Part shown: positions 1 to 64,000 of the stretch, in pieces
Layout of the letters: every line of letters begins with the position of its first letter
Numbering within the stretch: the first letter of the stretch is position 1
Assembly: GCF_003790525.1 (NCBI RefSeq)
Contig: NZ_CP033635.1
Reading direction: 5' to 3' (one strand)
DNA length: 64,000 nucleotides
Source: Escherichia coli
Lineage (GTDB): Bacteria; Pseudomonadota; Gammaproteobacteria; Enterobacterales; Enterobacteriaceae
Translations under genes and position numbers: made by a program
The notes under the pieces: model-generated
The model's database searches: none
What the model saw: only the letters and a program-made list of their open reading frames with translations
Told to the model about the DNA's origin: nothing

Positions 1-176
1 TAACTGTCGTCATAGGGCTCAGCGGTCAGTTCGCCGGGCGTCAGGTCTTTAACTTTAGCCAGACGCGACCAGTCATTGTCTGAAAGCGGGTTCGCATAAG
101 GGTCACCGTTCCCCTTATAAACCCACAGGGTGGTCCCGGCCCCTTTCACCGGTGCCAGAGGATTTGGTGTTGGCAT
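1..176 (-). CDS. V: Phage major tail protein V, N-terminal part only (gene continues past window start)
   Basis: Reverse complement of 1..176 translates from ATG at 174..176 as [59 protein letters not shown], which matches lambda gpV N-terminus from memory; lies directly downstream of U in lambda order. Confidence 0.8.
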
Positions 177-183
177 ATCGTCC

Positions 184-579
184 TCACATTTCATAGGTAA
201 TGACATAAGTCAGATCGGCTGAACTCCACAGGCCCGCATCATCGTCGCGCCGGTAGTCATAGCCACTGGCCACCATACTGGTGATCAAATCTGACAGTGC
301 CGGGATATCGCTCATCACCGGATAAATCCGGGACTCCATCCACGAATCCAGCTCTGAATCCGGCACCTGAGCAGGCAGGAAAACTTCAATATGCAGCTCC
401 GCCTGCCAGGTATCGCTGTCCAGCTCTTCGCCCGTGTATTCAGCGCCGGTGAGATAAACGGCAACTGCCGGAAAATCCGCCTCATCAAAAACAGCGGGGC
501 GACCATCAAAAAGCGTCGCCCCGGTGTCATGTTTTTCCAGTGCATCCAGTACGGCTGTACGGAGTTCAGTATTTTTCAT
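184..579 (-). CDS. U: Phage tail terminator protein U
   Basis: 131 aa [46 protein letters not shown]..., near-identical to lambda gpU as recalled; position between Z and V. Confidence 0.9.
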
Positions 580-1151
580 CGCTTTATCACAATCCTCAGT
601 TGTTGTTTCAGCGCATAGCTCAGTTCTTTTGGCAGACGTTCGCGTCGGATACGGTTAACGTTCTCATCAAAAGCCTGTTTCAGTGGGGCCGACATCGGAA
701 TTTTCACCACCTGAATGGGAAGACGATTACGCTTTTTCCTTCCCTTATCGTCATTGCCCTTCGCATACCTGGCTTCTGGCAGACGTTGCATAACATGCCA
801 GCGCCCATTATTCAGTCGCTGGATGAATGCCCGCTGATAACGATGCTGACCGGCTTTGAGTATGCTGTTCGGGCGATGACCAAGCATCCTGATCCCCAGC
901 TTAATAGCAGGGAGATCACCTCGGTTAACGATAATTTTTGCATTCGGATTTCTGACCGTAGCCCGTTTCAGTCTGGATCGCTGTTTAACCAGTTTTCTCG
1001 GCACCCGGGTTTCACGGGCGACCTGAGACGAAGACTGATTAATCGCCGTTGTGGCCACGCGGTTAATGGCCATTGCTGACGCACCGGGCACCGCCGTTCT
1101 GCTGATACGACTGAGGTTTTCAACGGCCTGCTCAAGACCCTGTATGGCCAT
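576..1151 (-). CDS. Z: Phage tail assembly/head-tail joining protein Z
   Basis: 191 aa ORF with lambda gpZ-like N- and C-termini (MAI.GLEQAVENLSRIS ... [22 protein letters not shown]); 4-nt overlap with U. Confidence 0.85.
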   Translation of the reverse strand: MAIQGLEQAVENLSRISRTAVPGASAMAINRVATTAINQSSSQVARETRVPRKLVKQRSRLKRATVRNPNAKIIVNRGDLPAIKLGIRMLGHRPNSILKAGQHRYQRAFIQRLNNGRWHVMQRLPEARYAKGNDDKGRKKRNRLPIQVVKIPMSAPLKQAFDENVNRIRRERLPKELSYALKQQLRIVIKR

Positions 1152-1162
1152 ACATCCCCCTT

Positions 1163-1525
1163 TCAGCGACGACGGTTAACGGCAGGCGGCACGCCACGCC
1201 CAAGCCAGAGATGACAGCTTCCGCCATCATCCGGCGAAACCCGGTCTATCCAGAAGTTTTCCTCACCGATGGTCAGCGTGTCTCCACGCCGCAGTTGCCG
1301 CACATCATCAGTCCGGACAAACAGGGACGGGCTGGAGCCTTCAACGCGCACGCCCTGTCCGGCATAGCTGATATTTTCAGGGTCATCAAAAACACCACGT
1401 ATTACTGCGCCGGGCTGCTCACCGGATGTAATGGTGGCTGACGTTCCCATATGCCCGCGTATCGTTTCATCAGCCCGGGCAATGGCTGTATCAAAACCGT
1501 TATCCCTGATATTAATAACTTTCAT
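1163..1525 (-). CDS. FII: Phage head-tail connector protein FII
   Basis: ORF contains ...DTAIARADETIRGHMGTSATITSGEQPGAVIRGVFDDPENISYAGQGVRVEGSSPSLFVRTDDVRQLRRGDTLTIGEENFWIDRVSPDDGGSCHLWLGRGVPPAVNRRR, lambda FII-like; start taken at internal Met (ORF track start 1561 probably too long). Confidence 0.85.
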   Translation of the reverse strand: MKVINIRDNGFDTAIARADETIRGHMGTSATITSGEQPGAVIRGVFDDPENISYAGQGVRVEGSSPSLFVRTDDVRQLRRGDTLTIGEENFWIDRVSPDDGGSCHLWLGRGVPPAVNRRR

Positions 1526-1874
1526 CTGTAACAAGCCCCTCCAGGACAAGTTCCGCAACATTCACTGGATCAACTCTGACAGTCATACCTGTAACAACAA
1601 TCTCCATATCACTGTCATCATGCGGATGTTTTCCCGCCACATGCAGGGTTTTGAGTACACGAACAGTGCTCATTTCATCCCCGCCAGTGGAGTAGCTATA
1701 CGTCATCAAATGCCTTTCGTTCTCATCACTCTCCTGGTTTTTGTCCTCTGCTTCCTCTTCCCATTCCGCCACCCGCTGCGCTATCTCTGCGGCACTCCCG
1801 GATATATCCGGCTCACGCCCCAGAATCCGGGCCAGTTCATCAAGCCGTTTCAGATTTTGCTCTTTCGTTGCCAT
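1512..1874 (-). CDS. Putative DNA-packaging protein (FI position, not lambda FI-like in sequence)
   Basis: ORF in the position of lambda FI between E and FII; acidic protein; start placed at MATKEQNLKRLDEL... Assignment is positional only. Confidence 0.45.
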   Translation of the reverse strand: MATKEQNLKRLDELARILGREPDISGSAAEIAQRVAEWEEEAEDKNQESDENERHLMTYSYSTGGDEMSTVRVLKTLHVAGKHPHDDSDMEIVVTGMTVRVDPVNVAELVLEGLVTDESY

Positions 1875-1925
1875 ATCAGGCCTCTGTGAAAAAAGACACG
1901 GGGGCATTTCGCCCCCGCTCACGGA

Positions 1926-2954
1926 TTATTTCACCTGTACCACCACAAACTCATCCGGGTCCGGCAACACCATCAGCGGCGCGGACTGCGTCATGGTAAA
2001 TTCACGGGCGGGATCCCCCACCGTCAGCCAGTGTTTCGGATAACGGGAAGAGGCCACCACGCCTTCAGACAACGCCTGTGCATCCTGAATGGCACCGTAA
2101 CAACGGATCCCATCTGCAGCAGTATTCCCCAGGACCAGCGTGCCGTCTGGCAGATAACGTTTTTCGGTACCGTCCTCTGCCACATAAGACGTTTTCGCCA
2201 CCACAATGGCCAGATCACCGTAATACCCTTTGAAAGACACCACCGCCCCCAGGTCTTTCACTGCCGTTTCGAGTTGCGAATTTGAACCGCGACGGGTATC
2301 CAGTTTTTCGCGGAACAGCTTAAAACCATTCAGCAGACGCCAGACGCTACCGTCCATGATGGCAATATTCACAAGGCCGCTGGCCTGGTCGCAGTAGAGG
2401 TCAATATCATGCGCAGGATCGAACGTGTCACGATCGTGCTCAGACCATTTTTTACCACTGGCCTGCGTAATGTTATTCGCCGGCGATCTGCCAAAATCGA
2501 CCTCAATTTTCTCGAACTGGTCTCCTTCCATGGTGTATTTGCCATACAGCACGGCATTTACCGCCTGCATTTCTTCCACCTGGACAATCGCGTACTCTTC
2601 CTGTTTGAGGTTATCGGTAATGATACGCAGACGGCGGTAAGCCGGATCGTTCAGTTGAGCCGGATCTTCACCAGGAAGGCGCTCAACCGCCTGCCGGGAA
2701 TTAAATTCGTGTTTCGGCTTGACGTAGCCCGGACGCAACACGCGGGTTTCACCACCACGATGACGCAGCACTTTTCCTTCAACAACCGGGGAGACATAGG
2801 CCGCCACCGGCGTTTTTCCGGTAATTTTGTCCAGCATCACCTCTTCGGTATGGAAATTCACCGTACGACGGAAAAACAGCTCCAGAAACAGCGCACGAAA
2901 TTTCACTTTTTGTTCGGTATAACCGAGTAACTGGCGGGTCGTAAACAATCCCAT
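1926..2954 (-). CDS. E: Phage major capsid protein E
   Basis: 342 aa; motifs LRPGYVKPKHEFN, IVQVEEMQAVNAVLYGKYTM, LDTRRGSNSQLETAVKDLG, DPAREFTMTQSAPLM match lambda gpE from memory. Confidence 0.9.
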   Translation of the reverse strand: MGLFTTRQLLGYTEQKVKFRALFLELFFRRTVNFHTEEVMLDKITGKTPVAAYVSPVVEGKVLRHRGGETRVLRPGYVKPKHEFNSRQAVERLPGEDPAQLNDPAYRRLRIITDNLKQEEYAIVQVEEMQAVNAVLYGKYTMEGDQFEKIEVDFGRSPANNITQASGKKWSEHDRDTFDPAHDIDLYCDQASGLVNIAIMDGSVWRLLNGFKLFREKLDTRRGSNSQLETAVKDLGAVVSFKGYYGDLAIVVAKTSYVAEDGTEKRYLPDGTLVLGNTAADGIRCYGAIQDAQALSEGVVASSRYPKHWLTVGDPAREFTMTQSAPLMVLPDPDEFVVVQVK

Positions 2955-3011
2955 AAATCAGTTCCTTTCATTCTGAAATCAGTCAGGCCACCGCGGTGGC
3001 CTGATAACGTG

Positions 3012-3359
3012 TTACGGCAGCGCCGCGTGACTCAGGACACTGCCGGCAAAGGCGTTGGCCTTTTTGTGTTCATCCACACTGTCAGGCCAGCGGATTGCCT
3101 CCGTCGCAAAAGTCCCCGACTTGTAATACGTCAGCACCGTCTCTGTGCCTTCAAGCGGCAGTACCAGTATGCCAACCGCACCTCCGGCTTTCTGTCCGTC
3201 CCAGACCACCAGTTTCCCGGTGGCTTCATCCAGCATCAGGGGCGTCAGTGCCGGTGTTGCCGAGGAAATCCCGCTGCTGCCTGTGGCGGTGTGAGCCGGA
3301 TCATTACCGGCAAAAATACGTACTTCCGCACGCTGTTCAGTGATGGTTTTCGTTACCAT
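3012..3359 (-). CDS. D: Phage head decoration protein D
   Basis: 115 aa; NDPAHTAT...TPLMLD...KLVVWDG...AVGIL...YKSGTF resembles lambda gpD; located between C and E. Confidence 0.8.
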   Translation of the reverse strand: MVTKTITEQRAEVRIFAGNDPAHTATGSSGISSATPALTPLMLDEATGKLVVWDGQKAGGAVGILVLPLEGTETVLTYYKSGTFATEAIRWPDSVDEHKKANAFAGSVLSHAALP

Positions 3360-3395
3360 ATTGTCAAAACCTCATATTGATGGTCAGCACTGACT

Positions 3396-4901
3396 TCATG
3401 GCATGGCCATGAGCATTTTCACGTCCGCATCACCGTCTGCTGACGTCTGTGGCACGCCACCCTGTACCGCTGCCGGTGAATGGTTCGCCATGAAATGTTC
3501 AAACATGGCGGTTGTGGATGCAGAGACCGGTTCTGCCTTACCTGATCCCGCAGCCAGCACAGCCCGGGCGTTCTCCACGGTCATTCCCGGGCAGGCAGCC
3601 AGCTGTTCAGCCTGCGCCTCAGCCCCTTTTGCCTCATCCAGGGCCATGATCTGATCACGGAGTGATGGTCCGGCATCCGCCTGCGGTGAAGCTGCCAGGA
3701 TCGGGCGGGCTTTTTCCACCGTCATCTCCGGCATCGCCGCCAGCGTTGCCGCCAGTTGTTCACGACCTTTCGCCTCTTCACACGCCATAATGCGATCGGC
3801 TTCACTCTGCGCGGATGCCACCGGCTGCTGTGGTGCCGCCGCGGCCAGGATCTCCCGGGCCTGTTCAACGCTCATGCCCTGTTGTCCCGCCAGCATCGTG
3901 GCAAGCTGTTCACGTCCTTTCGCTTCCTTACTCGTCAGGATCCCCATCACTCGCTGGTTCTCCTGCGCGGCGGCTTCCGTTGCAGTTAATTGCGGCATAG
4001 TGCCTCCTGTATCATGTGTGTACAGCGCCGTGGTCATCACACTGATGGCATCCGACGCATTGACTAATTCATCCGCCAGCCCGGCCTCAATGCCGGACTG
4101 ACCTTCAAAAACGGCGGCCTCTGTTCCCGTGACCACATCCACAGACAGCCCGGTATACATCGCCACTTTTTCGGCAAACATCCGGTGTGCCGCATCAATG
4201 CGCTGCTGCATGTCCTGACGCACCTCTTCCGGTAAGGCTTCAAACTGATTGCCATCCACCTTGTGCGCCCCGGCATAAATCAGCGTGATATCCACACCGG
4301 CCTGCGCCAGATGACCGGCATAGCTGAGATGGCTCATCATCACGCCAATGGAGCCGATACGGGATGTCTGGGTAACCAGCCGTCGGGAGCAGGCCGACGC
4401 CAGCAGCATGGCTGCAGAACAGGCCGTGTCATTGCACAGTGCCCAGACCGGCTTCTGCTGACGGAGGCGGTAAATCATGTCAGCACAGTCAAACGCGCCT
4501 GCGGCCTGCCCGCCCGGACTGTCAATGTCCAGCAGTACGCCCCGGACAGCGGTGTCCGCCATTGCCTGCTGAAGACAGGCGACAATGCCGTCATAGCCTG
4601 TCATTCCGGAAAATGGCCGCATACCACCCAGCCGGTGCACCAGCATGCCGGTCACCGGCAGTACAGCAATACCGTTCACCACCCGGTAAACACGGGCCGG
4701 TCGTTTACCTCCGGCCATGTACTCGTCCGTTTCAGCCAGCATTCCGGGAGCATCAAGCTGTACCTGCTGTTGTGGTACCGAAAGACTTGCTGCCCCCATC
4801 TCGCGCCCGAGCGCGCAAAAGAAAACCCGCGCATAGGCGGGCTCCAGAAGCAGCGGTTCATTGAATGCTGCGGCAATAATGTGTGAAAGATTACGTCTCA
4901 C
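3396..4901 (-). CDS. C: Phage head maturation protease/scaffold (gpC-like S49/ClpP-family peptidase with Nu3-like repeat-rich C-terminus)
   Basis: 501 aa; N-terminal serine peptidase-like region (LLDIDSPGG, CNDTACSAAMLLA); C-terminal third carries three imperfect ~35-aa repeats (EAKGREQLA...M(S/T)VE.AR.ILAA); between B and D as in lambda. Confidence 0.8.
   Translation of the reverse strand: MRRNLSHIIAAAFNEPLLLEPAYARVFFCALGREMGAASLSVPQQQVQLDAPGMLAETDEYMAGGKRPARVYRVVNGIAVLPVTGMLVHRLGGMRPFSGMTGYDGIVACLQQAMADTAVRGVLLDIDSPGGQAAGAFDCADMIYRLRQQKPVWALCNDTACSAAMLLASACSRRLVTQTSRIGSIGVMMSHLSYAGHLAQAGVDITLIYAGAHKVDGNQFEALPEEVRQDMQQRIDAAHRMFAEKVAMYTGLSVDVVTGTEAAVFEGQSGIEAGLADELVNASDAISVMTTALYTHDTGGTMPQLTATEAAAQENQRVMGILTSKEAKGREQLATMLAGQQGMSVEQAREILAAAAPQQPVASAQSEADRIMACEEAKGREQLAATLAAMPEMTVEKARPILAASPQADAGPSLRDQIMALDEAKGAEAQAEQLAACPGMTVENARAVLAAGSGKAEPVSASTTAMFEHFMANHSPAAVQGGVPQTSADGDADVKMLMAMP
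3644..3989. repeat. Imperfect ~105-bp tandem repeats (about 3 copies) inside the C/Nu3-like gene
   Basis: Recurring DNA blocks such as ccgccagttgttcacgacctttcgcctcttcacacgccat / gcaagctgttcacgtcctttcgcttccttactcgtcag; they encode the repeated EAKGREQL...ILAA protein motif. Confidence 0.6.
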
Positions 4902-6483
4902 GTGGTGTTGTCTCCTCTTCCGGCCTGCGACTCGCCGCTATCTGCTGCTGATACGCCTGCGCTATCCACACCGGACGTGAGAGTCCGGCTTTTTCCCGCT
5001 CTGCAGATTCCCTGACCTGCTGGCGGAAAATGTCCTGATAATCCTCACCCATCAGCGCCAGCTCTTTCTCATACGTGCTCAGTCCGGCCTCAATGCGCAT
5101 CACCGATTCCTGGACCTCCTTGAGCCCGTCAATGGCCATTCTTCCGGCTCCAATCCACTCTGCCCGTGACCAGGATGAACGCGCCTGATAAAAATCAAAA
5201 CGCGCCCGTGGCGGACGAATAATCCCCCGCAGAAGAGCCTCTTCCAGCCAGCAGGAAAACATCTGCGTGGCCAGCCGGGCCGCAATAAATTTTCGCCGCC
5301 CCATAAAATAGCGCCACGACTCATTGGCGGAGGCGCGGGCACTTGAATAACTGACCTTCGAGTAATCACGGGACAACTGTTCGTAGGAAACGCCAAGACC
5401 GGCGGCGATATACCGCAGCAGCGCCTGTTCAAGCGCAGAAAATCCATTGTCTGAATCCTGCGCAGTCTGTAGTTTCAGATCATCACCGGGGAAAAGGTGC
5501 GGAATTTTGACACCGCCCAGTGTCACGTTATTCGTGTCATACCAGCTGGAGAACTTCTCCAGAATATTAATAAGCGGATTATCCTTCTGCCCCTGCGGCG
5601 CACCGGCGATATATTCAAAGGCCTTTTCGGTATCAAGTTCACTTTCAATCGTCGCTGCATACATCGCCTTCACTATGGCTGACTGAAGCTGTGTTGCCTG
5701 CAGGGAATCGAGCATTTTCAGCCGTTCCATGACGCTGTAAAACTGATTAGCCCCACGGGTCTGCCCGTCCTCAACCGGCTCGAAAATATGCAGCATGGCC
5801 GGACGCCCGGTGGGAAGTTCACGCGGGATCCGTTCCCATCGTCCACTACCAGAGAGCGGAAAATCATCCTCACAGATATGGTACGCAACGGCCCGTCCAT
5901 GCCGATCGACCTCCACCCCGGCCCGCAGAAAGCGGTTCCCCAAACCGTATCCTGGCGTGTCCACCCGTTTCGGACTCACGGCTTTAAAACGCGTACGAAA
6001 CAGCTGCGTAGTCTCCGCATCCCAGACCGGCTGCACAAAGATTTCGCCGTTAAACGCATGAACGCCCACGCCTTCCCGGATAAATTCCGTGAACGTGCGT
6101 TTTCCTTCCACGTCGATCTCGCCAGACATCCCTTCGGCGTATTCCGACCAGGCCGCCTCCACCTCATCGACAAAGCTTTTTGCTGCGGTCTCCCGCATCC
6201 CCAGCCAGCGCCAGTTCGGACGGTAGCTGATCAGAAACATATGCCCGACTATGTGATCCTTATGCAGGGCCACCGCATTAGCCGCTATTCCGTTATTGCG
6301 CACCAGATCATCTGCCCGGGCATTCCCCAGACGCAACGCGGGGAGCAGGGCCGCATCGACACTCTGCGCCGGTGGCAACCACTCCGCCATTTGCCCGCCA
6401 AATCCTGCGCCGCCCCCGTTGTAGCTGAGACTCTCACGAAGCGGAACGCCGTTCACATCAATCAGGACAGGCGTTCTTTTCAT
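4891..6483 (-). CDS. B: Phage portal protein B
   Basis: 530 aa; size, position (between W and C) and sequence consistent with lambda gpB portal. Confidence 0.9.
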   Translation of the reverse strand: MKRTPVLIDVNGVPLRESLSYNGGGAGFGGQMAEWLPPAQSVDAALLPALRLGNARADDLVRNNGIAANAVALHKDHIVGHMFLISYRPNWRWLGMRETAAKSFVDEVEAAWSEYAEGMSGEIDVEGKRTFTEFIREGVGVHAFNGEIFVQPVWDAETTQLFRTRFKAVSPKRVDTPGYGLGNRFLRAGVEVDRHGRAVAYHICEDDFPLSGSGRWERIPRELPTGRPAMLHIFEPVEDGQTRGANQFYSVMERLKMLDSLQATQLQSAIVKAMYAATIESELDTEKAFEYIAGAPQGQKDNPLINILEKFSSWYDTNNVTLGGVKIPHLFPGDDLKLQTAQDSDNGFSALEQALLRYIAAGLGVSYEQLSRDYSKVSYSSARASANESWRYFMGRRKFIAARLATQMFSCWLEEALLRGIIRPPRARFDFYQARSSWSRAEWIGAGRMAIDGLKEVQESVMRIEAGLSTYEKELALMGEDYQDIFRQQVRESAEREKAGLSRPVWIAQAYQQQIAASRRPEEETTPRET

Positions 6484-6686
6484 AACCTCACTCCCAGCGG
6501 ACGACGGCGACGTCGGGTTGTCCCCAGTACCGACTCCGCATCATTGATCGCCCGGTTAAGCTCATCCAGAGAAGCCGCCGTATATTCAATTCTGCGACCA
6601 TCTTTCTGGACAGACACCACCCGTTTACCGGTTAATAAATCAAGGCGCGCCTGACGCAGCGCCTGCAGTTCAGCGACTGTAACCAT
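6480..6686 (-). CDS. W: Phage head-tail joining protein W
   Basis: 68 aa MVTVAELQALRQARLDLLTGKRVVSVQKDGRRIEYTAASLDELNRAINDAESVLG..., lambda gpW-like; 4-nt overlap with B. Confidence 0.85.
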   Translation of the reverse strand: MVTVAELQALRQARLDLLTGKRVVSVQKDGRRIEYTAASLDELNRAINDAESVLGTTRRRRRPLGVRL

Positions 6687-8598
6687 TCACTCCTCCGGAC
6701 AGCTTCGCTGCCAGTTCTTTAAGGGTTGGCCGGGTCGTCTCTTCTTCCCGGGATTTTGCCAGTACAGCCAGATCAAGCTGCCAGCGTTGCACGGACACAC
6801 GTAATGCCGCGTAGGCATACACCAGGCAGTCCAGCGCTTCGTTACGCCGCTTTTTGTTATCCCACAGCAGACGCATCTTTCCTTTTTCCCACTTCTCCAC
6901 AAGCTCTTCCGCGACCAGTTGCTGCGCCTCTGTCTGCGAAAAAATCTCCGGATCATCAGGAAAACGAATGGCATACGACGTGGATTCATCCGCAGGCGTG
7001 GGAGCGGCTTTCATACGGGCATAGAGAATTTCTTTTGCGGTGTCCGTGCCCACTTCACACAGATACACGCCCCGCTGATTGCGGGTTTTTGGCATGGTGA
7101 TCACCGGCTTGCCATAGACAGATGCGCCTTTTACCGGCAACACCCGGAAAACACCGTGTTTTTTTGACCTCTGATAAACGATTTCTCCATCGATCCCCCC
7201 GATGTCCCAGCAGACACGGGAAATGGTCATTTCGGTTCCGTCTGCATGGCGGTATTTTTTGTTGATCGCCGCATCCACACGTAACAGCGTCTCTTCCTCA
7301 TCGGGACGTCCCATAATGATGATTTTATCCACCAGAAAGGCTTCCTCTCCCGGAGCCCATCCCCAGACATACATCTCAAAACGGTTTCGCTGCGAGTCAA
7401 TGCCCGCCGTCAGATAAACCACCCGGGCAGGCACCGCCGCCGTGTAACGCACAACCTTATCCATCAGTACCTGGTGATCGAGTTTTTCGCCCACGGCCTC
7501 TTCCCAGGTCTCGCCCAGCGTGGTGTTCACAAAGGTTTTCAGGCCGTTGGGATCTTTCAGTGCATCCAGCCAGTCATAGACAATCTGTACCCAGGTGGTG
7601 AACGGACTGTACGCCGTCCAGATATGGAAAGTGATGGAGCGCGGCGGCGGAATTTCATTATCCGCGGCGCTGAAAAACATCAGGCCGTCACGGGTCCACA
7701 TGCCCGTGTTTTCACAGATCCACCGCCCGTTACTCTGGTCAAGCTCAGACTGATGGATCACACAGCCATGATGCTCACAAAGGTAGAAAACGCTTTCGGG
7801 GCTGTCCTTCTCCCATTTAAGGCCAAAAGGCGTGGATTCATCGCCAAATTTCAGATACTGCTCCTCCCCACAGTGCGGGCAGGGCACATAAAAACGCATG
7901 AAATGTGCCGACTCGTTAGCGGCTTTTTCGATCTGGCAGGAGCCTTTGATTTTAGGCGTCGAGCCGCGAATGGATTTTGGCCATACAGAGCCCTCAATAC
8001 GCTTATCCCCCAGCAGGGTTGGCGAGCCCTCTTTTTCAACATCCGGTTCGAACGAGGAAAGCTCGTCATAGCAGACCACGTCCACGGATTTTTCACGGTA
8101 GTTTTTTGCTGCCGCACCACCCAGGCACCAGAAGCCCACACCCGATGAAAAGCGTTTCAGCGTGAGAGTATTGTCACGATGTTTACGCCCCAGCCATGGA
8201 GAAAGGTCTTTCAGGCATGGCACATCCCGAATCGTCGCCTCCACGTGAGACTTCATAAAATCTTCAGCGGCAGAATCCGTGGGCTGAAAAAGCAGACTGT
8301 TTCGGGATTTATGCTCAATAAAATACCCGACCACCCCCAGCAACATCTTTGTATAACCAATACGGGCAGATTTAATCAGGTTAACAGTGCGAATCAGATC
8401 GTTGCCCATACAGTTCATGATGGCGATCTGGAACGGCAGCGTTTTCCATTCTCCCTCACCATATGAAGATTCTTTAGGCAGATAATAATTTTGATCAGCC
8501 CATTCAACTGGCGTCACCGGCAATGCCCTTATCAGGGGCTGTAATGCTGTTGTGACAGCACTCATCATATTATTCAGTTGTTGCTCTGATATATTCAT
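6670..8598 (-). CDS. A: Terminase large subunit A
   Basis: Long ORF with lambda gpA blocks (WADQNYYLPKESSYGEGEWKTLPFQ, KRFSSGVGFWCLGGAAAKNYREKSVDV, FMRFYVPCPHCGEEQYLKFGD, FHIWTAYSPFTTWVQIV); start placed at MNISEQQ (ORF track start 8655 is upstream in frame). Confidence 0.9.
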   Translation of the reverse strand: MNISEQQLNNMMSAVTTALQPLIRALPVTPVEWADQNYYLPKESSYGEGEWKTLPFQIAIMNCMGNDLIRTVNLIKSARIGYTKMLLGVVGYFIEHKSRNSLLFQPTDSAAEDFMKSHVEATIRDVPCLKDLSPWLGRKHRDNTLTLKRFSSGVGFWCLGGAAAKNYREKSVDVVCYDELSSFEPDVEKEGSPTLLGDKRIEGSVWPKSIRGSTPKIKGSCQIEKAANESAHFMRFYVPCPHCGEEQYLKFGDESTPFGLKWEKDSPESVFYLCEHHGCVIHQSELDQSNGRWICENTGMWTRDGLMFFSAADNEIPPPRSITFHIWTAYSPFTTWVQIVYDWLDALKDPNGLKTFVNTTLGETWEEAVGEKLDHQVLMDKVVRYTAAVPARVVYLTAGIDSQRNRFEMYVWGWAPGEEAFLVDKIIIMGRPDEEETLLRVDAAINKKYRHADGTEMTISRVCWDIGGIDGEIVYQRSKKHGVFRVLPVKGASVYGKPVITMPKTRNQRGVYLCEVGTDTAKEILYARMKAAPTPADESTSYAIRFPDDPEIFSQTEAQQLVAEELVEKWEKGKMRLLWDNKKRRNEALDCLVYAYAALRVSVQRWQLDLAVLAKSREEETTRPTLKELAAKLSGGVNGYSR

Positions 8599-9079
8599 CG
8601 AGTAAATCCGGTAATTTATCCCCTGCCCGCGCACACTGATTTGCCCCCTTCGCAATAAGGGTTTTCAGATGGTCAAGATGGCGCGGTGTTAAATCAGGAA
8701 ACTGTCGTTGCATGGATAAAGGGATGGAATCAAGCGTACTGGATAACGCCATTGCCAGCTTGCTGAGGGCAAAAATACAGAACCCGGTGTCAATAAGTTT
8801 TCCTTTTGACACCTCATTTTTTAACTGCTGTGTAACAGCCTGTTCTGCTGTCAGTTCCCATCTGGCAATAAGCAATTTCTCCTCATAGTCGTCTTCGCTA
8901 TCGCCATCAGGCACATCGTTTTTACTTCTTCTCAGATACGATATGTAAAAATCACGCCAGGCATCCAGATCCAGTTGCCCTCGCTTATTCGATATCGGGG
9001 CACCCGGCAATTTCTGCAGTCTGCGAAGCTGGCGATCGGTCAGACTCAAATGCCTGGCAACTTCAGTCTGCGTAGCCAC
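8570..9079 (-). CDS. Nu1: Terminase small subunit (Nu1-like)
   Basis: 169 aa; N-terminal HTH-like MATQTEVARHLSLTDRQLRRLQKLPG; immediately between cos and A; C-terminal region resembles lambda Nu1. Confidence 0.8.
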   Translation of the reverse strand: MATQTEVARHLSLTDRQLRRLQKLPGAPISNKRGQLDLDAWRDFYISYLRRSKNDVPDGDSEDDYEEKLLIARWELTAEQAVTQQLKNEVSKGKLIDTGFCIFALSKLAMALSSTLDSIPLSMQRQFPDLTPRHLDHLKTLIAKGANQCARAGDKLPDLLDEYIRATTE

Positions 9080-9149
9080 TGTTCACCTCGCAAAAAATCT
9101 CCCCTCATGCGTTTTAAACATGCATCTTGCGAGCAACTTTATGCAAACG

Positions 9150-9330
9150 CACGCATATGTCCGGTTTGTTTGTACATTTTTTGCACATGTCCGGTTCGCA
9201 GAAAGCATGTTTTTATATTTTTCATATAGTTAACTTGCAGAGAAACCGGACATGGATCCCGGAAAATTTTCATAAATAGCGAAAACGCGCGAGGTCGACG
9301 CCCCGTAACGGGTCCACATGCCGGAAAGGA
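9150..9330 (-). other. cos packaging site (cosN around 9292..9304 plus cosB-like repeat sites toward Nu1)
   Basis: Reverse complement of 9255..9305 reads GGGGCGTCGACCTCGCGCGTTTTCGCTATTTATGAAAATTTTCCGG, almost identical to the lambda cos sequence as remembered (GGGCGGCGACCTCGCGGGTTTTCGCTATTTATGAAAATTTTCCGG); three copies of ATGTCCGGTT (9154..9167, 9184..9198, inverted at 9244..9255) sit between cosN and the Nu1 start like lambda R sites. Confidence 0.65.
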
Positions 9331-9502
9331 CCCGCAAAATGATAATAATTATCATCTACATGTCACAACGTGCATCTACGCCATCAAACCACGTCAAATA
9401 ATAAATTATGACGCAGGTATCGTATTAATTGATCTGCATCAACTTAACGTAAAAACAACTTCAGACAATACAAATCAGCGACACTGAATACGGGGCAACC
9501 TC

Positions 9503-9697
9503 ATGTCAACGAAGAACAGAACCCGCAGAACAACAACCCGCAACATCCGCTTTCCTAACCAAATGATTGAACAAATTAACATCGCTCTTGAGCAAAAAGG
9601 GTCCGGGAATTTCTCAGCCTGGGTCATTGAAGCCTGCCGTCGGAGACTAACGTCAGAAAAGAGAGCATATACATCAATCCAAAGAGATGATGAATAA
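9503..9697 (+). CDS. Small basic hypothetical protein, possible ribbon-helix-helix DNA-binding protein
   Basis: 64 aa ORF between cos and bor; arginine-rich N-terminus then IRFPNQMIEQINIALEQKG, reminiscent of RHH folds. No stronger evidence. Confidence 0.3.
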   Translation: MSTKNRTRRTTTRNIRFPNQMIEQINIALEQKGSGNFSAWVIEACRRRLTSEKRAYTSIQRDDE

Positions 9698-10054
9698 ACA
9701 TCCCGGTTTCTTCCACCATCGCACCGGAAAAGCGACTATGAGGGTAACCCTGCGTCTGTCAGCACAGTAAAACCCGGTGTGCATCGTTTTTGATTATTCC
9801 CGCACACTCGCGCAGAGGAGTTCCCCGTCGGGCTACGGTCATGGTTAATGCGGGAATACGGCGACGATGCAGCGCAGCTAAAAGGGTAATGGACGGATAG
9901 ACCGGTTTATTTCATTCTACAGGATTCTGAGTGTCCCCAACTCCCTCCAATCGTCTGAGCGCCACCTGTGTAGTTTTAATTTTCATCAATCCATTTAACT
10001 ATCGTTTAATTGTTGTCACATAGGATTCTGCCGTTTTTAACAATGCAGGATAAT

Positions 10055-10351
10055 AAGATGAAAAAAATGTTGTTTTCTGCCGCTCTGGCAATGCTTATTA
10101 CAGGATGTGCTCAACAGACGTTTACTGTTGGAAACAAACCTACAGCCGTAACACCAAAGGAAACCATCACCCATCATTTCTTCGTTTCGGGAATTGGGCA
10201 GAAGAAAACTGTCGATGCAGCAAAAATTTGTGGTGGTGCAGAAAATGTGGTTAAAACAGAAACCCAGCAAACATTCGTAAATGGATTGCTCGGTTTCATC
10301 ACTTTTGGCATTTATACTCCGCTGGAAGCGCGGGTGTATTGCTCAAAATAA
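10055..10351 (+). CDS. bor: Bor lipoprotein (serum-resistance / Iss family)
   Basis: MKKMLFSAALAMLITGCAQQTFTVGNKPTAVTPKETITHHFFVSGIGQKKTVDAAKICGGAENVVKTETQQTFVNGLLGFITFGIYTPLEARVYC matches lambda Bor as recalled, including lipobox LITGC; opposite strand to the lysis genes as in lambda. Confidence 0.9.
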   Translation, partial: KMKKMLFSAALAMLITGCAQQTFTVGNKPTAVTPKETITHHFFVSGIGQKKTVDAAKICGGAENVVKTETQQTFVNGLLGFITFGIYTPLEARVYCSK

Positions 10352-10382
10352 TTGCATGAGTTGCCCATTGATATGGGCAGCT

Positions 10383-10859
10383 CTATCTGCACTGCTCATT
10401 AATATACTTCTGGGTTCCTTCCAGTTGCTTCTGCATCGTCATCAACCGTTCTCTGAGGGTGAAATAATCCCGTTCAGCGGTGTCTGCCAGTCGGGGGCTG
10501 GTTGCATTATCCACGCCGGAGGCGGTGGTGGCTTCACGCACTGACTGACAGACTGCTTTGATGTGCAACCGACGACGACCTGCGGCAACATCATCACGCA
10601 GAACATCATTTTCAGCTTTCGCATCAGCTAACTCCTTCGTGTATTTTGCATCGAGCGCAGCAACATCACGCTGACGCTGCTGCATGTCAGCGATGGTGGC
10701 GATCGCCTGCTTCAGCTCACTGACTTTTTTATCGCGCTGCTCTTTGTAAGTGATGGCGTTATCGCGGTAATGATTGACCGCCCACGACAGGCAGACGATG
10801 ATGCAGATAACCAGAGCATAAATAATCGCGGCGACTCTGCTCACTGATCTATTCCCCAA
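10383..10859 (-). CDS. Rz: Spanin inner-membrane subunit Rz
   Basis: 158 aa; [36 protein letters not shown]...[64 protein letters not shown], near-identical to lambda Rz. Confidence 0.9.
10442..10624 (-). CDS. Rz1: Spanin outer-membrane lipoprotein Rz1 (embedded in Rz, +1 frame)
   Basis: 60 aa [60 protein letters not shown]; lipobox VVGC and proline-rich core as in lambda Rz1. Confidence 0.85.
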
Positions 10860-11374
10860 CAGGCTAATGCGCTTTCCTGGTCACGACGAATAACCTGTCC
10901 GTAGCAGTTATTTGAACGTGTGCGGCAATCACGCCCACCGTCCTTAATCCACCAGCGAATCGACTCACAGGCACCTTTACGATCACCGGCATTAAGCCGC
11001 TTATAAAACGTCGACGGGAAACACTTACCGGGGCCAATGTTATAGGGACAGAATGACGCTATACCCGCTTTCTGTGGTTCGGTCAGTGGTACTTTAATAT
11101 TGCGCTCCACCCATGCCAGCGCCTTATCACGCTCAATGGCATTAACCTGAGCGCATTTTTCCTTCGACAGCTTCATTCCCGGTATGACGGGCTTACCATC
11201 CACCATTGTGGCACCACGACAGATGGTCCATATACCGGAACCATCGCGGTATGCCGTTGTGTGGTTACCTTCTTTTTCATCCAGAAACTGGTCGAGAATA
11301 TCAGGCGCAGGCGCACCGACGGCAATCAGTGCCAGAACGGCAGCCGACAGGCCGTATCTGATTTTTGCGTTCAT
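10841..11374 (-). CDS. R: Endolysin R (phage lysozyme, T4-lysozyme-like glycosidase)
   Basis: 177 aa; [22 protein letters not shown]...[15 protein letters not shown]...[16 protein letters not shown]; resembles the R lysozymes of lambdoid/Stx-type phages; overlaps Rz start. Confidence 0.85.
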
Positions 11375-11497
11375 GTATATTTATCAGGATCTAAAGGTTT
11401 ATAACCCTGGATATATCAGGTATATAATCCAGTACCAGCATGTCTCATAAACATACCCGTTCAGGAAAACCAAACGACAACAGATGAGGCTTCAGAA

Positions 11498-11875
11498 ATG
11501 AACAGTAAAGAAAATTTGCGCAGTAGATTTTTGCAACTAATGACAGAAAAAGTTAAATCAGCGCTACTTCCACTTATGGTGGATAATAACGAAGCAACGA
11601 GCAGCATCCTTGCAGACCCTTACGGTAAACTCTCGCATAAAACGCTGGATATTATTATGAGTGCATTAACACCCCGTATGCTTCAACACCTGAAACAAGA
11701 TATTAACGCATGGGTGAATGAAGAATTGAGCCCCCCCTGTTCATGGGACAGACATTATGCATGGCAGCAAAAAATGAGGATTTTCAATTCATTATCACTA
11801 AAGTTCAGAGAACCGAAACAGCGTCCCTTCCCTCTGGAATCAGATAAAAAACAACCTGATCCCACAGGCCCGTAA
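11498..11875 (+). CDS. Hypothetical protein (possible moron between holin and endolysin, opposite strand)
   Basis: 125 aa ORF starting at ATG with upstream purine-rich sequence; no recognisable family. Confidence 0.3.
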   Translation: MNSKENLRSRFLQLMTEKVKSALLPLMVDNNEATSSILADPYGKLSHKTLDIIMSALTPRMLQHLKQDINAWVNEELSPPCSWDRHYAWQQKMRIFNSLSLKFREPKQRPFPLESDKKQPDPTGP

Positions 11876-12031
11876 TATTTTGAATACCGTGATTATTGAT
11901 ATCACAATGAAAGCTATTCCGCACAGTTATGCCCTGCTCCCCACGGGGCATGCCTCATGAAACGTTCCGGGCGTTTCATGTTCCCGGATTTTGTTAAAAG
12001 GTATATTATCCCCTCACTCCCGGGATATTCG

Positions 12032-12304
12032 TCATATTTCTTTTGGTGCCTTTTTCGCAATCTCAGCCACAGCATGTGCCGTAGCCGGAACATTACCGGC
12101 ATTAGTTCGTTCCAGAATTTCGAGCAATATGCGGGTTCGTTTTTCCTGCTCCCGTTTGTTAAGGCGATAAGTAAGAACGCCAAGAATGATACTGAACGCC
12201 ACGCCGATAATAAATCCCCAATCCTGCAGTGACAGGCTGGCAAAGAACGCAACAAGTCCTGCGCTGCCGTATGCAGCGTTACTGTATCGTTCGTCCATTC
12301 TCAT
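12032..12304 (-). CDS. Putative holin (two predicted TM helices)
   Basis: 90 aa; hydrophobic stretches GSAGLVAFFASLSL and GFIIGVAFSIILGVLTY followed by charged tail KREQEKRTR; sits upstream of the endolysin in the late operon. Not lambda-S-like; assignment by position and topology. Confidence 0.4.
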   Translation of the reverse strand: MRMDERYSNAAYGSAGLVAFFASLSLQDWGFIIGVAFSIILGVLTYRLNKREQEKRTRILLEILERTNAGNVPATAHAVAEIAKKAPKEI

Positions 12305-12643
12305 AGTCCCTCACCTCCGCCATCCGACATTACGGACGGCAGCAAGTCAGAATCTCGTTATAAAAAAGCCGCACGAAGAGGCTGTTTGTTCAGGTATTTT
12401 ATCCAGTGCGCCGTAAAACCCCGACCTTCAGGGTGTGGAGGATGTCAACATCAATAACTGACATTCTGCCCAAAGCTCCCGAAGATTCCCTTTGCACAAT
12501 TTCACTGACCGGATCTCAGCACAAGCCACAGGGAATGGTCAGTGTGACGCTCTCTGTGGCCCCTCCTGAAAAGCCCTGTGGTTTAATCGCGACGGACCTG
12601 GCGCGGATATGAAGCAGGCCGTGAGCACGAGCCTGGAAATTTA

Positions 12644-12719
12644 GTGCCGACTACCGGAATTGAAGTGGTGGCCTGATGGTTACAACTAAACTGTTCTGCC
12701 GACTGAGGTAAGTCGGCGC
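12644..12719 (-). ncRNA. tRNA-like element / possible degenerate third phage tRNA
   Basis: Abuts the two tRNAs; perfect 7-bp terminal complementarity (GCCGACT ... AGTCGGC) and a D-loop-like AGTCGG, but I could not fold a convincing cloverleaf or anticodon arm and there is no encoded CCA. Confidence 0.25.
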
Positions 12720-12796
12720 TGGACCGCCACCGGGGACTCGAACCCCGCACAGTCAGCTTAGAAGGCTGATGCTCTCTCCTGATGAGCTAGTAGCGG
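12720..12796 (-). tRNA. argN: tRNA-Arg (anticodon UCU)
   Basis: Minus-strand read CCGCTAC..CTCATCAGGAGAG..CAGCCTTCTAAGCTG..GGGGTTCGAGTCCCCGGTGGCGGTCCA: 7-bp acceptor (one G-U), anticodon loop with UCU, T-loop TTCGAGT, encoded CCA. Confidence 0.8.
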
Positions 12797-12797
12797 T

Positions 12798-12873
12798 TGG
12801 TGGCCCTTGCTGAATTTGAACCAGCGCCCTTGCGATTATGAGTCGCTCGCTCTCACCACTGAGCTAAAGGGCC
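12798..12873 (-). tRNA. ileZ: tRNA with CAU anticodon (Ile2-lysidine type or Met)
   Basis: Minus-strand read GGCCCTTTAGCTCAGTGGTGAGAGCGAGCGACTCATAATCGCAAGGGCGCTGGTTCAAATTCAGCAAGGGCCACCA: canonical cloverleaf, anticodon CAT, encoded CCA; resembles the ileX/ileY-type tRNA carried by lambdoid phages. Confidence 0.8.
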
Positions 12874-13327
12874 TCGAGCAGCATAATAACGTTACGGGAT
12901 TAATACCGCAAATCTCAGAGAAAGCCCGACAAACCCAACTAAGCGCACCTCTTATCTGGTCCGCCAAAGAGCTTAATGTCCGGTGCAGATTTTCGATGTA
13001 AAAAACCGCCTGGCTGCGGGTTTAAGTTGTGTGGCGTAGGAACCACTCTTACCATGATATGCATACTTTTACGATCGTAAAGTGTTTGTTCATACCCTGC
13101 ATGCTGCATGATTCACCCCACATACAATCTCTGGATTGTTGCGACGCTTGGCAAGATGTAATTAAAGATTATGCATTCTTCTATGCACGTATTTTTCTTC
13201 AAAAGCAATGTCTTTATTAAGGTTATATAAATAACTCATAACCCCAAATAATTAAATATATTTAGCACTTCTAATAAAAAAGATTGATCTTAATTTTTTG
13301 AGTGAAAGATAGCCATCTATTTATTAG

Positions 13328-14523
<1,196 letters not shown>

Positions 14524-14671
14524 TTAGCTTGCATGACTTCTTATTTTGTGATAGTGGTCACATATAAAGAATCGGACTCCTTAATTTTCCTTGTATACAT
14601 TATACACAGAAATTAAATTTTCATCCTGATAGCATTTTGTCGTCCAATTAACTCCCACCAGAGGATAAAAA

Positions 14672-15778
14672 ATGAAAAATTTAACAGTGGCACTTTCTGC
14701 TGTAGCAGCATCAGTATTTCTGGCAACGTCTTCAAATGCAGCAGAAATATACAATAAAGATGCAAACAAAGTGGATTTATACGGTAAAGCAGTTGGTTTA
14801 CATTATTTTTCTTCTGATAAGGACCAAAACGGAGATCAGACTTACGCACGCCTTGGATTCAGAGGTGAAACCCAAATAAATAATTATATTACTGGTTTTG
14901 GTCAGTGGGAATATAATTTCCAGGGGAACAACCCTGAAGGGGATGGAGCTCAAACTGGAAACAAGACTCGCCTGGCATACGCTGGTCTGAAGCTTGCAGA
15001 TGCTGGCTCTCTTGACTATGGTCGTAACTACGGCGTGGTGTACGACGCATTAAGCTACACTGACGTCTTCCCGGAGTTTGGACCTACCACAGCGCAAAAG
15101 GATAACTTCTTCGTTGGTCGTGTAGGCGGTGTTGCCACATACCGCAACACTGACTTTTTTGGACTGGTCGATGGGCTTAGCTTTGCAATTCAGTATCTGG
15201 GAAAAAATGAACGCAAGGATAAACCAGATACTTCAAACGGAGAGGGTGTAGGTGGCTCTGTCAGCTATGAATATGAAGGATTTGGTTTTGTCGCAGCATA
15301 CGGCGCTGCTGATCGTACTAAAAATCAGAAAAAGGCTGAGCTTGGTAAAGGGAAAAAAGCTGAACAGTGGGCCACCGGGGTAAAATATGACGCAAATAAT
15401 CTGTACCTGGCTGCCAGTTATGGTGAAACAAATAATACCCGTGCAATATCGTATGGTGATAATATTTCAGGAGTGGCGAATAAAACCGAAGATTTCACTG
15501 TTGTGGCACAATACCAGTTCGACTTTGGATTACGCCCGTCTCTTGCTTATACCCACTCTAAAGCAAAAAACCTTTCATCCAGTACTGATATTAGTAAAAA
15601 ACATGATGACGGATATATTGAAAAATTCGTTGAAGTAGGGGCTTCTTATTACTTCAACAAAAATATGTCTACATACATAGATTACAAAATCAATATGCTC
15701 GATAAAAATAAATTCACTGAAAGAACAGGAGTATCAACCGACGATATTGTCGCTGTTGGTCTGGTTTATCAGTTCTGA
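14672..15778 (+). CDS. Outer-membrane general porin, prophage-encoded (NmpC/Lc/OmpC family)
   Basis: 368 aa; signal peptide then AEIYNKD.NK.DLYGK...; [10 protein letters not shown]; [12 protein letters not shown]; [15 protein letters not shown]; C-terminal [12 protein letters not shown]; typical 16-strand porin signature, closest by memory to the DLP12 nmpC product. Confidence 0.9.
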
Positions 15779-15919
15779 TTTATTCTGTAAGAATATGCCG
15801 GGGGAGTGAGAACTTTTCTGGCATATAAAGTGGTGCCCTCATGCCACTGCAAAACGTTGGACAGTACTTAACTTTTCCAACGAACTTTCTGTTATTTATT
15901 AACCTTTTTGGTTTTTATA

Positions 15920-15948
15920 CTTGGGCGCTTTGCGCCCATTTTTTATTT
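15920..15948 (+). terminator. Rho-independent terminator downstream of the porin gene
   Basis: GGGCGCtttGCGCCC hairpin followed by ATTTTTTATTTTGT on the plus strand. Confidence 0.45.
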
Positions 15949-15956
15949 TGTACGCC

Positions 15957-16379
15957 TTATATCCCTGCCCTGGAGGACACAGTTTTACGACGTATCGAAT
16001 AATTTGTGCTCACATATCGATCCATCTCAAGGCGAACATCCAGCATCATCAACATACCATCAACCACTCCTTCAGCTTTTTGCAAACGCTTTCCAATATG
16101 CGTATCCGAACATCCATGTTTCCTTGCTAACTTCATGAACGTCATCCCATATACGTAGTAATCAACCAGCATGTCATGCATATCGGCGTTGTTCTTTTTC
16201 AGGCGAGCCATACAACCACATATAATCATCGCGTCATCATCGGAACACTGCGATCGCGATTTTACTTTTGACGGTATCAGCCCCTTAAATCCGGCGGCAA
16301 TGCCTGACCATTCCACGTCTTCATGATTATTTGCGACCCATGCCCCCCAACGTTCAAGAACCATCTGAATATCACGCAT
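15957..16379 (-). CDS. Late-gene antiterminator Q (DLP12 QuuD/YbcQ type)
   Basis: 140 aa [64 protein letters not shown]..., resembles the DLP12 prophage Q-like antiterminator as recalled; located upstream of the lysis cassette. Confidence 0.7.
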
Positions 16380-17236
16380 TATTCACACTCCCCAACCAGA
16401 TTGAGGATGACCTCTGCACCATTGTCTTTCATATATTCGCCCTTTCCGCTTGCCAAAAACCAACGACACACCTCCACGGCTTCAGCCCGTGTCACCGGTT
16501 TGATGGTCATCAGCAATTTTTCAAGGTAGCGCTCGCGGTCATATACCGATTCGTGATGCTCAGAGTAACCATACTCATCGCCCTGTTCTTTAGTTGCAGT
16601 GTGGCGAACACTGTAGAGCCAGTCCCAGTAAACAAACTCACGAACTACGTCTGACAATGTATGAGGCTCTGGCAGTACATCACGATAGCCATCAACATAT
16701 GCACGACGCTGATCATCAATTTCATTCATACGGATGCCGTCAATTCTGCCCGCTTTCTTCTCGGCTGCAGTCCAGCCCCAGAGATGATCGTCGATAAATT
16801 TCTGGGAAGACTTGATCACTCGCTCGGCTTCCACATCTTCGAGTGCTGCTTCATAGCTACCAAACGTAGCCCTGACTGATGCTGCTTTTTTGATATTCTC
16901 CCGGGCGATCCTGATTGCCTGTGCCGGGTTATCCATGCCGATGGTACCGAAAGCAATCTGGAAAGGATCGCCACCATTCGCCAGCAGATAACGCGAATAG
17001 CGTTCCTGGGCCTCTTTTGGGGATATTTTAATTTTCACCAGCGCGGCCTCAGCAGCATCCAGATGTGCGGGTTCGTTCAGACGGATAACCTCCAGTACCC
17101 AAAGATAAGCATCAGTCTGCTTATGCCCGGTGATTCTCCGTTGCTCTGGCAGGGGTTTGATGTTTGCGAGGGCGGAGCTGTACGCTGCCGTCGGGATGGT
17201 GAATAGTGCTTTATGTTCGTTGTTATCAGTACGCAT
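16379..17236 (-). CDS. Hypothetical phage protein (285 aa) immediately upstream of Q
   Basis: Clean ORF translationally abutting Q; no recognisable motif. Confidence 0.4.
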
Positions 17237-18204
17237 TACGCAGCCGCCTTTTTCTTATGGAAAACCAGCTCCCGAACCTGATCACCGTTCATGAGCATAT
17301 TGTTGAAATCATCGTGATCCGGCCAGTACACGCTCACGCGCTGCAGGTCATTCTTTGCCATCAGATTGGCATGAGCACATTCGCAAGCCGCAGCCAGCCC
17401 GGTGGCGCTGTTCTCGTCACGGTCGGCAAAAATAATCAGGTGCAGAACACCAGCTGGTACGCGGAACTTTTTCATAAAGCCGCTGTTAATGGTTGCCCAG
17501 GTGTTCACGTTATAAATCTGGTGCGCTGACAGCGCTGTTTCGATGCCTTCGGCGATACCCAGAGTGCTGGCGACAGGAAACATGCGGATAGCTACAGAAC
17601 GAGCGTGATCCAGATAGTTATCTTCCTGCAGGGATTTTAGGCGCTTTGCACTGCTACCGATATCTGCTTTTTTATCACCATCAAGCAGGGTCTGGTGCAG
17701 ATAGCACAGCTCCCCTTTATCGTCCGTAGCAAGTGAATAAAGAGACTGGAACACACTCCCGTTGTGTCTCTGCCTGGCATTGAACCTGATCGCCTCAGCA
17801 GGAAGACTGAATATTCCACGAGAATTAAGATACGCGGCGCCGGATGTACCACGCAGTGCCTCCAGTTTTGAAAACTTGCTCAATACCCGTTTGCGTAAGC
17901 TGGTGGCGCTGCTGGTTACCGGGATTTTAACCCGTTGGTAATTATTACCGATCAGGCGGTCTATTTCGGTACAAATCACGTTAAATGGCTTCGCCTGTGT
18001 CAGGGTGACAAGTTTCATACCATCGCCACTACCACATACACAGATCCACGTTCCTGCACCGTCGCGGTCGTCAATTCGGAACTTGCCACGTGCACCGCAT
18101 ACCGGGCATTCACCCTTAAAGTGATTTTTTCCGGTTATCGGCGGCAGACCGAAGTGCTCTAATATTTCAGGCCAGCGGCCTTTCGCTGCATCTGCTGTTT
18201 TCAT
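17236..18204 (-). CDS. Phage DNA primase (zinc-ribbon + Toprim-type)
   Basis: 322 aa; N-terminal zinc-binding pattern CPVCGARGKFRIDDRDGAGTWICVCGSGDG typical of P4-alpha/DnaG-like primase Zn domains; C-terminal acidic Toprim-like region (IIFADRDENSATG); adjacent to helicase. Confidence 0.65.
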   Translation of the reverse strand: MKTADAAKGRWPEILEHFGLPPITGKNHFKGECPVCGARGKFRIDDRDGAGTWICVCGSGDGMKLVTLTQAKPFNVICTEIDRLIGNNYQRVKIPVTSSATSLRKRVLSKFSKLEALRGTSGAAYLNSRGIFSLPAEAIRFNARQRHNGSVFQSLYSLATDDKGELCYLHQTLLDGDKKADIGSSAKRLKSLQEDNYLDHARSVAIRMFPVASTLGIAEGIETALSAHQIYNVNTWATINSGFMKKFRVPAGVLHLIIFADRDENSATGLAAACECAHANLMAKNDLQRVSVYWPDHDDFNNMLMNGDQVRELVFHKKKAAA

Positions 18205-18205
18205 C

Positions 18206-19864
18206 TTACTGACTCAGACTGTTTATATTTTTCTGGAGTTGTTGCTTTGCCTGCATAATGCGCCAAGCCTCACTTTCTTCCGGTGGAACATACCGGCCAC
18301 CAACAACCAGTGGCAGAGAAAGCACTTCGGATGAGTTTTTCGTCATCCTCCGTGTCCGTTCACGACCTTTAGCAAACCGGATCAGCTTGTGTCTGATGTA
18401 GTTACTTACCTCTGGGCTTATTTCCATCGGGAAACTGCTCAACCCATCAGGCCATTCACCGAATTTCTCCCTGAAAGTGTGAGCGCACCATCCATCACTG
18501 ACTGGACGCCCCAGTGAGGCACGCTGGCGCTGATAAAATTTGATCTGACTCCACCAGGCCTGTTTCTCTGCCTTCGTGGACTGATGCTGATTTTTACCCA
18601 GCTTATTAAGTTTGCGGCTAGTGTCAGTATCAACGTCTTCACCTCGCAGCGGCTTGTGTCCACATTTCGGGCAAACATAGACGCCAGCTGGCTTCATGTA
18701 GTGGCATTGAGGGCATTCATGTGGCAATTTTTCGGCCCGTTCCTCAACTGCGCGGCGCGTGCTTTCCTCCATGCCGTCAGACTTACCGGGAAGATCGTCG
18801 TACTCGATTGAATCCGGATAACCCAGACGGTGCACGGTGCCGCTGTGATCGAAGATAAGGCAGGACGCTTTACCCGGTGCGGTGCGAAGTCCACGCCCGA
18901 GTGCCTGCAACCAGCGAATTTCGCTTTTTGTTGGCCTGGCGTAGATGATGCAACGAACGTCACTATCGAATCCGGCTACCAGAACGCCCACACTAACGAT
19001 GATTTTCGTTGCACCGGTTTCAAAGCGGTGAATGATGGTCTGGCGCTCATCTACCGGAGTGTCGGCGGTCATTACCTCAGCGTTAACACCCGCCAGGTTA
19101 AACTGGATTGTCAGATAATTGGCGTGAGCTACGTTGACGCAGAAAGCGATGGTAGGTAAATCCCGACCATTCTCCAGCCAGTTCTGTACGATGTCGCCCA
19201 CCAGCGTAGAGCCGCACATGATTTCAGCCAGCTGCGTTTCGTTGTAATCCCGGCCGTACTCAAGCGAAGATGTGGTTTTAACACCTTTCAGATCCGGCTT
19301 AGTTGGCGCGTAAAATTCGTATTTACTCAGATCGCCACGCTGGATTAACTCGCCGATGGTGGTCGGCTTAATCAGTCGGTCATAGTATTTGCCCAGGAAC
19401 GGAGAAAACGGAGTACCCGACAGGCCAATCACCTTTACGCCTTTGCCGCGCAGACGTTCGATATCCTTCAGGATGCGTTTTTTACGCAGGTGCGCTTCGT
19501 CGATAATCAGCAGATCGATATTTTCAGGAAAAACACGACGAATAAGCGTGTCAGCGCTGGCAATCTGAATTTTCCGGTCCGGATCGTAGTTCGGGTGATC
19601 CGCCCAGATATAACCGATTTCATCTCCAGGTAAACCATACTGCACGAACCGATTAGCCGTCTGACCAATCAGGATGGTGTACGGAACACAGAACAGAACA
19701 CGCATACCACGGCTGACAAAACCAGCAACTATGAAGGCTGCCAGACCCGTTTTACCGCTACCTGTTGGCGAGTAAACCATGAAGGTGTCGTTTGCCTTCC
19801 AGTCACGGCGCAACATGTTTAGCGCTCGTTCCTGTGCAAAATTCGGCGTGATTGTCAGCTGCAT
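18206..19864 (-). CDS. Superfamily-2 DEAD/DEAH-box helicase (phage replication helicase)
   Basis: 552 aa; Walker A SPTGSGKT, DEAH box LIIDEAH, motif III SGTP, helicase C-terminal QALGRGLR; C-terminal Cys4 zinc ribbon (CPQCH...CPKCG). Confidence 0.8.
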   Translation of the reverse strand: MQLTITPNFAQERALNMLRRDWKANDTFMVYSPTGSGKTGLAAFIVAGFVSRGMRVLFCVPYTILIGQTANRFVQYGLPGDEIGYIWADHPNYDPDRKIQIASADTLIRRVFPENIDLLIIDEAHLRKKRILKDIERLRGKGVKVIGLSGTPFSPFLGKYYDRLIKPTTIGELIQRGDLSKYEFYAPTKPDLKGVKTTSSLEYGRDYNETQLAEIMCGSTLVGDIVQNWLENGRDLPTIAFCVNVAHANYLTIQFNLAGVNAEVMTADTPVDERQTIIHRFETGATKIIVSVGVLVAGFDSDVRCIIYARPTKSEIRWLQALGRGLRTAPGKASCLIFDHSGTVHRLGYPDSIEYDDLPGKSDGMEESTRRAVEERAEKLPHECPQCHYMKPAGVYVCPKCGHKPLRGEDVDTDTSRKLNKLGKNQHQSTKAEKQAWWSQIKFYQRQRASLGRPVSDGWCAHTFREKFGEWPDGLSSFPMEISPEVSNYIRHKLIRFAKGRERTRRMTKNSSEVLSLPLVVGGRYVPPEESEAWRIMQAKQQLQKNINSLSQ

Positions 19865-20475
19865 TGTGCTGCCTCCCCATGGTTCAGCGGGAGGCGCCTG
19901 AAATGGTGACCGCGATGAGACTTTGTTCTTCCAGCAATAACAGCATAAACACTACCGTGATCAAACCCGGCACTAATTAGCGCCTTTTTCCCGCAAAAGG
20001 TTTGCTCTTCCCTGGTCGCAATATTTGTGGCGACAATCAGGCCCTTAAATTGTTTGTTGTTCGCCCCCTGAGAATTATTCAGCCCGGTGTGAATAGAATG
20101 CTGAATGTTTTCGCTATGGCTAACCCACTCCAGATTGGATGCATGGTTATTCAGCTTGTTGCCGTCCTTATGGTTCACTTCAGGGTGGTTGTAAGGGTTG
20201 CTGCAAAAAGCCAGCGCTACCAGACGGTGTACGGCAAAAGTTTGGCGATTACGTTTGTAGCTCAGGTTAACGGTTTTATATCCATCCCGGCGCACTCTTC
20301 CCTTGAGGAACACGCCACGAATTTGGCGAATAAAAAATTCCGATTCAGCAATTCGATTAACCCCACGGATGCGTCCCGCCGAGCTAACGAGGTAAGCATC
20401 ACCATACGGAGCAACAGGAACCGGAAGCCATTTTTCACCATCAAAACTGTTAACCATAAAATCACCTCTGAACAT
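19855..20475 (-). CDS. HNH homing-type endonuclease (NUMOD4/HNH_3-like)
   Basis: 206 aa; GEKWLPVPVAPYGDAYLVSSAGRIR (NUMOD4-like) and HRLVALAF...PEVNHKDGNKLNNHASNLEWVSHSEN (HNH motif). Start may be the internal Met (MVNSFDGEKW). Confidence 0.7.
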   Translation of the reverse strand: MFRGDFMVNSFDGEKWLPVPVAPYGDAYLVSSAGRIRGVNRIAESEFFIRQIRGVFLKGRVRRDGYKTVNLSYKRNRQTFAVHRLVALAFCSNPYNHPEVNHKDGNKLNNHASNLEWVSHSENIQHSIHTGLNNSQGANNKQFKGLIVATNIATREEQTFCGKKALISAGFDHGSVYAVIAGRTKSHRGHHFRRLPLNHGEAAQCS

Positions 20476-31796: not shown

Positions 31797-34226
31797 TTAT
31801 GCCTGAACAGCTGGCTGATCAAACGCCGTTAACTTCGGTGCATTGCCCGTATATTTTTCGATATACACCAGCGCAGAGTTACCGGCACAGGCATTTGCCA
31901 GCTGAGAGCTGGGGATATCCGCCGTTAACACGTTCGCACTGCCGTTTTTACACAAGCCACTTTCCAGATCTGGCCATGCACCTTCATGCACGCATACCAC
32001 GCCTTTTTTGATCCCGTCAGTCACCACCGCGCCTGTCAGAATCTGACCACGTTTGTTCCAGACACGCACCAGATCGCCATTCGCAATACCAAAGCGAGCA
32101 GCATCTTCGGTGTGAATAGTGATCGGTTCACGATCGGCAACCGCATATTTTTTACGCAGTTCCGCATAGTTAAGCTGACTGTGTAAACGGTGTGCCGGAT
32201 GCGCGGTCAAAAGCTGCAACTGCTTCTCATCGGCGGTACCTTTCCACTCATCAGGCGCAAGCCAGGTTGGGTGTGCCGGGCAATCTTTATAGCCAAATTT
32301 TTCCAGCGTTTTGGAGTAAATCTCAATTTTGCCGCTTGGCGTACCCAGCGCATTTTTCACCGGATCGGCGCGGAAATCACCATAACGAACGTACTGTTCG
32401 TTCTTCTCGCTGCGGCGCATTTCGATCAGTTTATTTTGCTGCCAGAAAGCATTAAACATCGGCATAGTCACGCGTTGCGCACGCGCACCTTTCTGAGCGG
32501 CATCATAGAAAAATTTCAGCCACGCCATTTCATCTTTACCTTCGGTATAGATCTCTTTTCCGCCAGGTTTGAGTAATTCAGCAAGATCGGCAAACACATC
32601 AAAATCGTTACGCGCTTCAAATTGCGGAGCCACAGCCTGCTTCATCGGCACAATATGCTGGTTGCTGTAATCACCGGTCATCGTTAAGTCATTTCGCTCA
32701 AACGATGTGGTGATCGGTAATACGATATCTGCATGTTTAGCAGCTGCGGTCCAGTAGCATTCAGAAACGACGATCATCTCCGGTTTCTGCCATGCTTTAA
32801 TCAGACGATTAGTATCCTGGTGATGGGTAAAGTTACCGCCACCCGCCCACCAGATCATTTTGATATTCGGATACGTTTGTTCTTTACCGTTATGCTGATA
32901 TTTGCCGCCAGGATTTTCCAGCGCATCGACGATACGGGCAACAGGAATCGCCGTCATTCCGCCATCATCAGCGGCCTCGCTGGCCTGTCCGGCAATCGCC
33001 GCAGACATTTCCGGCAGCACGCCGCCAACACGCGTCGGGTTGCCACCATTGGAGTAATGATAAGAGAAACCAAAACCGCCGCCCGGTGTACCAATCTGCC
33101 CTAACATCGCCGCCAGCGTCACCAGCATCCAGTGTTTCTGTTCACCATATTGCTGGCGCTGAATTCCCCAGCCTGCCATCAGCATTGTGCGATTCGCCGC
33201 CATCAGTTCAGCGAGTTTGACTATCTGCGCTTCCGGTACGCCAGTAATTTCCGCCGCCCAGGCCGCGCTCTTCGGCGTATTATCGCTCTTACCTATCAGA
33301 TACTCTTCAAACTGCGGGTAGCCGGTGGTGTATTTTTCCAGGAAGGCCTTATCGTGCTTACCTTGTACCATCAAGGTGTGCGCAATCCCTAACATCAACG
33401 CCACGTCGGTACCCATATTTGGGGCGATCCAGGTGGCGTTATCGCCAAAGAACTCGATTGTTTCGGAACGGATAGGGTCGATGGCAATCACAGGTTTGCC
33501 CGATTTTTTCAGCTGATGGAAGTATTCCAGCCCTTGTTCATCGGTACTGCTCCAGGCAATTTTTAAGGTATTCAGCGGGTTCATCCCCCACAGCACCACA
33601 ACCTGGCTGTTTTCCAGAATCAGCGGCCAGGAGGTCTGCTGTTCATACACCTCTACAGAACCGACCACATGCGGCATGATCACCTGTGCTGCCCCGGTTG
33701 AATAATCGCCGCTATGCCCGGAATAACCGCCCGCCAGGTTCATATAACGTTGCAGTAAGGTTTGCGCTTTATGCAACACGCCAGAAGAGCGCCAGCCGTA
33801 AGATCCGGCAAAAATGGCCGATGGTCCGTTAGCTTTACGAATACGATCGTGTTGCTCATGAATCAGTTTTAATGCTTGCTCCCAGCTCACCTGTACATAG
33901 ATATCTTCGCCACGACCTTTCGCCGGTTGCAGTGGATTATCGAGATAGCTTTTTCTCACCATCGGATGCTGAATACGCGCCGTGGTGTGTACCTGATCCG
34001 CCGCCGTAGACTGTAAGGAGTTCGGTATGGTTTTCGCCAGCGCGCCTGTCGAAGAAACAATCTTGCCGTCCTTCACTTCTACGTTCATCGCTCCCCTACG
34101 GCCCGCGGTGAGAATTTTGCCGCCCTTCTCTTCTGCCCATGCAGGTAACGGTGCAGCCGATGTCACCACCAGCGCCCCTGCCGCAATACCGCTATGTTTA
34201 ATAAATTCACGTCTTGTTAATGTCAT
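31797..34226 (-). CDS. torZ: TMAO/biotin sulfoxide reductase catalytic subunit TorZ (molybdopterin)
   Basis: Start at [31 protein letters not shown] (Tat signal); about 809 aa; followed by torY on the same strand. Confidence 0.9.
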
Positions 34227-34250
34227 AACTTCCTCCCTGATCAACGAGGA

Positions 34251-35351
34251 TCACTGTTTCTCGGTAATATCTTTGGCGTTGTACTGGAAGTACCGCGTCA
34301 AAATGTCCAGTTCGTTTTCGCTCATGCTGGTTCGCGCACCCATTCCTTTGGCAATGGACGGCCATGTATTGACGGTGTAATGGTCGGCGGCAATAGGGGC
34401 ATGGCAGCCAGCGCAATAGGTATCGTCAAGTTTTTCAGCGTATTGCCATAGCGGTTTACGGTCCGCTAATGCGGGATCGGTAAGCGCACCCTGTAAAGAC
34501 GCCTGACGCCATTGATTGCCGTATTCGTCAGCCTGCCATTCCCCGTTTACCGCTAGCGCCTTGATACCTTCTTCACTTAATGTGGCTAGCGCCAGCCGTT
34601 GACCTGCCGCCCGGTAGAGCGTGTTTTCACTGCCCTGCATTTGATAACCCTGCAACCGAACAATTGGCTGTTTGCCACTGGCATCAACGACGGTGAGATC
34701 GGTACCAGGAGTCACGGTAGCCAGTTCGCCTATGCGAGAAGTTTTGAAAGGATAAATATGTGCGCCATTAGTCACTGAAGTAGCGGCCTGACTTTCCAGC
34801 TCATGCGCCGCGTTGTCATCCATTTTTATTTCTGGCGGGAAATGGGCAATGCCTTTATGGCAATCGATACAAGTTTCGCCGTCCTTTTGCGCTTTATTAT
34901 GCATTTTCTGCGCAGATTCACTTTGCGAAGCAATATCCATGGCATCAAAAGAATGGCAACTACGGCAGGTTGCAGAGTCAGTTGCTTTTAATTCTTTCCA
35001 TACTGTTTCGGCCATTTCCTGGCGATGAGCTTCGAACTTATCGTCACTGTCTATTTTGCCGCTAACAAATTCATGATAAATATCTTTAGATGCTTTTAAT
35101 TTAGCAAATAAATAATCCATCCCTGACTTTGGAATATGGCAATCGGCACATTCCGCACGTATACCTTTCTGGTTCGAAAAGTGGGCAGTTCCCTGATATT
35201 CCTCAAAAGGTTTACTCATCGAGTGGCAGGAAAGACAAAATGCGGTATCCGACGTTTTATGTAAGGCTTTTTGCGCCAGCAATAACCCGCCGCCACCAAC
35301 CACAACCGCTATCAGCAAAAACAATAACCCAATGCGTTTTTTCCCTCGCAT
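34251..35351 (-). CDS. torY: Membrane-anchored pentahaem c-type cytochrome TorY (NapC/NirT family)
   Basis: 366 aa; multiple CxxCH haem motifs (CLSCH, CADCH, CRSCH, CIDCH, CAGCH). Confidence 0.9.
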
Positions 35352-35657
35352 AGATTCCTCTAATTAAATTCCAGGACACCGACACCATTGTATAAATAAA
35401 TATACAACGAATTGACTACTTGCTTAATTCGGCACAACACTGCCTGAAATAATCGATAAAGAATATGATTTATTACAATGTAATCATTAATTGCTAAGGA
35501 ATAACCCAGTTGTTATTTAGAATATATATTTGTCAGTTTTGGCAATTTAAATCACATAATGAATGTGAATATATAAAATATTTTTAGCACAACGCTATGC
35601 GCACTGTCACCCGCTCAACAGATCACGGCAATCGTTCGTTTTTTATACTGCTCAGGG

Positions 35658-35692
35658 ATAAAAAAAGGCCCCTGTTGAAATTGCAGGGGCCT
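35658..35692 (-). terminator. Rho-independent terminator downstream of cutC
   Basis: AGGCCCCTG..CAGGGGCCT hairpin with an A-run on the plus strand (T-run on minus). Confidence 0.5.
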
Positions 35693-35738
35693 GGTACGAG
35701 CAAGCATCATATTGGGCGACATGATGCAACGGTAAAAA

Positions 35739-36494
<756 letters not shown>

Positions 36495-36498
36495 TTAG

Positions 36499-37065
36499 TT
36501 ACGCCGACTGCTCGCTGGCAACGATCTCTTCAATGGACCACGGATGAAACTTAATGGTTGTTTTACCATCGGTGACCGCCAGCGTCGGATTCGGTAATCG
36601 TTCATGCTCACCTTTTGGCGAACTGGTTTTAACTGAGATCCCCGGCAGGCTGAGTCCTTCATCAGAAAGCAATGCCAGCGCACGGGCATTCAGCGTTTCT
36701 GGATCACCCGGCAGAACGATTTCAATATGTTCCCAACCTTCGTGCGGGTAACGTTTTTCCCCAGGCCACGGTAGCTCCACAATGGAAAACTGCCAGTGAG
36801 CAACCTGTACCGGTTCATGCAATTTAAACAGACAAATCGGTCTGCCATTGATCATATTTTCTGACAAAAGCTCGCCGCACTGTTCAAACCCGCGACGCCA
36901 GCGCTCAGCGGTGGCGTTTTGATGGCAACGCAAGGAAATGTGATCGGCAGTCAGCGGAGTGATATCCAACCCCAGACGGCGGGAAAGTTCATCTAATGCG
37001 TGGGTAAATCGCGGTAAATCCGATGCAATATCCTGCAGCTCGTCGATAGATTGCCAGTTCGCCAT
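36499..37065 (-). CDS. yecM: YecM (VOC-fold protein)
   Basis: About 188 aa starting MANWQSIDEL; between cutC and argS as in K-12. Confidence 0.85.
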   Translation of the reverse strand: MANWQSIDELQDIASDLPRFTHALDELSRRLGLDITPLTADHISLRCHQNATAERWRRGFEQCGELLSENMINGRPICLFKLHEPVQVAHWQFSIVELPWPGEKRYPHEGWEHIEIVLPGDPETLNARALALLSDEGLSLPGISVKTSSPKGEHERLPNPTLAVTDGKTTIKFHPWSIEEIVASEQSA

Positions 37066-37280
37066 AATCACTCTTCGTCTTCCAGTAAAAGCGTTAATTT
37101 ACCCTGTTGCCCTGCGCCAACCAACCGCTGATTTCACGCCGCTTCTGATGCAATAGTGAAAACGACAATACGCCACGCACACGTTGCTGACGAAAACAGC
37201 CATTTGCAGTATACTCCCGCCCTAATTTCTTTAACTGGTGCGGGCAAATTTTGCTCGCTTCATCAATGTAAGGTATTCCG

Positions 37281-39014
37281 GTGAATATTCAGGCTCTTCT
37301 CTCAGAAAAAGTCCGTCAGGCCATGATTGCGGCAGGCGCGCCTGCGGATTGCGAACCGCAGGTTCGTCAGTCAGCAAAAGTTCAGTTCGGCGACTATCAG
37401 GCTAACGGCATGATGGCAGTTGCTAAAAAACTGGGTATGGCACCGCGACAATTAGCAGAGCAGGTGCTGACTCATCTGGATCTTAACGGTATCGCCAGCA
37501 AAGTTGAGATCGCGGGTCCTGGCTTTATCAACATTTTCCTTGATCCGGCATTCCTGGCTGATCATGTTCAGCAGGCGCTGGCGTCCGATCGTCTCGGTGT
37601 TGCTACGCCAGAAAAACAGACCATTGTGGTTGACTACTCTGCGCCAAACGTGGCGAAAGAGATGCATGTCGGTCACCTGCGCTCTACCATTATTGGTGAC
37701 GCAGCAGTTCGTACTCTGGAGTTCCTCGGTCACAAAGTGATTCGCGCAAACCACGTCGGCGACTGGGGCACTCAGTTCGGTATGCTGATTGCGTGGCTGG
37801 AAAAGCAGCAGCAGGAAAACGCCGGTGAAATGGAGCTGGCTGACCTTGAAGGTTTCTACCGCGATGCGAAAAAGCATTACGACGAAGATGAAGAGTTTGC
37901 CGAGCGTGCACGTAACTACGTGGTAAAACTGCAAAGCGGTGACGAATATTTCCGCGAGATGTGGCGCAAACTGGTCGACATCACCATGACGCAGAACCAG
38001 ATCACCTACGATCGTCTCAACGTGACGCTGACCCGTGATGACGTGATGGGTGAAAGCCTCTACAACCCAATGCTGCCGGGTATCGTAGCGGACCTGAAAG
38101 CCAAAGGTCTGGCAGTAGAAAGTGAAGGCGCGACCGTCGTATTCCTTGATGAGTTCAAAAACAAGGAAGGCGAACCGATGGGCGTGATCATTCAGAAGAA
38201 AGATGGTGGCTATCTCTACACCACCACTGATATCGCCTGTGCGAAATATCGTTATGAAACACTGCATGCCGATCGCGTGCTGTATTACATCGACTCCCGT
38301 CAGCATCAACACCTGATGCAGGCGTGGGCTATCGTCCGCAAAGCAGGCTATGTACCGGAATCCGTACCGCTGGAACACCACATGTTCGGCATGATGCTGG
38401 GTAAAGACGGCAAACCGTTCAAAACCCGCGCGGGTGGTACAGTGAAACTGGCAGACCTGCTGGATGAAGCCCTGGAACGCGCACGCCGTCTGGTGGCAGA
38501 GAAGAACCCGGATATGCCAGCCGATGAGCTGGAAAAACTGGCTAATGCGGTTGGTATTGGTGCGGTTAAATACGCAGATCTCTCCAAAAACCGTACCACT
38601 GACTACATCTTCGACTGGGACAACATGCTGGCGTTTGAGGGTAATACCGCGCCATACATGCAGTATGCTTACACGCGTGTATTGTCCGTGTTCCGTAAAG
38701 CAGAAATTGACGAAGAGCAACTGGCTGCAGCTCCGGTAATCATCCGTGAAGATCGTGAAGCACAACTGGCAGCTCGCCTGCTGCAGTTTGAAGAAACCCT
38801 CACTGTGGTTGCCCGTGAAGGCACGCCGCATGTGATGTGTGCTTACCTGTACGATCTGGCCGGTCTGTTCTCTGGCTTCTACGAGCACTGCCCGATCCTC
38901 AGCGCAGAAAACGAAGAAGTGCGTAACAGCCGTCTGAAACTGGCACAACTGACGGCGAAGACGCTGAAACTGGGTCTGGATACGCTGGGTATTGAGACAG
39001 TAGAGCGTATGTAA
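37281..39014 (+). CDS. argS: Arginine--tRNA ligase
   Basis: 577 aa; class I aaRS HIGH-type motif ([15 protein letters not shown]) and KMSK-like region; highly conserved. Confidence 0.95.
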
Positions 39015-39028
39015 TCGCGTTATACGGC

Positions 39029-39064
39029 AAAAGCCGATGTCATGGCAGACATCGGCTTTTTTAT
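39029..39064 (+). terminator. Rho-independent terminator after argS
   Basis: GCCGATGTC..GACATCGGC hairpin followed by TTTTTTAT. Confidence 0.6.
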
Positions 39065-39066
39065 CA

Positions 39067-39462
39067 TTAACGATAATTCACAATCACTTCATTCCGTTGT
39101 ACCTTTAGCGGCGGAATTAACCGCCCACCGCCAGGCACTTCCCAGATAAAGCGCAACGGTTCTGCCGCCGGTATACCGGAAAAGGCCACGGTGGTTCCGC
39201 TCTGCCCCTCTAATTCGACACAACGAGATTGTGAACACAAGCGAACCCGCAGCCCTACGGGAGTTGGGCCGATAAGCTGATAACGCCACGCCACCAGCGT
39301 CATCAATCCTGAAGCAGGTTGTCGAGTAGAAAGAGGCGCTGACGACATCGACTCACCACGGTGATTCAGCGTAACGCCCACACTACTCGCCTGCCACATC
39401 CCCTCTCCGGCGGCTTGCACCAGCAGCGGAAACAATAATATTGCTAATAAGGTTCTCATCAT
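39067..39462 (-). CDS. flhE: Flagellar protein FlhE
   Basis: 131 aa with signal peptide; last gene of flhBAE; 4-nt overlap with flhA. Confidence 0.85.
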   Translation of the reverse strand: MMRTLLAILLFPLLVQAAGEGMWQASSVGVTLNHRGESMSSAPLSTRQPASGLMTLVAWRYQLIGPTPVGLRVRLCSQSRCVELEGQSGTTVAFSGIPAAEPLRFIWEVPGGGRLIPPLKVQRNEVIVNYR

Positions 39463-41537
39463 TTACCGCCAATTGTCGCCGTCATGCGGATATGTCGGTT
39501 ATCAGACAGTTCCAGATTCGACAGCACCACTAACTGCGGCAGACTGCGGCGCAGGAAGCGAGACAATAAAGGTCGCAGCGCGTGGTTCACCAATAAAACT
39601 GGCGGCGCACCCAACATCTCCTGACGGGATAGCGCTTCCTGAGTTTGCGCCAGTAAACGATCCGCCAGCCCTGGCTCCAGTCCGCCCCCGCCCTGCAGCG
39701 CCTGTAGTAACAAACGTTCCAGCGGTGTATCGAGGCCAATAACATGGACTTCATCTTTGCCAGGAAACCACTGCTGGGTAATCGCCCGTCCCAACGCCAC
39801 GCGCACGACGGCGGTTAATTCATGTGGATCGCTTTGGATGGGCGCATGTTCCGCCAGCGTTTCGAGAATAGTGCGCATATCGCGAATCGGTACTTTTTCA
39901 TCGAGCAGATTTTGCAGCACTTTATGCAGTGTGGTGAGCGTGACGACGCCAGGAACGAGATCTTCCGTCAGCTTTGGCATCTCCTGGGCGACGCGATCCA
40001 GCAGCTGTTGCGCCTCCTGACGACCAAACAGCTCTGCGGCATGCTGGCTAATGAGGTGGTTAAGATGCGTTGCCACCACCGTGCTGGCCTCAACCACGGT
40101 GTATCCCTGAATCTGCGCCTGTTCTTTAAGCGCACTTTCAATCCAGATAGCATTCAGGCCAAATGCCGGATCGACGGTCGCCTCACCAGGTAACGTCCCG
40201 GCAGCGGTACCAGGGTTAATCGCCAACCAACGCCCCGGATAAGCATCACCACTGCCTATCTCCACGCCTTTCATCAAAATGCGATAGCGGGCAGGTTGCA
40301 GATCCATATTGTCGCGAATGTGCACCACCGGCGGCAGAAACCCCATCTCCTGGGCAAATTTCTTGCGAATACTGCGTATACGGCCCAGCAACTCACCATC
40401 CTGCTGGAAATCGACCATCGGGATCAGGCGATAACCCACTTCCATTCCCAGAGAATCTTCCAGTTGTACATCGTTCCACGTCGCTTCGACAACGGTATTA
40501 TTCTCTGCCATTTTTACCGGTTTTGGTTCGGCAGGCGCTTTTTGTTCACGTCCACGGATCCACCAGGCCAGCCCCAGCAATCCGGCAGTGAACAGCAAAA
40601 ATACCAGGTTTGGCATTCCAGGCACCAGGCCGAGTAAACCGAGCACGGCGGCGCTTAACAACATAACGCTTGGGTTACTGAAAAGCTGATTCACCATCTG
40701 CTCGCCAACATCCTGATCGGTGCTGACACGCGTAACGATGACCCCCGCGGCGGTAGAAATCACCAACGCCGGAATTTGTGCCACCAGACCGTCGCCAATG
40801 GTCAATAGCGTATAACTTTCCGCCGCGTGTCCCATGCTCATGCCATGTTGCAGCACGCCGACCAGCAACCCGCCGACAACGTTAATGACCATGATGAGGA
40901 TCCCGGCGATGGCATCGCCGCGAACAAACTTACTTGCCCCATCCATTGAGCCGTAAAAATCGGCTTCCTGAGTCACTTCGGAGCGGCGTTTTTTCGCCTC
41001 ATCTTCACCAATCAATCCAGCGTTAAGGTCGGCGTCAATCGCCATCTGCTTACCCGGCATGCCATCGAGAACAAAGCGCGCACCCACTTCTGCGATACGC
41101 CCGGCACCTTTGGTAATGACCATAAAGTTGATGATCACGAGAATGACAAACACCACGATACCGATAGCGAAATTGCCACCAACGAGGAAGTGACCGAACG
41201 CTTCGACCACCTTTCCAGCCGCCGCCGCGCCGGTATGCCCTTCCATCAAAATGATACGGGTTGAAGCCACGTTAAGTGCCAGACGCAACAGCGTGGTAAA
41301 CAACAGGATGGTCGGAAACGCAGCAAACTCAAGCGTGCGCTGGGTAAACATCGCCACCAGCAACACCATGATCGACAAGGCAATATTGAAGGTAAACAGC
41401 AGGTCGAGTATGAATGCGGGCAGTGGCAGTACCATCATCGACAAGATCAACAGGATCAAAATCGGTCCGGCAAGGATCTGCCATTGTGTCGATTTCAGGT
41501 TTGCGGGCAGGCGCAGCATCGCGGCCAGATTACTCAT
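39459..41537 (-). CDS. flhA: Flagellar type III export apparatus protein FlhA
   Basis: 692 aa; N-terminal polytopic membrane domain and large cytoplasmic domain; canonical. Confidence 0.95.
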   Translation of the reverse strand: MSNLAAMLRLPANLKSTQWQILAGPILILLILSMMVLPLPAFILDLLFTFNIALSIMVLLVAMFTQRTLEFAAFPTILLFTTLLRLALNVASTRIILMEGHTGAAAAGKVVEAFGHFLVGGNFAIGIVVFVILVIINFMVITKGAGRIAEVGARFVLDGMPGKQMAIDADLNAGLIGEDEAKKRRSEVTQEADFYGSMDGASKFVRGDAIAGILIMVINVVGGLLVGVLQHGMSMGHAAESYTLLTIGDGLVAQIPALVISTAAGVIVTRVSTDQDVGEQMVNQLFSNPSVMLLSAAVLGLLGLVPGMPNLVFLLFTAGLLGLAWWIRGREQKAPAEPKPVKMAENNTVVEATWNDVQLEDSLGMEVGYRLIPMVDFQQDGELLGRIRSIRKKFAQEMGFLPPVVHIRDNMDLQPARYRILMKGVEIGSGDAYPGRWLAINPGTAAGTLPGEATVDPAFGLNAIWIESALKEQAQIQGYTVVEASTVVATHLNHLISQHAAELFGRQEAQQLLDRVAQEMPKLTEDLVPGVVTLTTLHKVLQNLLDEKVPIRDMRTILETLAEHAPIQSDPHELTAVVRVALGRAITQQWFPGKDEVHVIGLDTPLERLLLQALQGGGGLEPGLADRLLAQTQEALSRQEMLGAPPVLLVNHALRPLLSRFLRRSLPQLVVLSNLELSDNRHIRMTATIGGK

Positions 41538-42678
41538 GGGACGGTTTCTCGTTAATAAAATCCAGGGCTTCCGGCACCGGAAGATGAGTAGGTTGTACAG
41601 GGCGCTGTCCTCCAGCCAGACGCCAGCGTTTCAGTTGCCAGACCCAGGCCAGCACTTCCGCTACCGCGGCGTACAGTTGACCCGGGATTTGTTGACCGAT
41701 CTCCGCATGTCGATACAGCGCTCGCGCCAGCGGCGGCGCTTCAAGCGTAGGGACGTTATTTTCAGCACCAATTTCACGAATGCGCAGCGCGACCAGTCCT
41801 GCACCTTTAGCGACCACTTTCGGTGCGCTCATTTTGTTTTCGTCATACTGCAACGCTACCGAATAGTGGGTTGGGTTATTGACAATGACATCCGCTTTCG
41901 GCACATCGGCCATCATCCGACGCCGCGCGGCAGCTCGCTGCATCTGACGTATCCGCCCTTTAACATGGGGGTCGCCTTCGCTTTGTTTGAACTCATCACG
42001 AATATCCTGCCGCGACATTCGCAGCTTTTTCAGGTGGCTGAAGATTTGGAAAAAGACGTCAAATCCCACCATCGGAATAACACCAAGCACCACCAGCAGT
42101 GCGCATAGCCCTACCAGATCCATCGCATTACCCATGGCGGTAATCGGAGACTCGGCCATTAAGCGCATCATCTGCGGCCAGTGATGCCAGAGAAAAAACC
42201 CCGTCACGCTGCCAACCAGGATGGTTTTCAAAATTGCCTTAAGCAACTCCGCGCCAGTCTGTGCCGAGAACATCCGTTTAATGCCCGGTAGCGGGTTGAG
42301 TTTGGAAAACTTCGGCTGCAAGGATTTGCCGCTAAATACCAGCCCCCCCAGCATAACCGGAGAAATAATCGCCACCAGCACCACGCCGCTAATCAGCGGT
42401 AGCAGCGCCAGCATGGCTTCTCTGATCAGCAGAATAATCTGCCCGAGGATCAAATTCGGGTCATTGATAATACTGTGATCAAAATGCAGCCCAGCGGAGA
42501 GCATGCCCGACAATCGACGGGCCAGCGACACACCGCCAAACCAGATAACACACACGCCCACTAACAAAATCAGCAGCGAGGTCAGTTCACGGGAACGCGG
42601 GATTTGCCCCTCTTCCCGCGCTTTTTCTAGTCGGTGAGGTGTGGGGGCTTCTGTTTTGTCGTCGCTCTCGTCAGACAC
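41530..42678 (-). CDS. flhB: Flagellar export apparatus switch protein FlhB
   Basis: 382 aa; autocleavage motif NPTH present (VIVNNPTHYSVAL). Confidence 0.95.
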   Translation of the reverse strand: MSDESDDKTEAPTPHRLEKAREEGQIPRSRELTSLLILLVGVCVIWFGGVSLARRLSGMLSAGLHFDHSIINDPNLILGQIILLIREAMLALLPLISGVVLVAIISPVMLGGLVFSGKSLQPKFSKLNPLPGIKRMFSAQTGAELLKAILKTILVGSVTGFFLWHHWPQMMRLMAESPITAMGNAMDLVGLCALLVVLGVIPMVGFDVFFQIFSHLKKLRMSRQDIRDEFKQSEGDPHVKGRIRQMQRAAARRRMMADVPKADVIVNNPTHYSVALQYDENKMSAPKVVAKGAGLVALRIREIGAENNVPTLEAPPLARALYRHAEIGQQIPGQLYAAVAEVLAWVWQLKRWRLAGGQRPVQPTHLPVPEALDFINEKPSHE

Positions 42679-42914
42679 GTCGCCAATCCTGGAAAGAGTA
42701 TTAAGCGTAAATGATGCCAGATCGCAAAGCGTTCAATGGTTTGAGTAAGGGGCAAAACAGGCGGGATTTAGGGCGTTTATGCAAAAAACAGGTTCAGTTG
42801 CAGAACGTTTTGCGAACCATTTTCCAGTTCTGATATTTAGCCATTTAGCCTATAGAATCGCCCACCGCCTCTCTGTTAGTTTGCTAATAATTAAATTATT
42901 ACAAAGGCGATCAA

Positions 42915-44423
42915 ATGGAATGGCAACAATTGCTTAACTGCAACCGTCGGAAAGATAATCTAAAAAAAACCAGCATAGAATTTTTACATCCCCTTGCTAG
43001 CGGAAGACAAGAGATCGAGCGGGATTACGACCGATTACTTTTTGCTGCGCCAACTCGTCGGCTTGCGGATAAAACACAAGTTTTCCCGTTAGATCAAAAT
43101 GACAGTATACGGACGAGGCTGACTCATTCTCACGAAGTAGCAAACTTTGCTCGCGGAATAGGAATGAGACTCGCTTTCGAGATGAAGGAACACATCTTTG
43201 GCGAAATACCCACGGGGATTGTCGTTGAACGCGACGTTCCTGCTCTGTTAGCAGCGATCGGACTGGCACACGATCTCGGTAATCCACCATTTGGGCATCA
43301 AGGTGAAGCAGCGATGCGCGCATGGTTTAATAAAAATCTTCCAGGCCTTCTTGATAAAGAAGTAAACAGCGAAATATATAACGACTTTCTGCAATTTGAT
43401 GGAAACTCACAAACCCTACGCCTGGTTACCAAATTACAAATTATTAACGATAACTTTGGTCTGAATCTGACCTATGCCACGCTGGCTGCACTGATCAAAT
43501 ATCCCCGAGCTTCATATTCATCGGACAAACATTGGAAAAAGCACGGTTTTTTCTATTCTGAGCATGAGGTTGTCATGGATGTCTGGCAGCAAACGGGCCT
43601 TGGCGTACCAGGTAATGATGCCGGTTGCCGCCACCCATTTACCTGGATAATGGAAGCTTGCGACGATATTGCCTACTCTGTGCTTGACGCAGAAGATACC
43701 ATCAAGAAAGGATTTGCCTCATACCAGGATTTGCGTGATTTTTTGATGTCACAATCCGAGCCGAACGATGTAATTCAACATGTTATTGAAGCTGTAGAGG
43801 CCAAAAATGACGCCTGGAAAGAGCAAAGAAATGCACTTTCACCGGCGGAAATTAATGAACTCAGTATGCAAATGTTCAGAGTTTATGCCACCAGTGCATT
43901 GATTAATGCCGTAGTAGAAGCCTTTCGCGAACAATTACCCACGCTGATGCAGCGTGACTGCCCGTTCAAAGATTTAATCTCGCAAAGCAAAGGTCACGCT
44001 CTCTGCACTGCCCTGAAAATGTTCGACCGAACACGAGGCTACCTTCATCGTTCAGTCTTGCAACTGGAACTTAGGGGATCTAATTACATTACTAACTTGA
44101 TGGATATGCTCTGGATTGGCATCCATGGACACAAAACAAAGAAACAACGAGACGGAGAACGCGAGTCCGCGTCTGCAGATAACCTTTTTGTTTCTCGTGA
44201 AGAATACCTGTCGGATACTCCCTTTGGTCGCTATGCTTACGGGACAATCTCTGAAAATTATCGCCGTGTGTTTGAAGATCCCGCCAATACACTCCCTGCT
44301 CTTTATAAAGAAGCGCAGTTGCTTACCGACGCAATCTCAGGCATGACGGATAGTTATTTAATGCGCCTTCACGATGAGCTAAAATCACTGTATGAATGTG
44401 GTCTCAAACACCCAACAGCTTGA
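42915..44423 (+). CDS. Dgt-family deoxynucleoside triphosphate triphosphohydrolase (dGTPase-like HD-domain protein), accessory paralog
   Basis: 502 aa; dGTPase family motifs in Dgt order: RRLADKTQVFPL, RTRLTHSHEV, GLAHDLGNPPFGH (HD), FTWIMEACDDIAYSVLDAEDTIKKG, ISGMTDSYLMRLHDEL. AT-rich gene on the strand opposite the flanking flagellar/che genes. Confidence 0.8.
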   Translation: MEWQQLLNCNRRKDNLKKTSIEFLHPLASGRQEIERDYDRLLFAAPTRRLADKTQVFPLDQNDSIRTRLTHSHEVANFARGIGMRLAFEMKEHIFGEIPTGIVVERDVPALLAAIGLAHDLGNPPFGHQGEAAMRAWFNKNLPGLLDKEVNSEIYNDFLQFDGNSQTLRLVTKLQIINDNFGLNLTYATLAALIKYPRASYSSDKHWKKHGFFYSEHEVVMDVWQQTGLGVPGNDAGCRHPFTWIMEACDDIAYSVLDAEDTIKKGFASYQDLRDFLMSQSEPNDVIQHVIEAVEAKNDAWKEQRNALSPAEINELSMQMFRVYATSALINAVVEAFREQLPTLMQRDCPFKDLISQSKGHALCTALKMFDRTRGYLHRSVLQLELRGSNYITNLMDMLWIGIHGHKTKKQRDGERESASADNLFVSREEYLSDTPFGRYAYGTISENYRRVFEDPANTLPALYKEAQLLTDAISGMTDSYLMRLHDELKSLYECGLKHPTA

Positions 44424-45144
44424 ACAGCGTATCGCCGATTTTTTTACGCTTAGTGATGAGCATAAGAAAGCCAGAGTATTACTTGATACTCTGGCCTGTT
44501 CCTGTCCGGCCTGGATTTTTGGCGGGATGGTGCGTGACTTAGGCTTGTTTGGCGTCGAGGGATTCTCTTCAGACCTTGATATCGTCATCGGTCGCTCCCG
44601 TGAGGAACTCTTCCGGACATTGGCTGAACTGCCCGTCAAACAACTGCGTTTTAATAAGTTCGGTGGGATCCGTTTTCGTTATCACGACTTCGAATTTGAT
44701 ATCTGGAACCTCAATGAGACATGGGCATTTCGGGAAAAACTTATATTTTGTGAGGATGAATCAAGTCTGTTAAACACTACGCTGATGAGTTGGGATGCCG
44801 TGCTCTATGATCTACGTAGTGAAAAAATTATCAGTAAAGATAATTATTTGACCGACTTAAATCGCAGACATCTTGAACTTGTTCTTCATACTAACCCCAA
44901 TCCAAGCGGTTCGGTAACGAAAATTTTACGCACTATTTTTACTAAGCAGGTAAAGAGTTTAGGTCCGGAACTCTGTCATTTCTTGCACCATGAACTGACG
45001 AAAAAACGTTATGAAGTTTGGCATCATTACGATGTACTGCACTACCAGTCATCGTCATTTTCTCGTTCACAATTTAATGCGTTGATAAATTTACTGGCGC
45101 AACAATCACGCTTCGCTGATCTAAAATTATCAAATTACAAATAA
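44392..45144 (+). CDS. Pol-beta superfamily nucleotidyltransferase (CCA-adding/poly(A)-polymerase-head-like motif), partner of the dGTPase-like gene
   Basis: 250 aa; overlaps upstream gene by 32 nt; N-terminal FGGMVRDLGLFGVEGFSSDLDIVIG matches the GG-x-[VI]RD...DxD nucleotidyltransferase signature; no HD or other known C-terminal domain. Confidence 0.6.
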   Translation: MNVVSNTQQLEQRIADFFTLSDEHKKARVLLDTLACSCPAWIFGGMVRDLGLFGVEGFSSDLDIVIGRSREELFRTLAELPVKQLRFNKFGGIRFRYHDFEFDIWNLNETWAFREKLIFCEDESSLLNTTLMSWDAVLYDLRSEKIISKDNYLTDLNRRHLELVLHTNPNPSGSVTKILRTIFTKQVKSLGPELCHFLHHELTKKRYEVWHHYDVLHYQSSSFSRSQFNALINLLAQQSRFADLKLSNYK

Positions 45145-45189
45145 CCATCCTCCACATACTTCCTGAACGATACCCGCCCCCCTGCTATC

Positions 45190-45212
45190 GGCCTGGCATC
45201 ATCGCGCAGGCC
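45190..45212. terminator. Hairpin between convergent NTase gene and cheZ (possible bidirectional terminator)
   Basis: GGCCTG-gcatcatcgcg-CAGGCC inverted repeat; no clear T-run, so weak. Confidence 0.25.
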
Positions 45213-45231
45213 GAAGTTAAGGCAATACAAA

Positions 45232-45876
45232 TCAAAATCCAAGACTATCCAACAAATCGTCCACCTGATCCTGACTGGCTACCACACCGGCTTTGCTGGT
45301 ATCGACCTGAGGTCCATTAAGCAAACTCTGGTTTTCACGTTTTGGACGCGACTCCTGTTCCGGGATGTTTTCCAACAGCACCATCAGCAACTGACGTTCG
45401 ATCTCCTGAATGACATCCATCATCCGCTTAATGACCTGCCCGGTGAGATCCTGAAAATCCTGCGCCATCATGATTTCCAGCAGTTGCGCGTTAGTAAAGC
45501 TGGTATGCGCGGGGACATCTGCCAGAAATTGCCGCGTATCTGTTACCAGTTCACGGGCGTCGGCAAGGTCAATCGGATCGGCAAACCAGTCATCCCAACG
45601 TTGGGTTAACGCTTTTGCTGATTTCTCCATTTGATCCTGATGCGGTTGTGACGCCTCAACACTGTTCAGCGCCCGCTCCGCAGCCTGGGCGGTCATCTGC
45701 ACAACATAGTACAAACGATCGCGCGCATCGGGGATGGCTTCCGCCGCTTCGGCAATGGCCTGATCCAGCCCCAGCTCCCGCAAACTGTCGCGCAGCATAC
45801 GCGTCAGGCTGCCGATGCGCGCAATGATATCGCCAGCTGAATGCTCGTCAGCAGGTTTGATTGATGGTTGCATCAT
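45232..45876 (-). CDS. cheZ: Chemotaxis phosphatase CheZ
   Basis: Start at [18 protein letters not shown]; 214 aa. Confidence 0.9.
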
Positions 45877-45886
45877 AGTCGCATCC

Positions 45887-47340
<1,454 letters not shown>

Positions 47341-47342
47341 CG

Positions 47343-48203
47343 TTAATCCTTACTTAGCGCATACACCGTCTGACCACGCAGCGTGAAGCGGCGCTCAAGG
47401 TGGCTAAAGTTTTCAGAGTGACCCGCAAACAGCAATCCGTCGGGTTTAAGGAGCGGAACAAAGCGGCGCAAAATCTCCTGCTGGGTAGTTTGATCGAAGT
47501 AGATCATGACGTTACGACAGAAGATCGCATCAAACGGCCCCGGCACGGTGTACTGTTTCGCCAGTAAATTCAGCGGGGCAAAATCAACATAGTTCGCCAG
47601 CTCCTGACGCACGCGTACCAGCCCTTCATGCGGTCCCGTCCCTCGCATGAAATACCGTTGCAGTTGCTGCGGCGTCAGGTTTTTCAACTCTTCATGGCGA
47701 TAAATACCGCTTCTGGCTTTTTCCAGCACTTCGGTGTCGATATCGCTGGCAAACACTTTCCAGCGTCCGGGCACGGTGCCCAATGTTTCAGCCAGCGTCA
47801 TCGCAATGCTGTACGGCTCTTCGCCGGTCGAAGCCGCCGCGCTCCATACGCGATACTCGCCAAAACGGCGACGTGCGTGATCCGCGAGCAGAGGGAAATG
47901 GTGTGCCTCACGGAAAAATGCCGTCAGATTCGTGGTCAGCGAATTGATAAACGCCTGCCACTCACCGCTGTGCTGATTAGATTCCAGCAAGTTCAGGTAA
48001 TGGCCGAAATCCGTCAGTCCCAGCGAACGCAAACGACGAACCAGTCGGTTGTAAACCATGTCGCGTTTATGGTCGGCCAGGACGATCCCGGCTCGTTGAT
48101 AGATCAATTGACTTATCCGCCGAAAATGCGCGTCGGAAAGCGCCAGGCGCTCGGTCATCTGTAACAATAAAGACGTTTGCCCACAGGGCAGAGATGAAGT
48201 CAT
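47343..48203 (-). CDS. cheR: Chemotaxis methyltransferase CheR
   Basis: 286 aa; SAM-dependent MTase. Confidence 0.95.
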
Positions 48204-48221
48204 AGCGCCTTCTCAATCACT

Positions 48222-49823
48222 TCAGGATACCACTGGCGCAATTTGTAACTGCGCCGACTCATGTCGTGCTACTTCATGCTCTTCAAGGGTAAATACCGCC
48301 ACGCGCGACGAAAGATGGTCGGCCTGATTCGCCAGTTGTTCCGTTGCCACCGCCGCTTCTTCTACCAGGGAGGCGTTCTGCTGTGTCACCTGATCCATCT
48401 GGCTGACAGCCTGTGCAACCTGCTCAATCCCCCGCCGTTGTTCTTCCGAGGCCGAAGCAATTTCTCCCATAATGTCGTTCACGCGGGTCACCGAACTGAC
48501 AATATCGGTCATGGTCCCGGCGGCGTTATTCACCAGTTTCGAACCCTGCTGGACACGATTGACTGACTCTTCGATCAGCCCTTTGATCTCTTTTGCTGCC
48601 TGGGCGCTACGGCTGGCAAGATTGCGCACTTCACCTGCCACGACCGCAAAACCACGCCCCTGCTCTCCGGCGCGAGCCGCTTCCACTGCCGCATTCAGGG
48701 CCAGAATATTGGTCTGGAAAGCAATGCCGTCGATAACGCTGATAATGTCGCCAATTTTTTGCGAACTGGTGGCGATCTCCTGCATGGTGTGAGTCATGGT
48801 ACTGACCTGAACACCGCCCGCCTGCGCCGTTGTCGCGGCATTTTTTGCCAGTTCCGACGCCTGTCGTGCGTTATCGGCGTTTTGCCCTACCGTGGCGGTT
48901 AATTGCTCCATACTGGCGGCCGTTTGTGCCAGCGATGCCGCCTGCTGTTCGGTGCGACTTGAGAGATCGTTATTGCCTGCGACAATCTCCGCGATACCAA
49001 TGTGCATCTCCTGGCTTCCCTTACGCACATCACTTACCGTCCCACGCAAAGCCTGCTGCATGGTCTTCAGACTGGCAAAAATGGCGGTGATCTCATTGCG
49101 ACCATATACCGCAATCGGACGCGCCAGATTACCCGCAGCAATGCTGTCAAAATGGCTACCGATGATGGCCAGTGGTTGAACAATCATCTTGCGCGTCCAC
49201 CACAGCGCACTGCTGATGTAGAGCGCTGCAACAATAATCATGCTGATAAACACCAGCGCCGAAATGTGATAGTTACGCTGGCTTTGCGCACTGGCACCTT
49301 CCAGCACATGGTTGATCTCCTGCTGCCAGACCTCAAAGTTAACGTCAAACGCATTTTGTGATTCCTGCACCGGCGCTGAGAGGAAATCCGAAAGTTGATT
49401 ACTTTCAAGCCAGGTCGCCTGATGTTCGAGATCGTTGTGCCAGCGGGCAAAACTTTTCTCCGTCTCTTTTTGCAACGCCCTGACGTGCTCGTTGCCCGCA
49501 GTCATCGCCATAAAACTTTTAAACAGCGTGGTGGATTGCGTCAGACTGGCGCGCGCCGTCGTCATCAACGTTTTAATGTCATCCGCCGGATAGCTAAGCG
49601 CCGTCAGAGTGCCCGCTTTGTTCAGCGCGGTACTGGCCTGTAACATTACCGCCCGAGTTTGCGCTAAAGCCGCACGTTGCTGATTGCTCTGCTCGACCTG
49701 ATTCAGTCGTTGCACATCGTCGCGAAATGCCCAAAAAGACATGCCGTTACTGCCAATCTGCAAGATCCCGCAGAGAATCAAAATTAAAAACAGCGTGGTC
49801 GAAATTCGAATACGATTAAACAT
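48222..49823 (-). CDS. tap: Methyl-accepting chemotaxis protein IV (dipeptide/pyrimidine), Tap
   Basis: About 533 aa; MCP signalling domain; position between cheR and tar. Confidence 0.9.
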   Translation of the reverse strand: MFNRIRISTTLFLILILCGILQIGSNGMSFWAFRDDVQRLNQVEQSNQQRAALAQTRAVMLQASTALNKAGTLTALSYPADDIKTLMTTARASLTQSTTLFKSFMAMTAGNEHVRALQKETEKSFARWHNDLEHQATWLESNQLSDFLSAPVQESQNAFDVNFEVWQQEINHVLEGASAQSQRNYHISALVFISMIIVAALYISSALWWTRKMIVQPLAIIGSHFDSIAAGNLARPIAVYGRNEITAIFASLKTMQQALRGTVSDVRKGSQEMHIGIAEIVAGNNDLSSRTEQQAASLAQTAASMEQLTATVGQNADNARQASELAKNAATTAQAGGVQVSTMTHTMQEIATSSQKIGDIISVIDGIAFQTNILALNAAVEAARAGEQGRGFAVVAGEVRNLASRSAQAAKEIKGLIEESVNRVQQGSKLVNNAAGTMTDIVSSVTRVNDIMGEIASASEEQRRGIEQVAQAVSQMDQVTQQNASLVEEAAVATEQLANQADHLSSRVAVFTLEEHEVARHESAQLQIAPVVS

Positions 49824-49868
49824 CAACGCTCCCCATCAGGCGGCAATGACCGCGTTAGTAAATACTCG

Positions 49869-51530
49869 TCAAAATGTTTCCCAGTTTGGATCTTGTTCAG
49901 TAATTCGCAGTCGTGGCTGTGCCGGTGGTTGCTCACTGGCAGGACGGGATGGTGTTTGCGGTTTATTGGTGAGTGGGCTGGCTGCCAGACGGAACGCGGA
50001 AACCGCTTGCGTTAAACGACTCGCCTGTTCTTCCAGCGCAGCTGCGGCGGCAGCTGATTCCTGCACCAGCGATGCGTTCTGTTGCGTGACGCGATCCATT
50101 TCCGAAACCGCCAATGCGACTTGATCGATGCCACGGCTCTGTTCATCCGATGCCGATGCAATCTCGCCCATAATGTCAGTCACGCGAGTGACAGCATTGA
50201 CGATATTGTTCATTGTTTCCCCGGCGCTTTCGACCAGCACCGAACCGGTATCAACGCGCGAGACGGAGTCTTCAATGAGGGCTTTGATCTCTTTTGCCGC
50301 CTGGGCGCTGCGACTGGCAAGATTACGCACTTCGCCCGCCACCACGGCAAAACCACGGCCCTGTTCACCCGCTCGCGCGGCTTCAACAGCGGCATTCAGC
50401 GCGAGTATATTAGTCTGGAAGGCAATACCGTCGATAACGCTGATAATGTCGGCAATTTTCTTCGAACTATCGGCGATCTCATGCATCGTTTTCACTACGC
50501 CATCCACCACTTTGCCGCCGTGCTGGGCGGTGTCGGAGGCACTTTGCGCCAGTTGCGAGGCCTGGCGGGCGTTATCGGCGTTTTGCTTCACTGTCGCGGT
50601 GAGCTGCTCCATGCTGGCGGCAGTTTCTTCCAGCGCGGATGCCTGCTGTTCCGTACGGGAGGAAAGATCGGTGTTGCCCGCCGCAATTTCACGGGTACCG
50701 GCATAGATGGCATCTGAACCTTCACGCACATGAGTGACGGTGTCAGTCAAAGAGCGTTGCATATGTGAAACGCTCTGCGCCAGGTCGCCCATTTCACTGC
50801 GCCCGTCAATGGTCAGGGTATTCGCCAGGTTACCACCGGCGATTTCGCGAATGTGAGCAATAATTTTTGCCAGCGGTGTAAGCAACATACGGCGAATGCC
50901 GTACCACGCCACCAGCAGAATCAATATCACCACCAGCGCGATAACCGCCAGTTGCCACTGGGCAAATCGGTAATCATCTGCGTTGTCAGTGACGATATCG
51001 CGATACAGTTTTTCACTGCTGAGGGCGTACTGAGCAAACGCTTCGCCCATTGCATTTTGCATTCCCTGGGTTGGCTGAGCGAAATAAGCTCCAGTATTGC
51101 CATAATCAAGATAATCAATCAGTTCAGTTAACGCTGTGTGATAGTTTTTATATTTTTCATCAATATTACGACTGGTAGCGACCATTTCAGGTAACGGTGC
51201 CATGCTTTTGAATTTTTTATAATGCGTCGCGGCCTGGGCCAATGTTTTCCTGGCGCTATCGAGCAATTCAACTTTGGCATTACTTTGCTGATTGGATGAA
51301 TCCATCATCATCCGCACCGCTGAACGACTCAGGTTAATGCGCGTTTGCAGCATTAAATCCCAGGTTGACGTCAGCTCGCCCTGCTGTTCCCGTAATTGAT
51401 TGGAAACCACAAAGCTCTTCTGGCTATGGTGAAGGGAAGAAAAAAACAGACTGCCGGAAATAAGCTGTAACAGTGCAAATACCCCCAGCACCATTACCAA
51501 CAGCGTGACTACGCGGATACGGTTAATCAT
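49869..51530 (-). CDS. tar: Methyl-accepting chemotaxis protein II (aspartate), Tar
   Basis: About 553 aa starting [22 protein letters not shown]; MCP signalling domain. Confidence 0.9.
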
Positions 51531-51561
51531 AAGGCACCTTCCTGAAAACAAGTTGATCTCG

Positions 51562-51588
51562 TTATCGGCAAGGAAGGGGGAAACTTTA
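51562..51588 (-). promoter_or_regulatory. Sigma-28 (FliA) class 3 promoter of the tar-tap-cheRBYZ operon
   Basis: Minus strand reads TAAAGTTT-cccccttcctt-GCCGATAA, an exact match to the sigma-28 consensus TAAAGTTT-N11-GCCGATAA, about 30 bp upstream of the tar start. Confidence 0.7.
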
Positions 51589-51613
51589 TTGCTGATGCCA
51601 CCCGCCGCGAAAT

Positions 51614-51648
51614 TGAAATAAAAAACCCGATGCGCAGATCATCGGGTT
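51614..51648 (-). terminator. Rho-independent terminator after cheW (end of motAB-cheAW operon)
   Basis: Minus strand AACCCGATGATCTGCGCATCGGGTTTTTTATTT. Confidence 0.65.
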
Positions 51649-51674
51649 CATTTCAATTGAGGAAATCGGGAGAA

Positions 51675-52178
51675 TTACGCCACTTCTGACGCCGCGCTAT
51701 CTAACAGCGCCATCTCTTCGCTGTTCAGCAGTTTTTCGATGTTCACCAGAATCAACATCCGGTCGCCCAGTGCGCCCAGTCCTGTGAGATATTCGGTTGA
51801 AAGCGTCACGGCAAATTCCGGTGCCGGACGAATTTGCTCCGCCGTCAATGAAAGCACGTCTGAGACGCCGTCAACCACGATGCCGACCACCCGCTGTCCG
51901 AGATTCAGGACGATAACTACCGTGTTGTCGTTATAGTCCACATCCACCTGGCTGAACTTAATTCGTAAGTCAACAATCGGCACAATAACGCCGCGCAGAT
52001 TCGTGACGCCTTTGATAAACGCTGGCGTGTTCGCAATCCGTGTCACCTGATCGTAGCCACGGATCTCCTGCACTTTCAGAATATCAATACCGTACTCTTC
52101 ATCACCAAGGGTAAATACCAGAAATTCCTGGCCTGACGGCTCGCTGGCCAGCTTTGTTACATTCGTCATACCGGTCAT
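51675..52178 (-). CDS. cheW: Chemotaxis coupling protein CheW
   Basis: 167 aa. Confidence 0.95.
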
Positions 52179-52198
52179 ATTGTTACCTTTTTACTCAT

Positions 52199-55090
<2,892 letters not shown>

Positions 55091-55094
<4 letters not shown>

Positions 55095-55978
55095 GCTTCC
55101 TCGGTTGTCGTCTGTTGTTGCGGATTTTTCACCGCACGCACATGCTCTTCCAGTTCAATAAACGACGGACGTTCGCTGGAATAGAGCGTTTTGCGACCAA
55201 ACTCAACGGCGATAGGCGGTGCGTAACCGTTCAGATTAGAAAGCAGAGTGACTTTGACGCACTGCATCATTTTGCTGGTTTCGGCGCTTTTCTGACGTAA
55301 AACACTCGCTAATGGGGAAATAAATCCGTAAGCCAATAAAATGCCGAGGAAAGTCCCCACCATCGCATGTGCGATAAGCGCACCCAGCTCGGCGGCAGGA
55401 CGATCGGCTGAACCTAACGCGTGAACGACCCCCATTACAGCCGCGACAATACCAAACGCCGGAAGTGAGTCCCCGACCAGCGCCAGACTGTTCGCCGGGA
55501 CTTCTGCCTCGCTTTCGTGCGTCTCAATCTCTTCATCCATCAGGGCTTCGATTTCGAAGGTGTTCATATGACCGCTGATAATCAGACGCAGATAATCGAC
55601 GATAAAATCAAGCATGACGCTATCCGCGAGGATGCGTGGGTAGCTGGCGAAGATCTCGCTCTCACGGGGATTTTCAATATCACGTTCCAGCGAAAACATC
55701 CCCATCTGCCGCGATTTCGCCATCAACCGATAAAGCAGAGCCAGCAGATCCATATACATTGCTTTGGTGTATTTGGAGCGACGAAACAGCAACGGCAGCG
55801 CCTTCAGCGTGCCTTTAATCGCTTTGCCATTATTGCCGACGATAAACGACCCAATCCCTGCACCGGCAATAATCACCAGTTCAGCGGGTTGATAGAGTGC
55901 TCCAAGGCTTCCACCGGTCATCAAATAACCGCCGAAAACTGTACCGAGAACAACCAGGTAACCTAATAAGATAAGCAC
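55091..55978 (-). CDS. motA: Flagellar stator protein MotA
   Basis: 295 aa; four TM segments; 4-nt overlap with motB. Confidence 0.95.
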
Positions 55979-56045
55979 GACATCATCCTTCCACTGTTGA
56001 CCATGACAGGATGTTCAGTCGTCAGGCGTTAACGCGCGATTGGGG

Positions 56046-56078
56046 CAAAAAAAAGCAGCGGTACGTCGTTACCGCTGC
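56046..56078 (-). terminator. Rho-independent terminator after flhC
   Basis: Minus strand CAGCGGTAacgacgTACCGCTG hairpin followed by TTTTTTTTG. Confidence 0.55.
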
Positions 56079-56104
56079 TGGAATGTTGCGCCTCACCGTA
56101 TCAG

Positions 56105-56683
56105 TTAAACAGCCTGTACTCTCTGTTCATCCAGCAGTTGTGGGATAATATCGGCAGGATTCTGGGAAAGTTTACGTCTTTTTACTGCCCGGGATGGCGG
56201 TTGACATAAGCTGCAGGCAAAGCTGCCAACAGGCTGGTGAGCGTGGGTAATAAAATTGCCGCCGCAGCAGTTGCAGCTGGAAAGTTGCAGTAATCCACTT
56301 TCAACAAACCGCACCAATGTCCAGGCACGGGTTAATGCCAGCAGTGGTCCTTCTTCTGCTTGTGGGCACTGTTCAAGGTATAAACGGTAGGCTTTGATCA
56401 CCGCATCGACGCCATTACACAAACCGGTTTTCAGTAAAAACTGCCATGCATTACAGAACATCGAAGCATGAACGTTTTGTTCCCAGGTCATAAACCAGTC
56501 GGTTGAGAATGGCAGCATGCCTTTCGGCGGTGGGCTTCCGCGCAGTTCTTTATAAAGTTTTATCAGGCGTCCGCGACTTAACTGTGTTTCGCTTTCCAGC
56601 ATCTGCAAACGAGCGCCCAGGGTGATCAATTCCATTGCCAGCTGAATATCCCGCGCTTCCTGAACAATGCTTTTTTCACTCAT
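56105..56683 (-). CDS. flhC: Flagellar master regulator subunit FlhC
   Basis: 192 aa; zinc-binding cysteines near the C-terminus. Confidence 0.95.
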
Positions 56684-56685
56684 GA

Positions 56686-57045
56686 TCAGGCCCTTTTCTT
56701 GCGCAGCGCTTCTTCAGGCTGATTAACATCATTCAGCAAGCGTGTTGAGAGCATGATGCCGGTATGAATTTGCTGGAGATCGTCAACGCGGGAATCTTGC
56801 GTCAACTGAGTAATCGTCTGGTGGCTGTCAAAACGGAAGTGACAAACCAGTTGATTGGTTTCTGCCAGCTTAACCATTTGCGGAAGAGTCAGTGCCGCTA
56901 ACGTTGTCGCCATTTCTTCATTTATGCCGAGACGAAACATAGCGGACGCTTTGTCCTGAACAATCAAACGCTGTGCAAGTAGTAAATATGACAAGTTGAT
57001 GTCATAAATGTGTTTCAGCAACTCGGAGGTATGCATTATTCCCAC
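56686..57045 (-). CDS. flhD: Flagellar master regulator subunit FlhD
   Basis: 116-119 aa depending on start ([24 protein letters not shown]...). Confidence 0.95.
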
Positions 57046-57815
57046 CCAGAATAACCAACTTTATTTTTATGCGGTTTCACCGCACCCCGTGATGTCGCCG
57101 GGAAGCCCCGGTAAAAAATAATTAGCATTAGAATAGTTGCGATAAGCTGCAATAAGCAGAACCACCTTTTTGGTTTAATATGTCCTTACAAATAGAAATG
57201 GGTCTTTACACTTATCTAAGATTTTTCCTAAATCGACGCAACTGTACTCGTCACTACACGCACATACAACGGAGGGGGGCTGCGATTTTCAATAATGTGT
57301 GATGCAGATCACACAAAACACTCAATTACTTAACATAAATGTATAAGTCATACTTTTGTTTTGGGTGTATTTCAATCTGTTAAAAAGTTTTTCGCTACGC
57401 TAGCAAGCAAAAATGAAACAGGAATAATCGAAATGGGATGTTGCGCACAGTTAAAATAACTCACCGTAAATAATCATCTGCTATAAATAATCACTTTCAT
57501 GCAATACCAGATAAGCTATTTTTAAACAGACACTTACCGCACAACAAACTAATTAAATACAAAGAAAGGCAACAATCAACTTAATGTTAATGAAATGTTT
57601 TACATATATTAACCACTTGTTTAATGCGGAGAATCAGTACACTATTTTCTTATAATTACATTTGAAATTATATGATCACCGGGAGTGATTGATTAATTGT
57701 CTTTACTAATAATCAGACTAATATTTACCTGTTTGACCGAGTTGGGATTGCGTCGTTTCTCCATTAGGAGTAAAGCTTTAATGTCACCTGAAGTTCACAG
57801 AATAAGGAACAGGTT
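57046..57815. promoter_or_regulatory. flhDC class 1 regulatory region (long AT-rich divergent intergenic region shared with uspC)
   Basis: 770-bp AT-rich non-coding region upstream of flhD; no insertion sequence present. Confidence 0.5.
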
Positions 57816-58244
57816 ATGAGCTATAGCAATATTCTTGTCGCTGTTGCGGTTACACCGGAAAGTCAGCAACTGCTGGCAAAAGCGGTATCTATCGCCAGGC
57901 CAGTAAAGGGACACATCAGTTTAATTACTCTCGCTTCCGACCCGGAAATGTACAATCAATTAGCCGCGCCGATGCTTGAAGATTTACGCAGCGTGATGCA
58001 GGAAGAAACGCAAAGCTTTCTTGATAAGTTAATTCAGGATGCGGGGTATCCCGTTGACAAGACGTTTATTGCCTACGGTGAGTTAAGCGAACATATTCTG
58101 GAAGTATGTCACAAACATCATTTCGATTTGGTGATTTGCGGTAATCACAATCACAGTTTCTTTTCGCGAGCATCCTGCTCGGCGAAAAGAGTGATTGCCT
58201 CAAGTGAGGTCGATGTGCTGTTAGTTCCACTTACGGGTGATTAA
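57816..58244 (+). CDS. uspC: Universal stress protein C
   Basis: 142 aa UspA-family protein, MSYSNILVAVAVTPESQQLLAKAVSIARP... Confidence 0.9.
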   Translation: MSYSNILVAVAVTPESQQLLAKAVSIARPVKGHISLITLASDPEMYNQLAAPMLEDLRSVMQEETQSFLDKLIQDAGYPVDKTFIAYGELSEHILEVCHKHHFDLVICGNHNHSFFSRASCSAKRVIASSEVDVLLVPLTGD

Positions 58245-58250
58245 CCGCTC

Positions 58251-61606
<3,356 letters not shown>

Positions 61607-61617
61607 ACTCTCCTTAC

Positions 61618-63132
61618 TCAGGCAACTGCCTGGCTGACTTTAGGCATCGCAAGGCTCAGTGCCTGACGCTCATCTGCCTGCTCGTGTAACAATTCACCGG
61701 CGATTTCACCTTCCCGCATCACCACAATCCGGTCGGCAACGCCGAGGACTTCAGGTAAGTCGCTGGAGGCAAACAGCACCGCCACACCCTGCGCCGCCAG
61801 CGCATAAATCACGTTGTAAATTTCATGCTTAGCACCAACATCAATGCCGCGCGTAGGTTCATCCAGCAAAATGACCTTCATCTCTTCCGATAACCAGCGG
61901 CCCAGAATGGCTTTTTGCTGATTTCCGCCTGAGAGATTCATGATCAGTTGCTCAGCGCCCGGCGTTTTGATGTTGAGCGAACGAATGTGGTGATCGGCAT
62001 TGTTTTCTTCCCAACCGTTGTTGATTACACAACCGCCGAGCACATGTTTACGTCTGGCACTGATGTTGATATTGTCGCGAACGGAGTGCACGGGAATAAT
62101 GCCTTCCGCTTTGCGATCTTCCGGGCAGAGCATCATGCCTGCGGCAATGGCGTGGCTCGGTTTACGAATATCGATCGGCTGTTGGTCGATATAAACCTGA
62201 CCGGCGGTGATTTGCGTCCCGCCAAACAAGCCTTTCATTAATTCGCTACGCCCCGCTCCTACCAGACCAAACAGACCGACAATTTCACCACTGCGAACCG
62301 CCAGACTTATTGGCGTACGCACGCCTGGTGCTTTCACAGCATCAAGACGCAGGCGCTCCTCGCCATAACTACGAGGTTGCCAGCCGTAGATATCGCCAAT
62401 GTCGCGCCCGACCATCGCCTGCACCAGCGCGTCGTGGTCAACCTGCTGCATATCGGTAAAGGTTTTGACATAACGTCCATCTTTAAAGACGGTGATGGCA
62501 TCGCTGAGGGCAAATATTTCTTCCATACGGTGAGAAACGTATAAGATCACCCGCCCCTCTTTTCGCAGTTCACGAATAACGCGGAAAAGATTGTCGATTT
62601 CGCGGGCAGAAAGGGAGCTGGTTGGCTCATCAAAGGCGATAATTTTGGCGTTACGCGCCAGCGCCTTGGCGATTTCAACCATCTGCCACTGACCAATGGA
62701 GAGATATTTCAGCGGCGTGTCCGGGTCAATATCCATACCAAGATGTTTAAGTTGTAAACCCGCCTCATAATTCAGCAATGAGCGATTCACAATGCCGCCT
62801 TTATGCGGCAGCTGGCCGAGATAGATGTTTTCCGCGACGGTCATTTCCGGCACGAGATGCAGTTCCTGGTAAATAATCGCCACACCCGCATTAAGTGCTG
62901 CGGTCGTGTCGGAAAAGGACATTTCCTGCCCATTAATCACTACAGAACCCGTGGTTGGCGCATAGTTGCCGCTGAGGATTTTTAAGAGAGTTGATTTTCC
63001 TGCGCCATTTTCACCCATCAACGCATGAACCTGACCGGCATAGCAATCAAAACTAATATCCGTCAGCGCCTTAACGCCGGGAAATGTTTTACCGATGCCG
63101 CGAAATGAGAGATACGGGGTAGACTGTTGCAT
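61618..63132 (-). CDS. araG: L-arabinose ABC transporter ATP-binding protein AraG
   Basis: Start at [29 protein letters not shown]; two ABC domains (Walker [10 protein letters not shown] and a second P-loop). Confidence 0.9.
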
Positions 63133-63201
63133 AACGTCTCCGTGAATCACTGGTCGTTCACACCCCCTCTGCATCATGCAGAGGGGAATTTTTCCGGCAA
63201 A

Positions 63202-64000: not shown

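Follow-up and report, generated by a model that had tools for sequence, protein, structure and literature searches.

What does a threefold repeat inside a phage head gene do? The question arises in the window, the 64,000-nucleotide stretch of Escherichia coli DNA analyzed here, where the first-pass annotation described tandem ~105 bp repeats within the Nu3-like scaffold portion of a head protease gene. It read the repeats as helical units, stated that the copy number of such repeats can vary between related phages, and considered them a possible site of assembly errors or recombination.

The gene is a lambda C-type S49 prohead protease gene of a phage-21-like lambdoid E. coli prophage, and its earlier assignment as a head protease gene was sound. 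The 501-aa protein matches the PHROG family phrog_53, ‘head maturation protease’, over its whole length. Residues 146-291 match Peptidase_S49 of Pfam (PF01343; E 6.3e-36, 124 bits against a cut-off of 24.9), and this protease domain also matches the SppA structures 3rst, of B. subtilis, and 4kwb (E 1e-15). The order of genes on the minus strand is terminase, a W-like gene, portal (4891..6483), the protease/scaffold gene, a D-like decoration gene (3012..3359), and an E-like major capsid gene (1926..2954); an identical head-operon order is annotated in TUM1886 and EC332. The gene and the frame nested within it have the following features:

3396..4901, minus strand: head protease/scaffold gene (phage 21 gene 5; lambda C homologue), 501 aa, GTG start, stop included, from the list of open reading frames

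4029..4466, minus strand: S49 (SppA-type) serine peptidase domain, aa 146-291, by Pfam PF01343 and SppA 3rst

3396..3998, minus strand: putative nested in-frame scaffold gene (phage 21 gene 6; lambda Nu3 analogue), 200 aa, with its internal ATG at 3996-3998

4003..4008, minus strand: Shine-Dalgarno AGGAGG, 4 nt upstream of the internal ATG, read from the sequence

The internal ATG and the Shine-Dalgarno sequence define a putative Nu3-type scaffold that is co-terminal with the protease. The ATG and a strong Shine-Dalgarno sequence are conserved in 7 relatives, including phage 21, Gifsy-1, the UTAK-3 prophage, lambda, N15, and phi80. Two phage 21 records, M81255 and OL657228, annotate a ribosome-binding site (RBS) and a gene 6 or scaffolding protein CDS at this place, and the 200-aa product matches phrog_8399, ‘head scaffolding protein’, in 3 stretches. 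An S49 protease with an in-frame, co-terminal scaffold, in the same gene order, is also the arrangement of lambda C/Nu3, N15 gp5/gp6, and phi80 gp5. All three repeat units sit within the nested frame, in agreement with their placement in a Nu3-like portion of the gene. They are ~41-44 aa long, occupy the C-terminal third of the 501-aa protein, and are followed by a tail that is not repeated:

3831..3962, minus strand: repeat unit 1, aa 314-357, ENQRVMGILTSKEAKGREQLATMLAGQQGMSVEQAREILAAAAP; unit HMM E 1.5e-25; equivalent of the phage 21 ‘Tri1 box’

3681..3803, minus strand: repeat unit 2, aa 367-407, EADRIMACEEAKGREQLAATLAAMPEMTVEKARPILAASPQ; unit HMM E 1e-27; equivalent of the phage 21 ‘Tri box’

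3540..3662, minus strand: repeat unit 3, aa 414-454, LRDQIMALDEAKGAEAQAEQLAACPGMTVENARAVLAAGSG; unit HMM E 2e-26; equivalent of the phage 21 ‘Tri3 box’

3399..3539, minus strand: non-repeated C-terminal tail, aa 455-501, with a predicted helix TAMFEHFMANH, a disordered stretch, and a hydrophobic end, KMLMAMP

Three in-frame repeats of the EAKGREQL...ILAA type are indeed present. A BLOSUM62 self-comparison of the protein gives off-diagonal segments at offsets of 50, 47, and 97 residues; the 25-aa diagonals score 73, 69, and 57, against a mean of 31 and a maximum of 44 in 200 shuffles, and a unit HMM finds the copies with E values of 1e-25 to 1e-28. The pattern E-A-x-G-x-E...A...L-A...M...A...L-A is invariant across all copies, which are 53-65% identical to one another as protein. 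At the DNA level, seed-and-extend recovers a 97-nt core three times, 65-70% identical to the reference copy. The unit cores are 59-69% identical to one another in DNA, and the longest exact words common to units measure 9, 9, and 6 nt. From start to start the units are spaced 150 and 141 nt apart (50 and 47 aa), with non-repeated linkers of 9 and 6 codons between them.

These measurements refine the earlier description. The ~105 bp correspond to the length of the conserved core and not to the period, and the range 3644-3989 lies within the gene but reaches just ~19 nt (~6 codons) into the start of unit 3, missing about 100 nt of it. The word ‘tandem’ is apt insofar as there are three in-frame units, but linkers separate them and Tandem Repeats Finder, run at a minimum score of 30 on positions 2500-5000, reports no array. 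Taking a DNA tandem repeat as a contiguous array with at least ~70% nucleotide identity, the units are neither contiguous nor that similar. The array is a diverged protein-level domain repeat, not a nucleotide tandem repeat.

The triplication was already known. In M81255.1, gene 6 of phage 21 carries 3 repeat_regions, ‘Tri1 box’, ‘Tri box’, and ‘Tri3 box’, of 104, 111, and 114 nt, each with the remark ‘function unknown; putative’. Projected on the window, these boxes fall at 3828-3931, 3681-3791, and 3537-3650 and coincide with the independently found units. Since the Tri boxes are in GenBank M81255, the repeat is a rediscovery, and of an ordinary feature that is very common in E. coli. DNA identity to phage 21 genes 5/6 is 96.5% over the full 1506-bp gene. 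The window is like phage 21 (M81255.1; OL657228.1) in the start and RBS of nested gene 6, in the positions of the three units, and in the flanking portal, shp decoration, and major capsid genes. It is unlike phage 21 in point substitutions only, which amount to 25 amino-acid differences in 501 residues (95% identity); the largest cluster of differences is at aa 294-298, just ahead of the internal start.

How old is the triplication? The Gifsy-1 gpC homologue (STM2605; 498 aa) has an equivalent internal start and three units in positional orthology with those of the window, although its protease part is only about 73% identical in DNA, its linkers are shorter, and its tail is diverged. Units at the same position in the window and in Gifsy-1 are 68, 79, and 65% identical, compared with 50-62% at mismatched positions; the triplication therefore arose before these phage lineages of E. 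coli and Salmonella separated. Paralogous units differ from one another to saturation at synonymous sites (pS 0.61-0.67). The array goes back to one module of ~44 aa, located at the C-terminus that protease and scaffold share, which underwent two in-frame duplications long ago; judged from sequence divergence, the triplication is ancient. A recent duplication or an assembly artefact is ruled out by the low DNA identity between units, the saturated synonymous sites, and the positional orthology with Gifsy-1.

Comparison with Gifsy-1 also reveals how the parts of the gene are constrained. The dN/dS is 0.12 in the units and 0.16 in the N-terminal part with the protease domain (aa 2-301); it is 0.43 in the C-terminal tail, 0.43 in the first linker, and 0.19 in the 5-codon second linker. 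Linkers vary in length and evolve faster than units. Because dN/dS in the units is 0.12, each of the three is maintained as protein, and purifying selection on all three copies is as strong as on the protease domain. Such selection speaks against decay, against a role purely as spacer, and against functions at the DNA level.

The unit extends well beyond phage 21. Its profile matches 1701 clusters built at 50% identity (E <= 1e-3; 1.84 billion cluster representatives searched). Among the best 150 of the 1701 clusters, 58 representatives are full length, that is, at least 380 aa: 56 have one unit, 1 has three, and 1 has two. With 56 of 58 at one unit, single copy is the rule, and multi-copy arrays are rare, lineage-specific expansions. 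Copy number does differ among related phages, as the first-pass annotation had suggested. The unit HMM finds one unit in lambda, N15, phi80, Aeromonas phiARM81ld, and Stenotrophomonas BCU1; three in phage 21, the window, Gifsy-1, and several Salmonella prophage proteins; and four in the 538-aa proteins of the E. coli UTAK-3 and NY1601 prophages, both with intact head operons. When genes covered over at least 80% are counted in 5426 complete E. coli genomes, the lambda type (one unit) is present in 3141, the phage 21 type (three units) in 1865, about a third, and the four-unit type in 105.

The lambda unit, ENSRIMGILNCEEAHGREEQARVLAETPGMTVKTARRILAAAPQ, is homologous to the units of the window and 56-62% identical to them, and the major capsid protein of the window is 60% identical to lambda E. 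The four-unit proteins of UTAK-3 (WP_063103806.1) and NY1601 (WP_089624677.1) belong to the same gene family and context as the window. Their first unit shares 74-82% identity with unit 1 of the window and of phage 21; their units 2-4 are mutually 85-94% identical as protein and only 77-80% as DNA.

Copy number is reflected in the scaffold. Its predicted length is 131 aa in lambda, 137 aa in N15 and phi80, 197-200 aa in Gifsy-1, phage 21, and the window, and 236 aa in UTAK-3, tracking unit numbers of 1, 3, and 4. Unlike the protein of the window, with its three units and 200-aa scaffold, the lambda-type proteins have one unit and a scaffold of 131-137 aa. They also carry a low-complexity segment of 50-60 aa between scaffold start and unit, whereas the scaffold of the window lacks a segment of such length: 12 aa precede unit 1 in the window-type scaffold, against about 50-60 aa in the one-unit Nu3 of lambda and N15.

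Within the three-unit type, in a sample spread across the ranking of E. coli hits, the gene is exactly 1506 bp long in 35 of 36 full-length or near-full-length matches. Natural variants were spotted with a word-indexed homologue search on the 200-aa scaffold, which returned mostly contig-end fragments and served only to find deletion and four-unit variants. A 57-nt (19-aa) in-frame loss lies within unit 2 in E. coli GN02270 (WP_001253887.1); a 126-nt in-frame loss removes unit 2 in a metagenome contig (L015); and a 150-nt deletion of exactly one period fuses units 1 and 2 into a hybrid, with the junction at a GCCCG microhomology (L014). All 3 natural in-frame deletions seen remove or truncate unit 2. 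A count of the 57-nt deletion by an 80-nt junction query was discarded: matches to the two query halves are also joined where the 57 nt are intact, so its 554 full-coverage records include undeleted genes. The rare deletion alleles, the one-period hybrid among them, support the suggestion that copy number can change. The view of the array as a likely site of assembly error or frequent homologous recombination is not supported, given the low DNA identity of the units, their exact words of at most 9 nt, and the nearly constant gene length.

The helical character of the units is upheld by AlphaFold2, which predicts three helices in each. Modeled alone from a 76-sequence alignment, unit 1 forms a compact three-helix bundle (pLDDT 93.3, pTM 0.74), with helices at residues 2-12, 21-28, and 35-44 of the 50-aa single-unit construct. 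The model of the 200-aa scaffold, from a 10-sequence alignment, has three separate helical units of moderate confidence joined by low-confidence linkers, with a pTM of 0.28; its tail has a helix at residues 163-173 of 200 and low pLDDT elsewhere. The low pTM and the low-confidence linkers indicate no fixed arrangement between units. In these models, each unit is predicted to fold independently as a three-helix mini-bundle, and the bundles are predicted to be joined by short, flexible Pro/Gln/Ala-rich linkers.

Where else does this fold occur? A Foldseek search of viral models finds a matching fold (TM 0.88-0.90) in S49/prohead-protease proteins of Salmonella phage 37, Synechococcus virus S-ESS1, and an uncultured siphovirus. 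Searches of PDB chains return no sequence relative of the unit, Pfam gives a best E of 0.05-0.08, well below its cut-offs, and NCBIfam has 0 families for the 200-aa scaffold. Only PHROG covers the unit region, with phrog_8399, 8940, 17040, and 1999. The tandem three-helix bundles of staphylococcal protein A, the Z/B domains, are an architectural analogy only: they are 9-18% identical to the unit, with Z at the noise level of small helical bundles, and give no evidence of homology. Lambda gpNu3 is said, in work by Medina and colleagues from 2011, to be intrinsically disordered, which sits uneasily with a confidently folded module.

What, then, might the units do? In lambda, the scaffold and the protease enter proheads and are then removed by proteolysis (PMC3224144). 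The partners of Nu3 are the portal B, the protease C, and Nu3 itself, together with capsid protein E by yeast two-hybrid (PMC3224144). In phages of the P22 and phi29 type, a small helical scaffold element docks on the N-arm of the coat protein (PMC11922011). This coat-binding helix-turn-helix is, like the unit, a small helical element of a scaffold, and the analogy is functional only: no sequence relationship between unit and P22/phi29-type domain was found, and, unlike that element, the unit is three-helical, common to the protease, and repeated.

On balance, we think it probable, though well short of certain, that the units of this phage-21-type protease/scaffold pair, the Tri boxes, constitute a multivalent docking module for prohead assembly. 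The unit would serve as a protein–protein docking module that recruits scaffold and protease into the assembling prohead; both proteins would dock, because they share the C-terminus that holds the units. The docking partner would most likely be the inner face of the major capsid protein, with the portal or self-association as alternatives. By analogy, the capsid protein is our leading guess, and portal or self-association is its main rival. Three copies per chain would make the scaffold multivalent, such that one chain could bridge several capsid subunits, and multivalency may compensate for the very short 12-aa segment ahead of unit 1. Three units may not be strictly required, since natural alleles occur in which unit 2 is wholly or partly missing. 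Homologous capsid proteins, at 60% identity to lambda E, are assembled by a scaffold with one unit; this capsid type can thus do without multivalency.

The most serious competitor assigns the roles differently, and we regard it as possible but rather doubtful: the units would be modules for scaffold self-association or for the portal/protease complex, the B-C-Nu3 initiator, and contact with the capsid would lie in the C-terminal tail. In P22 and HK97, it is the very C-terminal end of the scaffold or protease that targets the capsid, and alignment shows that the tail motifs F..FM..SP and the hydrophobic LLMS-P end are kept from phage 21 to the Salmonella relatives, although the tail as a whole changes at a much higher rate than the units (dN/dS 0.43 versus 0.12). 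Within the C-terminal region, no element is conserved as widely across the 1701 clusters as the unit. The interactions known from lambda point both ways: Nu3-Nu3, Nu3-C, and Nu3-B are established, as this alternative would have it, but a Nu3-E interaction by yeast two-hybrid is also reported (PMC3224144).

A second alternative, which we consider improbable, treats the extra units as bulk or as a length spacer, with no specific binding: they would stand in for the long, low-complexity stretch at the N-terminus of one-unit Nu3 proteins and keep the size or volume of the scaffold in the prohead roughly right. Such an exchange would fit the 12 aa ahead of unit 1, where the Nu3 of lambda and N15 has about 50-60 aa, and the persistence of unit-2-deleted alleles in genomes. 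A pure spacer, however, is not expected to have a dN/dS of 0.12 or an invariant E-A-x-G-x-E... pattern; the true spacers of this protein, its linkers, are variable in length and change faster; and the length of the scaffold, at 131 to 236 aa, is not conserved.

The last alternative, a DNA-level role (recent duplication, assembly artefact, recombination hotspot, or CII-type regulatory sites), can cite three independent in-frame deletions in the array and two CII-type TTGYN6TTGY matches that are marked inside gene 6 in the phage 21 genome record and present in the window (3746-3759 and 3980-3993), but we give it almost no credence and hold it effectively refuted at the sequence level, as the pattern occurs at chance frequency (17 matches in the window, 16.5 expected), the units are 59-69% identical in DNA with no exact word above 9 nt and no Tandem Repeats Finder array, their synonymous sites are saturated while the protein is conserved, and the 1506-bp gene occurs in 1865 of the 5426 complete E. 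coli genomes and was already carried by a phage isolated in the 1950s.

Returning to the docking module, the value of the locus as a discovery is small, given that the triplication is annotated in M81255 and that roughly one in three complete E. coli genomes has the gene. What is new is the recognition of the Tri boxes as a confidently predicted three-helix mini-domain, with about 1700 clusters and absent from Pfam and NCBIfam, together with a census of copy number (1, 2, 3, and 4 units) and evidence for ancient origin and purifying selection. We tentatively entertain a broader proposal: the ~44-aa unit may be a three-helix ‘prohead docking’ domain that folds autonomously and is widespread among S49 protease/scaffold proteins, and its copy number would set the valency of the scaffold. 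If the unit docks on capsid or portal, it would provide a handle on the recruitment of the Nu3-type scaffold and the C protease, a poorly understood step. If the broader proposal is true, the natural 1-, 2-, 3-, and 4-unit alleles on closely homologous lambda-type capsids would form a series for the effects of valency, and this series could be used to probe the nucleation, fidelity, and size of capsid assembly.

We found three independent natural in-frame deletions in the repeat array of the head protease/scaffold gene, of 57 nt (E. coli GN02270), 126 nt (deletion-allele locus L015), and 150 nt (deletion-allele locus L014). Unit 2 (window 3681-3803) is lost or truncated in all three, and units 1 and 3 are untouched in each. 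Unit 2 may be the most dispensable of the units, or these prophages may be defective. The array also occurs in a longer form with a fourth unit. The GN02270 allele and the two four-unit versions lie at the following positions:

L003:301-1749, in-frame deletion allele of the gene (GN02270)
L011:1495-3111, four-unit version of the gene, 538 aa (E. coli UTAK-3)
L012:1481-3097, four-unit version of the gene, 538 aa (NY1601)

Among units 2-4 of the four-unit gene, protein identity is 85-94% and DNA identity just 77-80%; the longest exact words common to these units are at most 21 nt. The four-unit gene reflects either old duplications combined with very strong constraint on the protein, or synonymous divergence favoured as a suppressor of recombination between copies.

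The repeats give way to a non-repeated C-terminal tail:

Window 3399-3539, tail 3' of unit 3, aa 455-501

This tail is fast-evolving outside two short motifs, both kept across the E. coli and Salmonella relatives in alignment A3. One is F-(D/E)-x-F-M-x-x-x-S-P; the other, hydrophobic and terminal, is L-(L/M)-M-S/A-(I/M)-P. The tail is a candidate for an alternative element in capsid targeting or protease cleavage.

Two matches to the CII-type pattern TTGYN6TTGY run antisense to the scaffold gene:

Window 3746-3759, plus strand, TTGYN6TTGY match
Window 3980-3993, plus strand, TTGYN6TTGY match

The phage 21 genome record labels both corresponding sites "CII binding site." The window holds 17 occurrences of the pattern against 16.5 expected, and the two within the scaffold gene therefore look like chance matches.

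Elsewhere in the prophage, the late-regulatory region carries an open reading frame that is likely to encode a prophage-borne outer-membrane porin of the lysogenic-conversion type:

Window 14672-15778, plus strand, 368-aa open reading frame

In TUM1886, the closest complete genome, the gene at the equivalent position is also 1107 nt long, is annotated 'porin', and is flanked by holin and antiterminator Q genes. A pair of tRNA genes also sits inside this lambdoid prophage, with lysis genes on one side and the Q/porin region on the other:

Window 12720-12873, minus strand, adjacent tRNA-Arg (anticodon TCT) and tRNA-Met (CAT)

Within window 25001-50000, the sequence past the prophage is E. coli chromosome, with torZ, flhA, argS, tap, and dgt; the TUM1886 match starts at about 25.8 kb, with an integrase among the annotated features beneath it. 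Taking the best match per complete E. coli genome for this segment, 5400 of 5431 records fall at 95-99% identity, and the three top rows are 97.2-97.8% identical. Because just 22 of these genome records reach at least 99% identity there, and no complete genome covers at least 80% of window 1-25000 in a single place, the host seems to belong to a less-sampled lineage, and its prophage is a mosaic.

Follow-up and report, generated by a model that had tools for sequence, protein, structure and literature searches.

A lambda-type cos site with a divergent cosB and TerS DNA-binding domain in an Escherichia coli prophage

The documented packaging specificities of lambda-like cos phages are only those of lambda, 21, and N15 (PMC4669245). 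A prophage in the 64-kb stretch of Escherichia coli DNA analysed here, referred to as the window, contains a cosN close to that of lambda, but the three short repeats between cosN and the gene for the small terminase subunit (TerS) differ in sequence from the lambda R sites. The locus raises the question of whether these repeats are the binding sites of TerS and, if so, whether they belong to a known specificity. The site is very probably a lambda-type cos whose repeats are TerS sites, with a specificity other than that of lambda. The answer bears on predicting which prophages mobilise which satellites or cos plasmids.

Anatomy of the cos site

The prophage is read along the minus strand, where the lysis genes are followed by cos, TerS, the large terminase subunit (TerL), and the portal and head genes (Table 1; phage coordinates start at the cohesive end's first base). 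The cos would occupy window positions 9156-9333 of the minus strand, with cosQ first, then cosN, then cosB. This arrangement, immediately upstream of terminase genes of the Nu1/A type, agrees with the original prediction of a lambda-type cos. TerL matches the Pfam families GpA_ATPase (1.1e-54) and GpA_nuclease (7.6e-71), and its homologues are annotated with equal extent in RefSeq.

Table 1. Positions of features in and around the window cos, with the sites compared with it
Feature	Position	Strand	Phage bp	Remarks
Lysis gene R	11374-10841	minus		
Lysis gene Rz	10859-10383	minus		
cosQ, GGGTCCT	9327-9333	minus		packaging-termination signal; identical to lambda/21
cosQ-cosN spacer, TTCCGGCATGTGGACCCGTTACG	9304-9326	minus		unusual type
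cosN cohesive-end 12-mer, GGGCGTCGACCT	9292-9303 (read 9303 down to 9292)	minus		putative nicks at both borders
Conserved cosN-to-cosB spacer, including I2-like TATGAAAATTTTC	9259-9291	minus	13-45	
R3-equivalent, CATGTCCGGTT	9244-9254	minus	50-60	exact copy
I1-like IHF site, TTTCATATAGTTA (complement TAACTATATGAAA)	9220-9232	plus	72-84	A/T-rich spacer
R2-equivalent, CATGTCCGGTT	9186-9196	plus, inverted relative to R3	108-118	
R1-equivalent, TATGTCCGGTT	9156-9166	plus, oriented as R2	138-148	30 bp from R2
Leader between R1 and TerS start	9080-9155	minus		Shine-Dalgarno GAGGTG at 9084-9089; ~29-bp lineage-specific insertion
Small terminase TerS	8570-9079	minus		169 aa, GTG start
TerS residues 1-56	8912-9079	minus		divergent winged-helix DNA-binding domain (predicted)
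Large terminase TerL, gpA type	6670-8598	minus		start MNISEQQ overlaps TerS end
Window cosB			R3 50-60; I1-like 72-84; R2 108-118 inverted; R1 138-148 inverted; terS 225	
Phage 21 cosB			R3 50-65; I1 72-86; R2 107-122 inverted; R1 150-165 direct; terS 189	annotated in M81255
Lambda R cores			R3 53-64; R2 109-120 inverted; R1 155-166 direct	
EcCICFT073 upstream cos	before rpp, rpp start near bp 102			after cosN GTGAAGGTGACACCACCACC; matches published cos1
EcCICFT073 downstream cos	just after rpp, inverted			CATGTCCGGTT, I1-like site, AACCGGACATG, AACCGGACAT; putative cos2

The anatomy of the site is directly visible. By a manual count against the lambda record, cosQ lies at phage bp -29 to -23, as far from cosN as in lambda and 21, and is kept in every relative looked at. 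The spacer that follows departs from the version in lambda and in most relatives (..CGGCGATCCGACAGGTTACG). Its 20 cosN-proximal bases, CGGCATGTGGACCCGTTACG, are one nucleotide off the matching stretch of the cos1 spacer in the satellite EcCICFT073.

Alignment with lambda bears out the claim that cosN is nearly identical to its lambda counterpart. The cohesive end shares 11 of 12 bases with lambda GGGCGGCGACCT; the single difference, G6T, creates GTCGAC and is absent from lambda. The CG dinucleotides flanking the cohesive end are retained (CG...CG). Phage bp 1-45 are identical to lambda at 43 of 45 positions, and within bp 13-45 only one base differs (G17C). The counterpart of the I2-like stretch in this segment is annotated as IHF site I2 in the phage 21 record M81255.

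The decamer ATGTCCGGTT occurs exactly three times in the 64-kb window, at 9157-9166 (+), 9187-9196 (+), and 9244-9253 (-), as originally counted; 0.18 copies are expected by chance, and none of 100 shuffles contained three. All three lie inside 97 bp between cosN and the TerS start codon at 9079. Two of them belong to a perfect inverted repeat of 11-mers, CATGTCCGGTT and AACCGGACATG, whose arms (9186-9196 and 9244-9254) are separated by 47 nt, and the third repeats the second directly over 14 nt at a distance of 30 nt. No further copies with up to three mismatches were found in 8400-9450, including the interior of terS, where N15 has its rR2 site. A promoter and terminator scan revealed nothing that accounts for the repeats.

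The I1-like element between R3 and R2 has two mismatches to the IHF consensus WATCAANNNNTTR, the same number as lambda I1 (manual count). In a manual comparison that included the annotated I1 of phage 21, its orientation was the same as, and its position nearly equivalent to, those of lambda TAACTTAATG and 21 TAACTTTTTG. A consensus scan of the window with two mismatches allowed gave 602 matches against 583 expected, with no enrichment. The match is thus weak and the scan uninformative alone, and the assignment relies on positional homology to the I1 annotated in phage 21.

Comparison of the window coordinates with those of lambda and 21 suggests that the lambda design persists in its R3-I1-R2 core, with I1 as a putative element. 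R3 near bp 50-60 and an inverted R2 about 57 bp from R3, with a putative I1-like site between them, are shared with lambda; the complex layout is shared with 21, with R3-to-R2 distances of 58 versus 59 bp. The R3 position is common to lambda, 21, and N15 (PMC9026076), but the window R3 is 2-3 bp nearer cosN than the aligned lambda and 21 cores, a distance in which lambda tolerates little change (PMC4669245). The proposal that the repeats are spaced like lambda R sites thus holds for R3 and R2 and fails for R1 (bp 138-147, in R2 orientation), which is 30 bp from R2 and inverted, compared with 46 bp in lambda. As a rule, R2 is oriented opposite to both R3 and R1 (PMC4669245, PMC9026076). R1 of the window and its relatives has the orientation of R2, whereas R1 of lambda, 21, phi80, and Gifsy-1 has the opposite one. 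The lambda model is therefore not fully transferable, and the role of the window R1 is probably accessory. The terS start is also displaced, lying at bp 225 as compared with bp 191 in lambda and bp 196 in most relatives of the window, that is, 29 bp farther from R1 than in those relatives.

Divergence of cosB and the TerS N-terminal domain

In a megablast search of about 50,000 phage records, lambda-like phages matched only window positions 9259-9500, with lambda at 92.6% identity. The matching region corresponds to the lambda right end through cosN and stops at 9259, just short of R3. A more sensitive search with cosB and the 5' half of terS retrieved only five phages, PhiR12_1 to PhiR12_5, at 89%. 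At the protein level, the Pfam Phage_Nu1 match is restricted to TerS residues 49-150 (profile positions 62-163 of 164), and the TerS proteins of lambda, 21, N15, phi80, and Gifsy-1 can be aligned with the window TerS only from residue ~57-73 on. The C-terminal two thirds of TerS and a gpA-type TerL are shared with lambda. Because DNA similarity ends before R3 and protein similarity resumes only after TerS residue ~57, the divergent unit is one contiguous cassette of ~400 bp. cosB and the TerS DNA-binding domain thus form a single divergent cassette within otherwise lambda-like packaging genes.

The N-terminal domain (residues 1-56, MATQTEVARHLSLTDRQLRRLQKLPGAPISNKRGQLDLDAWRDFYISYLRR...) is recognised by neither the Nu1 Pfam profile nor BLAST against lambda, and it is not BLAST-alignable to that of 21. 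It has no match in NCBIfam. Pfam run on the domain alone returned just a sub-threshold match to sigma-70 region 3, and a profile search of PDB sequences gave marginal eS10 matches without finding Nu1. A 59-residue query in a large protein database retrieved E. coli fragments only. The full-length protein is covered by PHROG 57, and RefSeq names this type of TerS plainly as terminase small subunit (WP_000235436.1).

A relationship to known terminase domains emerges from profile and structure comparison. With hhalign, a 12-member family profile aligns with lambda Nu1 (1-68) over residues 5-51 (probability 66%, E 5.6e-5), which places the recognition helix at TerS residues 15-22. The AlphaFold2 model of full-length TerS had a pTM of 0.36, too low for a fold search, and the domain was modelled on its own. 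The resulting model (pLDDT 86.6) consists of a strand, helix 4-10, helix 15-22, a wing, and helix 38-54. Its best Foldseek matches are MerR-like winged helices, namely excisionases, BldC, and the phage TerS domains 7LW0 and 7LWR. TM-scores range from 0.57 to 0.76, with 0.76 for RppC and 0.66 for lambda Nu1 (1J9I), and every E-value exceeds 0.1, which is attributed to the small size of the domain. Residues 1-56 are thus predicted to fold into a MerR-like winged helix resembling phage TerS domains, RppC, and lambda Nu1.

By analogy with lambda, the CATGTCCGGTT repeats would be R sites bound by the winged helix-turn-helix domain at the TerS N terminus. A TerS dimer would occupy R3 and the inverted R2, bridging a bend in the A/T-rich spacer that holds the IHF-site-like element, and would anchor the gpA-type TerL on cosN, ~40 bp off. 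Nicks made by TerL 12 bp apart would generate the 5'-GGGCGTCGACCT cohesive ends, and cosQ would act in the termination of packaging. We infer binding, bending, and nicking, as well as a specificity separate from those of lambda, 21, and N15.

The original prediction that the repeats differ in sequence from lambda R sites is confirmed and extends to the R boxes of 21, N15, and Gifsy-1. The lambda R box is CGTTTCCKTTCT. The N15 R3, GAGGTTGTTGTT at bp 48-59, is unlike the window repeat, as is the N15 TerS domain (PMC4669245), and the Gifsy-1 R box CAGATCCKTTCT also differs. The 21 R boxes TCATGTCGGnCC (TCRTGTCGGnCC) have CATGTC and GG in common with the window repeat, which possesses an extra C (TCCGG versus TCGG) and another 3' half. 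The recognition helix is DRQLRRLQK in the window TerS and PRTIERWQS in 21. By R box and by recognition residues or domain, the window cassette would belong with none of the lambda, 21, and N15 specificities, and it appears to represent another one.

An alternative is that the repeats are TerS sites of a specificity that is not distinct, so that this terminase and lambda- or 21-type terminases package each other's DNA owing to sub-motifs common to their R boxes. The window repeat is not unrelated to known R boxes: CATGTC also occurs in those of 21 (TCATGTCGG) and TCCG..TT in those of lambda (TTTCCGTT), and TCCGGTT is present in lambda itself at bp 41-47. Lambda DNA is also packaged by the N15 terminase despite a very different R3 and recognition helix (PMC4669245). 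However, the R boxes cannot be matched by any gapless alignment. The discrimination between lambda and 21 is set by TerS positions 20 and 24, which are Q20/E24 in lambda and E20/S24 in 21 (PMC4669245); the aligned residues of the window TerS are R19 and K23, unlike either. Moreover, mutual exclusion between lambda and 21 exceeds 1000-fold at smaller differences (PMC4669245). Cross-packaging of this kind is therefore regarded as unlikely, and a specificity other than that of lambda is preferred.

Conservation and linkage of the repeats and the TerS domain

IMG/VR contains 80 loci with a 99%-identical TerS, of which 77 have the full 340-nt upstream region, representing 40 distinct upstream sequences. 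Across these 40 relatives, R3 is invariant and R2 near-invariant, located at bp 108 in all except one. R1 has one varying base, with AACCGGACAT alternating with AGCCGGACAT. Columns that vary in at least two of the 40 sequences number 2 of 30 in the repeats and 30 of 80 in the spacers (Fisher p = 0.001, indicative only, since the 40 sequences are related). As the repeats and the domain are both unvarying in this close family, there is no true covariation within it.

The association of the repeats with the domain was also approached from the DNA side. IMG/VR was scanned for the pattern R3-N(42-52)-R2, which gave at least 120 matches, 80 of them listed. The arm spacing is exactly 47 nt in all 80 listed matches, although 42-52 nt was allowed. 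A window-type TerS lies 60-107 nt downstream in 64 of the 80 (nearly all 74-107); six are too close to a contig end, and ten lack a window-type TerS. The same cosB and domain are found behind at least three other putative cohesive-end 12-mers besides that of lambda, for example GGGTCGTAGGAC and GGGCGGGAGCGG, and together with several different left flanks.

The domain is also found, at 30-50% identity, in more remote TerS proteins (motif MATQxEVAxHLxLSDRQ). They derive from 705R4-like E. coli phages, the Aeromonas phages phiARM81ld and PhAER-1, Pseudomonas LPPA33, and several metagenomic lineages. Each of these relatives contains a tandem TTCCGGTTCCGGT(T) at ~bp 50-70, right before terS. Coordinates in phiARM81ld are fixed by its record, the first bases of which are the cohesive end GGGCGTTAGACC. 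In one lineage, a lambda-like recognition helix, ERTIRNWQK, goes with a lambda-like TTTCCGTTTCCG. These pairings suggest that TCCGGTT is the core read by the TerS domain family of the window. The reading of the repeats as TerS sites, favoured by their R-site positions, their conservation, their linkage to the TerS domain, and the TCCGGTT core of the distant relatives, is considered very probable.

The distant relatives also suggest that the window carries a complex, three-site version of a specificity that may exist in a simple, one-site version as well. N15, with a simple cosB, and Monarch, with a complex one, have one common specificity (PMC4669245). This pattern is mirrored among relatives of the window domain, which have either one compact site at the R3 position or three dispersed sites, but here the core is TCCGGTT rather than GAGGTTGTTGTT, the domain is another one, and the compact sites are tandem duplications of the core. 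The compact-site relatives in Aeromonas and Pseudomonas phages offer a natural series for following how a terminase winged helix and the DNA site that goes with it change together.

The cassette is common in E. coli. At least 80% of window 8800-9330 is present in 1149 of 5426 complete E. coli genomes (~21%). The R3-N47-R2 scan found no match in the representative genomes of 100,044 species. The complex form may be largely confined to non-representative E. coli strains, or the scan pattern may be too strict. A literature search with the repeat motif returned unrelated primer sequences only; subscription papers may already mention this cassette type. The main value of the cassette lies in its prevalence, in the series from simple to complex sites across genera, and in the link to the second cos of a satellite.

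Plaque-forming PhiR12 phages have a TerS that is 99.4% identical to that of the window and possess all three repeats. PhiR12_1 to PhiR12_5 are on record as complete phage genomes whose host is given as K-12 or E. coli C. Since these active phages carry the TerS and the three repeats, the cassette works in active phages.

The particular copy in the window could nevertheless be a relic, a site of the right kind at which G6T or defects elsewhere block cutting, so that nothing is packaged. We regard this as improbable. The T6 variant is rare, occurring in one of the 40 distinct relatives, and sits in the half of cosN in which mutations are reportedly harmful (PMC4669245); E. coli prophages, moreover, are often defective. 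On the other hand, E. coli B771 and three loci of IMG/VR also have T6, which is thus a real variant, and it is shared by genomes with different left flanks and by the cohesive end of phiARM81ld. The TerS, TerL, and head genes are intact open reading frames, and all three repeats are exact in this copy.

The satellite EcCICFT073 and its second cos

Where the cosB occurs without a terminase, the locus is a small island lying between roxA and phoQ. Such islands carry genes for an integrase and a primase, capsid-like genes, and a gene for an Rpp protein. In E. coli CFT073, the island at this place is EcCICFT073, which contains two cos sites (Table 1). Its cos1 is recognised by RppA-TerS and required for lambda and phi80 transfer, whereas the island is described as having no recognisable phage cosB and its cos2 is left unexplained (PMC6092414, PMC6739421). 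In the literature search, cos2 was mentioned only in these two papers. From the published description of cos1, with the rpp start near bp 102, we infer that the downstream site is the published cos2.

The downstream site contains cosQ, cosN, R3, the I1-like site, R2, and R1 with unchanged spacing, and is nearly identical to PhiR12_1. Homology of the satellite cos2 to the phage cosB extends only 1-2 nt past R1, and no terminase gene follows. The satellite cos2 may thus be read as a natural deletion experiment that marks cosQ through R1 as the likely functional unit. The leader between R1 and the TerS start is missing from cos2 and hence probably lies outside cos.

That the repeats instead bind another protein, such as a late-gene regulator or the ribbon-helix-helix-like DUF3950 product, or are structural DNA is highly improbable: conservation by itself does not identify the protein bound to the repeats, a DUF3950 gene (9503-9697) adjoins cos, and a small hairpin overlaps R3, but the repeats persist in PhiR12_1 and in the satellite cos2 next to unrelated left flanks with no DUF3950 gene at cos, they accompany the TerS domain through varied cosN and left-flank contexts, and their positions agree with R3 and R2 of lambda and 21.

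A lambda-like prophage of CFT073 beside potB, ~30 kb from the island, has a TerS identical to that of the window in 169 of 169 residues. In the icd prophage, TerS is identical to phage 21 gp1 and is accompanied by a 21 cosB. Window-type and 21-type terminases are thus located in different prophages of CFT073. The assignment of the CFT073 'helper phage 4' to the window TerS type was considered and rejected, because the icd prophage TerS is identical to 21 gp1; from this identity, the prophage order, and the label used by Murialdo and Feiss, we take the icd prophage to be the published 'helper phage 4 / TerS-21'.

On the basis of these sequences, we hypothesise that cos2 lets helpers with a window-type TerS package EcCICFT073 directly. 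This would offer a testable explanation for the second cos of the satellite, whose cosB is used by neither lambda TerS nor RppA-TerS. In a broader reading, the CATGTCCGGTT cosB and its TerS domain would constitute a fourth, largely orthogonal specificity; satellites of the EcCICFT073 type would carry it as cos2 and be packaged by helpers of this type independently of Rpp, cos1 and Rpp would serve lambda-, phi80-, and 21-type helpers, and the cassette would move between phages and satellites by recombination at cos. Taken jointly, these propositions are held tentatively, at somewhat less than even likelihood.

Three IMG/VR loci on two contigs are identical to the window at 769 of 774 positions from cosQ through TerS but have satellite genes on the left. 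This neighbourhood suggests that the cos was a point of recombination, or that the assembly was joined at the shared repeat.

A window-type cos site in the satellite EcCICFT073

The satellite island of E. coli CFT073, EcCICFT073, carries a cos site of the window type, with cosQ, cosN, R3, an I1-like site, R2 and R1 all present and without a terminase gene. The site lies directly 3' of the rpp gene and is opposite in direction to the cos that Rpp recognises, which lies on the upstream side of rpp. The window-type site probably corresponds to the published 'cos2'. A site of this kind is also located at L293 8985-9230. Two prophages of CFT073 are listed in the Table. In the lambda-like prophage adjoining potB, the R3 repeat of cosB is exact, while R2 and R1 are represented by the variants AACCGGGCATG and AGCCGGACATG, respectively.

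Features of the window and of E. coli CFT073
Feature	Location	Strand	Remarks
Window-type cos in EcCICFT073	L294 48095-48330 (NC_004431.1 1388095-1388330, E. coli CFT073)	-	Full cosQ-cosN-R3-I1-like-R2-R1
Site of the same kind	L293 8985-9230		
CFT073 lambda-like prophage adjoining potB	L294 8400-9237		TerS 169/169 identical to window TerS
TerS and cosB of the CFT073 icd prophage	L295 34670-35480		Both the same as those of phage 21
DUF3950 (YlcI/YnfO family) gene, 64 aa	window 9503-9697	+	Beside cos, strand opposite to prophage reading direction
Bor/Iss-like lipoprotein gene	window 10010-10351	+	Opposite strand, between lysis genes and cos
Rz gene	window 10383-10859	-	Rz1-like lipoprotein reading frame embedded inside
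Rz1-like lipoprotein reading frame	window 10442-10624	-	Within Rz gene
tRNA-Arg (anticodon TCT) and tRNA-Met-like (anticodon CAT) genes, adjacent	window 12720-12873	-	Prophage late region, upstream of lysis genes

Sequence variants around cos

The cosQ-cosN spacer and the G6T cosN of the window (9292-9326) agree with a variant seen in IMG/VR contigs (L275 3474-3605, L244, and L063). Immediately left of cos, these contigs contain satellite genes encoding a 137-residue protein, a decoration-like protein, and a capsid-like protein. To the right lie a window-type cosB, TerS, and TerL; cosQ through TerS agrees with the window at 769 of 774 positions. The satellite/phage junction at cos reflects either recombination between phage and satellite at this site or an assembly join at a shared repeat. 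The cosQ heptamer of the window variant belongs to an inverted repeat with 7-bp arms, CGGGTCC ... GGACCCG (9309-9315 and 9328-9334), separated by 12 nt. This inverted repeat is missing from lambda, 21, and most relatives.

Compared with most relatives, the window carries an insertion of ~29 bp (~9105-9133) after R1 and ahead of the ribosome-binding site of TerS, which puts the TerS start at bp 225 rather than bp 196. One segment of the insertion (9116-9132) forms a 17-nt inverted repeat, 82% complementary, with a segment beside R2 (9196-9212).

In the cos of lambda itself, the TCCGGTT core occurs once, at bp 41-47 (the same positions in its record, L001), just left of R3. The window instead reads TCCGGGA at this position.

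Neighboring genes and the LPPA33 record

Judged from its sequence, the DUF3950 product encoded beside cos looks like a ribbon-helix-helix DNA-binding protein. A YlcI/YnfO family protein is also encoded by EcCICFT073. The placement of the Bor/Iss-like gene is the same in lambda.

In Pseudomonas phage LPPA33, the likely cohesive-end sequence GGTAATTCGAG lies within an inverted duplication carried by the two ends of the deposited record (L004 1-100 and L005 300-421). An error at cos in linearising or assembling this record is probable.

What the first reader, a model, noticed from the sequence alone, without database searches (positions are those of the whole stretch)
11375..12304. Lysis cassette interrupted by an opposite-strand ORF; holin assignment uncertain
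In lambda and Stx phages the holin directly precedes and often overlaps the endolysin gene. Here the best holin candidate (12032..12304, two TM helices) is about 650 bp upstream of the endolysin start, with a 125-aa plus-strand ORF (11498..11875) in between. Either a moron has been inserted into the lysis cassette or the true holin is something else.
Basis: seen in the sequence. Interest (0 to 1): 0.3.

Follow-up and report, generated by a model that had tools for sequence, protein, structure and literature searches.

The report
Prophage lysis genes with a passenger gene
This is an ordinary E. coli lambdoid prophage lysis cassette whose 90-aa holin is genuine, and the opposite-strand gene between holin and endolysin is a conserved passenger gene of unknown function that sits at the same spot in about one in nine E. 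coli genomes.

Summary
The coordinates are correct. On the minus strand lie a 90-aa ORF (12304..12032), a 657-bp gap, a 177-aa lysozyme (11374..10841) and Rz/Rz1. A 125-aa plus-strand ORF (11498..11875) sits in the gap.

The 90-aa protein is a class II, phage-21-like holin:
- It matches phrog_1350 at E 3e-29.
- It has a weak G/A/S-rich first helix, a strongly hydrophobic second helix and a basic tail.
- It has an M-R-M dual start.
- It is 77% identical to holins that abut the endolysin in isolated phages.
- No other holin candidate lies in the window.

The plus-strand ORF is a real gene. It matches phrog_1853 at E 5e-41, has dN/dS of 0.14-0.38, and is 39% GC against 52% for its neighbours. Its function is unknown. 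Homologues occupy the same site, divergent from the endolysin gene, in Stx2 phage 86, O157 Sakai prophage Sp4 (ECs_1097) and 626 of 5,426 complete E. coli genomes.

Homology to those cassettes stops at about 11819. So the holin side was swapped, which removed the ORF's stop codon (+21 aa) and its usual 190-aa convergent partner. This exact mosaic occurs in 19 of 5,426 genomes.

The cassette is ordinary and interest is low.

The parts
12032..12304 (-). Holin gene (90 aa). Class II, phage-21/HP1-like, with an M1-R2-M3 dual-start motif and a strong Shine-Dalgarno sequence (GGAGGTGAGG) upstream.
   Evidence: phrog_1350 'holin' at E 3.1e-29, full length. Pfam PF16080 and PF04971 match below their cut-offs. 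77% identity to holins that abut the endolysin in PhiR46_1 and UPF_BP1. First helix at residues 10-26 is weak and G/A/S/T-rich; second helix at 29-45 has Kyte-Doolittle hydropathy (KD) 2.2; the C-terminal tail has net charge +4. AF2 helices at 4-22 and 26-66.
11820..12031 (.). Mosaic joint segment between the end of the conserved ORF core and the holin stop. It holds two tandem hairpins (11928-11952 and 11956-11980) that could act as a weak terminator for the plus-strand ORF.
   Evidence: Homology to L008 and Sakai-type cassettes ends at 11808-11819. Homology to phage holin90 genes starts at 12032. The segment is found in only 19 of 5,426 E. coli genomes and in no phage record. Hairpins are from the fold (z -2.4).
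11498..11875 (+). Passenger gene (125 aa; conserved core of 104 aa at 11498-11809, plus a 21-aa read-through tail). Soluble, all-helical, function unknown. phrog_1853 family, the same as ECs_1097 of O157 Sakai and gp06 of Stx2 phage 86.
   Evidence: phrog_1853 at E 4.8e-41. Alignment A1. dN/dS 0.14-0.38. 39.4% GC against 52% in the flanking lysis genes. AF2 pLDDT about 88 for residues 10-75 and below 50 for the tail. No Pfam, NCBIfam or PADLOC hit.
11375..11497 (.). Divergent intergenic region between the endolysin and the passenger ORF. Contains a perfect TATAAT at 11423-11428, GAGG 8 nt before the ORF's ATG, and a 23-nt block (11377-11399) next to the endolysin start that is invariant in all eight aligned homologues.
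   Evidence: Alignment A2. The promoter scan did not call a site because the -35 hexamer is weak. The promoter is therefore inferred, not shown.
10841..11374 (-). Signal-anchor-release (SAR) type endolysin (177 aa), a T4-lysozyme-family muramidase with E35-x8-D44-x5-T50.
   Evidence: PF00959 at E 3.8e-24, above cut-off. phrog_7 at E 9e-63. PDB sequence hits to 3hde/3hdf and 4zpu RrrD. N-terminal G/A-rich hydrophobic stretch at residues 8-24, KD 1.9.
10383..10859 (-). Rz i-spanin (longest ORF; the likely start is the GTG at 10844, which overlaps the endolysin stop).
   Evidence: PF03245 at E 1.6e-52. phrog_13 at E 1.6e-77.
10442..10624 (-). Rz1 o-spanin lipoprotein, embedded in Rz in another frame.
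   Evidence: PF06085 at E 5.9e-20. phrog_3198.
10058..10351 (+). bor/iss-like lipoprotein gene, a classical opposite-strand moron just beyond Rz.
   Evidence: PF06291 at E 9.6e-31. phrog_260. 41.8% GC.
12720..12873 (-). Two phage tRNA genes upstream of the holin: tRNA-Arg(UCU) at 12720-12796 and a CAU-anticodon tRNA (Met/Ile2) at 12798-12873.
   Evidence: ARAGORN. Rfam RF00005. Annotated as tRNA-Arg and tRNA-Ile in the homologous E. coli locus.

Best explanation
The region is a mosaic lambdoid-prophage lysis cassette that works in the standard way. The late transcript starts downstream of the Q antiterminator gene (15957..16379, minus strand) and runs leftwards through the tRNAs, the holin, the 657-bp interval, the endolysin and Rz/Rz1.

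The 90-aa protein is a class II, phage-21-like holin. It probably makes a holin/antiholin pair from its M1-R2-M3 dual start. When it triggers, it depolarises the membrane and releases the membrane-tethered SAR endolysin. Rz/Rz1 then disrupt the outer membrane.

The plus-strand 125-aa ORF is not a lysis gene. It is a low-GC accessory gene ('moron') of the phrog_1853 family, and it lies divergent from the 177-aa endolysin gene in many E. coli prophages. It is most likely transcribed from its own promoter (TATAAT at 11423-11428) against the direction of late transcription, like bor.

In this lineage, recombination at about 11819-12031 replaced the usual S21-type holin, and where present the 190-aa convergent partner gene, with a phrog_1350 holin. 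That exchange removed the ORF's stop codon and added 21 residues.

Shown here: gene identities by profile and homology, the mosaic boundaries, conservation of the site, and purifying selection on the ORF. Inferred: transcription pattern, read-through by Q-modified polymerase, pinholin behaviour, and expression of the ORF in the lysogen. The biochemical role of the ORF is unknown.
For: Holin:
- phrog_1350 at E 3e-29.
- Aligns with S21-type holins, BLASTP E 3e-5 over both helices.
- The M-[KR]-M start is conserved in four family members.
- Hydropathy, G/A/S/T content and basic tail mirror S21-type holins.
- Homologues in isolated phages overlap the endolysin start.

Endolysin and spanins. PMC8136144 reports that 99% of the Stx phages it analysed carry a predicted SAR endolysin plus pinholin.

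The ORF is a gene:
- phrog_1853 at E 5e-41.
- 22 cluster representatives among 1.84 billion, typically 104-107 aa.
- dN/dS 0.14-0.38, including 0.19 between two partner-less copies.

Same site elsewhere:
- Stx2 phage 86 gp06 and Stx2_12E129.
- Sakai Sp4 ECs_1100/1097/1096.
- 626 of 5,426 E. coli genomes.
- 80 of 80 IMG/VR loci carry the ORF next to lysis genes on the opposite strand.

Presence/absence polymorphism: the sister prophage, with a 94-99% identical backbone, has holin and lysozyme 4 bp apart and no ORF.

Low GC: 39% against 52%.

Mosaic joint.

Viability of interrupted cassettes: Stx2 phage 86 is deposited as a complete phage genome and carries 1.26 kb between S and R.
Against: - No experiment was done here. 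Holin function, pinholin behaviour and the dual start are inferred.
- The Pfam holin models score below their gathering cut-offs: 22.4 against 28.8 bits, and 19.6 against 26 bits.
- The consensus promoter scan found no plus-strand promoter for the ORF and no canonical terminator after it.
- The ORF has lost its ancestral stop. PGAP flags the homologous copy in strain DG341-1 as an incomplete pseudogene.
- Database variants are frameshifted at the C7 and A6 runs.
- An IS5 (13328-14523) lies between Q and the holin and could reduce late transcription.
- Fold searches gave only generic helical matches, so no function can be assigned to the ORF.
Confidence: 0.85

Rival explanations
1. The 125-aa ORF in this window is a decaying remnant. 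It is the orphaned half of a two-gene convergent module (phrog_1853 ORF plus a phrog_1085 protein of about 190 aa). It lost its partner and its stop codon in the recombination that brought in the new holin, and it no longer does anything.
For: In diverged homologues and in about 31 of 80 IMG/VR loci, the ORF is convergent with a 185-190-aa phrog_1085 gene whose 3' end abuts or overlaps it. The window has no trace of that partner. The stop codon is lost, giving a 21-aa low-confidence tail. PGAP calls the E. coli DG341-1 copy a pseudogene. Frameshift variants occur at homopolymer runs.
Against: The 104-aa core is intact. Partner-less copies are the commonest arrangement, at 47 of 80 IMG/VR loci and 626 E. 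coli genomes. Partner-less copies still show dN/dS of 0.19. The intact 125-aa form is the dominant variant of this lineage, in a cluster of 38 sequences.
Confidence: 0.25
2. The opposite-strand ORF, with or without its 190-aa partner, is a dedicated lysis regulator. It would set lysis timing or keep the holin/endolysin silent in the lysogen, either as a protein or through convergent or antisense transcription into the holin gene.
For: Every homologue found lies inside or at the edge of a lysis cassette, even at about 25-45% identity and next to different holin families: PF16080, PF04971 and PF05106. A 23-nt block next to the endolysin start is invariant across homologues. ORF transcription converges on the holin 3' end.
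Against: The ORF is on the strand opposite the late operon. It has no membrane segment, with a maximum KD of 0.9. It is absent from most lysis cassettes, including the sister prophage and all but 4 of the 344 phage records that carry this endolysin type. It has no similarity to known antiholins or any defence model. Low GC and patchy presence fit cargo better.
Confidence: 0.12
3. The 90-aa ORF is not the holin. The real holin lies elsewhere or is missing, so the cassette is defective.
For: The holin is not adjacent to the endolysin. The Pfam holin models match only below threshold.
Against: There is a full-length phrog_1350 match. Close homologues occupy the canonical position in three isolated phages. 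No homologue of S21-type, lambda-S-type or HP1-type holins lies elsewhere in the 64 kb. No other unassigned small minus-strand membrane ORF lies between Q and the terminase genes.
Confidence: 0.03

Closest known systems
E. coli O157:H7 Sakai prophage Sp4 lysis region (ECs_1100 holin / ECs_1097 hypothetical / ECs_1096 endolysin)
   Same: Same layout: holin on one strand, a homologue of the passenger ORF (79% identity) on the other strand, and 118-123 bp to a 177-aa endolysin followed by Rz/Rz1. DNA homology to the window covers 10836-11808.
   Different: The Sakai holin is the 71-aa S21 type. The spacer between the ORF and the holin is 256 bp and unrelated. The ORF keeps its normal stop (104 aa as the full ORF; annotated as 90 aa).
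Stx2-converting phage 86 (NC_008464) S - gp05 - gp06 - R
   Same: gp06 (104 aa, opposite strand, 46% identity) sits immediately upstream of, and divergent from, the 177-aa endolysin gene. The S-R interval is interrupted in a phage deposited as a complete genome.
   Different: Phage 86 also carries the convergent partner gene gp05 (DUF1327 N-domain plus phrog_1085 C-domain, 268 aa) and an S21-type holin. The region upstream of the ORF differs.
Phage 21 S21/R21 pinholin plus SAR-endolysin system (also DLP12 essD/rrrD and Qin essQ/rrrQ)
   Same: Two-helix holin with a G/A/S-rich first helix, a dual start and a basic tail, paired with an R21-like lysozyme that has an N-terminal G/A-rich membrane anchor.
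   Different: The window holin is 90 aa with a long extra C-terminal helical tail. It belongs to a different profile family (phrog_1350) and scores below the Pfam cut-off for PF04971. It is not adjacent to the endolysin gene.
Holins of phages PhiR46_1, Salmonella UPF_BP1 and Providencia PSTCR3 (phrog_1350)
   Same: 63-78% identical 90-aa proteins with the same M-[KR]-M start.
   Different: In those phages the holin stop overlaps the start of a 157-165-aa endolysin, and there is no opposite-strand ORF.
Lambda bor (and lom, or nmpC/lc porins): opposite-strand morons inside the late operon
   Same: A small, low-GC, opposite-strand gene embedded in late-transcribed DNA, and patchily present among related prophages. 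A bor homologue lies 500 bp away in the same cassette.
   Different: Bor is a known lipoprotein with a serum-resistance phenotype. The 125-aa protein has no signal peptide, no known fold relative and no known function.

Membership tests
Class II (phage 21 / HP1-like) holin | Small protein with two transmembrane helices and a charged, net-basic C-terminal tail | tested here: met
   KD peaks at residues 10-26 (1.5) and 29-45 (2.2). The tail has net charge +4. AF2 helices at 4-22 and 26-66. No dedicated topology predictor was available.
Class II (phage 21 / HP1-like) holin | Profile-HMM membership | tested here: inconclusive
   phrog_1350 'holin' at E 3.1e-29, full length, and phrog_20 at E 1e-8. 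Pfam PF16080 (22.4 bits, cut-off 28.8) and PF04971 (19.6 bits, cut-off 26) fall below threshold. No NCBIfam hit.
Class II (phage 21 / HP1-like) holin | Dual-start motif giving holin and antiholin | tested here: met
   M1-R2-M3 is present in the sequence and conserved as M-[KR]-M in four family members. S21-type relatives have M-K-S-M. Use of both starts cannot be tested here.
Class II (phage 21 / HP1-like) holin | Gene immediately upstream of (or overlapping) the endolysin gene | tested here: not met
   There is a 657-bp gap in the window. The feature is met in the homologous phages PhiR46_1, UPF_BP1 and PSTCR3.
Class II (phage 21 / HP1-like) holin | Timed, energy-poison-triggerable membrane permeabilisation | not testable with these tools
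   Needs expression and lysis-curve experiments.
Pinholin subtype (S21) | Weakly hydrophobic, G/A/S-rich first helix able to leave the membrane; partnered with a SAR endolysin | tested here: inconclusive
   The first helix is 59% G/A/S/T with KD 1.5, against 0.5-0.85 in S21-type holins. The partner endolysin has a SAR-like N-terminus. Exit of the first helix from the membrane is untested.
SAR endolysin (R21-like, Pfam Phage_lysozyme) | PF00959 domain with the E-x8-D-x5-T catalytic triad | tested here: met
   PF00959 at 85.8 bits, cut-off 22.3. E35, D44 and T50 were read from the translation. PDB sequence hits to 3hde/3hdf and 4zpu.
SAR endolysin (R21-like, Pfam Phage_lysozyme) | N-terminal uncleaved, weakly hydrophobic G/A-rich signal-anchor | tested here: inconclusive
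   Residues 8-24 ([17 protein letters not shown]) have KD 1.9. Absence of cleavage and release from the membrane cannot be tested here.
Moron (autonomous accessory gene in a prophage late region) | Present or absent among otherwise closely related prophages | tested here: met
   The sister prophage in TUM1886 (backbone 94-99% identical) has holin and lysozyme 4 bp apart and no ORF. Only 4 of the 344 phage records with this endolysin type carry the ORF.
Moron (autonomous accessory gene in a prophage late region) | Base composition different from neighbouring phage genes | tested here: met
   The ORF core is 39.4% GC and the upstream intergenic region 37.4%. The endolysin and Rz are 52%.
Moron (autonomous accessory gene in a prophage late region) | Own promoter and terminator | tested here: inconclusive
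   A perfect TATAAT at 11423-11428 is conserved in E. coli copies, and two hairpins lie downstream. The consensus scan called neither a promoter nor a terminator on the plus strand.
Moron (autonomous accessory gene in a prophage late region) | Expressed from the repressed prophage and of benefit to the host | not testable with these tools
   Needs transcript mapping and phenotyping. No paper mentions ECs1097.
phrog_1853 (uncharacterised phage protein family) | Profile-HMM match | tested here: met
   E 4.8e-41; residues 1-102 match profile positions 57-158 of 159.

The most novel reading that the evidence does not exclude
The phrog_1853 ORF and its convergent phrog_1085 partner of about 190 aa may form a previously unrecognised two-gene module that specifically colonises lambdoid lysis cassettes, either upstream of the holin or between holin and endolysin. 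It might tune or veto lysis, or exclude superinfecting phage. Under this reading the window carries a partner-less, C-terminally altered survivor of that module. The strict association with lysis genes across holin families and the invariant 23-nt block at the endolysin start would then be functional rather than historical.
Probability: 0.12. Interest if true: 0.5.

Novelty: already known. Interest (0 to 1): 0.14.

Why it matters
It matters little beyond correct annotation. The 90-aa gene can safely be labelled a class II holin. The gap before the endolysin should not be read as a broken cassette. The opposite-strand ORF should be annotated as a conserved hypothetical gene (ECs_1097 / phrog_1853 family) rather than ignored or called a pseudogene. 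One modest open point remains. A small, purifying-selected gene family of unknown function, often paired with a convergent 190-aa gene, is found only inside lysis cassettes of enterobacterial prophages, including Stx phages. Nobody appears to have tested what it does.

Tried and rejected
- Pfam, NCBIfam and PADLOC scans of the 125-aa ORF gave no hit.
- An exhaustive profile search of 1.84 billion representatives found only 22 relatives and no link to a named family.
- I looked for a remnant of the 190-aa partner, of DUF1327/YdfR, or of a second holin anywhere in the 64-kb window. None was found.
- I looked for another small membrane ORF in the late region. None was credible.
- I looked for the origin of the joint segment 11815-12035. 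It is found only in the same mosaic in 19 E. coli genomes and in no phage record.
- An Rfam scan of 9000-17000 found only the two tRNAs.
- The promoter/terminator consensus scan found nothing usable for the plus strand.
- Literature searches found no paper on ECs1097 and none on an S-R interval gene.
- I first took the partner to be 'YdfR'. That was rejected: K-12 YdfR (DUF1327) corresponds only to the N-terminal domain of Stx2-86 gp05, not to the conserved phrog_1085 C-domain.

Full report
**Observation**

- On the minus strand lie a 90-aa ORF (12304..12032), a 177-aa ORF (11374..10841), a 158-aa ORF (10859..10383) and, embedded in it, a 60-aa ORF (10624..10442).
- The interval between the first two is 657 bp (11375-12031). 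It holds a plus-strand ORF of 125 aa (11498..11875).
- Profile scans identify the downstream genes as Phage_lysozyme (PF00959, 85.8 bits), Rz (PF03245) and Rz1 (PF06085).
- A bor/iss-like lipoprotein gene lies on the plus strand at 10058..10351.

The surrounding window is an E. coli lambdoid prophage.
- Terminase, portal and capsid genes lie to the left.
- Two tRNAs, an IS5, a porin gene and a Q antiterminator gene lie to the right.

**Is the 90-aa ORF the holin?**

Yes, as far as sequence can tell.
- It matches PHROG family 1350 ('holin') over its full length at E 3e-29.
- It matches the Pfam HP1 and P21 holin models only below their cut-offs.
- It aligns with S21-type 71-aa holins across both hydrophobic helices (BLASTP E 3e-5).
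- Its physical profile is the same as theirs. The first helix is weakly hydrophobic and 59% G/A/S/T (residues 10-26). The second helix is strongly hydrophobic (29-45, Kyte-Doolittle 2.2). The tail is net basic.
- An AlphaFold2 model gives helices at 4-22 and 26-66.
- The N-terminus is M1-R2-M3. The same M-[KR]-M motif is present in all four family members aligned. This is the classical dual-start arrangement of lambda S and S21 (established knowledge). A strong Shine-Dalgarno sequence precedes it.
- Homologues at 63-78% identity in Escherichia phage PhiR46_1, Salmonella phage UPF_BP1 and Providencia phage PSTCR3 sit in the canonical place, with their stop codon overlapping the endolysin start.
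- No homologue of S21-type, lambda-S-type or HP1-type holins occurs elsewhere in the 64 kb.
- No other credible small membrane ORF lies between Q and the terminase genes.

The partner lysozyme has the E35-x8-D44-x5-T50 triad and a G/A-rich hydrophobic N-terminus. It hits the PDB entries for the phage 21 lysozyme and for RrrD. That fits the SAR-endolysin/pinholin pairing reported for 99% of Stx phages (PMC8136144).

**What is the plus-strand ORF?**

It is a real, conserved gene of unknown function.
- It matches PHROG 1853 ('unknown function') at E 5e-41.
- Word-indexed and exhaustive protein searches find a very small family: 15 clusters and 22 representatives respectively. The named members are all from E. 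coli; most carry no source name.
- Its members have a typical length of 104-107 aa, ending in ...LSLKFR.
- Pairwise dN/dS over the 104-codon core is 0.14-0.38.
- The core is 39% GC, against 52% for the flanking lysis genes.
- The protein is soluble (maximum hydropathy 0.9) and all-helical. The AF2 model has pLDDT about 88 for residues 10-75.

**The arrangement is common**

- Homologues occupy the same site, opposite strand and 118-147 bp from the start of a 177-aa endolysin gene. Examples are Stx2-converting phage 86 (gp06), two Stx2a phages and other E. coli prophages.
- In E. coli O157:H7 Sakai prophage Sp4 the order is ECs_1100 holin, ECs_1097 hypothetical, ECs_1096 endolysin.
- The Sakai-type S-R interval is present at 80% coverage or more in 626 of 5,426 complete E. 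coli genomes.
- A scan of IMG/VR returned 80 loci, all with the ORF opposite to adjacent lysis genes.
  - 47 have holin, 256 bp, ORF, 118 bp, endolysin.
  - About 31 have an additional minus-strand gene between the ORF and the holin.
  - 2 are of the window type.
- K-12 Qin (essQ-ydfR-rrrQ) is another interrupted S-R pair.

The sister prophage and the phrog_1350 phages do show the abutting layout.

**How the window arose**

- DNA homology to the S21-holin/ORF/endolysin cassettes runs from 10389 to 11819. It stops exactly at the end of the 104-codon core.
- Homology to phage phrog_1350 holin genes begins at 12032.
- The 212-bp joint between them occurs only in this mosaic, in 19 of 5,426 E. coli genomes at 99% identity or more. 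It is absent from 50,697 phage records.
- A prophage in strain TUM1886 has a 94-99% identical backbone. It carries a plain S21-type holin 4 bp from the lysozyme gene, with no ORF and no tRNAs.

So the ORF was not inserted here. It came with the endolysin module, and the holin side was exchanged. The exchange removed the ORF's stop codon and added 21 low-confidence residues.

It also left the ORF without the gene that often accompanies it. That gene is a 185-190-aa minus-strand gene whose 3' end abuts or overlaps the ORF.
- It belongs to the phrog_1085 C-domain family, with the motif IGRCMGYLQVAAEIE...DFDNPPFK...YLKGRI.
- It is found between ORF and holin in Stx2-86 and L008. In the diverged homologues L017-L021 the pair sits upstream of the holin.
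- That partner family is also entirely uncharacterised.
- K-12 YdfR (DUF1327) corresponds only to an optional N-terminal domain of it.

**Mechanism**

Shown here:
- the gene identities;
- the mosaic boundaries;
- conservation of the site;
- selection on the ORF;
- its deviant base composition;
- its presence/absence polymorphism.

Inferred from lambdoid biology:
- Q-modified RNA polymerase starting downstream of Q (15957..16379) reads leftwards through the tRNAs, holin, interval, endolysin and spanins.
- The holin triggers and releases the SAR endolysin.
- The ORF is transcribed the other way from its own promoter. Supporting features are a perfect TATAAT at 11423-11428 conserved in E. coli copies, and GAGG 8 nt before the ATG.
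- The ORF transcript ends at two tandem hairpins at 11928-11980.
- The consensus scan did not call either signal, so these remain inferences.

Interrupted cassettes are compatible with a working phage, since Stx2 phage 86 has 1.26 kb between S and R.

**Rivals**

1. *The window copy is a dead remnant.* It has lost its stop and its partner. PGAP flags a homologous copy as a pseudogene. Variants are frameshifted at the C7 run (11731-11737) and the A6 run (11769-11774). Against this, the core is intact, partner-less copies are the majority, and they show dN/dS of 0.19. I give about 0.25 for non-function of this copy.
2. *The ORF is a lysis regulator.* Its exclusive association with lysis cassettes across three holin families is suggestive, as is an invariant 23-nt block at 11377-11399. 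Against this are its strand, its lack of a membrane segment and its patchy presence. I give about 0.12.
3. *The true holin is elsewhere.* I give about 0.03.

**Verdict**

This is an ordinary lambdoid lysis cassette. Near-identical copies are already in public genomes (99% in IMG/VR locus L022). The holin call is sound. The 'interruption' is a catalogued but uncharacterised passenger gene family at a standard site. Only the particular holin/ORF mosaic is uncommon. Interest is low.

Noticed in passing
window 13328-14523 (transposase ORF 13396..14376, plus strand): An IS5 copy is a simple insertion relative to the sister prophage in E. coli TUM1886. The flanks align contiguously, with a 4-bp overlap consistent with a target duplication. 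It lies 148 bp upstream of the porin gene (14672..15778) and in the path of late transcription between Q and the holin. It could affect porin expression, lysis-gene expression or both.
   Followed up: partly
window 11731-11737 (C7) and 11769-11774 (A6), inside the 125-aa ORF: Homopolymer runs. Database variants of this ORF (P0004, P0005, P0002) are frameshifted exactly at these runs. This could be assembly error, decay or slippage-based switching.
   Followed up: partly
window 11377-11399: A 23-nt block immediately next to the endolysin start codon (ATATTTATCAGGAT.TA..GGTT) is invariant in all eight aligned homologues, including Stx2 phages whose ORF is only 46% identical. In the consensus it reads as two ATTTAT repeats 10 bp apart. 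Whether it is the endolysin translation-initiation region or a protein-binding site is unknown.
   Followed up: partly
L008 4324-4899, L021 3838-4395, L018 1710-2264, L002 2792-3598 (not in the window): A 185-190-aa uncharacterised protein (phrog_1085 C-domain) is encoded convergently with the phrog_1853 ORF, with 3' ends abutting or overlapping. The pair sits either between holin and endolysin or upstream of the holin. In some phages the protein is fused to a DUF1327 (YdfR) N-domain. It looks like a two-gene module specific to lysis cassettes.
   Followed up: partly
L012-L015 (E. coli and metagenome contigs): Copies of the passenger ORF together with only the first 117-425 bp of the endolysin gene survive in decayed contexts, next to PerC-family and DUF5339 genes or IS66/IS110 elements. 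The ORF therefore outlives the lysis genes in prophage remnants.
   Followed up: partly
window 12720-12796 and 12798-12873, minus strand: tRNA-Arg(UCU) and a CAU-anticodon tRNA (annotated tRNA-Ile in the homologous E. coli locus) lie just upstream of the holin, as in Stx-type phages. They are absent from the sister prophage.
   Followed up: no
L002 about 2400-2430 and L003 about 2435-2465 (Stx2 phages): In the Stx2 phage versions, the -10-like TATAAT upstream of the passenger ORF is replaced by a GC-rich hairpin followed by a T-run (CGCCAG...CTGGCGTTTTT) on the ORF's own strand. These copies may therefore be controlled differently.
   Followed up: no
window 9877-10401: The bor/iss-like gene segment has no counterpart in the otherwise near-identical sister prophage, which carries other small genes there. 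This is a second mosaic replacement flanking the lysis genes.
   Followed up: no

What the first reader, a model, noticed from the sequence alone, without database searches (positions are those of the whole stretch)
12305..12900. Phage tRNA cluster at the position where Stx phages carry stx, but no toxin genes present
Two confident tRNA genes (CAU and Arg-UCU) plus a tRNA-like third element sit between Q and the lysis cassette, the arrangement reported (ileZ-argN-argO) immediately upstream of stxAB in Stx-converting phages. Here only about 340 bp separate the tRNA cluster from the putative holin and nothing resembling an A- or B-subunit ORF is present. This looks like an stx-negative relative or an empty toxin-moron locus.
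Basis: partly seen in the sequence, partly recalled or inferred. Interest (0 to 1): 0.45.

Follow-up and report, generated by a model that had tools for sequence, protein, structure and literature searches.

The report
Prophage tRNA genes at stx-free site
This is an ordinary lambda-like E. coli prophage that carries two working-looking tRNA genes and one decayed tRNA copy just after its late promoter, at the spot where Shiga-toxin phages hold their toxin genes, and it has no trace of toxin genes.

Summary
On the minus strand lie tRNA-CAU (12873-12798, an ileX/ileZ-type tRNA-Ile2) and tRNA-Arg(UCU) (12796-12720). A third tRNA-like element follows at 12717-12642, 339 bp before a holin-like gene. 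The third element is not argO. It is colinear with host thrU (tRNA-Thr UGU) but has 15 substitutions, keeps 14 of 21 stem pairs and scores below the tRNA threshold, so it is most likely a pseudogene.

The module is homologous to the Stx2-phage late region in several parts:
- Q, at 75% amino-acid identity
- pR'-tR'
- the annotated tRNA promoter "pT"
- ileZ and argN
- the first ~57 nt after the third tRNA, which match the argO-stxA spacer up to 26 nt before the stx2A start

There is no StxA, StxB or nanS-p remnant, and nothing on the right side is homologous. The divergence argues against a recent deletion.

Such tRNA modules are common and already described. Homologues occur in 3028 of 5426 complete E. 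coli genomes, against 602 genomes with stx2, and phage 21 has the same layout. Q itself lies 3 kb away, separated by a porin gene and an IS5.

Verdict: a new member of a known kind, of low-to-moderate interest.

The parts
15957..16379 (-). Antiterminator Q gene (140 aa), 933W/Stx2-phage type
   Evidence: Pfam Phage_antitermQ, E 1.3e-53, full length. 75% identity to the Q of Stx2a_F723.
13054..13081 (-). Late promoter pR' homologue (TTTACG-16 nt-TATCAT)
   Evidence: Promoter scan. Both hexamers and the initial transcribed sequence are identical to the pR' annotated in Stx2 phages.
13000..13019 (-). tR' homologue: hairpin CCGC-AGCCAG-GCGG followed by T6
   Evidence: Fold. Aligned to the annotated terminator after pR' in Stx2 phages.
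12883..12911 (-). Homologue of 'pT', the putative tRNA promoter (TTGCGG-17 nt-TATTAT), ending 9 nt before tRNA 1
   Evidence: The bases TTGC-G of the first hexamer, all of TATTAT and the 17-nt spacing are invariant in six diverged loci, including one whose spacer sequence differs. The same element is annotated as 'pT; putative tRNA promoter' in OP797663.1.
12798..12873 (-). tRNA with anticodon CAU, ileX/ileZ type (tRNA-Ile2, reads AUA after lysidine modification); CCA encoded
   Evidence: ARAGORN. Rfam 67.8 bits. Close to K-12 ileX and to ileZ, unlike metT, with the GGCCC acceptor start of ileX. PGAP names identical copies tRNA-Ile.
12720..12796 (-). tRNA-Arg, anticodon UCU (reads AGA/AGG); homologue of Stx-phage argN; CCA encoded
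   Evidence: ARAGORN. Rfam 54.5 bits. Clean cloverleaf as the minimum-energy fold. 66/77 identical to argN, which has anticodon UCG, and 48/77 to argO.
12642..12717 (-). Decayed copy of host thrU (tRNA-Thr UGU); probable pseudogene
   Evidence: Colinear with K-12 thrU, 15/76 substitutions, 14/21 stem pairs against 20/21 in thrU. Rfam 19.8 bits, below the threshold of 29. ARAGORN is silent.
12584..12639 (-). Homologue of the Stx2-phage argO-stxA intergenic region (terminator hairpin without its T-run, plus 28 nt of the stx2-proximal flank)
   Evidence: Smith-Waterman, 42/58 identical, z about 10 against dinucleotide shuffles for Stx2a and Stx2c phages and z 6 for P27. The post-terminator 28 nt alone is 22/28 identical, reached by 4 of 1000 shuffles.
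12450..12583 (-). Orphan non-coding stretch with local hairpins
   Evidence: No homologue in phages, or in E. coli genomes outside 19 near-identical cassettes. One IMG/VR contig holds it. No conserved ORF. No similarity to tRNAs. Fold z-score of the whole 339-nt spacer is -1.2.
12399..12448 (-). 50-nt dispersed element (TTGACATCC...GGATAA), similar to one end of an IS200/IS605-family element
   Evidence: 90-94% matches with sharp borders after tfa in HK97, in 933W L0135, on plasmids, and at the tnpA-side end of an IS200/IS605 element.
12362..12385 (-). Weak terminator-like hairpin plus U6, 58 nt before the holin start
   Evidence: Stem of about 5 pairs with one mismatch, -5.3 kcal/mol, z -0.35. 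Weak Rfam isrK match that rests on this hairpin, 16 bits against a threshold of 50.
12032..12304 (-). Holin-like gene (90 aa), first gene of the lysis cassette
   Evidence: Sub-threshold Pfam holin matches. PGAP names identical copies 'phage holin family protein'. Lysozyme, Rz and Bor genes follow.

Best explanation
This is the tRNA module of a lambda-like prophage's late operon. It has the same kind of layout as in phage 21, and its parts are homologous to those of 933W-type Stx2 phages.

Proposed mechanism:
- In lytic growth, Q loads onto RNA polymerase at pR' (13081-13054). The polymerase reads through tR' (13019-13000) and transcribes, in order, tRNA-Ile2(CAU), tRNA-Arg(UCU), the decayed thrU copy, the 339-nt spacer, and the holin, endolysin, Rz and structural genes.
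- The tRNAs are cut out of this transcript by the host enzymes RNase P and RNase E.
- A conserved sigma-70-type promoter directly upstream of tRNA 1 (pT, TTGCGG-17-TATTAT) probably also drives Q-independent expression in the lysogen.
- After lysidine modification by host TilS, the CAU tRNA reads AUA. The UCU tRNA reads AGA and AGG.
- All three codons are rare in E. coli and are 1.8-2.8 times more frequent in this prophage's genes than in the flanking chromosomal genes. The module therefore most likely tops up scarce host tRNAs.

The third element is a non-functional relic of a captured host thrU. The site corresponds to the place where Stx2 phages hold stx2AB, but it is a diverged, toxin-free relative and not a recently emptied toxin site.

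Shown: the gene content, the homologies and the codon enrichment. Inferred: transcription, processing, charging and benefit.
For: - The tRNAs are called by two methods, have canonical folds and encode CCA.
- The CAU tRNA resembles ileX and ileZ, not metT.
- The pR'-tR' homologue has identical hexamers to the Stx2-phage pR'.
- In pT, the bases TTGC-G of the first hexamer, all of TATTAT and the 17-nt spacing are invariant across six loci, although the spacer sequence diverges in strain 135. The element is annotated as a putative tRNA promoter in a 933W-derived record.
- Phage 21 has Q-pR'-tR'-tRNA-Asn-tRNA-Thr-S with no toxin. tRNAs downstream of Q are reported for SfI, Sf6, ST64T, PS3 and P21, with a codon-supply argument (PMC3636060).
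- tRNA sets between q and stx vary by Stx2 subtype (PMC7366253).
- Codon counts per 1000, prophage against flanking chromosomal genes: ATA 8.2 v 4.6 (p 0.004), AGA 7.4 v 2.8 (p 3e-5), AGG 4.7 v 1.7 (p 6e-4).
- Homologues of the tRNA pair occur in 3028 of 5426 genomes, against 602 with stx2.
- No Stx remnant is present.
Against: - The codon enrichment is carried by early and regulatory genes and the small lysis cassette. In the late structural genes it is weak: ATA odds ratio 1.28, not significant.
- A published comparison found no better codon adaptation in lambdoid phages that carry tRNAs (PMC4631060).
- The CAU tRNA has a G53-U61 wobble and the Arg tRNA a U5-G68 wobble and a U73 discriminator. 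These are departures from closer relatives or from usual identity rules.
- The terminator-like hairpin before the holin is weak.
- No expression data are available.
- In homologous cassettes slot 2 is tRNA-Lys(UUU), which cannot be explained by rare-codon supply.
Confidence: 0.72

Rival explanations
1. Counter-defence module. The phage tRNAs exist mainly to replace host tRNAs destroyed by anticodon-arm nucleases of competing elements (P2 Old, PARIS AriB, PrrC, retron effectors). Slots are swapped to match the nucleases met. The third element is a thrU derivative selected to lose the nuclease's cleavage motif.
For: - P2 Old cleaves thrU at paired CNG motifs (positions 28-30 and 40-42) in the anticodon stem. 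Phage tRNA-Thr(UGU), including phage 21's, rescues by altering the motif and shortening the stem (PMC12445682).
- In the third element, 6 of the 15 substitutions fall in the 10 anticodon-stem positions (p 0.003) and remove both CNG motifs. The acceptor stem is untouched (p 0.03), and the UGU anticodon, U33 and A37 are kept.
- Slot 2 switches among Arg-UCG, Arg-UCU and Lys-UUU through a roughly 50-nt patch inside otherwise identical cassettes.
- Lys-UUU is the PARIS target, and phage tRNA-Lys rescues (PMC11464382 and PMC12445682).
Against: - The third element also lost G10-C25, C11-G24 and the near-universal G53-C61 pair, and its CCA. It keeps only 2 of 5 anticodon-stem pairs and is not recognised as a tRNA.
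- The window's own tRNA-Arg keeps paired CAG/CUG motifs and A37, so it shows no nuclease-escape signature.
- The related AR_0089 prophage carries exact copies of thrU and glyT, not resistant variants.
- No intermediates exist, so covariation cannot be tested.
Confidence: 0.12
2. Emptied toxin site. The prophage descends from a Stx2 phage that lost stx2AB by deletion, and the spacer is the scar.
For: - Homology to the stx2-proximal flank runs to 26 nt before the stx2A ATG.
- At BLAST-detectable identity that flank occurs only in stx2 carriers: 599 against 602 genomes.
- An stx-negative Stx2-like prophage (FDAARGOS_536) lacks the 28 nt that the window retains.
Against: - No StxA, StxB or nanS-p remnant at protein or DNA level.
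- The right side of the spacer and the holin are unrelated to anything between stxB and S in Stx2a or P27 phages (z 0.5 and 2.0).
- The shared parts are only 72-86% identical, so any common ancestor is old.
- Slots 2 and 3 differ from every Stx2 array examined.
- The head genes are lambda/phage 21-like at about 95%.
Confidence: 0.06
3. Decaying hitch-hiker. The whole cluster is a neutral relic of mosaic recombination, no longer contributes to translation, and is kept only because it lies between essential late-operon signals.
For: - One of three slots is already dead here.
- In an even sample of related arrays, 9 of 40 have no callable second tRNA.
- P27 carries an argN remnant with a disrupted anticodon arm.
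- GF60's Lys copy has a weakened T stem.
- The window's copies have wobble substitutions at conserved pairs.
Against: - tRNA 1 is conserved at 95% or more with ileZ across very diverged phages, together with its promoter hexamers.
- Both tRNAs keep full cloverleaves and CCA.
- The module is retained in more than half of E. coli genomes, often in several prophages per genome.
Confidence: 0.1

Closest known systems
Late-region tRNA module of 933W-type Stx2 phages (pR'-tR'-pT-ileZ-argN-argO-terminator-stx2AB)
   Same: - Q of the same type (75% amino-acid identity).
- pR' hexamers and tR' are homologous.
- pT has the same hexamers and spacing.
- Slot 1 is ileZ-like (CAU) and slot 2 is an argN homologue (66/77).
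- The trailer after slot 3 is homologous up to 26 nt before the stx2A ATG.
   Different: - No stx2AB, iraM or nanS-p.
- The slot 2 anticodon is UCU, not UCG.
- Slot 3 is a decayed thrU copy, not argO.
- The terminator after slot 3 has lost its T-run.
- The holin is a different one.
- A porin gene and an IS5 sit between Q and pR'.
- The structural genes are lambda/phage 21-like, not 933W-like.
Phage 21 late region (Q-pR'-QBE-tR'-tRNA-Asn-tRNA-Thr(UGU)-S21-R-Rz-bor)
   Same: It has the same architecture: tRNAs directly after tR' and before the holin, no toxin, and bor downstream. The head genes are about 95% identical to the window's.
   Different: The Q type, pR' and tRNA set (Asn, Thr) all differ. 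Its tRNA-Thr is intact and has been shown experimentally to protect against P2 Old (PMC12445682), whereas the window's Thr-derived element is degenerate.
Stx-negative Stx2-like prophage of E. coli FDAARGOS_536 (methylase-ileZ-argN-argO-iraM-nanS-p-S)
   Same: It carries a tRNA module in the late region without stx.
   Different: That prophage keeps the Stx2 right flank (iraM, nanS-p, class II holin) and loses homology right after the terminator. The window keeps 28 nt more of the stx2-proximal left flank but none of the right flank.
Stx2e phage phiP27 (ileZ-gap-argO-stx2e)
   Same: Two callable tRNAs plus one decayed member in the same array. The trailer after the last tRNA is homologous (z 6).
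   Different: The decayed member is argN in slot 2, not slot 3. stx2e is present.
AR_0089-type E. coli prophage array (Ile-CAU, Lys-UUU, Thr-UGU, Gly-UCC before a class II holin)
   Same: The same pT, slot 1 and slot 2 backbone, with a thrU-type tRNA in slot 3.
   Different: Slot 2 is Lys-UUU. Slot 3 is an exact copy of thrU and is followed by an exact copy of glyT. The spacer and holin differ.

Membership tests
Lambdoid late-operon tRNA module (933W / phage 21 kind) | tRNA genes located after Q, pR' and tR' and before the holin, on the late-operon strand | tested here: met
   The order on the minus strand is Q 16379-15957, pR' 13081-13054, tR' 13019-13000, tRNAs 12873-12720, holin 12304-12032.
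Lambdoid late-operon tRNA module (933W / phage 21 kind) | Own promoter pT directly upstream of the first tRNA | tested here: met
   TTGCGG-17-TATTAT at 12911-12883. The bases TTGC-G of the first hexamer, all of TATTAT and the spacing are invariant in six loci, and the element equals the annotated pT of OP797663.1. Promoter activity was not tested.
Lambdoid late-operon tRNA module (933W / phage 21 kind) | The tRNAs are expressed, processed and charged | not testable with these tools
   Sequence only.
ileZ-argN-argO triplet of Stx2a/c/d phages | Slot 1: tRNA with anticodon CAU of ileX type | tested here: met
   The anticodon is CAT. The tRNA aligns closely to ileZ and to K-12 ileX and shares the GGCCC acceptor start, unlike metT.
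ileZ-argN-argO triplet of Stx2a/c/d phages | Slot 2: argN with anticodon UCG | tested here: not met
   It is homologous (66/77), but its anticodon is UCU.
ileZ-argN-argO triplet of Stx2a/c/d phages | Slot 3: argO, tRNA-Arg(UCU) | tested here: not met
   The third element is 48/79 identical to argO but 61/76 to thrU. It has a UGU triplet at the anticodon position and is not callable as a tRNA.
Stx-converting phage toxin locus | stxA and stxB open reading frames | tested here: not met
   tblastn with Stx2A and Stx2B against the window gives a best E of 0.55, with hits scattered and none in the region.
Stx-converting phage toxin locus | Left flank homologous to the argO-stxA spacer | tested here: met
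   12639-12584 aligns with 42/58 identical, z about 10. The post-terminator 28 nt is 22/28 identical, reached by 4 of 1000 shuffles.
Stx-converting phage toxin locus | Right flank homologous to the stxB-to-S interval | tested here: not met
   z 0.5 for Stx2a and z 2.0 for P27. No blastn hit.
tRNA (Rfam RF00005), for the third element | Score at or above the gathering threshold and an intact cloverleaf | tested here: not met
   19.8 bits against a threshold of 29. 14 of 21 stem pairs: D stem 2/4, anticodon stem 2/5, T stem 3/5. No CCA. ARAGORN is silent.
tRNA-Ile2 (lysidine-modified CAU tRNA) | CAU anticodon with ileX-like acceptor pairs C4-G69 and C5-G68. That these pairs are TilS determinants rests on my own knowledge of the literature. 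| tested here: met
   The acceptor is GGCCCUU/AAGGGCC, as in ileX. The k2C34 modification itself cannot be tested here.
Nuclease-resistant 'rescue' phage tRNAs (P2 Old, PARIS) | Same anticodon as the targeted host tRNA, altered cleavage motif, and still a functional tRNA | tested here: inconclusive
   The third element keeps UGU and has lost both CNG motifs, but it has also lost core tRNA pairs. The window's tRNA-Arg keeps paired CNG motifs. Function cannot be tested here.

The most novel reading that the evidence does not exclude
The third element may not be a dead gene. It could be a thrU-derived RNA whose anticodon stem was reshaped under selection, so that it escapes or soaks up anticodon-arm nucleases such as P2 Old. 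Six of its 15 changes fall in the anticodon stem and both CNG cleavage motifs are gone, while the acceptor stem and the UGU triplet are untouched. More broadly, the three slots after pT would act as exchangeable cassettes: Arg-UCG, Arg-UCU or Lys-UUU in slot 2, and Arg-UCU, Thr-UGU or this variant in slot 3. Short gene-conversion patches would swap them as prophages adapt to the tRNA-targeting defences of rival elements.
Probability: 0.08. Interest if true: 0.6.

Novelty: new member of a known kind. Interest (0 to 1): 0.25.

Why it matters
The value lies mainly in housekeeping and context. The result shows that a tRNA cluster after pR' is not a marker of a lost toxin. Such modules are about five times more widespread than stx2 in complete E. 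coli genomes.

The locus places the left junction of the stx2 cassette to within about 26 nt. It also gives a diverged, toxin-free counterpart of the stx2-proximal flank, which may help reconstruct how stx2 entered this site.

The side observations are cheap to test and connect to current work on phage tRNAs as counter-defence. These are:
- anticodon-arm patches that switch slot 2 between Arg and Lys
- exact host thrU and glyT copies in a related prophage
- a thrU derivative whose anticodon stem is selectively scrambled

Tried and rejected
- **Third element as argO.** Rejected: 48/79 identity to argO against 61/76 to thrU.
- **Further decayed tRNAs in the 339-nt spacer.** Local alignment against eight tRNAs on both strands gave nothing above shuffles. 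Rfam at E up to 10 gave no further tRNA. Short repeat hints were therefore dismissed.
- **A protein gene or gene remnant in the spacer.** Only ORFs of 68 aa or less are present, with no Pfam hit. The 68-aa ORF has only near-identical E. coli copies among 5.8 billion proteins.
- **A known structured RNA in the spacer.** There is only a weak isrK match (16 bits against a threshold of 50) that rests on the terminator-like hairpin. The fold z-score is -1.2.
- **Diverged copies of the spacer for a covariation test.**
  - 80 loci with holin homologues at 72-78% lack the spacer, and 70 of them have no tRNA in the up to 2.5 kb fetched on each side.
  - An exact 22-mer occurs in one IMG/VR contig.
  - Only 19 complete genomes hold the cassette.
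- **Stx remnants.** tblastn and sensitive blastn were negative. Smith-Waterman against the stxB-to-holin intervals was not significant.
- **Literature on 'ileZ/argN/argO'.** Searching the held library by those names returned nothing relevant. GenBank annotations were used instead.
- **IS5 interrupting the late operon.** Rejected: IS5 lies upstream of pR', between the porin gene and pR'.
Full report

ARAGORN finds only two tRNA genes in the whole 64-kb window, both on the minus strand: tRNA-CAU at 12798-12873 and tRNA-Arg(UCU) at 12720-12796. Rfam's tRNA model scores them 67.8 and 54.5 bits against a threshold of 29. The Arg tRNA folds into a clean cloverleaf as its minimum-energy structure, and both encode CCA.

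A third element directly follows, at 12642-12717. It reaches only 19.8 bits (E 0.14 when only 436 nt are searched) and ARAGORN does not call it. "Two confident tRNAs plus a tRNA-like third element" is therefore accurate. The holin-like ORF starts at 12304, 339 bp after the third element. No Stx subunit similarity exists anywhere in the window.

**2. Surroundings**

The prophage reads right to left and fills window 1 to about 24000. Its head genes are about 95% identical to those of lambda and phage 21. In phage orientation the local order is as follows:

| Feature | Coordinates |
|---|---|
| Q | 16379-15957 |
| Porin gene, opposite strand | 14672-15778 |
| IS5, with a TTAG target duplication | 13328-14523 |
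| pR' | 13081-13054 |
| tR' | 13019-13000 |
| Promoter-like element | 12911-12883 |
| The three tRNA slots | 12873-12642 |
| 339-nt spacer | 12641-12305 |
| Holin-like gene | 12304-12032 |
| Oppositely oriented ORF | 11498-11875 |
| Lysozyme | 11374-10841 |
| Rz | 10859-10383 |
| bor | 10055-10351 |

The IS5 is absent from the near-identical cassette of E. coli GF60. It lies upstream of pR', so it does not interrupt the late operon.

**3. Relation to Stx phages**

The comparison used a Stx2a phage (AP012533.1), whose annotation shows Q, ileZ, argN, argO, stx2A and stx2B in that order. The homologous pieces are:
- Q, at 76% nucleotide and 75% amino-acid identity.
- A 92-nt stretch covering pR' and tR', with identical -35 and -10 hexamers and initial transcribed sequence.
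- 198 nt covering the promoter-like element, ileZ and argN, at 85%.
- The endolysin, at 86%.

A 933W-derived annotation (OP797663.1) names these elements as pR', a terminator, "pT; putative tRNA promoter" and a terminator after argO. pT is TTGCAG-17-TATTAT. In six loci the bases TTGC-G of the first hexamer, all of TATTAT and the 17-nt spacing are invariant. One of those loci (strain 135) has a spacer sequence that is otherwise different, which is the pattern expected of a real promoter.

BLAST saw nothing beyond tRNA 2. Smith-Waterman alignment with dinucleotide-shuffle controls shows that the first ~57 nt after the third slot (12639-12584) are homologous to the argO-stxA spacer of Stx2a, Stx2c and Stx2e phages: 42/58 identical, z about 10, 10 and 6. 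This includes 28 nt beyond the terminator's T-run (22/28 identical, reached by 4 of 1000 shuffles), and the match ends 26 nt before the stx2A ATG.

At BLAST-detectable identity that stx2-proximal flank is found in 599 of 5426 complete E. coli genomes. This is essentially the set that carries stx2, which numbers 602. An stx-negative Stx2-like prophage (FDAARGOS_536: methylase, ileZ, argN, argO, iraM, nanS-p, holin) loses homology right after the terminator.

The window is thus orthologous to the stx2 site on the left, to within about 26 nt. On the right nothing matches. The remaining 280 nt and the holin are unrelated to any sequence between stxB and S (z 0.5 and 2.0), and there is no toxin, iraM or nanS-p remnant. 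With shared parts only 72-86% identical, this is an old toxin-free relative, not a recently emptied site.

**4. The three slots**

*Slot 1.* This tRNA is close to K-12 ileX and to ileZ and unlike metT. It shares the GGCCC acceptor start, which gives the C4-G69 and C5-G68 pairs that I recall as TilS determinants (my own knowledge). NCBI's annotation pipeline (PGAP) names identical copies tRNA-Ile. It has a G53-U61 wobble that ileZ lacks.

*Slot 2.* This tRNA is an argN homologue (66/77), but its anticodon is UCU, whereas argN has UCG. In GF60 and AR_0089 the homologous slot is tRNA-Lys(UUU). The window and GF60 differ at 12 positions inside tRNA 2 and at only 3 positions in the other 1217 nt compared, so a short conversion patch swapped the anticodon arm. 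In an even sample of 40 related arrays, the annotation gives Arg in 24, Lys in 7 and no second tRNA in 9.

*Slot 3.* This element is colinear, without indels, with host thrU and carries 15 substitutions. AR_0089's slot 3 is an exact copy of thrU and is followed by an exact copy of glyT. The window's copy keeps 14 of 21 stem pairs against 20 of 21 in thrU. It has lost G10-C25, C11-G24, three anticodon-stem pairs, G53-C61 and the CCA. The most economical reading is a pseudogene.

Decay of array members also occurs in genuine Stx phages. The 100-nt "gap" in P27 is an argN remnant with a disrupted anticodon arm.

One oddity remains. The substitutions are not spread evenly: 6 fall in the 10 anticodon-stem positions (p 0.003) and none in the 14 acceptor positions (p 0.03). 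No intermediates exist: 19 genomes hold the variant and all others hold only thrU, at 81% identity.

**5. The spacer**

After the Stx2-flank homologue comes about 135 nt of orphan sequence. It has no ORF conserved elsewhere, no tRNA similarity, no known RNA family and no significant fold. Next is a 50-nt dispersed element (12448-12399) with sharp borders. Copies of it lie after tfa in HK97, in 933W, on plasmids, and at the tnpA-side end of an IS200/IS605 element. A weak terminator-like hairpin plus U6 follows at 12385-12362.

The cassette occurs in only 19 of 5426 complete genomes and on one IMG/VR contig.

**6. Mechanism**

The best-supported model is a late-operon tRNA module. Q-modified polymerase starting at pR' reads through tR' and transcribes the tRNAs together with the lysis genes, and pT adds Q-independent expression. 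The tRNAs decode AUA and AGA/AGG.

Counts per 1000 codons, compared with 31 chromosomal genes in the same window:

| Codon | Prophage genes | Chromosomal genes | p |
|---|---|---|---|
| ATA | 8.2 | 4.6 | 0.004 |
| AGA | 7.4 | 2.8 | 3e-5 |
| AGG | 4.7 | 1.7 | 6e-4 |

The enrichment is strongest in the early genes and the lysis cassette and weak in the head genes, so the benefit is not specific to late structural genes. The same argument has been made for tRNAs downstream of Q in SfI, Sf6, ST64T, PS3 and P21 (PMC3636060). A comparative study found no better codon adaptation in lambdoid phages that carry tRNAs (PMC4631060). Expression, processing and charging are inferred, not shown.

**7. Rivals**

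*Counter-defence.* P2 Old cuts thrU at paired CNG motifs in the anticodon stem, and phage tRNA-Thr(UGU), including phage 21's, rescues through motif changes and a shorter stem (PMC12445682). Phage tRNA-Lys rescues from PARIS (PMC11464382). This fits the Lys variants of slot 2 and the stem-focused changes in slot 3. However, the window's slot 3 has also lost core tRNA pairs, and its tRNA-Arg keeps paired CNG motifs.

*Recent loss of stx.* This is disfavoured by the divergence, the absence of remnants and the unrelated right side.

*Neutral decay of the whole module.* This is disfavoured by the strong conservation of slot 1 and of the pT hexamers.

**8. Comparison with what is known, and verdict**

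Phage 21 has the same architecture without a toxin. The parts are homologous to the 933W-type module. tRNA sets before stx are known to vary with subtype and include Thr-Gly and Met-Arg sets (PMC7366253). Homologues of the window's tRNA pair occur in 3028 of 5426 genomes, up to 12 per genome, against 602 genomes with stx2.

The finding is a correct observation of an ordinary, already described kind of element, in a rare cassette variant. The "empty toxin locus" idea is right about position and wrong about implication. Interest is low to moderate. The small residue of novelty lies in the thrU-derived third element, the slot-swapping and the toxin-free homologue of the stx2-proximal flank.

Noticed in passing
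window 13328-14523: A complete IS5 (transposase ORF 13396-14376) with a TTAG target duplication. It is inserted 144 bp upstream of the porin start codon, between the porin gene and pR'. It is absent from the otherwise near-identical GF60 cassette. It could alter porin expression and does not interrupt the late operon.
   Followed up: partly
window 14672-15778 (+): A full-length OmpC/NmpC-type porin gene (Pfam Porin_1, E 9e-126). It sits as an oppositely oriented accessory (moron) gene between Q and pR', which in Stx2 phages are directly adjacent.
   Followed up: partly
window 12720-12796, compared with L001 5525-5601 and L003 4127-4203: The slot 2 tRNA has homologous copies with anticodons UCG (Stx2 argN), UCU (the window, strain 135) and UUU, i.e. 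Lys (GF60, AR_0089). The window and GF60 differ at 12 positions inside this tRNA but at only 3 in the other 1217 nt compared, which indicates a short gene-conversion patch that changes tRNA identity. tRNA-Lys(UUU) reads common codons, so codon supply does not explain it.
   Followed up: partly
L003 4206-4359 (E. coli AR_0089 prophage): The prophage's tRNA-Thr and tRNA-Gly are exact copies of host thrU and glyT. They lie 3 nt apart, and the tyrU that separates them in the host operon is missing.
   Followed up: partly
window 12642-12717: Two D-loop substitutions (A17C, U20C) make the D loop identical to the 3' acceptor strand (AGUCGGC). This creates a 7-bp hairpin with the 5' acceptor strand that dominates the predicted fold. 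In addition, A27-U43 changed to G27-C43, the only compensated pair.
   Followed up: no
window 12399-12448: A 50-nt element (TTGACATCCTCCAC.CCCTGAAGG.CGGGGTTTTACGGCGCAC.GGATAA) with sharp conservation borders. It recurs after tfa in HK97 and HK106, at the end of 933W L0135, on many plasmids, and at the tnpA-side end of an IS200/IS605-family element next to ydcL. It may be a solo IS end or a recombination hotspot.
   Followed up: partly
L008 5235-5335 (phage phiP27): The unannotated 100-nt gap between ileZ and argO of this Stx2e phage is an argN homologue. Its acceptor, D and T arms are intact but its anticodon arm is disrupted.
   Followed up: partly
window 12798-12873: The CAU tRNA of the window and of GF60 has U61, giving a G53-U61 wobble where ileZ, ileX and strain 135 have the near-universal G53-C61. 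Position 43 also differs: A here, C in ileZ and strain 135, U in ileX.
   Followed up: no
window 11498-11875 (+): A 125-aa ORF of unknown function lies on the opposite strand between the holin-like gene and the lysozyme gene. It has no Pfam match, and the corresponding stretch is annotated as a partial pseudogene in relatives.
   Followed up: no
L005 (E. coli TUM1886, best overall match to window 1-23654): The closest whole-prophage relative (98.6% identity) has the same Q and porin genes but no annotated tRNA between the porin gene and a class II holin. The tRNA-plus-holin cassette is therefore an exchangeable mosaic block. Strain 135 carries the same cassette behind an unrelated Q gene.
   Followed up: partly

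What the first reader, a model, noticed from the sequence alone, without database searches (positions are those of the whole stretch)
12644..12719. Degenerate third tRNA-like element adjacent to the two phage tRNAs
It has perfect 7-bp terminal complementarity and a D-loop-like AGTCGG, but I cannot fold a proper anticodon or T arm and it has no CCA. It may be a decayed argO-type tRNA, a tRNA-like structure with another role (processing signal, integration target), or nothing.
Basis: seen in the sequence. Interest (0 to 1): 0.3.

Follow-up and report, generated by a model that had tools for sequence, protein, structure and literature searches.

The report
Decayed phage tRNA-Thr pseudogene
The element is the mutated remnant of a threonine tRNA gene (a copy of the E. 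coli host gene thrU) in the third slot of a prophage tRNA cluster; it is an ordinary pseudogene, not an argO-type arginine tRNA.

Summary
On the minus strand, 12717..12642 is a 76-nt tRNA-shaped sequence with a perfect 7-bp acceptor stem, AGTCGG in the D-loop, and CTA where CCA should be. It is not argO-like. It aligns without gaps to E. coli thrU, tRNA-Thr(UGU), at 61/76 positions, against 52-62% for other tRNAs including 933W argO. The anticodon TGT is in register. It occupies the Thr slot of a common lambdoid-phage array, Ile2(CAT)-Arg(TCT)/Lys(TTT)-Thr(TGT)-Gly(TCC), lying between antiterminator Q and the holin. In intact arrays the Thr and Gly genes are 100% identical to K-12 thrU and glyT. 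Here 15 differences break 6 of the 13 thrU pairs in the D, anticodon and T arms, including G53-C61, and the Gly gene is absent. ARAGORN does not call it, Rfam tRNA scores 19.8 bits (cut-off 29; intact copies 55-74), and PGAP leaves it unannotated in sister prophages. Partly decayed intermediates exist elsewhere. All other copies found (19 of 5426 E. coli genomes, one IMG/VR contig, two metagenome contigs) are identical, so selection cannot be tested. Most likely it is a non-functional relic co-transcribed with the late operon. A residual RNA-processing role is not excluded. Interest is low.

The parts
12642..12717 (-). Pseudo-tRNA-Thr(UGU), thrU-derived. Position 1 = 12717, anticodon TGT = 12684..12682, C53 = 12665, discriminator A = 12645, CTA in place of CCA = 12644..12642.
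   Evidence: 61/76 gap-free identity to K-12 thrU and to the phage PhiR47_1 tRNA-Thr. Rfam RF00005 19.8 bits against a cut-off of 29. 14/21 cloverleaf pairs. No ARAGORN call at default settings. Unannotated by PGAP in L003-L005.
12698..12717 (-). Local 7-bp hairpin inside the relic: positions 1-7 GCCGACU pair with 14-20 AGUCGGC, loop UACCUC. It competes with the acceptor stem.
   Evidence: Present in the MFE and centroid folds of the 76-nt RNA. It is perfect only in the relic: A17C and T20C give 7/7 pairs, against 6/7 in thrU, one of them a G-U wobble.
12720..12796 (-). Intact tRNA-Arg(UCU) on the argN-type scaffold; second slot of the array.
   Evidence: ARAGORN. Rfam 54.5 bits. 66/77 identity to 933W argN.
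12798..12873 (-). Intact ileZ-type tRNA with anticodon CAT (tRNA-Ile2; ARAGORN labels it Met); first slot of the array.
   Evidence: ARAGORN. Rfam 67.8 bits. 73/76 identity to 933W ileZ. PGAP names it tRNA-Ile in sister loci.
12032..12304 (-). Holin gene; first lysis gene downstream of the array.
   Evidence: The ORF has weak, sub-cut-off Pfam holin matches. The protein annotated at the homologous position in L005, WP_029400649.1, is named 'phage holin family protein' there.
15957..16379 (-). Antiterminator Q gene, upstream of the array. It places the array in the late (pR'-type) transcription unit.
   Evidence: Pfam Phage_antitermQ, E 1.3e-53.

Best explanation
The element is a pseudogene of a phage-borne tRNA-Thr(UGU). 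Lambdoid phages of E. coli commonly carry, between the Q antiterminator gene and the lysis cassette, a tRNA array Ile2(CAU)-Arg(UCU) or Lys(UUU)-Thr(UGU)-Gly(UCC). In that array the Thr and Gly genes are copies of the host genes thrU and glyT. In this prophage lineage the Thr copy has accumulated about 14 point substitutions. Homology to the intact array ends at about tRNA position 74, so the CCA end and the Gly gene are gone. Six of the 13 thrU pairs in the D, anticodon and T arms are broken, including the conserved G53-C61 pair, and a new local hairpin (positions 1-7 with 14-20) competes with the acceptor stem. It is inferred, not shown, that the sequence is still transcribed as part of the late or tRNA transcript, cannot mature into a chargeable tRNA, and persists as neutral spacer between tRNA-Arg and the holin gene. 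Loss is tolerable because the host supplies an identical thrU.
For: 1. Homology. Identity to K-12 thrU is 61/76 with no gaps, and the PhiR47_1 tRNA-Thr is 76/76 identical to thrU. Identity to every other tRNA tested, including argO, is 52-62%.
2. Anticodon. TGT is in register in the Rfam alignment.
3. Synteny. The upstream Ile2 and Arg/Lys genes align continuously with arrays that have an intact Thr(TGT)-Gly(TCC). Among the IMG/VR loci recovered with a thrU-like pattern, 17 arrays are Met(cat)-Arg(tct)-Thr(tgt)-Gly(tcc) and 26 have Lys(ttt) in the second slot.
4. Structural decay. The relic keeps 14/21 cloverleaf pairs against 20/21 in thrU. Six of the 7 altered pairs are broken and only one (27-43) is compensated.
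5. Graded Rfam tRNA scores: 73.8 (thrU-type), 66.9 (L130), 59.5 (L098), 54.8 (L114), 19.8 (relic). L098 and L114 share derived states with the relic: G42T/T43C in both, T20C in L098, G24A in L114.
6. Faster divergence. The relic differs from intact copies at 20% of positions, against 8-9% for the adjacent Ile+Arg genes in the same arrays.
7. No detection. ARAGORN at default settings and PGAP do not call it.
Against: None of the 15 differences falls in positions 1-9 or 58-74, that is, the whole acceptor stem and the 3' T-stem strand. The a-priori probability of an untouched acceptor stem is 0.033. This hints at residual constraint, or at a recombination history. No close intermediates carrying the most damaging changes (C10, C53) were found. 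All recovered copies are identical, so neutrality is inferred rather than demonstrated. Expression and lack of aminoacylation were not tested.
Confidence: 0.85

Rival explanations
1. The relic is kept as an RNA-processing handle. Its intact acceptor stem and part of its T arm would still be recognised by RNase P. Cleavage at its 5' end, 2 nt after the CCA of tRNA-Arg(UCU), would release the 3' end of the functional upstream tRNA from the long late transcript.
For: The spacer between the tRNA-Arg CCA and the relic is only 2 nt. No substitutions fall in the acceptor stem or in positions 58-74 (P = 0.033 a priori for the acceptor stem). T54-T55-C56 and A58 are retained. In E. coli, RNase P alone separates some polycistronic tRNA transcripts (PMC2190699; PMC7049720, listed).
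Against: The predicted fold sequesters the 5' acceptor strand in a local hairpin with positions 14-20. G53-C61 is broken and the CCA, which helps RNase P binding, is lost. There is no sequence variation among copies to show constraint. The statistical signal is weak.
Confidence: 0.08
2. It is a functional but unusual tRNA-Thr(UGU) with a non-canonical structure.
For: The acceptor stem, U8, A14, G18-G19, U33, anticodon UGU, T-loop TTC and A58 are all present (sequence). There is a weak full-length Rfam alignment.
Against: The Rfam score is 19.8 bits against a 29-bit cut-off and 55-74 bits for relatives. The D stem has 2/4 pairs, the anticodon stem 2/5 and the T stem 3/5. C53 destroys the conserved 53-61 pair and there is no encoded CCA. 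ARAGORN finds it only at a threshold of 80% or lower, in the wrong register (Asn gtt), and alongside a spurious antisense call.
Confidence: 0.03
3. It is a decayed argO-type tRNA-Arg, as in 933W-like Stx phages.
For: It lies in the third slot after ileZ-like and argN-like genes, the slot argO occupies in 933W.
Against: Identity to argO is 62% with gaps, which is background level, against 80% gap-free identity to thrU. The anticodon is TGT, not TCT. The acceptor stem is thrU's, not argO's.
Confidence: 0.01
4. It is a structural element of another kind, such as a transcription attenuator, an RNA-stabilising hairpin or a recombination/integration target, that only resembles a tRNA.
For: A perfect 7-bp GC-rich hairpin at 12717..12698 was created by two derived changes. 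The plus-strand fold is also stable (z = -3.7).
Against: The hairpin is not followed by a T-run, and the terminator scan does not flag it. One of the two changes (T20C) also occurs in functional relatives, so only A17C is specific to the relic. The element is internal to the prophage, not at an end. In L005 the IS421 insertion lies in tRNA-Arg, not in the relic.
Confidence: 0.03

Closest known systems
E. coli thrU, tRNA-Thr(UGU), and its 100%-identical copies in lambdoid phages (e.g. Escherichia phage PhiR47_1, vB_EcoM-606R7)
   Same: Same length and gap-free alignment. Identical acceptor stem, anticodon TGT and 3' T-stem strand. Same slot after the Ile2 and Arg/Lys genes, between Q and the holin.
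   Different: There are 15 differences in 76 nt. The D, anticodon and T stems are disrupted, G53 is changed to C, and CCA is replaced by CTA. The downstream tRNA-Gly(UCC) is absent. The element falls below all tRNA detection thresholds.
ileZ-argN-argO tRNA cluster of Stx phage 933W
   Same: Same genomic position (after Q, before the late genes). The first two genes are homologous: 73/76 identity to ileZ and 66/77 to argN.
   Different: The third gene is not homologous to argO. The second gene has anticodon TCT here, against TCG in 933W argN. No stx genes follow the array; a holin gene does.
Partly decayed phage thrU variants in IMG/VR contigs (L098/L104/L128, L114)
   Same: They share derived states with the relic: G42T/T43C in all, T20C in L098-type, G24A in L114. 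They sit in the same array architecture.
   Different: They keep 17-18 of 21 pairs, score 55-60 bits, are still called by ARAGORN, and retain CCA and the Gly gene.

Membership tests
Functional tRNA gene (Rfam RF00005) | Covariance-model score at or above the gathering cut-off (29 bits) | tested here: not met
   19.8 bits, E 0.11 in a 341-nt search. No hit at the gathering threshold.
Functional tRNA gene (Rfam RF00005) | Cloverleaf with four intact stems | tested here: not met
   Acceptor 7/7, D 2/4, anticodon 2/5, T 3/5; 14/21 pairs against 20/21 in thrU.
Functional tRNA gene (Rfam RF00005) | Conserved G53-C61 pair and T-loop | tested here: not met
   C53 opposite C61. The T-loop TTCAATT is otherwise retained.
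Functional tRNA gene (Rfam RF00005) | Genomically encoded 3' CCA (a feature of E. coli tRNA genes; established knowledge) | tested here: not met
   CTA at 12644..12642.
Functional tRNA gene (Rfam RF00005) | Detected by a dedicated tRNA finder | tested here: not met
   ARAGORN at default settings makes no call. It is called only at a threshold of 80% or lower, in the wrong register and together with a spurious antisense call. tRNAscan-SE was not available, but PGAP leaves it unannotated in identical loci.
thrU-lineage tRNA-Thr(UGU), by descent (pseudogene) | Sequence identity to thrU clearly above that to other tRNAs | tested here: met
   61/76 gap-free against 52-62% for 12 other tRNAs.
thrU-lineage tRNA-Thr(UGU), by descent (pseudogene) | Anticodon TGT at positions 34-36 of the alignment | tested here: met
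   window 12684..12682.
thrU-lineage tRNA-Thr(UGU), by descent (pseudogene) | Orthologous slot in the Ile2-Arg/Lys-Thr-Gly array between Q and the holin | tested here: met
   context.
argO-type tRNA-Arg of 933W-like phages | Sequence homology to argO | tested here: not met
   48/78 with gaps, which is background level. The acceptor stem and anticodon differ.
RNase P substrate / tRNA-like processing element | Cleavage by RNase P at the 5' end of the acceptor stem | not testable with these tools
   Only the 7-bp acceptor stem and 3 of 5 T-stem pairs can be seen. The predicted fold prefers a competing hairpin.

The most novel reading that the evidence does not exclude
The dead tRNA-Thr has been retained, with its acceptor stem and 3' T-arm strand untouched, because RNase P or another tRNA-processing enzyme still cuts at it. 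That cut would define the 3' end of the adjacent functional tRNA-Arg(UCU), only 2 nt upstream, and separate the tRNA array from the lysis mRNA. On this reading it is a pseudogene exapted as a processing signal.
Probability: 0.07. Interest if true: 0.4.

Novelty: new member of a known kind. Interest (0 to 1): 0.1.

Why it matters
It matters little. The result corrects an annotation guess (thrU-type, not argO-type). It adds one example of tRNA gene decay inside the tRNA arrays that lambdoid prophages carry upstream of their lysis or toxin genes. It also illustrates that these arrays are built partly from captured host genes (thrU, glyT) and turn over quickly. If the relic proved to be a retained RNase P processing site, it would be a small but neat case of exaptation of a tRNA pseudogene.

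Tried and rejected
1. argO homology was rejected.
2. A remnant of the glyT 3' half downstream of the relic (12540-12641) was suggested by one MAFFT alignment. Local alignment scores are no better than shuffles (P = 0.60 and 0.16), so it is rejected as unsupported.
3. A search of IMG/VR for intermediates carrying C10 or C53 found only the relic itself, in L129.
4. A scan anchored on the relic/flank junction found two metagenome contigs, both identical to known copies, and nothing in the GTDB species representatives. There is therefore no variation with which to test selection.
5. ARAGORN with relaxed thresholds finds the interval only at 80% or lower, mis-registers the anticodon (Asn gtt) and makes a false antisense call, so it is uninformative on its own.
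6. The terminator/promoter scan shows nothing at the element.
7. Overlapping ORFs (55 aa at 12583-12750 minus strand, 68 aa at 12406-12612 plus strand) were judged spurious on position alone. The first overlaps the 3' part of the tRNA-Arg gene. Their products were not searched against any library.
8. Literature searches for ileZ/argN/argO and for lambdoid tRNA-Thr found nothing specific.

Full report
**Observation.** The window holds two tRNA genes on the minus strand: tRNA-Arg(tct) at 12720-12796 and a CAT-anticodon tRNA at 12798-12873 (ARAGORN; Rfam 54.5 and 67.8 bits). Directly after them on the same strand, 12717..12642 reads GCCGACTTACCTCAGTCGGCAGAACAGTTTAGTTGTAACCATCAGGCCACCACTTCAATTCCGGTAGTCGGCACTA.
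- a perfect 7-bp acceptor-type complementarity, GCCGACT with AGTCGGC;
- AGTCGG at D-loop positions 14-19;
- no CCA (CTA stands in its place);
- poor anticodon and T arms.

Bases 12718-12719 are the spacer after the CCA of tRNA-Arg.

**Detection.**
- ARAGORN at default settings does not call the element.
- Rfam at gathering thresholds does not call it either.
- A permissive Rfam scan aligns the full tRNA model to exactly 12645-12717(-) at 19.8 bits, with E 0.11 and a cut-off of 29. UGU sits in the anticodon position, and mismatches are flagged in the D, anticodon and T stems.
- ARAGORN finds the interval only when its threshold is lowered to 80% or less. It then uses a wrong register (Asn gtt) and also makes a spurious antisense call.

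**Identity.** The closest phage records (PhiR47_1, vB_EcoM-606R7) align through the whole array. They annotate tRNA-Met(CAT), tRNA-Lys, tRNA-Thr(TGT) and tRNA-Gly(TCC) there, between antiterminator Q and holin S.
- The element aligns without gaps to that tRNA-Thr at 61/76 positions.
- That phage gene is 76/76 identical to E. coli K-12 thrU, and the phage tRNA-Gly is 75/75 identical to K-12 glyT.
- Identity of the element to twelve other tRNAs, including 933W argN and argO, is 52-62% with gaps.

The element is therefore a derivative of a thrU-type tRNA-Thr(UGU), not of argO. The first two genes are homologous to 933W ileZ (73/76) and argN (66/77).

**Decay.** Relative to thrU there are 15 differences (9 transitions, 6 transversions): G10C, A17C, T20C, G24A, A27G, C28T, G30T, C32G, T39C, G42T, T43C, T47C, G53C, G57A and C75T.
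- Cloverleaf pairs fall from 20/21 to 14/21: acceptor 7/7, D 2/4, anticodon 2/5, T 3/5.
- Of the seven pairs that changed, six are broken and one (27-43, A-T to G-C) is compensated.
- G53C removes the conserved G53-C61 pair.
- Homology to the intact array stops at about position 74, so C75T may be the junction of the event that removed the CCA end and the Gly gene.
- An apparent remnant of the glyT 3' half downstream is not statistically supported.
- Rfam scores form a graded series: 73.8 bits for thrU-type phage copies, 66.9 for L130, 59.5 for L098, 54.8 for L114 and 19.8 for the relic. L130's anticodon stem is fully re-paired by changes on both strands, GATGA/TCATC.
- L098 and L114 share the derived states G42T/T43C with the relic. 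L098 also shares T20C, and L114 also shares G24A.
- The relic differs from intact copies at 20% of positions. The neighbouring Ile+Arg genes differ by only 8-9% from the same arrays, as expected if constraint on the Thr copy was lost.

**Context.** On the minus strand the order is:
- Q antiterminator, 15957-16379 (Pfam E 1.3e-53);
- an oppositely oriented porin gene, 14672-15778;
- an IS5-type transposase, 13396-14376;
- tRNA-Ile2, tRNA-Arg and the relic;
- a holin gene, 12032-12304;
- a lysozyme gene, 10841-11374.

This is the late-operon position where lambdoid phages carry tRNA genes (933W annotation). Among the IMG/VR loci recovered with a thrU-like pattern, the array Met(cat)-Arg(tct)-Thr(tgt)-Gly(tcc) occurs 17 times, the Lys(ttt) version 26 times, and Thr-Gly alone 47 times.

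**Distribution.** The relic and its downstream flank occur in 19 of 5426 complete E. coli genomes, mostly poultry isolates. They also occur in one IMG/VR contig and two metagenome contigs. They are absent from the GTDB species representatives. All copies are 100% identical from the relic to the holin gene, whereas the upstream Ile and Arg/Lys genes vary by recombination. PGAP annotates nothing over the relic. With no variation, selection on the relic cannot be tested.

**Mechanism.** The most likely reading (about 0.85) is a non-functional pseudogene. It would be transcribed passively with the array or late operon, and its loss would be tolerated because the host thrU supplies the same tRNA.

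Two oddities are noted.
- None of the 15 differences lies in positions 1-9 or 58-74. The a-priori probability of an untouched acceptor stem is 0.033; for the whole 26-nt set, chosen post hoc, it is 0.0008.
- A17C and T20C make positions 14-20 a perfect complement of positions 1-7. This local hairpin dominates the predicted fold. T20C also occurs in functional relatives, so this is not significant.

The first oddity allows a minority reading (about 0.08). The acceptor/T minihelix might still serve as an RNase P site that frees the 3' end of tRNA-Arg, 2 nt upstream, by analogy with RNase P-dependent separation of polycistronic tRNAs in E. coli (PMC2190699; PMC7049720). The competing hairpin, the broken 53-61 pair and the lost CCA argue against it.

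**Verdict.** It is an ordinary new member of a known kind, a tRNA pseudogene in a prophage tRNA array, and is of low interest.

Noticed in passing
window 12720-12796 (-); L001, L004, L007, and IMG/VR loci: The second-slot tRNA (argN-type scaffold) carries different anticodons in otherwise homologous arrays. It is TCT (Arg) here, TTT (Lys) in PhiR47_1 and in L004, and TCG in 933W argN. L004 shares the identical relic and holin module with the window. ARAGORN also reports aaa, tga, taa and uninterpretable loops in other IMG/VR arrays. This suggests anticodon switching and/or decay in this slot.
   Followed up: partly
L001 3179-3332; L006 (K-12 4175388-4175747): The phage tRNA-Thr(TGT) and tRNA-Gly(TCC) are 100% identical to host thrU and glyT of the tufB-upstream operon. 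In the phage they are only 3 nt apart, whereas the host has tyrU plus spacers between them. This points to capture of host genes followed by deletion of tyrU, or to ongoing gene conversion with the host copies.
   Followed up: partly
window 12798-12873 (-): The window's ileZ-type tRNA has 3 substitutions relative to the widespread allele found in 933W and PhiR47_1. One changes position 61 from C to T, turning the G53-C61 pair into G53-U61. Its Rfam score is 67.8 bits against 72.5 for the common allele. L004 shares this allele.
   Followed up: no
window 13396-14376 (+): A transposase ORF (Pfam DDE_Tnp_1 plus DUF772), which I recognise as IS5-type, lies between the prophage porin gene and the tRNA array. 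The sister locus L004 has the porin (there a pseudogene) and the array, with no transposase annotated between them. The insertion separates Q from the tRNA and lysis genes and may affect late transcription.
   Followed up: no
L005 (NZ_CP135671.1) 1108-2500: In strain TUM9803 an IS421 element is inserted inside the tRNA-Arg gene of the same array. It leaves a truncated tRNA-Arg upstream and the relic-holin module downstream. This is another sign that the array is being eroded in prophages.
   Followed up: no
window 14672-15778 (+): A full-length Gram-negative porin gene (Pfam Porin_1, E 9e-126) is encoded antisense between Q and the tRNA array. It looks like a prophage-borne moron. It is a pseudogene with an internal stop in sister locus L004.
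   Followed up: no
window 35660-35967 (-) and 51578-51655 (+): There are strong Rfam hits to the MicL sRNA (365.7 bits) and the C0465 RNA (111.6 bits). These mark the right-hand part of the window as E. coli-type chromosomal backbone outside the prophage.
   Followed up: no
L114 10452-10601 (-): A sok antitoxin RNA (hok/sok type I toxin-antitoxin system) scores 107 bits in one of the related IMG/VR prophage contigs.
   Followed up: no

What the first reader, a model, noticed from the sequence alone, without database searches (positions are those of the whole stretch)
14672..15778. Prophage-encoded general porin (NmpC/Lc family) as a lysogenic-conversion moron opposite to the late operon
An intact 368-aa OmpC-family porin with signal peptide and the C-terminal aromatic motif is carried between Q and the lysis genes on the opposite strand, followed by its own terminator. 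Phage porins can change outer-membrane permeability, antibiotic susceptibility and phage receptor availability.
Basis: partly seen in the sequence, partly recalled or inferred. Interest (0 to 1): 0.4.

Follow-up and report, generated by a model that had tools for sequence, protein, structure and literature searches.

The report
Rare OmpF-like porin in a prophage
An intact outer-membrane porin gene sits in the usual porin slot of a lambda-like E. coli prophage, but it is a rare chimera with an OmpF-like core, not the common NmpC/Lc type, and an insertion sequence has landed just upstream of its promoter.

Summary
Window 14672..15778 (+) is an intact 368-aa general porin with a signal peptide, a C-terminal Phe and a downstream intrinsic terminator. 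It lies between Q (15957..16379, -) and the lysis genes.

The interpretation needs three corrections.

1. It is not an NmpC/Lc-clade porin. Its core (residues 21-300) is OmpF-like: about 70% identical to E. coli OmpF and about 63% to Lc/NmpC. Only the signal peptide and the C-terminal part are NmpC-like. The constriction loop carries PEFGPT in place of the near-universal PEFGGD. The allele is rare: 4 of 5,426 complete E. coli genomes, against 3,140 with a match to an nmpC-type gene.

2. The cassette lies between Q and the late promoter pR' (13081->13054, -). It is therefore upstream of the late operon and divergent from it, not inside it.

3. A 1,196-bp ISKpn26 (13328..14523) sits 148 bp upstream of the ATG and 23 bp upstream of a perfect CRP site. 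It was absent from all 14 related prophage copies examined, and its effect on expression is unknown.

This is a new member of a known kind: lysogenic-conversion porins of lambdoid phages. Interest is modest.

The parts
14672..15778 (+). Porin CDS, 368 aa. Signal peptide is codons 1-23 (14672-14740), mature protein 345 aa, stop codon 15776-15778. OmpF-like core (residues 21-300) with NmpC-like signal peptide and C-terminal part (301-368). L3 tip PEFGPT.
14661..14664 (+). Shine-Dalgarno GAGG, 7 nt before the ATG
   Evidence: read from the sequence
14547..14562 (+). Perfect CRP consensus TGTGAtagtggTCACA. It starts 125 nt before the ATG, the same position as the CRP-like site of nmpC/lc (-126/-127). 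Function is inferred.
   Evidence: PnmpC is CRP-activated according to PMC11677980.
13328..14523 (+). ISKpn26 (IS5 family), 1,196 bp, with 16-bp terminal inverted repeats. Its transposase gene has the same orientation as the porin. Its 3' end lies 148 bp from the porin ATG.
   Evidence: Absent from 14 related prophage copies.
13396..14376 (+). IS transposase, 326 aa, intact (DDE_Tnp_1 + DUF772)
13324..13327 (.). Left copy of the 4-bp target-site duplication TTAG (CTAA on the other strand). The right copy is at 14524-14527.
14524..14527 (.). Right copy of the target-site duplication TTAG
15792..15826 (+). 15-bp stem-loop immediately after the stop codon, with no T-run. One compensatory pair change in the GF60 allele. 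Probably a 3' mRNA-stabilising hairpin (inferred).
15922..15949 (+). Intrinsic terminator of the porin transcript (TGGGCGC-TTT-GCGCCCA plus T-run). On the - strand the hairpin has no T-run, so it is not a terminator for transcripts coming from Q.
   Evidence: conserved in GF60
15957..16379 (-). Antiterminator Q, 140 aa. Its first 372 nt are 78.8% identical to H-19B Q. The last 17 codons are specific to the cassette.
13054..13081 (-). Late promoter pR' (TTTACG-N16-TATCAT). Identical hexamers lie within the stretch annotated as late promoter in VT1-Sakai. It is the only copy in the window.
13000..13046 (-). Early pR' transcript region: a qut-region hairpin (13046->13031) and the tR' intrinsic terminator (13020->13000, CCGCAGCCAGGCGG plus T6). 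The stem and loop sequences differ between phages but every version can still form the hairpin.
12720..12873 (-). Two phage tRNA genes downstream of tR': anticodon CAT at 12798-12873 and Arg-TCT at 12720-12796
10383..12304 (-). Lysis module of the late operon: holin-like ORF 12032-12304, lysozyme 10841-11374, Rz 10383-10859, Rz1 10442-10624

Best explanation
This is a lysogenic-conversion porin cassette of a complete-looking lambdoid E. coli prophage. It occupies the same slot as nmpC and lc, between the Q gene and the late promoter pR'.

Shown:
- The gene is intact and encodes a 16-stranded general diffusion porin whose predicted fold superposes on OmpF.
- The protein is a mosaic. It has an NmpC-type signal peptide and C-terminal part (residues 301-368: L7, strands 14-16 and L8) and an OmpF-type core (residues 21-300).
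- The constriction residues K16, R42, R82, R132, D113 and E117 are kept. The L3 tip is PEFGPT instead of PEFGGD.
- The lineage evolves under purifying selection.
- The cassette has its own terminator and a perfect CRP site at the position where nmpC/lc has one.
- pR'/tR' lie on the far side of the cassette.

Inferred:
- In a lysogen the gene is transcribed from its own CRP-dependent sigma-70 promoter, independently of Q and the late operon.
- The product is exported by Sec, folded by BAM through its C-terminal beta-signal, and forms trimeric water-filled pores.
- These pores add to or replace OmpF/OmpC. That changes small-solute and antibiotic permeability and the set of surface loops available to phages and colicins.
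- Loss of D121 and a net charge of -5, against -12 for OmpF, predict weaker cation selectivity than OmpF.

In this strain ISKpn26 inserted 23 bp upstream of the CRP site. The core promoter is left attached to the gene. About 230 bp of AT-rich upstream DNA is cut off. Expression may be raised, lowered or unchanged; the sequence cannot decide.
For: Intact ORF and full-length Porin_1 match. Best solved relative is E. coli OmpF, 508 bits. AF2 model against OmpF structures gives TM 0.93 and rmsd 2.0 A. Tree placement. Mosaic test: 19/20 informative sites are NmpC-like in residues 1-20 and 301-368, and 51/59 are OmpF-like in residues 21-300; max-chi2 44, p <= 0.003. Pore residues. PEFGP is confined to this clade, against PEFGGD in 117/117 other homologues and 75/78 genome loci. 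dN/dS is 0.17 for the mature protein against the GF60 allele: 0.10 in the barrel and 0.28 in the loops. Terminator. CRP site, one of two perfect sites in 64 kb where 0.13 are expected, at -125 against -126/-127 in nmpC/lc. PnmpC is CRP-activated (PMC11677980). pR'/tR' homology to the annotated VT1-Sakai unit. Same slot in DLP12, PA-2 and Perceval. The identical protein occupies the same slot in 10 further E. coli prophage contigs with three different replication modules. The prophage has capsid, portal, terminase, lysis, Q, replication, repressor and integrase genes.
Against: There are no expression data. The cassette is AT-rich (41.6% GC in the gene, 31% upstream, 50% for the window), so it is a likely H-NS target and may be silent. 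One of the four carrier genomes in the complete-genome set has a nonsense codon at position 25, and this strain has an IS in the upstream region, so the gene is dispensable and perhaps sometimes counter-selected. IS5-type insertions in the ompK36 promoter or coding sequence lower porin expression in K. pneumoniae (PMC10035640; an IS in the ompK36 promoter, PMC12086927). The promoter hexamers were not identified with confidence. The model confidence for the L3 tip is below 50, so the effect of PEFGPT on the pore is not established.
Confidence: 0.75

Rival explanations
1. A bona fide NmpC/Lc-family porin: an ordinary divergent allele of the common prophage porin.
For: Same genomic slot and orientation. 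NmpC-type signal peptide (70% identical, against 29% for OmpF) and NmpC-type L8/strand 16 (83% against 57%). The flanks align with an nmpC-type cassette at about 65% through Q.
Against: The whole-protein tree puts it outside the 100%-supported NmpC/Lc clade and sister to OmpF. In residues 21-300, 51/59 informative sites are OmpF-like. The L3 segment [11 protein letters not shown]...FFVGRVGG is the OmpF type, not the NmpC type GVAYDIGAWTD...FMTGRTTG. The best phage-collection hit is only 60% identical.
Confidence: 0.1
2. A cryptic gene that is silent or disabled in this strain. Either H-NS silences the AT-rich cassette, or the ISKpn26 insertion has cut off upstream activating elements, so the porin contributes nothing to the phenotype.
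For: 31% GC upstream and 41.6% GC in the gene. IS insertion 148 bp from the ATG. Precedent: IS5 insertions in or upstream of ompK36 decrease expression. A nonsense allele in LH50-c shows the gene is dispensable. nmpC is itself inactivated by IS5 in K-12.
Against: The IS lies upstream of the CRP site and the whole proximal region, not between promoter and gene. The nmpC promoter region deleted in PMC11677980 spanned positions -199 to -1 before the start codon. The coding sequence is intact and under purifying selection. IS5 placed upstream of a promoter often activates it (glpFK, bgl, fucAO, flhDC; PMC11677980). IS5's AT-rich curved 3' region with its IHF site is the end that faces the porin here.
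Confidence: 0.3
3. IS-activated porin: ISKpn26 has derepressed or made constitutive an otherwise CRP-dependent, H-NS-repressed gene, as IS5 does at glpFK.
For: The geometry resembles known activating insertions: the IS is upstream of a CRP-dependent promoter, in an AT-rich region, at the canonical CTAA target. The AT-rich curved 3' region of IS5 with its IHF site is the end next to the porin promoter. That this region is what activates glpFK is my recollection of Zhang and Saier 2009, which I did not read here.
Against: Purely by analogy. ISKpn26 is only 91.5% identical to IS5. The insertion is a single private event, not seen in the 14 related copies examined, so there is no sign of recurrent selection.
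Confidence: 0.2
4. A recent capture of the host's own ompF by the phage, through aberrant excision or gene conversion with the chromosomal copy.
For: The core is most similar to OmpF.
Against: Only about 70% identical to E. coli OmpF. GC content is 41.6% against 47.8% for ompF. The ompF 5' UTR and its MicF pairing site are absent (duplex -11 against -27 kcal/mol). The nearest non-prophage relative (P0003, 68%) sits in a 41% GC metagenome genome.
Confidence: 0.03

Closest known systems
NmpC (DLP12 prophage, E. coli K-12) and Lc (phage PA-2) lambdoid-phage porins
   Same: Same slot and orientation: convergent with Q, upstream of pR'-S-R-Rz, with Bor further on. Same type of signal peptide and C-terminal segment. 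A CRP-like site at the same distance from the ATG. Own terminator. An IS5-family element is associated with the locus in both K-12 and this window.
   Different: The mature core (residues 21-300) is OmpF-like, with 60-63% overall identity. The L3 tip is PEFGPT rather than PEFGGD. Very rare: 4 of 5,426 genomes against 3,140. In K-12 the IS5 interrupts the 3' coding end, whereas here the IS lies upstream of the promoter and the CDS is intact.
OmpF, the chromosomal general porin of E. coli and other Enterobacteriaceae
   Same: Closest sequence and fold (about 70% identity, TM 0.93). Same basic cluster and same D113/E117. OmpF-type L3 helix and strand sequences.
   Different: Scores below the NCBIfam OmpF equivalog cutoff (542 against 583). 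Different signal peptide. Long OmpC/NmpC-type L8 and a longer L7. G120P and D121T substitutions. R167/R168 replaced by D/T. Net charge -5 against -12. Prophage location. No ompF promoter, UTR or MicF site.
stx and other accessory genes (morons) downstream of Q in H-19B/933W-type phages
   Same: An accessory gene inserted in the Q-to-S interval of a lambdoid phage with a related Q and a related pR'/tR', with phage tRNA genes nearby.
   Different: stx lies downstream of pR'/tR' on the late strand and is Q-dependent. The porin lies upstream of pR' on the opposite strand and should be Q-independent and expressed in the lysogen.
OmpK36 L3 variants and IS5 promoter insertions in Klebsiella pneumoniae
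   Same: Changes at the PEFGGD tip of L3 (GD/TD insertions) alter pore constriction, and IS5-type insertions in or upstream of the porin gene change its expression. Both features have counterparts here.
   Different: Those are chromosomal mutations selected by carbapenems. Here the L3 tip is a fixed trait of the lineage and the functional consequences are untested.

Membership tests
General bacterial porin family (Pfam Porin_1; OmpF/OmpC/PhoE superfamily) | Full-length match to the family profile above the curated threshold | tested here: met
   PF00267, 420 bits against a cutoff of 23.7, profile positions 1-337 of 337
General bacterial porin family (Pfam Porin_1; OmpF/OmpC/PhoE superfamily) | 16-stranded beta-barrel with L3 folded into the lumen | tested here: met
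   The AF2 model has 16 strands and an L3 helix at 124-130. Foldseek against OmpF structures gives TM 0.93 and rmsd 2.0 A. Model pLDDT is only 73, and below 50 at the L3 tip.
General bacterial porin family (Pfam Porin_1; OmpF/OmpC/PhoE superfamily) | Constriction residues: basic cluster K16/R42/R82/R132 facing acidic L3 residues D113/E117 | tested here: met
   All six are conserved. D121 is replaced by T and G120 by P.
General bacterial porin family (Pfam Porin_1; OmpF/OmpC/PhoE superfamily) | Sec signal peptide and C-terminal beta-signal ending in Phe | tested here: met
   SP ...SSNA|AEIYNK aligns with the OmpF cleavage site. The C-terminus is VGLVYQF.
General bacterial porin family (Pfam Porin_1; OmpF/OmpC/PhoE superfamily) | Trimeric pore with measurable conductance | not testable with these tools
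   The L2 latch residue E71 and its partner R100 are conserved. Biochemistry is needed.
NmpC/Lc clade of lambdoid-phage porins | Groups with NmpC/Lc in a phylogeny of the protein | tested here: not met
   Lies outside the 100%-supported NmpC/Lc clade and is sister to OmpF with 88% support. 60-63% identity.
NmpC/Lc clade of lambdoid-phage porins | Location between Q and the lysis genes of a lambdoid prophage, on the opposite strand | tested here: met
NmpC/Lc clade of lambdoid-phage porins | NmpC-type signal peptide MKKLTVAxSAVAASV... and C-terminal KINLLDKN.FT...[14 protein letters not shown] | tested here: met
   70% and 83% identity in these segments, against 29% and 57% for OmpF
NmpC/Lc clade of lambdoid-phage porins | Expressed in lysogens under catabolite (CRP) control and changes the host porin pattern | not testable with these tools
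   Only a perfect CRP site at the conserved position
OmpF orthologues (NCBIfam NF007446 equivalog) | Score at or above the curated equivalog cutoff | tested here: not met
   542 bits against a cutoff of 583. Also below the OmpC (463 against 484) and PhoE (418 against 599) cutoffs.
OmpF orthologues (NCBIfam NF007446 equivalog) | Chromosomal ompF regulatory context, judged here by the 5' UTR and its MicF pairing site; genomic location also compared | tested here: not met
   Prophage location. MicF duplex -11.3 kcal/mol (shuffles -8.3 +/- 2.5) against -27.4 for ompF.
IS5 family insertion sequence (ISKpn26) | About 1.2 kb, 16-bp terminal inverted repeats GGAAGGTGCGAA.AAG, DDE transposase, 4-bp duplication of a CTAA-type target | tested here: met
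   1,196 bp. IRs at 13328-13343 and 14508-14523. TSD TTAG (= CTAA). 99.9% identical to copies annotated as ISKpn26.

The most novel reading that the evidence does not exclude
The Q-pR' porin cassette works as a fixed expression-and-export socket: a promoter with a CRP site, an NmpC-type signal peptide, a C-terminal part (L7 to strand 16) and a terminator. Divergent mature porin cores are swapped into it by recombination at the signal-peptide junction. Two nested events of this kind are visible here: an OmpF-type core between NmpC-type ends, and type-1 and type-2 alleles with dS 0.8 behind a 99.5%-identical upstream region. The clade-specific PEFGP(T/G) tip of the constriction loop would then give lysogens a pore with different selectivity or antibiotic uptake and a new receptor surface. 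In this strain ISKpn26 would have switched the pore's expression state.
Probability: 0.2. Interest if true: 0.55.

Novelty: new member of a known kind. Interest (0 to 1): 0.33.

Why it matters
Prophage porins can change outer-membrane permeability, antibiotic susceptibility, stress resistance and phage or colicin receptor availability without any change in the chromosomal ompF or ompC genes. Typing schemes that look only at ompF and ompC would miss them. This allele is annotated only as 'porin', or wrongly as 'PhoE', in public records. It carries an unusual substitution exactly where clinically selected OmpK36 variants alter pore constriction. The locus also shows that the porin is placed so as to be expressed independently of the late operon, unlike stx. 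Finally, insertion sequences known from resistance plasmids (ISKpn26) can rewire such genes. The practical importance depends entirely on whether the gene is expressed.

Tried and rejected
1. Donor search. A scan of one genome per 100,044 species found nothing above 67% identity, and the top hits were ordinary OmpF orthologues. No donor was identified.

2. Plasmid carriage. The best plasmid-collection hits were about 69% identical ompF genes, several of them on multi-megabase records. The porin is not plasmid-borne.

3. MicF control. There is no meaningful pairing with the porin's translation-initiation region.

4. Rfam scan of 9000-21000. It found only the two tRNAs, and no known RNA family in the porin flanks.

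5. The promoter consensus scan gave no + strand hit upstream of the porin. I looked at TATACA (14601-14606) and TTGTAT-N17-TAAATT (14591-14619) by eye and could not choose between them, so no TSS is claimed.

6. P0004-P0007 (67-69% identical, on 1-3 kb metagenome contigs). P0004 and P0005, which I aligned, look like assembly chimeras of nmpC, ompF and ompC reads. All four were ignored.

7. The first tree attempt, with Biopython bootstrapping, timed out. It was redone with a faster implementation.

8. Literature searches for a phage-encoded OmpF-like porin found nothing specific. The classic PA-2/Lc papers are not in the searchable library, so statements about Lc physiology rest on my own knowledge.

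Full report
**Observation**

Window 14672..15778 (+) is an uninterrupted ATG-initiated ORF of 368 codons. A GAGG Shine-Dalgarno sequence lies 7 nt upstream. It matches Pfam Porin_1 from end to end (E = 8.8e-126). It has a 23-residue signal peptide ending ...SSNA|AEIYNK and ends in ...VGLVYQF. Downstream there is a 15-bp stem-loop at 15792-15826. A textbook intrinsic terminator follows at 15922-15949 on the + strand. The neighbours on the - strand are:
- antiterminator Q, 15957..16379 (PF06530);
- two tRNA genes, 12720-12873;
- a holin-like ORF, a lysozyme, and Rz/Rz1.

Bor lies on the + strand. The window also carries capsid, portal, terminase, replication, repressor and integrase genes, so the prophage looks complete as far as the window reaches.

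**Which porin it is**

The tools do not support that.
- Against solved structures the best match is E. coli OmpF (508 bits). OmpC scores about 405.
- Against 50,697 phage records the best hits are only about 60% identical. These are the NmpC/'OmpD'/Lc porins of lambdoid phages, including PA-2 lc.
- NCBIfam ranks OmpF first, but the score is below the equivalog cutoff (542 against 583). OmpC and PhoE also fall below their cutoffs.
- In a bootstrapped NJ tree the window protein, a second E. coli prophage allele (strain GF60, 80% identical) and one metagenomic protein (P0003, 68%) form a 100%-supported clade. That clade is sister to the chromosomal OmpF proteins (88%). The NmpC/Lc porins form their own 100%-supported clade elsewhere.

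**The protein is a mosaic**

| Segment | Residues | Identity to Lc | Identity to OmpF |
|---|---|---|---|
| Signal peptide | 1-23 | 70% | 29% |
| L8 + strand 16 | 345-368 | 83% | 57% |
| Core segments | 24-300 | 53-68% | 71-81% |

At sites that discriminate the OmpF group from the NmpC group, 19 of 20 sites in residues 1-20 and 301-368 are NmpC-like. In residues 21-300, 51 of 59 are OmpF-like (maximum chi-square 44, permutation p <= 0.003).

**A second, nested exchange**

A second exchange appears between the two E. coli alleles. The window and GF60 differ at 3 positions in about 650 bp of upstream DNA plus signal peptide. From nucleotide 14727 (codon 19) onward they differ at roughly one position in four. 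The mature region has dS = 0.80 and dN/dS = 0.17 (0.10 in the barrel, 0.28 in the surface loops). Both alleles are therefore old, functional and under purifying selection. They were placed behind the same promoter and signal peptide by recombination.

**Pore features**

The AlphaFold model (pLDDT 73) has 16 strands and the L3 helix. It superposes on OmpF structures with TM 0.93 and rmsd 2.0 A. The basic cluster (K16, R42, R82, R132, in OmpF numbering), the acidic L3 residues D113 and E117, the L2 latch E71 and the terminal Phe are all conserved.

The tip of L3 differs. It reads PEFGPT (PEFGPG in the GF60 type), where 117 of 117 other retrieved homologues and 75 of 78 loci from other species read PEFGGD. 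So G120 becomes P and the acidic D121 is lost. R167/R168 at the mouth are D/T. The net charge of the mature protein is -5, against -12 for OmpF.

Insertions at this same position in OmpK36 are reported to constrict the pore (PMC10035640). The substitution is therefore in a sensitive place. The model is unreliable there (pLDDT below 50), so no functional claim can be made.

**Where the cassette sits relative to the late operon**

The stretch 13091->13000 on the - strand is 78% identical to the sequence that directly follows Q in H-19B, VT1-Sakai and many Stx phages. In VT1-Sakai that sequence is annotated as the late promoter, the Q-utilisation site and the pR' terminator.

The window has the same -35 and -10 hexamers, TTTACG-N16-TATCAT, at 13081->13054. 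A hairpin followed by T6 lies at 13020->13000. Its stem and loop sequences differ between phages, yet every version can still form the hairpin. It is the only such element in the window.

Homology of the window's Q to H-19B Q stops after ...EMDRYV, 17 codons before the stop. Relative to an H-19B-like arrangement, about 55 bp between the end of Q and pR' have therefore been replaced by a cassette of about 1.7 kb. The cassette carries a new Q tail, the terminator, the porin and its regulatory region.

The same pR'-like element lies about 400 bp upstream of lc in PA-2 and of the porin in Perceval. The SRRz promoter of DLP12 has been studied as a unit separate from Q (PMC7918800). This layout is thus general for porin-carrying lambdoid phages.

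The consequence is that the porin is convergent with Q and divergent from pR'. It lies outside the Q-dependent late transcript, whereas stx lies inside it. The terminator at 15922-15949 works only in the porin direction. Early transcripts that read through Q would therefore run antisense into the porin gene. This last point is an inference.

**Regulatory signals**

A perfect CRP consensus, TGTGAtagtggTCACA, lies at 14547-14562. It is one of two in 64 kb, where 0.13 are expected by chance. It starts 125 nt before the ATG. The corresponding CRP-like site of K-12 nmpC, PA-2 lc and Perceval starts at -126 or -127.

The nmpC promoter region that was deleted experimentally spans positions -199 to -1 before the start codon. 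It is described as activated by CRP and repressed by OmpR, IHF and MprA (PMC11677980). By analogy the porin has its own CRP-dependent promoter. I could not fix the hexamers or the start site. The ompF-specific MicF pairing site is absent.

**The insertion sequence**

Window 13328..14523 is a 1,196-bp IS5-family element with intact inverted repeats and an intact transposase. It is flanked by a 4-bp duplication, TTAG, which reads CTAA on the other strand. It is 99.9% identical to plasmid-borne copies annotated as ISKpn26 and 91.5% identical to K-12 IS5.

It is absent from the four complete genomes that carry the porin, and from ten further contigs that encode the identical protein. It is therefore a private, recent event.

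It lies 148 bp upstream of the ATG and 23 bp upstream of the CRP site. The transposase reads towards the porin. About 247 bp separate its other end from pR'. It interrupts neither Q, pR' nor the coding sequence.

Precedent points both ways:
- IS5 upstream of glpFK, bgl, fucAO and flhDC activates those operons (PMC11677980).
- IS5-type insertions in the ompK36 promoter or coding sequence lower porin expression (PMC10035640; an IS in the ompK36 promoter in PMC12086927).

The sequence alone cannot decide which applies here.

**Distribution and origin**

| Measure | This OmpF-like type | nmpC type |
|---|---|---|
| Complete E. coli genomes with a megablast match | 4 of 5,426 | 3,140 of 5,426 |

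- In the large protein collection the two allele clusters are all E. coli. They are named only 'porin', or wrongly 'PhoE' or 'OmpF'.
- The exact protein occurs behind the same Q allele, linked to three different replication modules. The Q-porin-pR' block therefore travels as a module.
- One carrier, LH50-c, has a nonsense codon at position 25.
- The gene is 41.6% GC, against 50% for the window and 47.8% for ompF.
- The nearest non-prophage relative, P0003, lies in a 41% GC metagenome genome beside Slam/TbpB-like genes. This hints at a low-GC enterobacterial source for the core.

**Verdict**

This is a real, intact prophage-borne general porin in the classical nmpC/lc slot, so the kind is well known. 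What is new is the member:
- a rare OmpF-core chimera with a distinctive constriction-loop tip;
- a more exact placement, between Q and pR';
- a strain-specific ISKpn26 next to its promoter.

Function as a diffusion pore is well supported by sequence and fold. Expression, pore properties and phenotype are inferred. Interest is modest.

Noticed in passing
window 12720-12796 (-); L001/L003/L014 5249-5325: The second phage tRNA has anticodon TCT (Arg) in the window but TTT (Lys) at the same position in three related prophages. The first ~20 nt (5' acceptor stem and D arm) and the last ~15 nt (3' acceptor end) are identical. Changes cluster in the anticodon arm, the variable region and the T arm, as if the anticodon arm had been swapped.
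   Followed up: partly
window 13328-14523: The IS is ISKpn26, 99.9% identical to copies on small mcr-4 plasmids and on Shigella and Salmonella plasmids, rather than the chromosomal K-12-type IS5 (91.5%). This suggests it came in from a plasmid.
   Followed up: partly
L001 (E. coli LH50-c) 6001-7107: The same porin allele is a pseudogene there, with GAA to TAA at codon 25. Together with the IS here, two of five carriers examined in detail have lesions at or next to the gene.
   Followed up: partly
window 11498-11875 (+): A 125-aa ORF with no Pfam or NCBIfam match lies between the endolysin and the holin-like gene, on the strand opposite to the late operon. It is annotated as an incomplete pseudogene in three related prophages and is intact in others. 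It may be another accessory gene (moron).
   Followed up: no
window 12032-12304 (-): The 90-aa ORF in the holin position gives only sub-threshold hits to holin families (HP1 and P21 type, E about 1e-4, below the gathering scores). TUM1886 has a standard class II holin there instead.
   Followed up: no
window 14883-14911 (-): A strong sigma-70-like match (TTCCCA-N17-TATAAT, 10 of 12) lies antisense inside the porin gene. It may be chance in AT-rich DNA or an antisense promoter.
   Followed up: no
L016 8001-9152 (metagenome genome GCA_946062945.1): The nearest non-prophage relative of the porin (P0003, 383 aa) has an NmpC-like signal peptide. It sits next to SlipAM (Slam) and TbpB-like genes in a 41% GC genome, not in a prophage.
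   Followed up: partly
window 57298-57313 (+): The only other perfect CRP consensus in the window (TGTGATGCAGATCACA), in the chromosomal part.
   Followed up: no
window 10058-10351 (+): A Bor lipoprotein gene, a classical lambda lysogenic-conversion gene, lies on the + strand just beyond Rz, as in DLP12 and Perceval.
   Followed up: partly

What the first reader, a model, noticed from the sequence alone, without database searches (positions are those of the whole stretch)
16379..17236. Unknown 285-aa protein translationally abutting the Q antiterminator
A clean ORF with no motif I recognise sits in the nin-like region between the primase and Q and shares a stop/start junction with Q. Genes here in lambdoid phages include recombination-resolution, phosphatase and accessory functions; this one is unassigned.
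Basis: inference. Interest (0 to 1): 0.3.

Follow-up and report, generated by a model that had tools for sequence, protein, structure and literature searches.

The report
Optional prophage early gene, function unknown
This is a real but dispensable early gene of a lambda-like prophage, wedged between the DNA-replication genes and the late-gene switch Q, that encodes an all-helical protein with no known relative of known function, so it stays an unassigned accessory gene and not a missing core part.

Summary
The 285-aa ORF is real, but it lies on the minus strand (16379..17236). It is under purifying selection (dN/dS about 0.135). Its start overlaps the primase stop by 1 nt and its stop overlaps the Q start by 1 nt (TAATG both times). 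It has no Pfam or NCBIfam match and one full-length PHROG of unknown function. A confident AlphaFold model (pLDDT 93) has no fold relative in the PDB or the viral structure set.

The PGAP name "helix-turn-helix domain-containing protein" does not fit this protein. 57% of full-length family representatives carry an extra N-terminal segment, a detectable HTH in a subset. The window protein starts just after that point.

The gene is an optional cassette. It ends replication modules of at least three unrelated types and precedes Q proteins of at least two sequence types. Versions 86% identical sit behind unrelated helicases. Of 129 phage records with this primase, only 12 have the gene. Phages YP3 and Fostie join primase directly to Q, and Stx phage TL-2011c has NinB-NinG-NinH in the same slot.

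Best reading: a non-essential early accessory protein acting through protein contacts, with an unknown target. Interest is low to moderate.

The parts
16379..17236 (-). Gene X: 285-aa ORF (stop codon included), the subject of the finding
   Evidence: ORF list. Full-length match to PHROG 6204, unknown function, E 8.9e-184. dN/dS about 0.135. AlphaFold model pLDDT 93.1, pTM 0.87, all-alpha.
17192..17236 (-). Codons 1-15: conserved N-terminal motif (N5, H8, L11, F12, I/L14, P15; 'NxxHxxLFxLP')
   Evidence: Column conservation across 110 family members: N5 90%, F12 87%, P15 93%. The motif is retained in the 158-aa short Klebsiella form, which lacks the middle part. In HTH-bearing relatives it directly follows the HTH.
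16841..17131 (-). Codons 36-132: middle helical domain with the 'TG(D/H)xxxDAxLW' signature (T36, G37, D42, W46)
   Evidence: T36 and G37 95%, D42 94%, W46 93%. Helices at 39-52, 56-68, 73-86, 91-97 and 104-125. This part is absent from the short Klebsiella form and from C-domain-only relatives.
16382..16840 (-). Codons 133-285: acidic C-terminal helical domain with 'PxTLSDxxxExxYW' (P191, D196, E200, W204), R234, P247 and E252
   Evidence: PHROGs 2887 and 19083 match only this part. The short Klebsiella proteins align to residues 136-285. P191 98%, W204 96%, E252 96%. pI 4.95, net charge -11.
17234..17238 (-). TAATG junction: primase stop TAA overlaps the X start ATG by one base
   Evidence: Read. 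The same 1-nt overlap occurs in 79 of 80 close loci.
16377..16381 (-). TAATG junction: X stop TAA overlaps the Q start ATG by one base
   Evidence: Read. This junction varies in relatives: -1, -4, -10, -13, +3, and +382 to +734 nt.
17236..18204 (-). Upstream neighbour: toprim/zinc-ribbon DNA primase, 322 aa (context only)
   Evidence: Pfam Toprim_3, Zn_Ribbon_Prim and DUF7146. PHROG 510 DNA primase.
18206..19864 (-). SF2 (DEAD/ResIII) helicase, 552 aa (context only)
   Evidence: Pfam ResIII, Helicase_C and DEAD. PHROG 16.
15957..16379 (-). Downstream neighbour: Q antiterminator, 140 aa (context only)
   Evidence: PF06530 Phage_antitermQ, E 1.3e-53.

Best explanation
Gene X is a genuine, optional accessory gene of the early rightward operon of a lambdoid prophage. 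It sits as a cassette in the nin slot between the replication genes and Q. Because its start overlaps the primase stop, it is probably translated together with the replication proteins as soon as the prophage is induced. It encodes the free-standing form of a two-domain all-helical module with a conserved N-terminal peptide. In more than half of the family that module is preceded by an extra N-terminal segment, a detectable HTH in a subset and a Bro-N domain in one case.

The window protein has no DNA-binding domain and no recognisable catalytic motif. It most likely works by binding a protein partner that does not depend on which replication proteins or which Q the phage carries. That partner would be a host factor or a widely shared phage factor, giving host takeover, counter-defence or fine-tuning of the early programme.

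Shown here: the gene is real and under constraint; it lies in the early operon with overlapping stop and start codons; it is dispensable for this replication module and for Q; it moves independently of its neighbours; it lacks the HTH; it has no fold relative. Inferred: action through protein binding. Unknown: the partner.
For: Real gene: dN/dS about 0.135, and as conserved as the helicase and primase.

Early operon: stop and start codons overlap on both sides, with no promoter-like site and only one weak terminator-like site (inside the primase gene) on the minus strand between primase and Q. The Fels-1 ortholog STM0902 is listed in one co-regulated operon, STM0900-0903, in mutagen-treated Salmonella (PMC2225428).

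Optional: 129 phage records have a full-length homolog of the primase but only 12 have X. YP3, Fostie and Klebsiella ST16-OXA48phi5.3 run helicase-primase-Q with primase abutting Q. TL-2011c has NinB-NinG-NinH in the slot.

Independent of neighbours: X follows SF2 helicase plus toprim primase, a P4-alpha-like fused primase-helicase plus an SSB-like ORF, or an O-like initiator plus DnaB-type helicase, and it precedes at least two Q sequence types. X in L221 (DnaB type, 140-aa-type Q) is 86% identical to X in L220 (SF2 plus toprim, Fels-type Q). The core of the HTH-bearing X in L188 is 76% identical to the window protein. dS differs sharply between primase and X within one locus.

No HTH: no Pfam or NCBIfam hit. 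Of 110 relatives scanned, 17 match Sigma70_r4_2, 13 HTH_23 and 1 Bro-N, all N-terminal to the shared core. 47 of 83 full-length representatives have an N-terminal extension of at least 35 aa.

Against: No partner was identified, so protein binding is only an inference from what is absent. The gene's position next to replication genes is very consistent in enteric phages and satellite-like elements, and overlapping stop and start codons often mark proteins that work together. Conserved acidic and basic residues (D42, D196, E200, R234, E252) could form a metal or catalytic site instead of a binding surface. Conservation of 79-99% across genera is higher than is typical of fast-evolving counter-defence genes. 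Fold searches could not be run domain by domain, and the AlphaFold database library was unavailable.
Confidence: 0.45

Rival explanations
1. X is an accessory subunit of the phage replication machinery. It would bind the upstream helicase or primase, or link them to the origin, to SSB or to the host polymerase, and it improves replication without being strictly required.
For: Helicase-primase-X order in 80 of 80 close loci, with a 1-nt primase/X overlap in 79. A primase gene lies upstream in 71 of the 79 intermediate loci, mostly a P4-alpha-like fused primase-helicase, often with an SSB-like ORF between it and X. The X start overlaps the DnaB-type helicase stop in L210 and L228. About 20 distant loci have X downstream of primase or helicase genes on the same strand. 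The HTH in relatives would suit origin binding.
Against: Only 12 of 129 phage records with this primase carry X, and close relatives join primase directly to Q. X does not track the type of replication protein: 86% identity across DnaB-type and SF2-plus-toprim modules. In about 30 high-GC temperate phage loci X lies in the repressor-to-integrase operon, on the opposite arm from the replication genes. A fused primase-linker-X AlphaFold model gave pTM 0.45, so no confident joint arrangement; this is a weak test because the primase part was poorly modelled. No iterons or AT-rich origin-like feature were found in or near the gene.
Confidence: 0.2
2. X is a recombination or DNA-repair accessory protein of the nin type. 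It would be a functional counterpart of NinB/Orf, NinG/Rap or RusA, which occupy the same slot in other phages.
For: Same slot as NinB-NinG-NinH in TL-2011c. A rusA gene lies next to X in E. coli LH50-c. An SSB-like ORF lies directly upstream in the P4-alpha-type modules.
Against: No sequence or fold similarity to any nin-region or recombination family. The protein is acidic overall (pI 5.6, C-domain 4.95), which does not suggest nucleic-acid binding. Co-occurrence with rusA shows it does not simply replace a resolvase.
Confidence: 0.1
3. X is a helix-turn-helix transcription regulator, as its PGAP name says. It would bind DNA to control early or late transcription, perhaps together with Q.
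For: PGAP names many orthologs 'helix-turn-helix domain-containing protein'. Many relatives do carry an N-terminal HTH. The gene abuts Q.
Against: The window protein begins just after the position where relatives have the HTH. It has no Pfam or NCBIfam HTH hit, even at E<=10 for Pfam. In the model the first 38 residues hold only one short helix. PGAP annotation is inconsistent, with 'hypothetical protein' for many orthologs. Q sequence type varies and Q works without X in YP3 and Fostie.
Confidence: 0.08
4. X is an enzyme of a new all-helical type, with a metal site built from the conserved acidic residues.
For: Near-invariant polar residues: D42 94%, D196 75% (plus E 14%), E200 84%, R234 83%, E252 96%.
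Against: No match to any enzyme family by sequence or fold. The two domains occur separately in relatives, which fits binding modules better than a composite active site.
Confidence: 0.06

Closest known systems
PHROG 6204 (with PHROGs 2887 and 19083 for the C-terminal domain): phage protein families of unknown function
   Same: Full-length profile match (E 8.9e-184, residues 1-285 of 285). The C-terminal domain alone matches the two smaller families.
   Different: Nothing differs; this is membership. The families carry no functional annotation, so membership explains nothing.
Lambda-type nin-region accessory genes (NinB/Orf, NinG/Rap, NinH, RusA)
   Same: Same genomic slot between replication genes and Q; optional; swapped as cassettes with breakpoints at gene boundaries.
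   Different: No sequence or fold similarity to any of them. No evidence of nucleic-acid binding or nuclease activity.
Domain-shuffled phage regulators with N-terminal Bro-N, KilA-N or HTH modules and variable C-terminal modules (antirepressor-like proteins). This comparison comes from my own knowledge of the literature and is a lead, not a test.
   Same: The family core is found behind an HTH, behind Bro-N (one case), or behind nothing. ORF6N/KilA-N-type genes are frequent neighbours.
   Different: The window protein has no N-terminal DNA-binding module. The core matches no known C-terminal module such as ANT or KilA-C in Pfam. No repressor-binding activity is known.
Self-regulating anti-defence fusions such as AcrIIA1, an N-terminal HTH plus an inhibitor domain. 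This also comes from my own knowledge and is an analogy only.
   Same: An effector module that occurs with or without a fused HTH; early expression; patchy, cassette-like distribution in temperate phages and satellite-like elements.
   Different: No homology. The protein is larger and more conserved than typical anti-CRISPR proteins.
Accessory factors of P4-type primase replication modules (P4 alpha protein and its regulator Cnr)
   Same: The neighbouring primase is P4-alpha-like, and in relatives the gene follows a full P4-alpha-type primase-helicase.
   Different: No similarity to the P4 alpha C-terminal origin-binding domain was detected. The gene is absent from most phages that carry this primase.

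Membership tests
PHROG 6204 (unknown function) | Full-length match to the family profile | tested here: met
   E 8.9e-184, 610 bits, residues 1-285 against profile positions 1-285 of 286.
Helix-turn-helix domain-containing protein (the PGAP name) | A detectable helix-turn-helix DNA-binding domain in this protein | tested here: not met
   No Pfam family at E<=10 and no NCBIfam family at E<=0.1. The alignment shows the protein starts after the HTH of its relatives. In the model, residues 1-38 hold only one short helix.
Helix-turn-helix domain-containing protein (the PGAP name) | Homology to proteins that do carry the HTH | tested here: met
   Of 110 relatives, 17 match Sigma70_r4_2, 13 HTH_23 and 9 HTH_28. 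The core of the HTH-bearing L188 protein is 76% identical to the window protein.
Lambda nin-region gene set | Position between replication genes and Q, and presence/absence variation among related phages | tested here: met
   Slot empty in YP3, Fostie and ST16-OXA48phi5.3; filled by NinB-NinG-NinH in TL-2011c; shared with rusA in LH50-c.
Lambda nin-region gene set | Homology to a named nin protein (NinB, NinG, NinH, RusA, Ser/Thr phosphatase and others) | tested here: not met
   No Pfam hit for the window protein or for the shared core of 110 relatives. No PDB sequence or fold match.
Core component of the SF2-helicase plus toprim-primase replication module | Obligate co-occurrence with the helicase and primase | tested here: not met
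   Full-length primase homolog in 129 phage records, X in 12. Three phages run helicase-primase-Q with no X.
Core component of the SF2-helicase plus toprim-primase replication module | Physical complex with the primase | tested here: inconclusive
   The fused primase-linker-X AlphaFold model gave pTM 0.45, but the primase part was poorly modelled and no contact map is returned.
Q antiterminator family or an obligate partner of Q | Constant association with one Q family | tested here: not met
   The downstream Q is the 140-aa PF06530 type or the roughly 260-280-aa Fels/Klebsiella type; the junction varies; Q is absent in satellite-like loci.
Known anti-phage defence proteins (PADLOC) | Match to a defence-system profile | tested here: not met
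   Only a 14-bit partial match to PbeC at E 0.0025, which is not meaningful. No hits for six relatives.
Counter-defence or host-takeover effector | Inhibits a defined host or defence protein | not testable with these tools
   No anti-defence profile library and no interaction data were available. Only indirect features are present: early, optional, mosaic, with HTH-fused variants.

The most novel reading that the evidence does not exclude
The family could be a previously unrecognised class of early effector in temperate phages and satellite-like elements of Proteobacteria, with a fold of its own. A conserved N-terminal peptide plus two helical domains would capture a host protein, for counter-defence or to license replication. 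HTH-fused variants would repress their own promoter or tether the effector to DNA, and the enteric lambdoid form would be the untethered version.
Probability: 0.2. Interest if true: 0.6.

Novelty: new member of a known kind. Interest (0 to 1): 0.3.

Why it matters
The gene does not change how lambdoid phages are understood; it is one more optional cassette in the mosaic early region. Three points have modest value. First, the widespread PGAP label 'helix-turn-helix domain-containing protein' misleads for this HTH-less clade and should not be read as DNA binding. Second, the family is broad: 157 clusters at 50% identity, 96 of 5426 complete E. coli genomes, plus Salmonella Fels-1 and Klebsiella prophages. 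It is well conserved, confidently modelled, and has no fold relative, which makes it a reasonable target for structural or interaction screens. Third, the natural presence/absence series on an otherwise conserved helicase-primase-Q backbone (Fels-1 and phi467 with the gene, YP3 and Fostie without it) is a ready-made comparison for finding what the gene contributes, including in phages related to the non-lambda-replication Stx phages, whose replication proteins are unstudied (PMC8951638).

Tried and rejected
- **Origin inside or beside the gene:** the repeat search over 15700-21600 found only short two- or three-copy matches with no iteron array. The composition profile showed no AT-rich dip or skew switch in the gene. 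Rejected.
- **Internal signals:** no promoter-like site on the minus strand between primase and Q. The only minus-strand terminator-like site is weak, lies inside the primase, and counts are within the shuffled expectation.
- **Remote homology:** Pfam at E<=10, NCBIfam, and PADLOC gave nothing useful for the core. Single-sequence and 110-member-profile searches of PDB sequences gave nothing either; the best hits were chance matches to cytochrome b562 and designed helical proteins at E about 0.1.
- **Extra domains in long relatives:** only one Bro-N was detected. The ParB-like look of P0206 and P0215 is my reading of the sequence; Pfam did not confirm it.
- **Searches that underperformed:** the locus search with the 110-member alignment failed because no stretch was conserved enough.
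- **Methods fixes:** the first crude gene caller failed in high-GC loci and was replaced by a GC3-based filter. Two apparent cross-class identities (L177/L204 and L199/L200) were misclassifications and were discarded. The first fused alignment placed distant primases in the X region and was rebuilt without them.
- **Primase-X complex:** the fused model gave pTM 0.45, which offers no support but is not decisive.
- **Beta-clamp-binding peptide:** I considered whether the N-terminal 'HKALF' is one. I rejected it as unsupported, because the segment is confidently modelled (block pLDDT 86-94), which does not suggest a free disordered peptide, and no test was possible.
- **Literature:** identifier and keyword searches found only a microarray operon listing for STM0902.

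Full report
**Observation.** The window holds a 285-aa ORF at 16379..17236, on the minus strand. On that strand the gene order is:
- a NUMOD4/HNH endonuclease (19855..20475)
- an SF2 helicase (18206..19864)
- a toprim/zinc-ribbon primase (17236..18204)
- the ORF, here called X
- a Q antiterminator of family PF06530 (15957..16379)

The X stop (TAA, 16379-16381) shares one base with the Q start (ATG, 16377-16379). The primase stop shares one base with the X start at 17236. The window is an E. coli chromosome carrying a lambdoid prophage next to yecE, yecN and cmoA. The best match is strain TUM1886, where the gene is 100% identical.

X is a real gene. Orthologs at 79-99% identity occur across enteric genera and in phages Fels-1 (STM0902), phi467, vB_EcoS-611R1 and ENT39118. 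dN/dS over ten pairs is about 0.135, against 0.08 for the primase and 0.16 for the helicase. Its mean identity to the window copy across 76 loci is 91.7%, against 88.0% for the primase and 91.6% for the helicase.

**What the protein is.** It has no Pfam match even at E<=10 and no NCBIfam match. It is a full-length member of PHROG 6204, which has no known function. PHROGs 2887 and 19083 match only residues about 171-285.

The family signature is:
- an N-terminal peptide, NxxHxxLFxLP (N5 90%, F12 87%, P15 93%)
- a middle domain with TG(D/H)xxxDAxLW (T36 and G37 95%, D42 94%, W46 93%)
- an acidic C-terminal domain with PxTLSDxxxExxYW (P191 98%, W204 96%), plus R234, P247 and E252 (96%)

The C-domain has pI 4.95 and net charge -11. 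A 158-aa Klebsiella form keeps the N-terminal peptide and the C-domain and lacks the middle domain. Other relatives consist of one domain only.

**The database name does not fit this protein.** PGAP calls many orthologs 'helix-turn-helix domain-containing protein' and others 'hypothetical protein'. Reading the relatives explains the name. Many have about 45 extra N-terminal residues of the type '...LKRSGxGYxxIAxxxGxxxxTVxxxCxRSG'. Of the 110 members scanned against Pfam, 17 match Sigma70_r4_2, 13 HTH_23, 9 HTH_28, and one Bro-N. Of 83 full-length representatives, 47 have an N-terminal extension of at least 35 aa, and 30 start directly at the N-terminal peptide, as the window protein does. So the window protein is the HTH-less form, and nothing here suggests that it binds DNA.

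**Context in close relatives.** In 80 viral contigs with X at 85-99% identity, the order helicase-primase-X holds in all 80. The primase/X overlap of one base holds in 79. The downstream Q belongs to at least two unrelated sequence types: the 140-aa PF06530 type, and a 257-281-aa type as in Fels-1 and the Klebsiella phages. The X-Q junction varies (-1, -4, -10, -13, +3, and +382 to +734 nt).

**Context in more distant relatives.** In 79 contigs at 51-87% identity to an HTH-bearing relative, HTH-X usually follows a P4-alpha-like fused primase-helicase of about 710-910 aa. A 134-147-aa ORF often lies between them; by eye it looks SSB-like, which I did not test. HTH-X is then followed by Q, or it ends the operon in satellite-like elements. 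Four loci place an HTH-less X directly after an O-like initiator, a second protein and a DnaB-type helicase, again before Q.

In 72 loci of the most distant group:
- About 20 have X a few genes downstream of primase or helicase genes on the same strand. The pairs are SF2 helicase with toprim primase, toprim primase with a DUF927 helicase, or a DnaB-like helicase.
- About 30 high-GC temperate phage loci have X in the repressor-to-integrase operon, on the opposite arm from the replication genes.

**Does X need its neighbours?** Three tests say no.

1. X does not track its partner. X in L221 (behind the DnaB-type helicase, before a 140-aa-type Q) is 86% identical to X in L220 (behind SF2 helicase plus toprim primase, before a Fels-type Q). 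The core of the HTH-bearing X in L188, behind a P4-alpha-type gene, is 76% identical to the window protein. Synonymous divergence is discordant between primase and X within single loci: in L085 it is 2.17 against 0.51, and in L033 it is 0.04 against 0.29. This indicates recombination at the gene boundary.

2. The reverse census. A full-length homolog of the primase occurs in 129 phage records, but X occurs in only 12. Three phages have helicase-primase-Q with nothing in between: Yersinia phage YP3 (primase 83.5% identical), Escherichia phage Fostie (80.4%) and Klebsiella phage ST16-OXA48phi5.3 (76.6%); in Fostie and ST16-OXA48phi5.3 the primase stop overlaps the Q start. The Stx2a phage TL-2011c has helicase-primase-NinB-NinG-NinH-Q.

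3. A fused primase-linker-X AlphaFold model gave pTM 0.45. X stayed well folded but the primase was poorly modelled, so this gives no support for a complex and is a weak test.

No origin-like repeats or composition signal lie in or beside the gene. X is present in 96 of 5426 complete E. coli genomes, always at 80% or more of its length.

**How it most likely works.** X is an optional cassette in the nin slot of the early rightward operon. It is expressed with the replication genes through overlapping stop and start codons. The Fels-1 ortholog is listed in a single co-regulated operon, STM0900-0903, in mutagen-treated Salmonella (PMC2225428).

The protein lacks a DNA-binding domain and any recognisable catalytic motif. 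The same core is found free, or behind interchangeable DNA-binding modules. My best inference is that the core is an effector that binds a protein partner, and that this partner is independent of the phage's replication proteins and Q type. The HTH in relatives would provide tethering or self-regulation. The partner is unknown.

I put 0.45 on this reading, with the optional-accessory part much firmer than the protein-binding part. The rivals are:

| Rival reading | Confidence |
|---|---|
| Non-essential replication accessory factor | 0.2 |
| nin-type recombination function | 0.1 |
| True HTH regulator | 0.08 |
| New all-helical enzyme using the conserved acidic residues | 0.06 |

**Comparison with what is known.** The protein is a member of PHROG 6204 and nothing more informative. 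It behaves like lambda nin-region accessory genes in position and dispensability, but it is homologous to none of them. Its modular pattern resembles domain-shuffled Bro-N/HTH phage regulators and HTH-fused anti-defence proteins. Those are analogies from my own knowledge and were not tested here. No paper in the searchable library assigns it a function. A survey of Stx phages with non-lambda replication regions states that nothing is known about the proteins involved in their replication (PMC8951638).

**Verdict.** The gene is an uncharacterised, dispensable early accessory gene: a new member of a known kind. It has a misleading database name and no detected fold relative. Interest is about 0.3.

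Noticed in passing
window 17231-17238 and 16374-16381 (minus strand): The same 8-mer, TAATGCGT, forms both junctions of gene X (primase/X and X/Q). A deletion between the two copies would join the primase stop to the Q start in the same overlapping arrangement. This may be chance, because both downstream genes begin Met-Arg.
   Followed up: partly
window 19855-20475 (minus strand): A NUMOD4 plus HNH_3 endonuclease gene overlaps the helicase start by 10 nt. It is present upstream of the helicase in only 3 of 80 close loci, which suggests a mobile homing-endonuclease-type insertion in the replication operon.
   Followed up: partly
window 13396-14376 (plus strand): A 326-aa transposase ORF annotated by eye as IS5-like sits between the porin gene and the tRNA/lysis region of the prophage. 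The closest relative, TUM1886, has no annotated transposase between its porin and lysis genes.
   Followed up: no
window 14672-15778 (plus strand): A 368-aa OmpC/NmpC-like porin gene lies just downstream of Q and converges on it. A strong terminator-like hairpin at 15922-15938 follows it, beyond the end of Q. PGAP annotates 'porin' or 'ompC' at this position in relatives.
   Followed up: no
window 12720-12873 (minus strand): tRNA-Arg (anticodon tct) and tRNA-Met (anticodon cat) lie between the Q/porin region and the lysis genes, a usual place for lambdoid tRNA genes. The relative LH50-c has Thr, Arg and Ile tRNAs there.
   Followed up: no
loci L164-L208, for example L164:6545-6949 and L205:6320-6763: In prophages and satellite-like elements with a P4-alpha-like fused primase-helicase, a 134-147-aa ORF beginning 'MTAQ(I/L)(S/A)A(Y/H)GRLVAD...' lies between the primase-helicase and HTH-X. 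By eye it looks like an SSB-type OB-fold protein; I did not test this.
   Followed up: no
proteins P0206, P0215 and P0211 (relatives, not in the window): Three long relatives have about 165-205 extra N-terminal residues. In P0206 and P0215 these look ParB-like by eye ('DGxxR...AAKAAG' followed by an HTH-like stretch). Pfam found nothing at E<=0.05.
   Followed up: partly
loci L085 and L033 compared with window 16379-18204: Synonymous divergence from the window copy differs several-fold between the adjacent primase and X genes in the same locus: 2.17 against 0.51 in L085, and 0.04 against 0.29 in L033. This marks a mosaic recombination boundary at the 1-nt gene overlap.
   Followed up: yes
window 16379-17236 and its orthologs in RefSeq E. 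coli genomes: PGAP annotation of near-identical orthologs is inconsistent: either 'hypothetical protein' or 'helix-turn-helix domain-containing protein'. No NCBIfam release 20 model matches the protein.
   Followed up: yes
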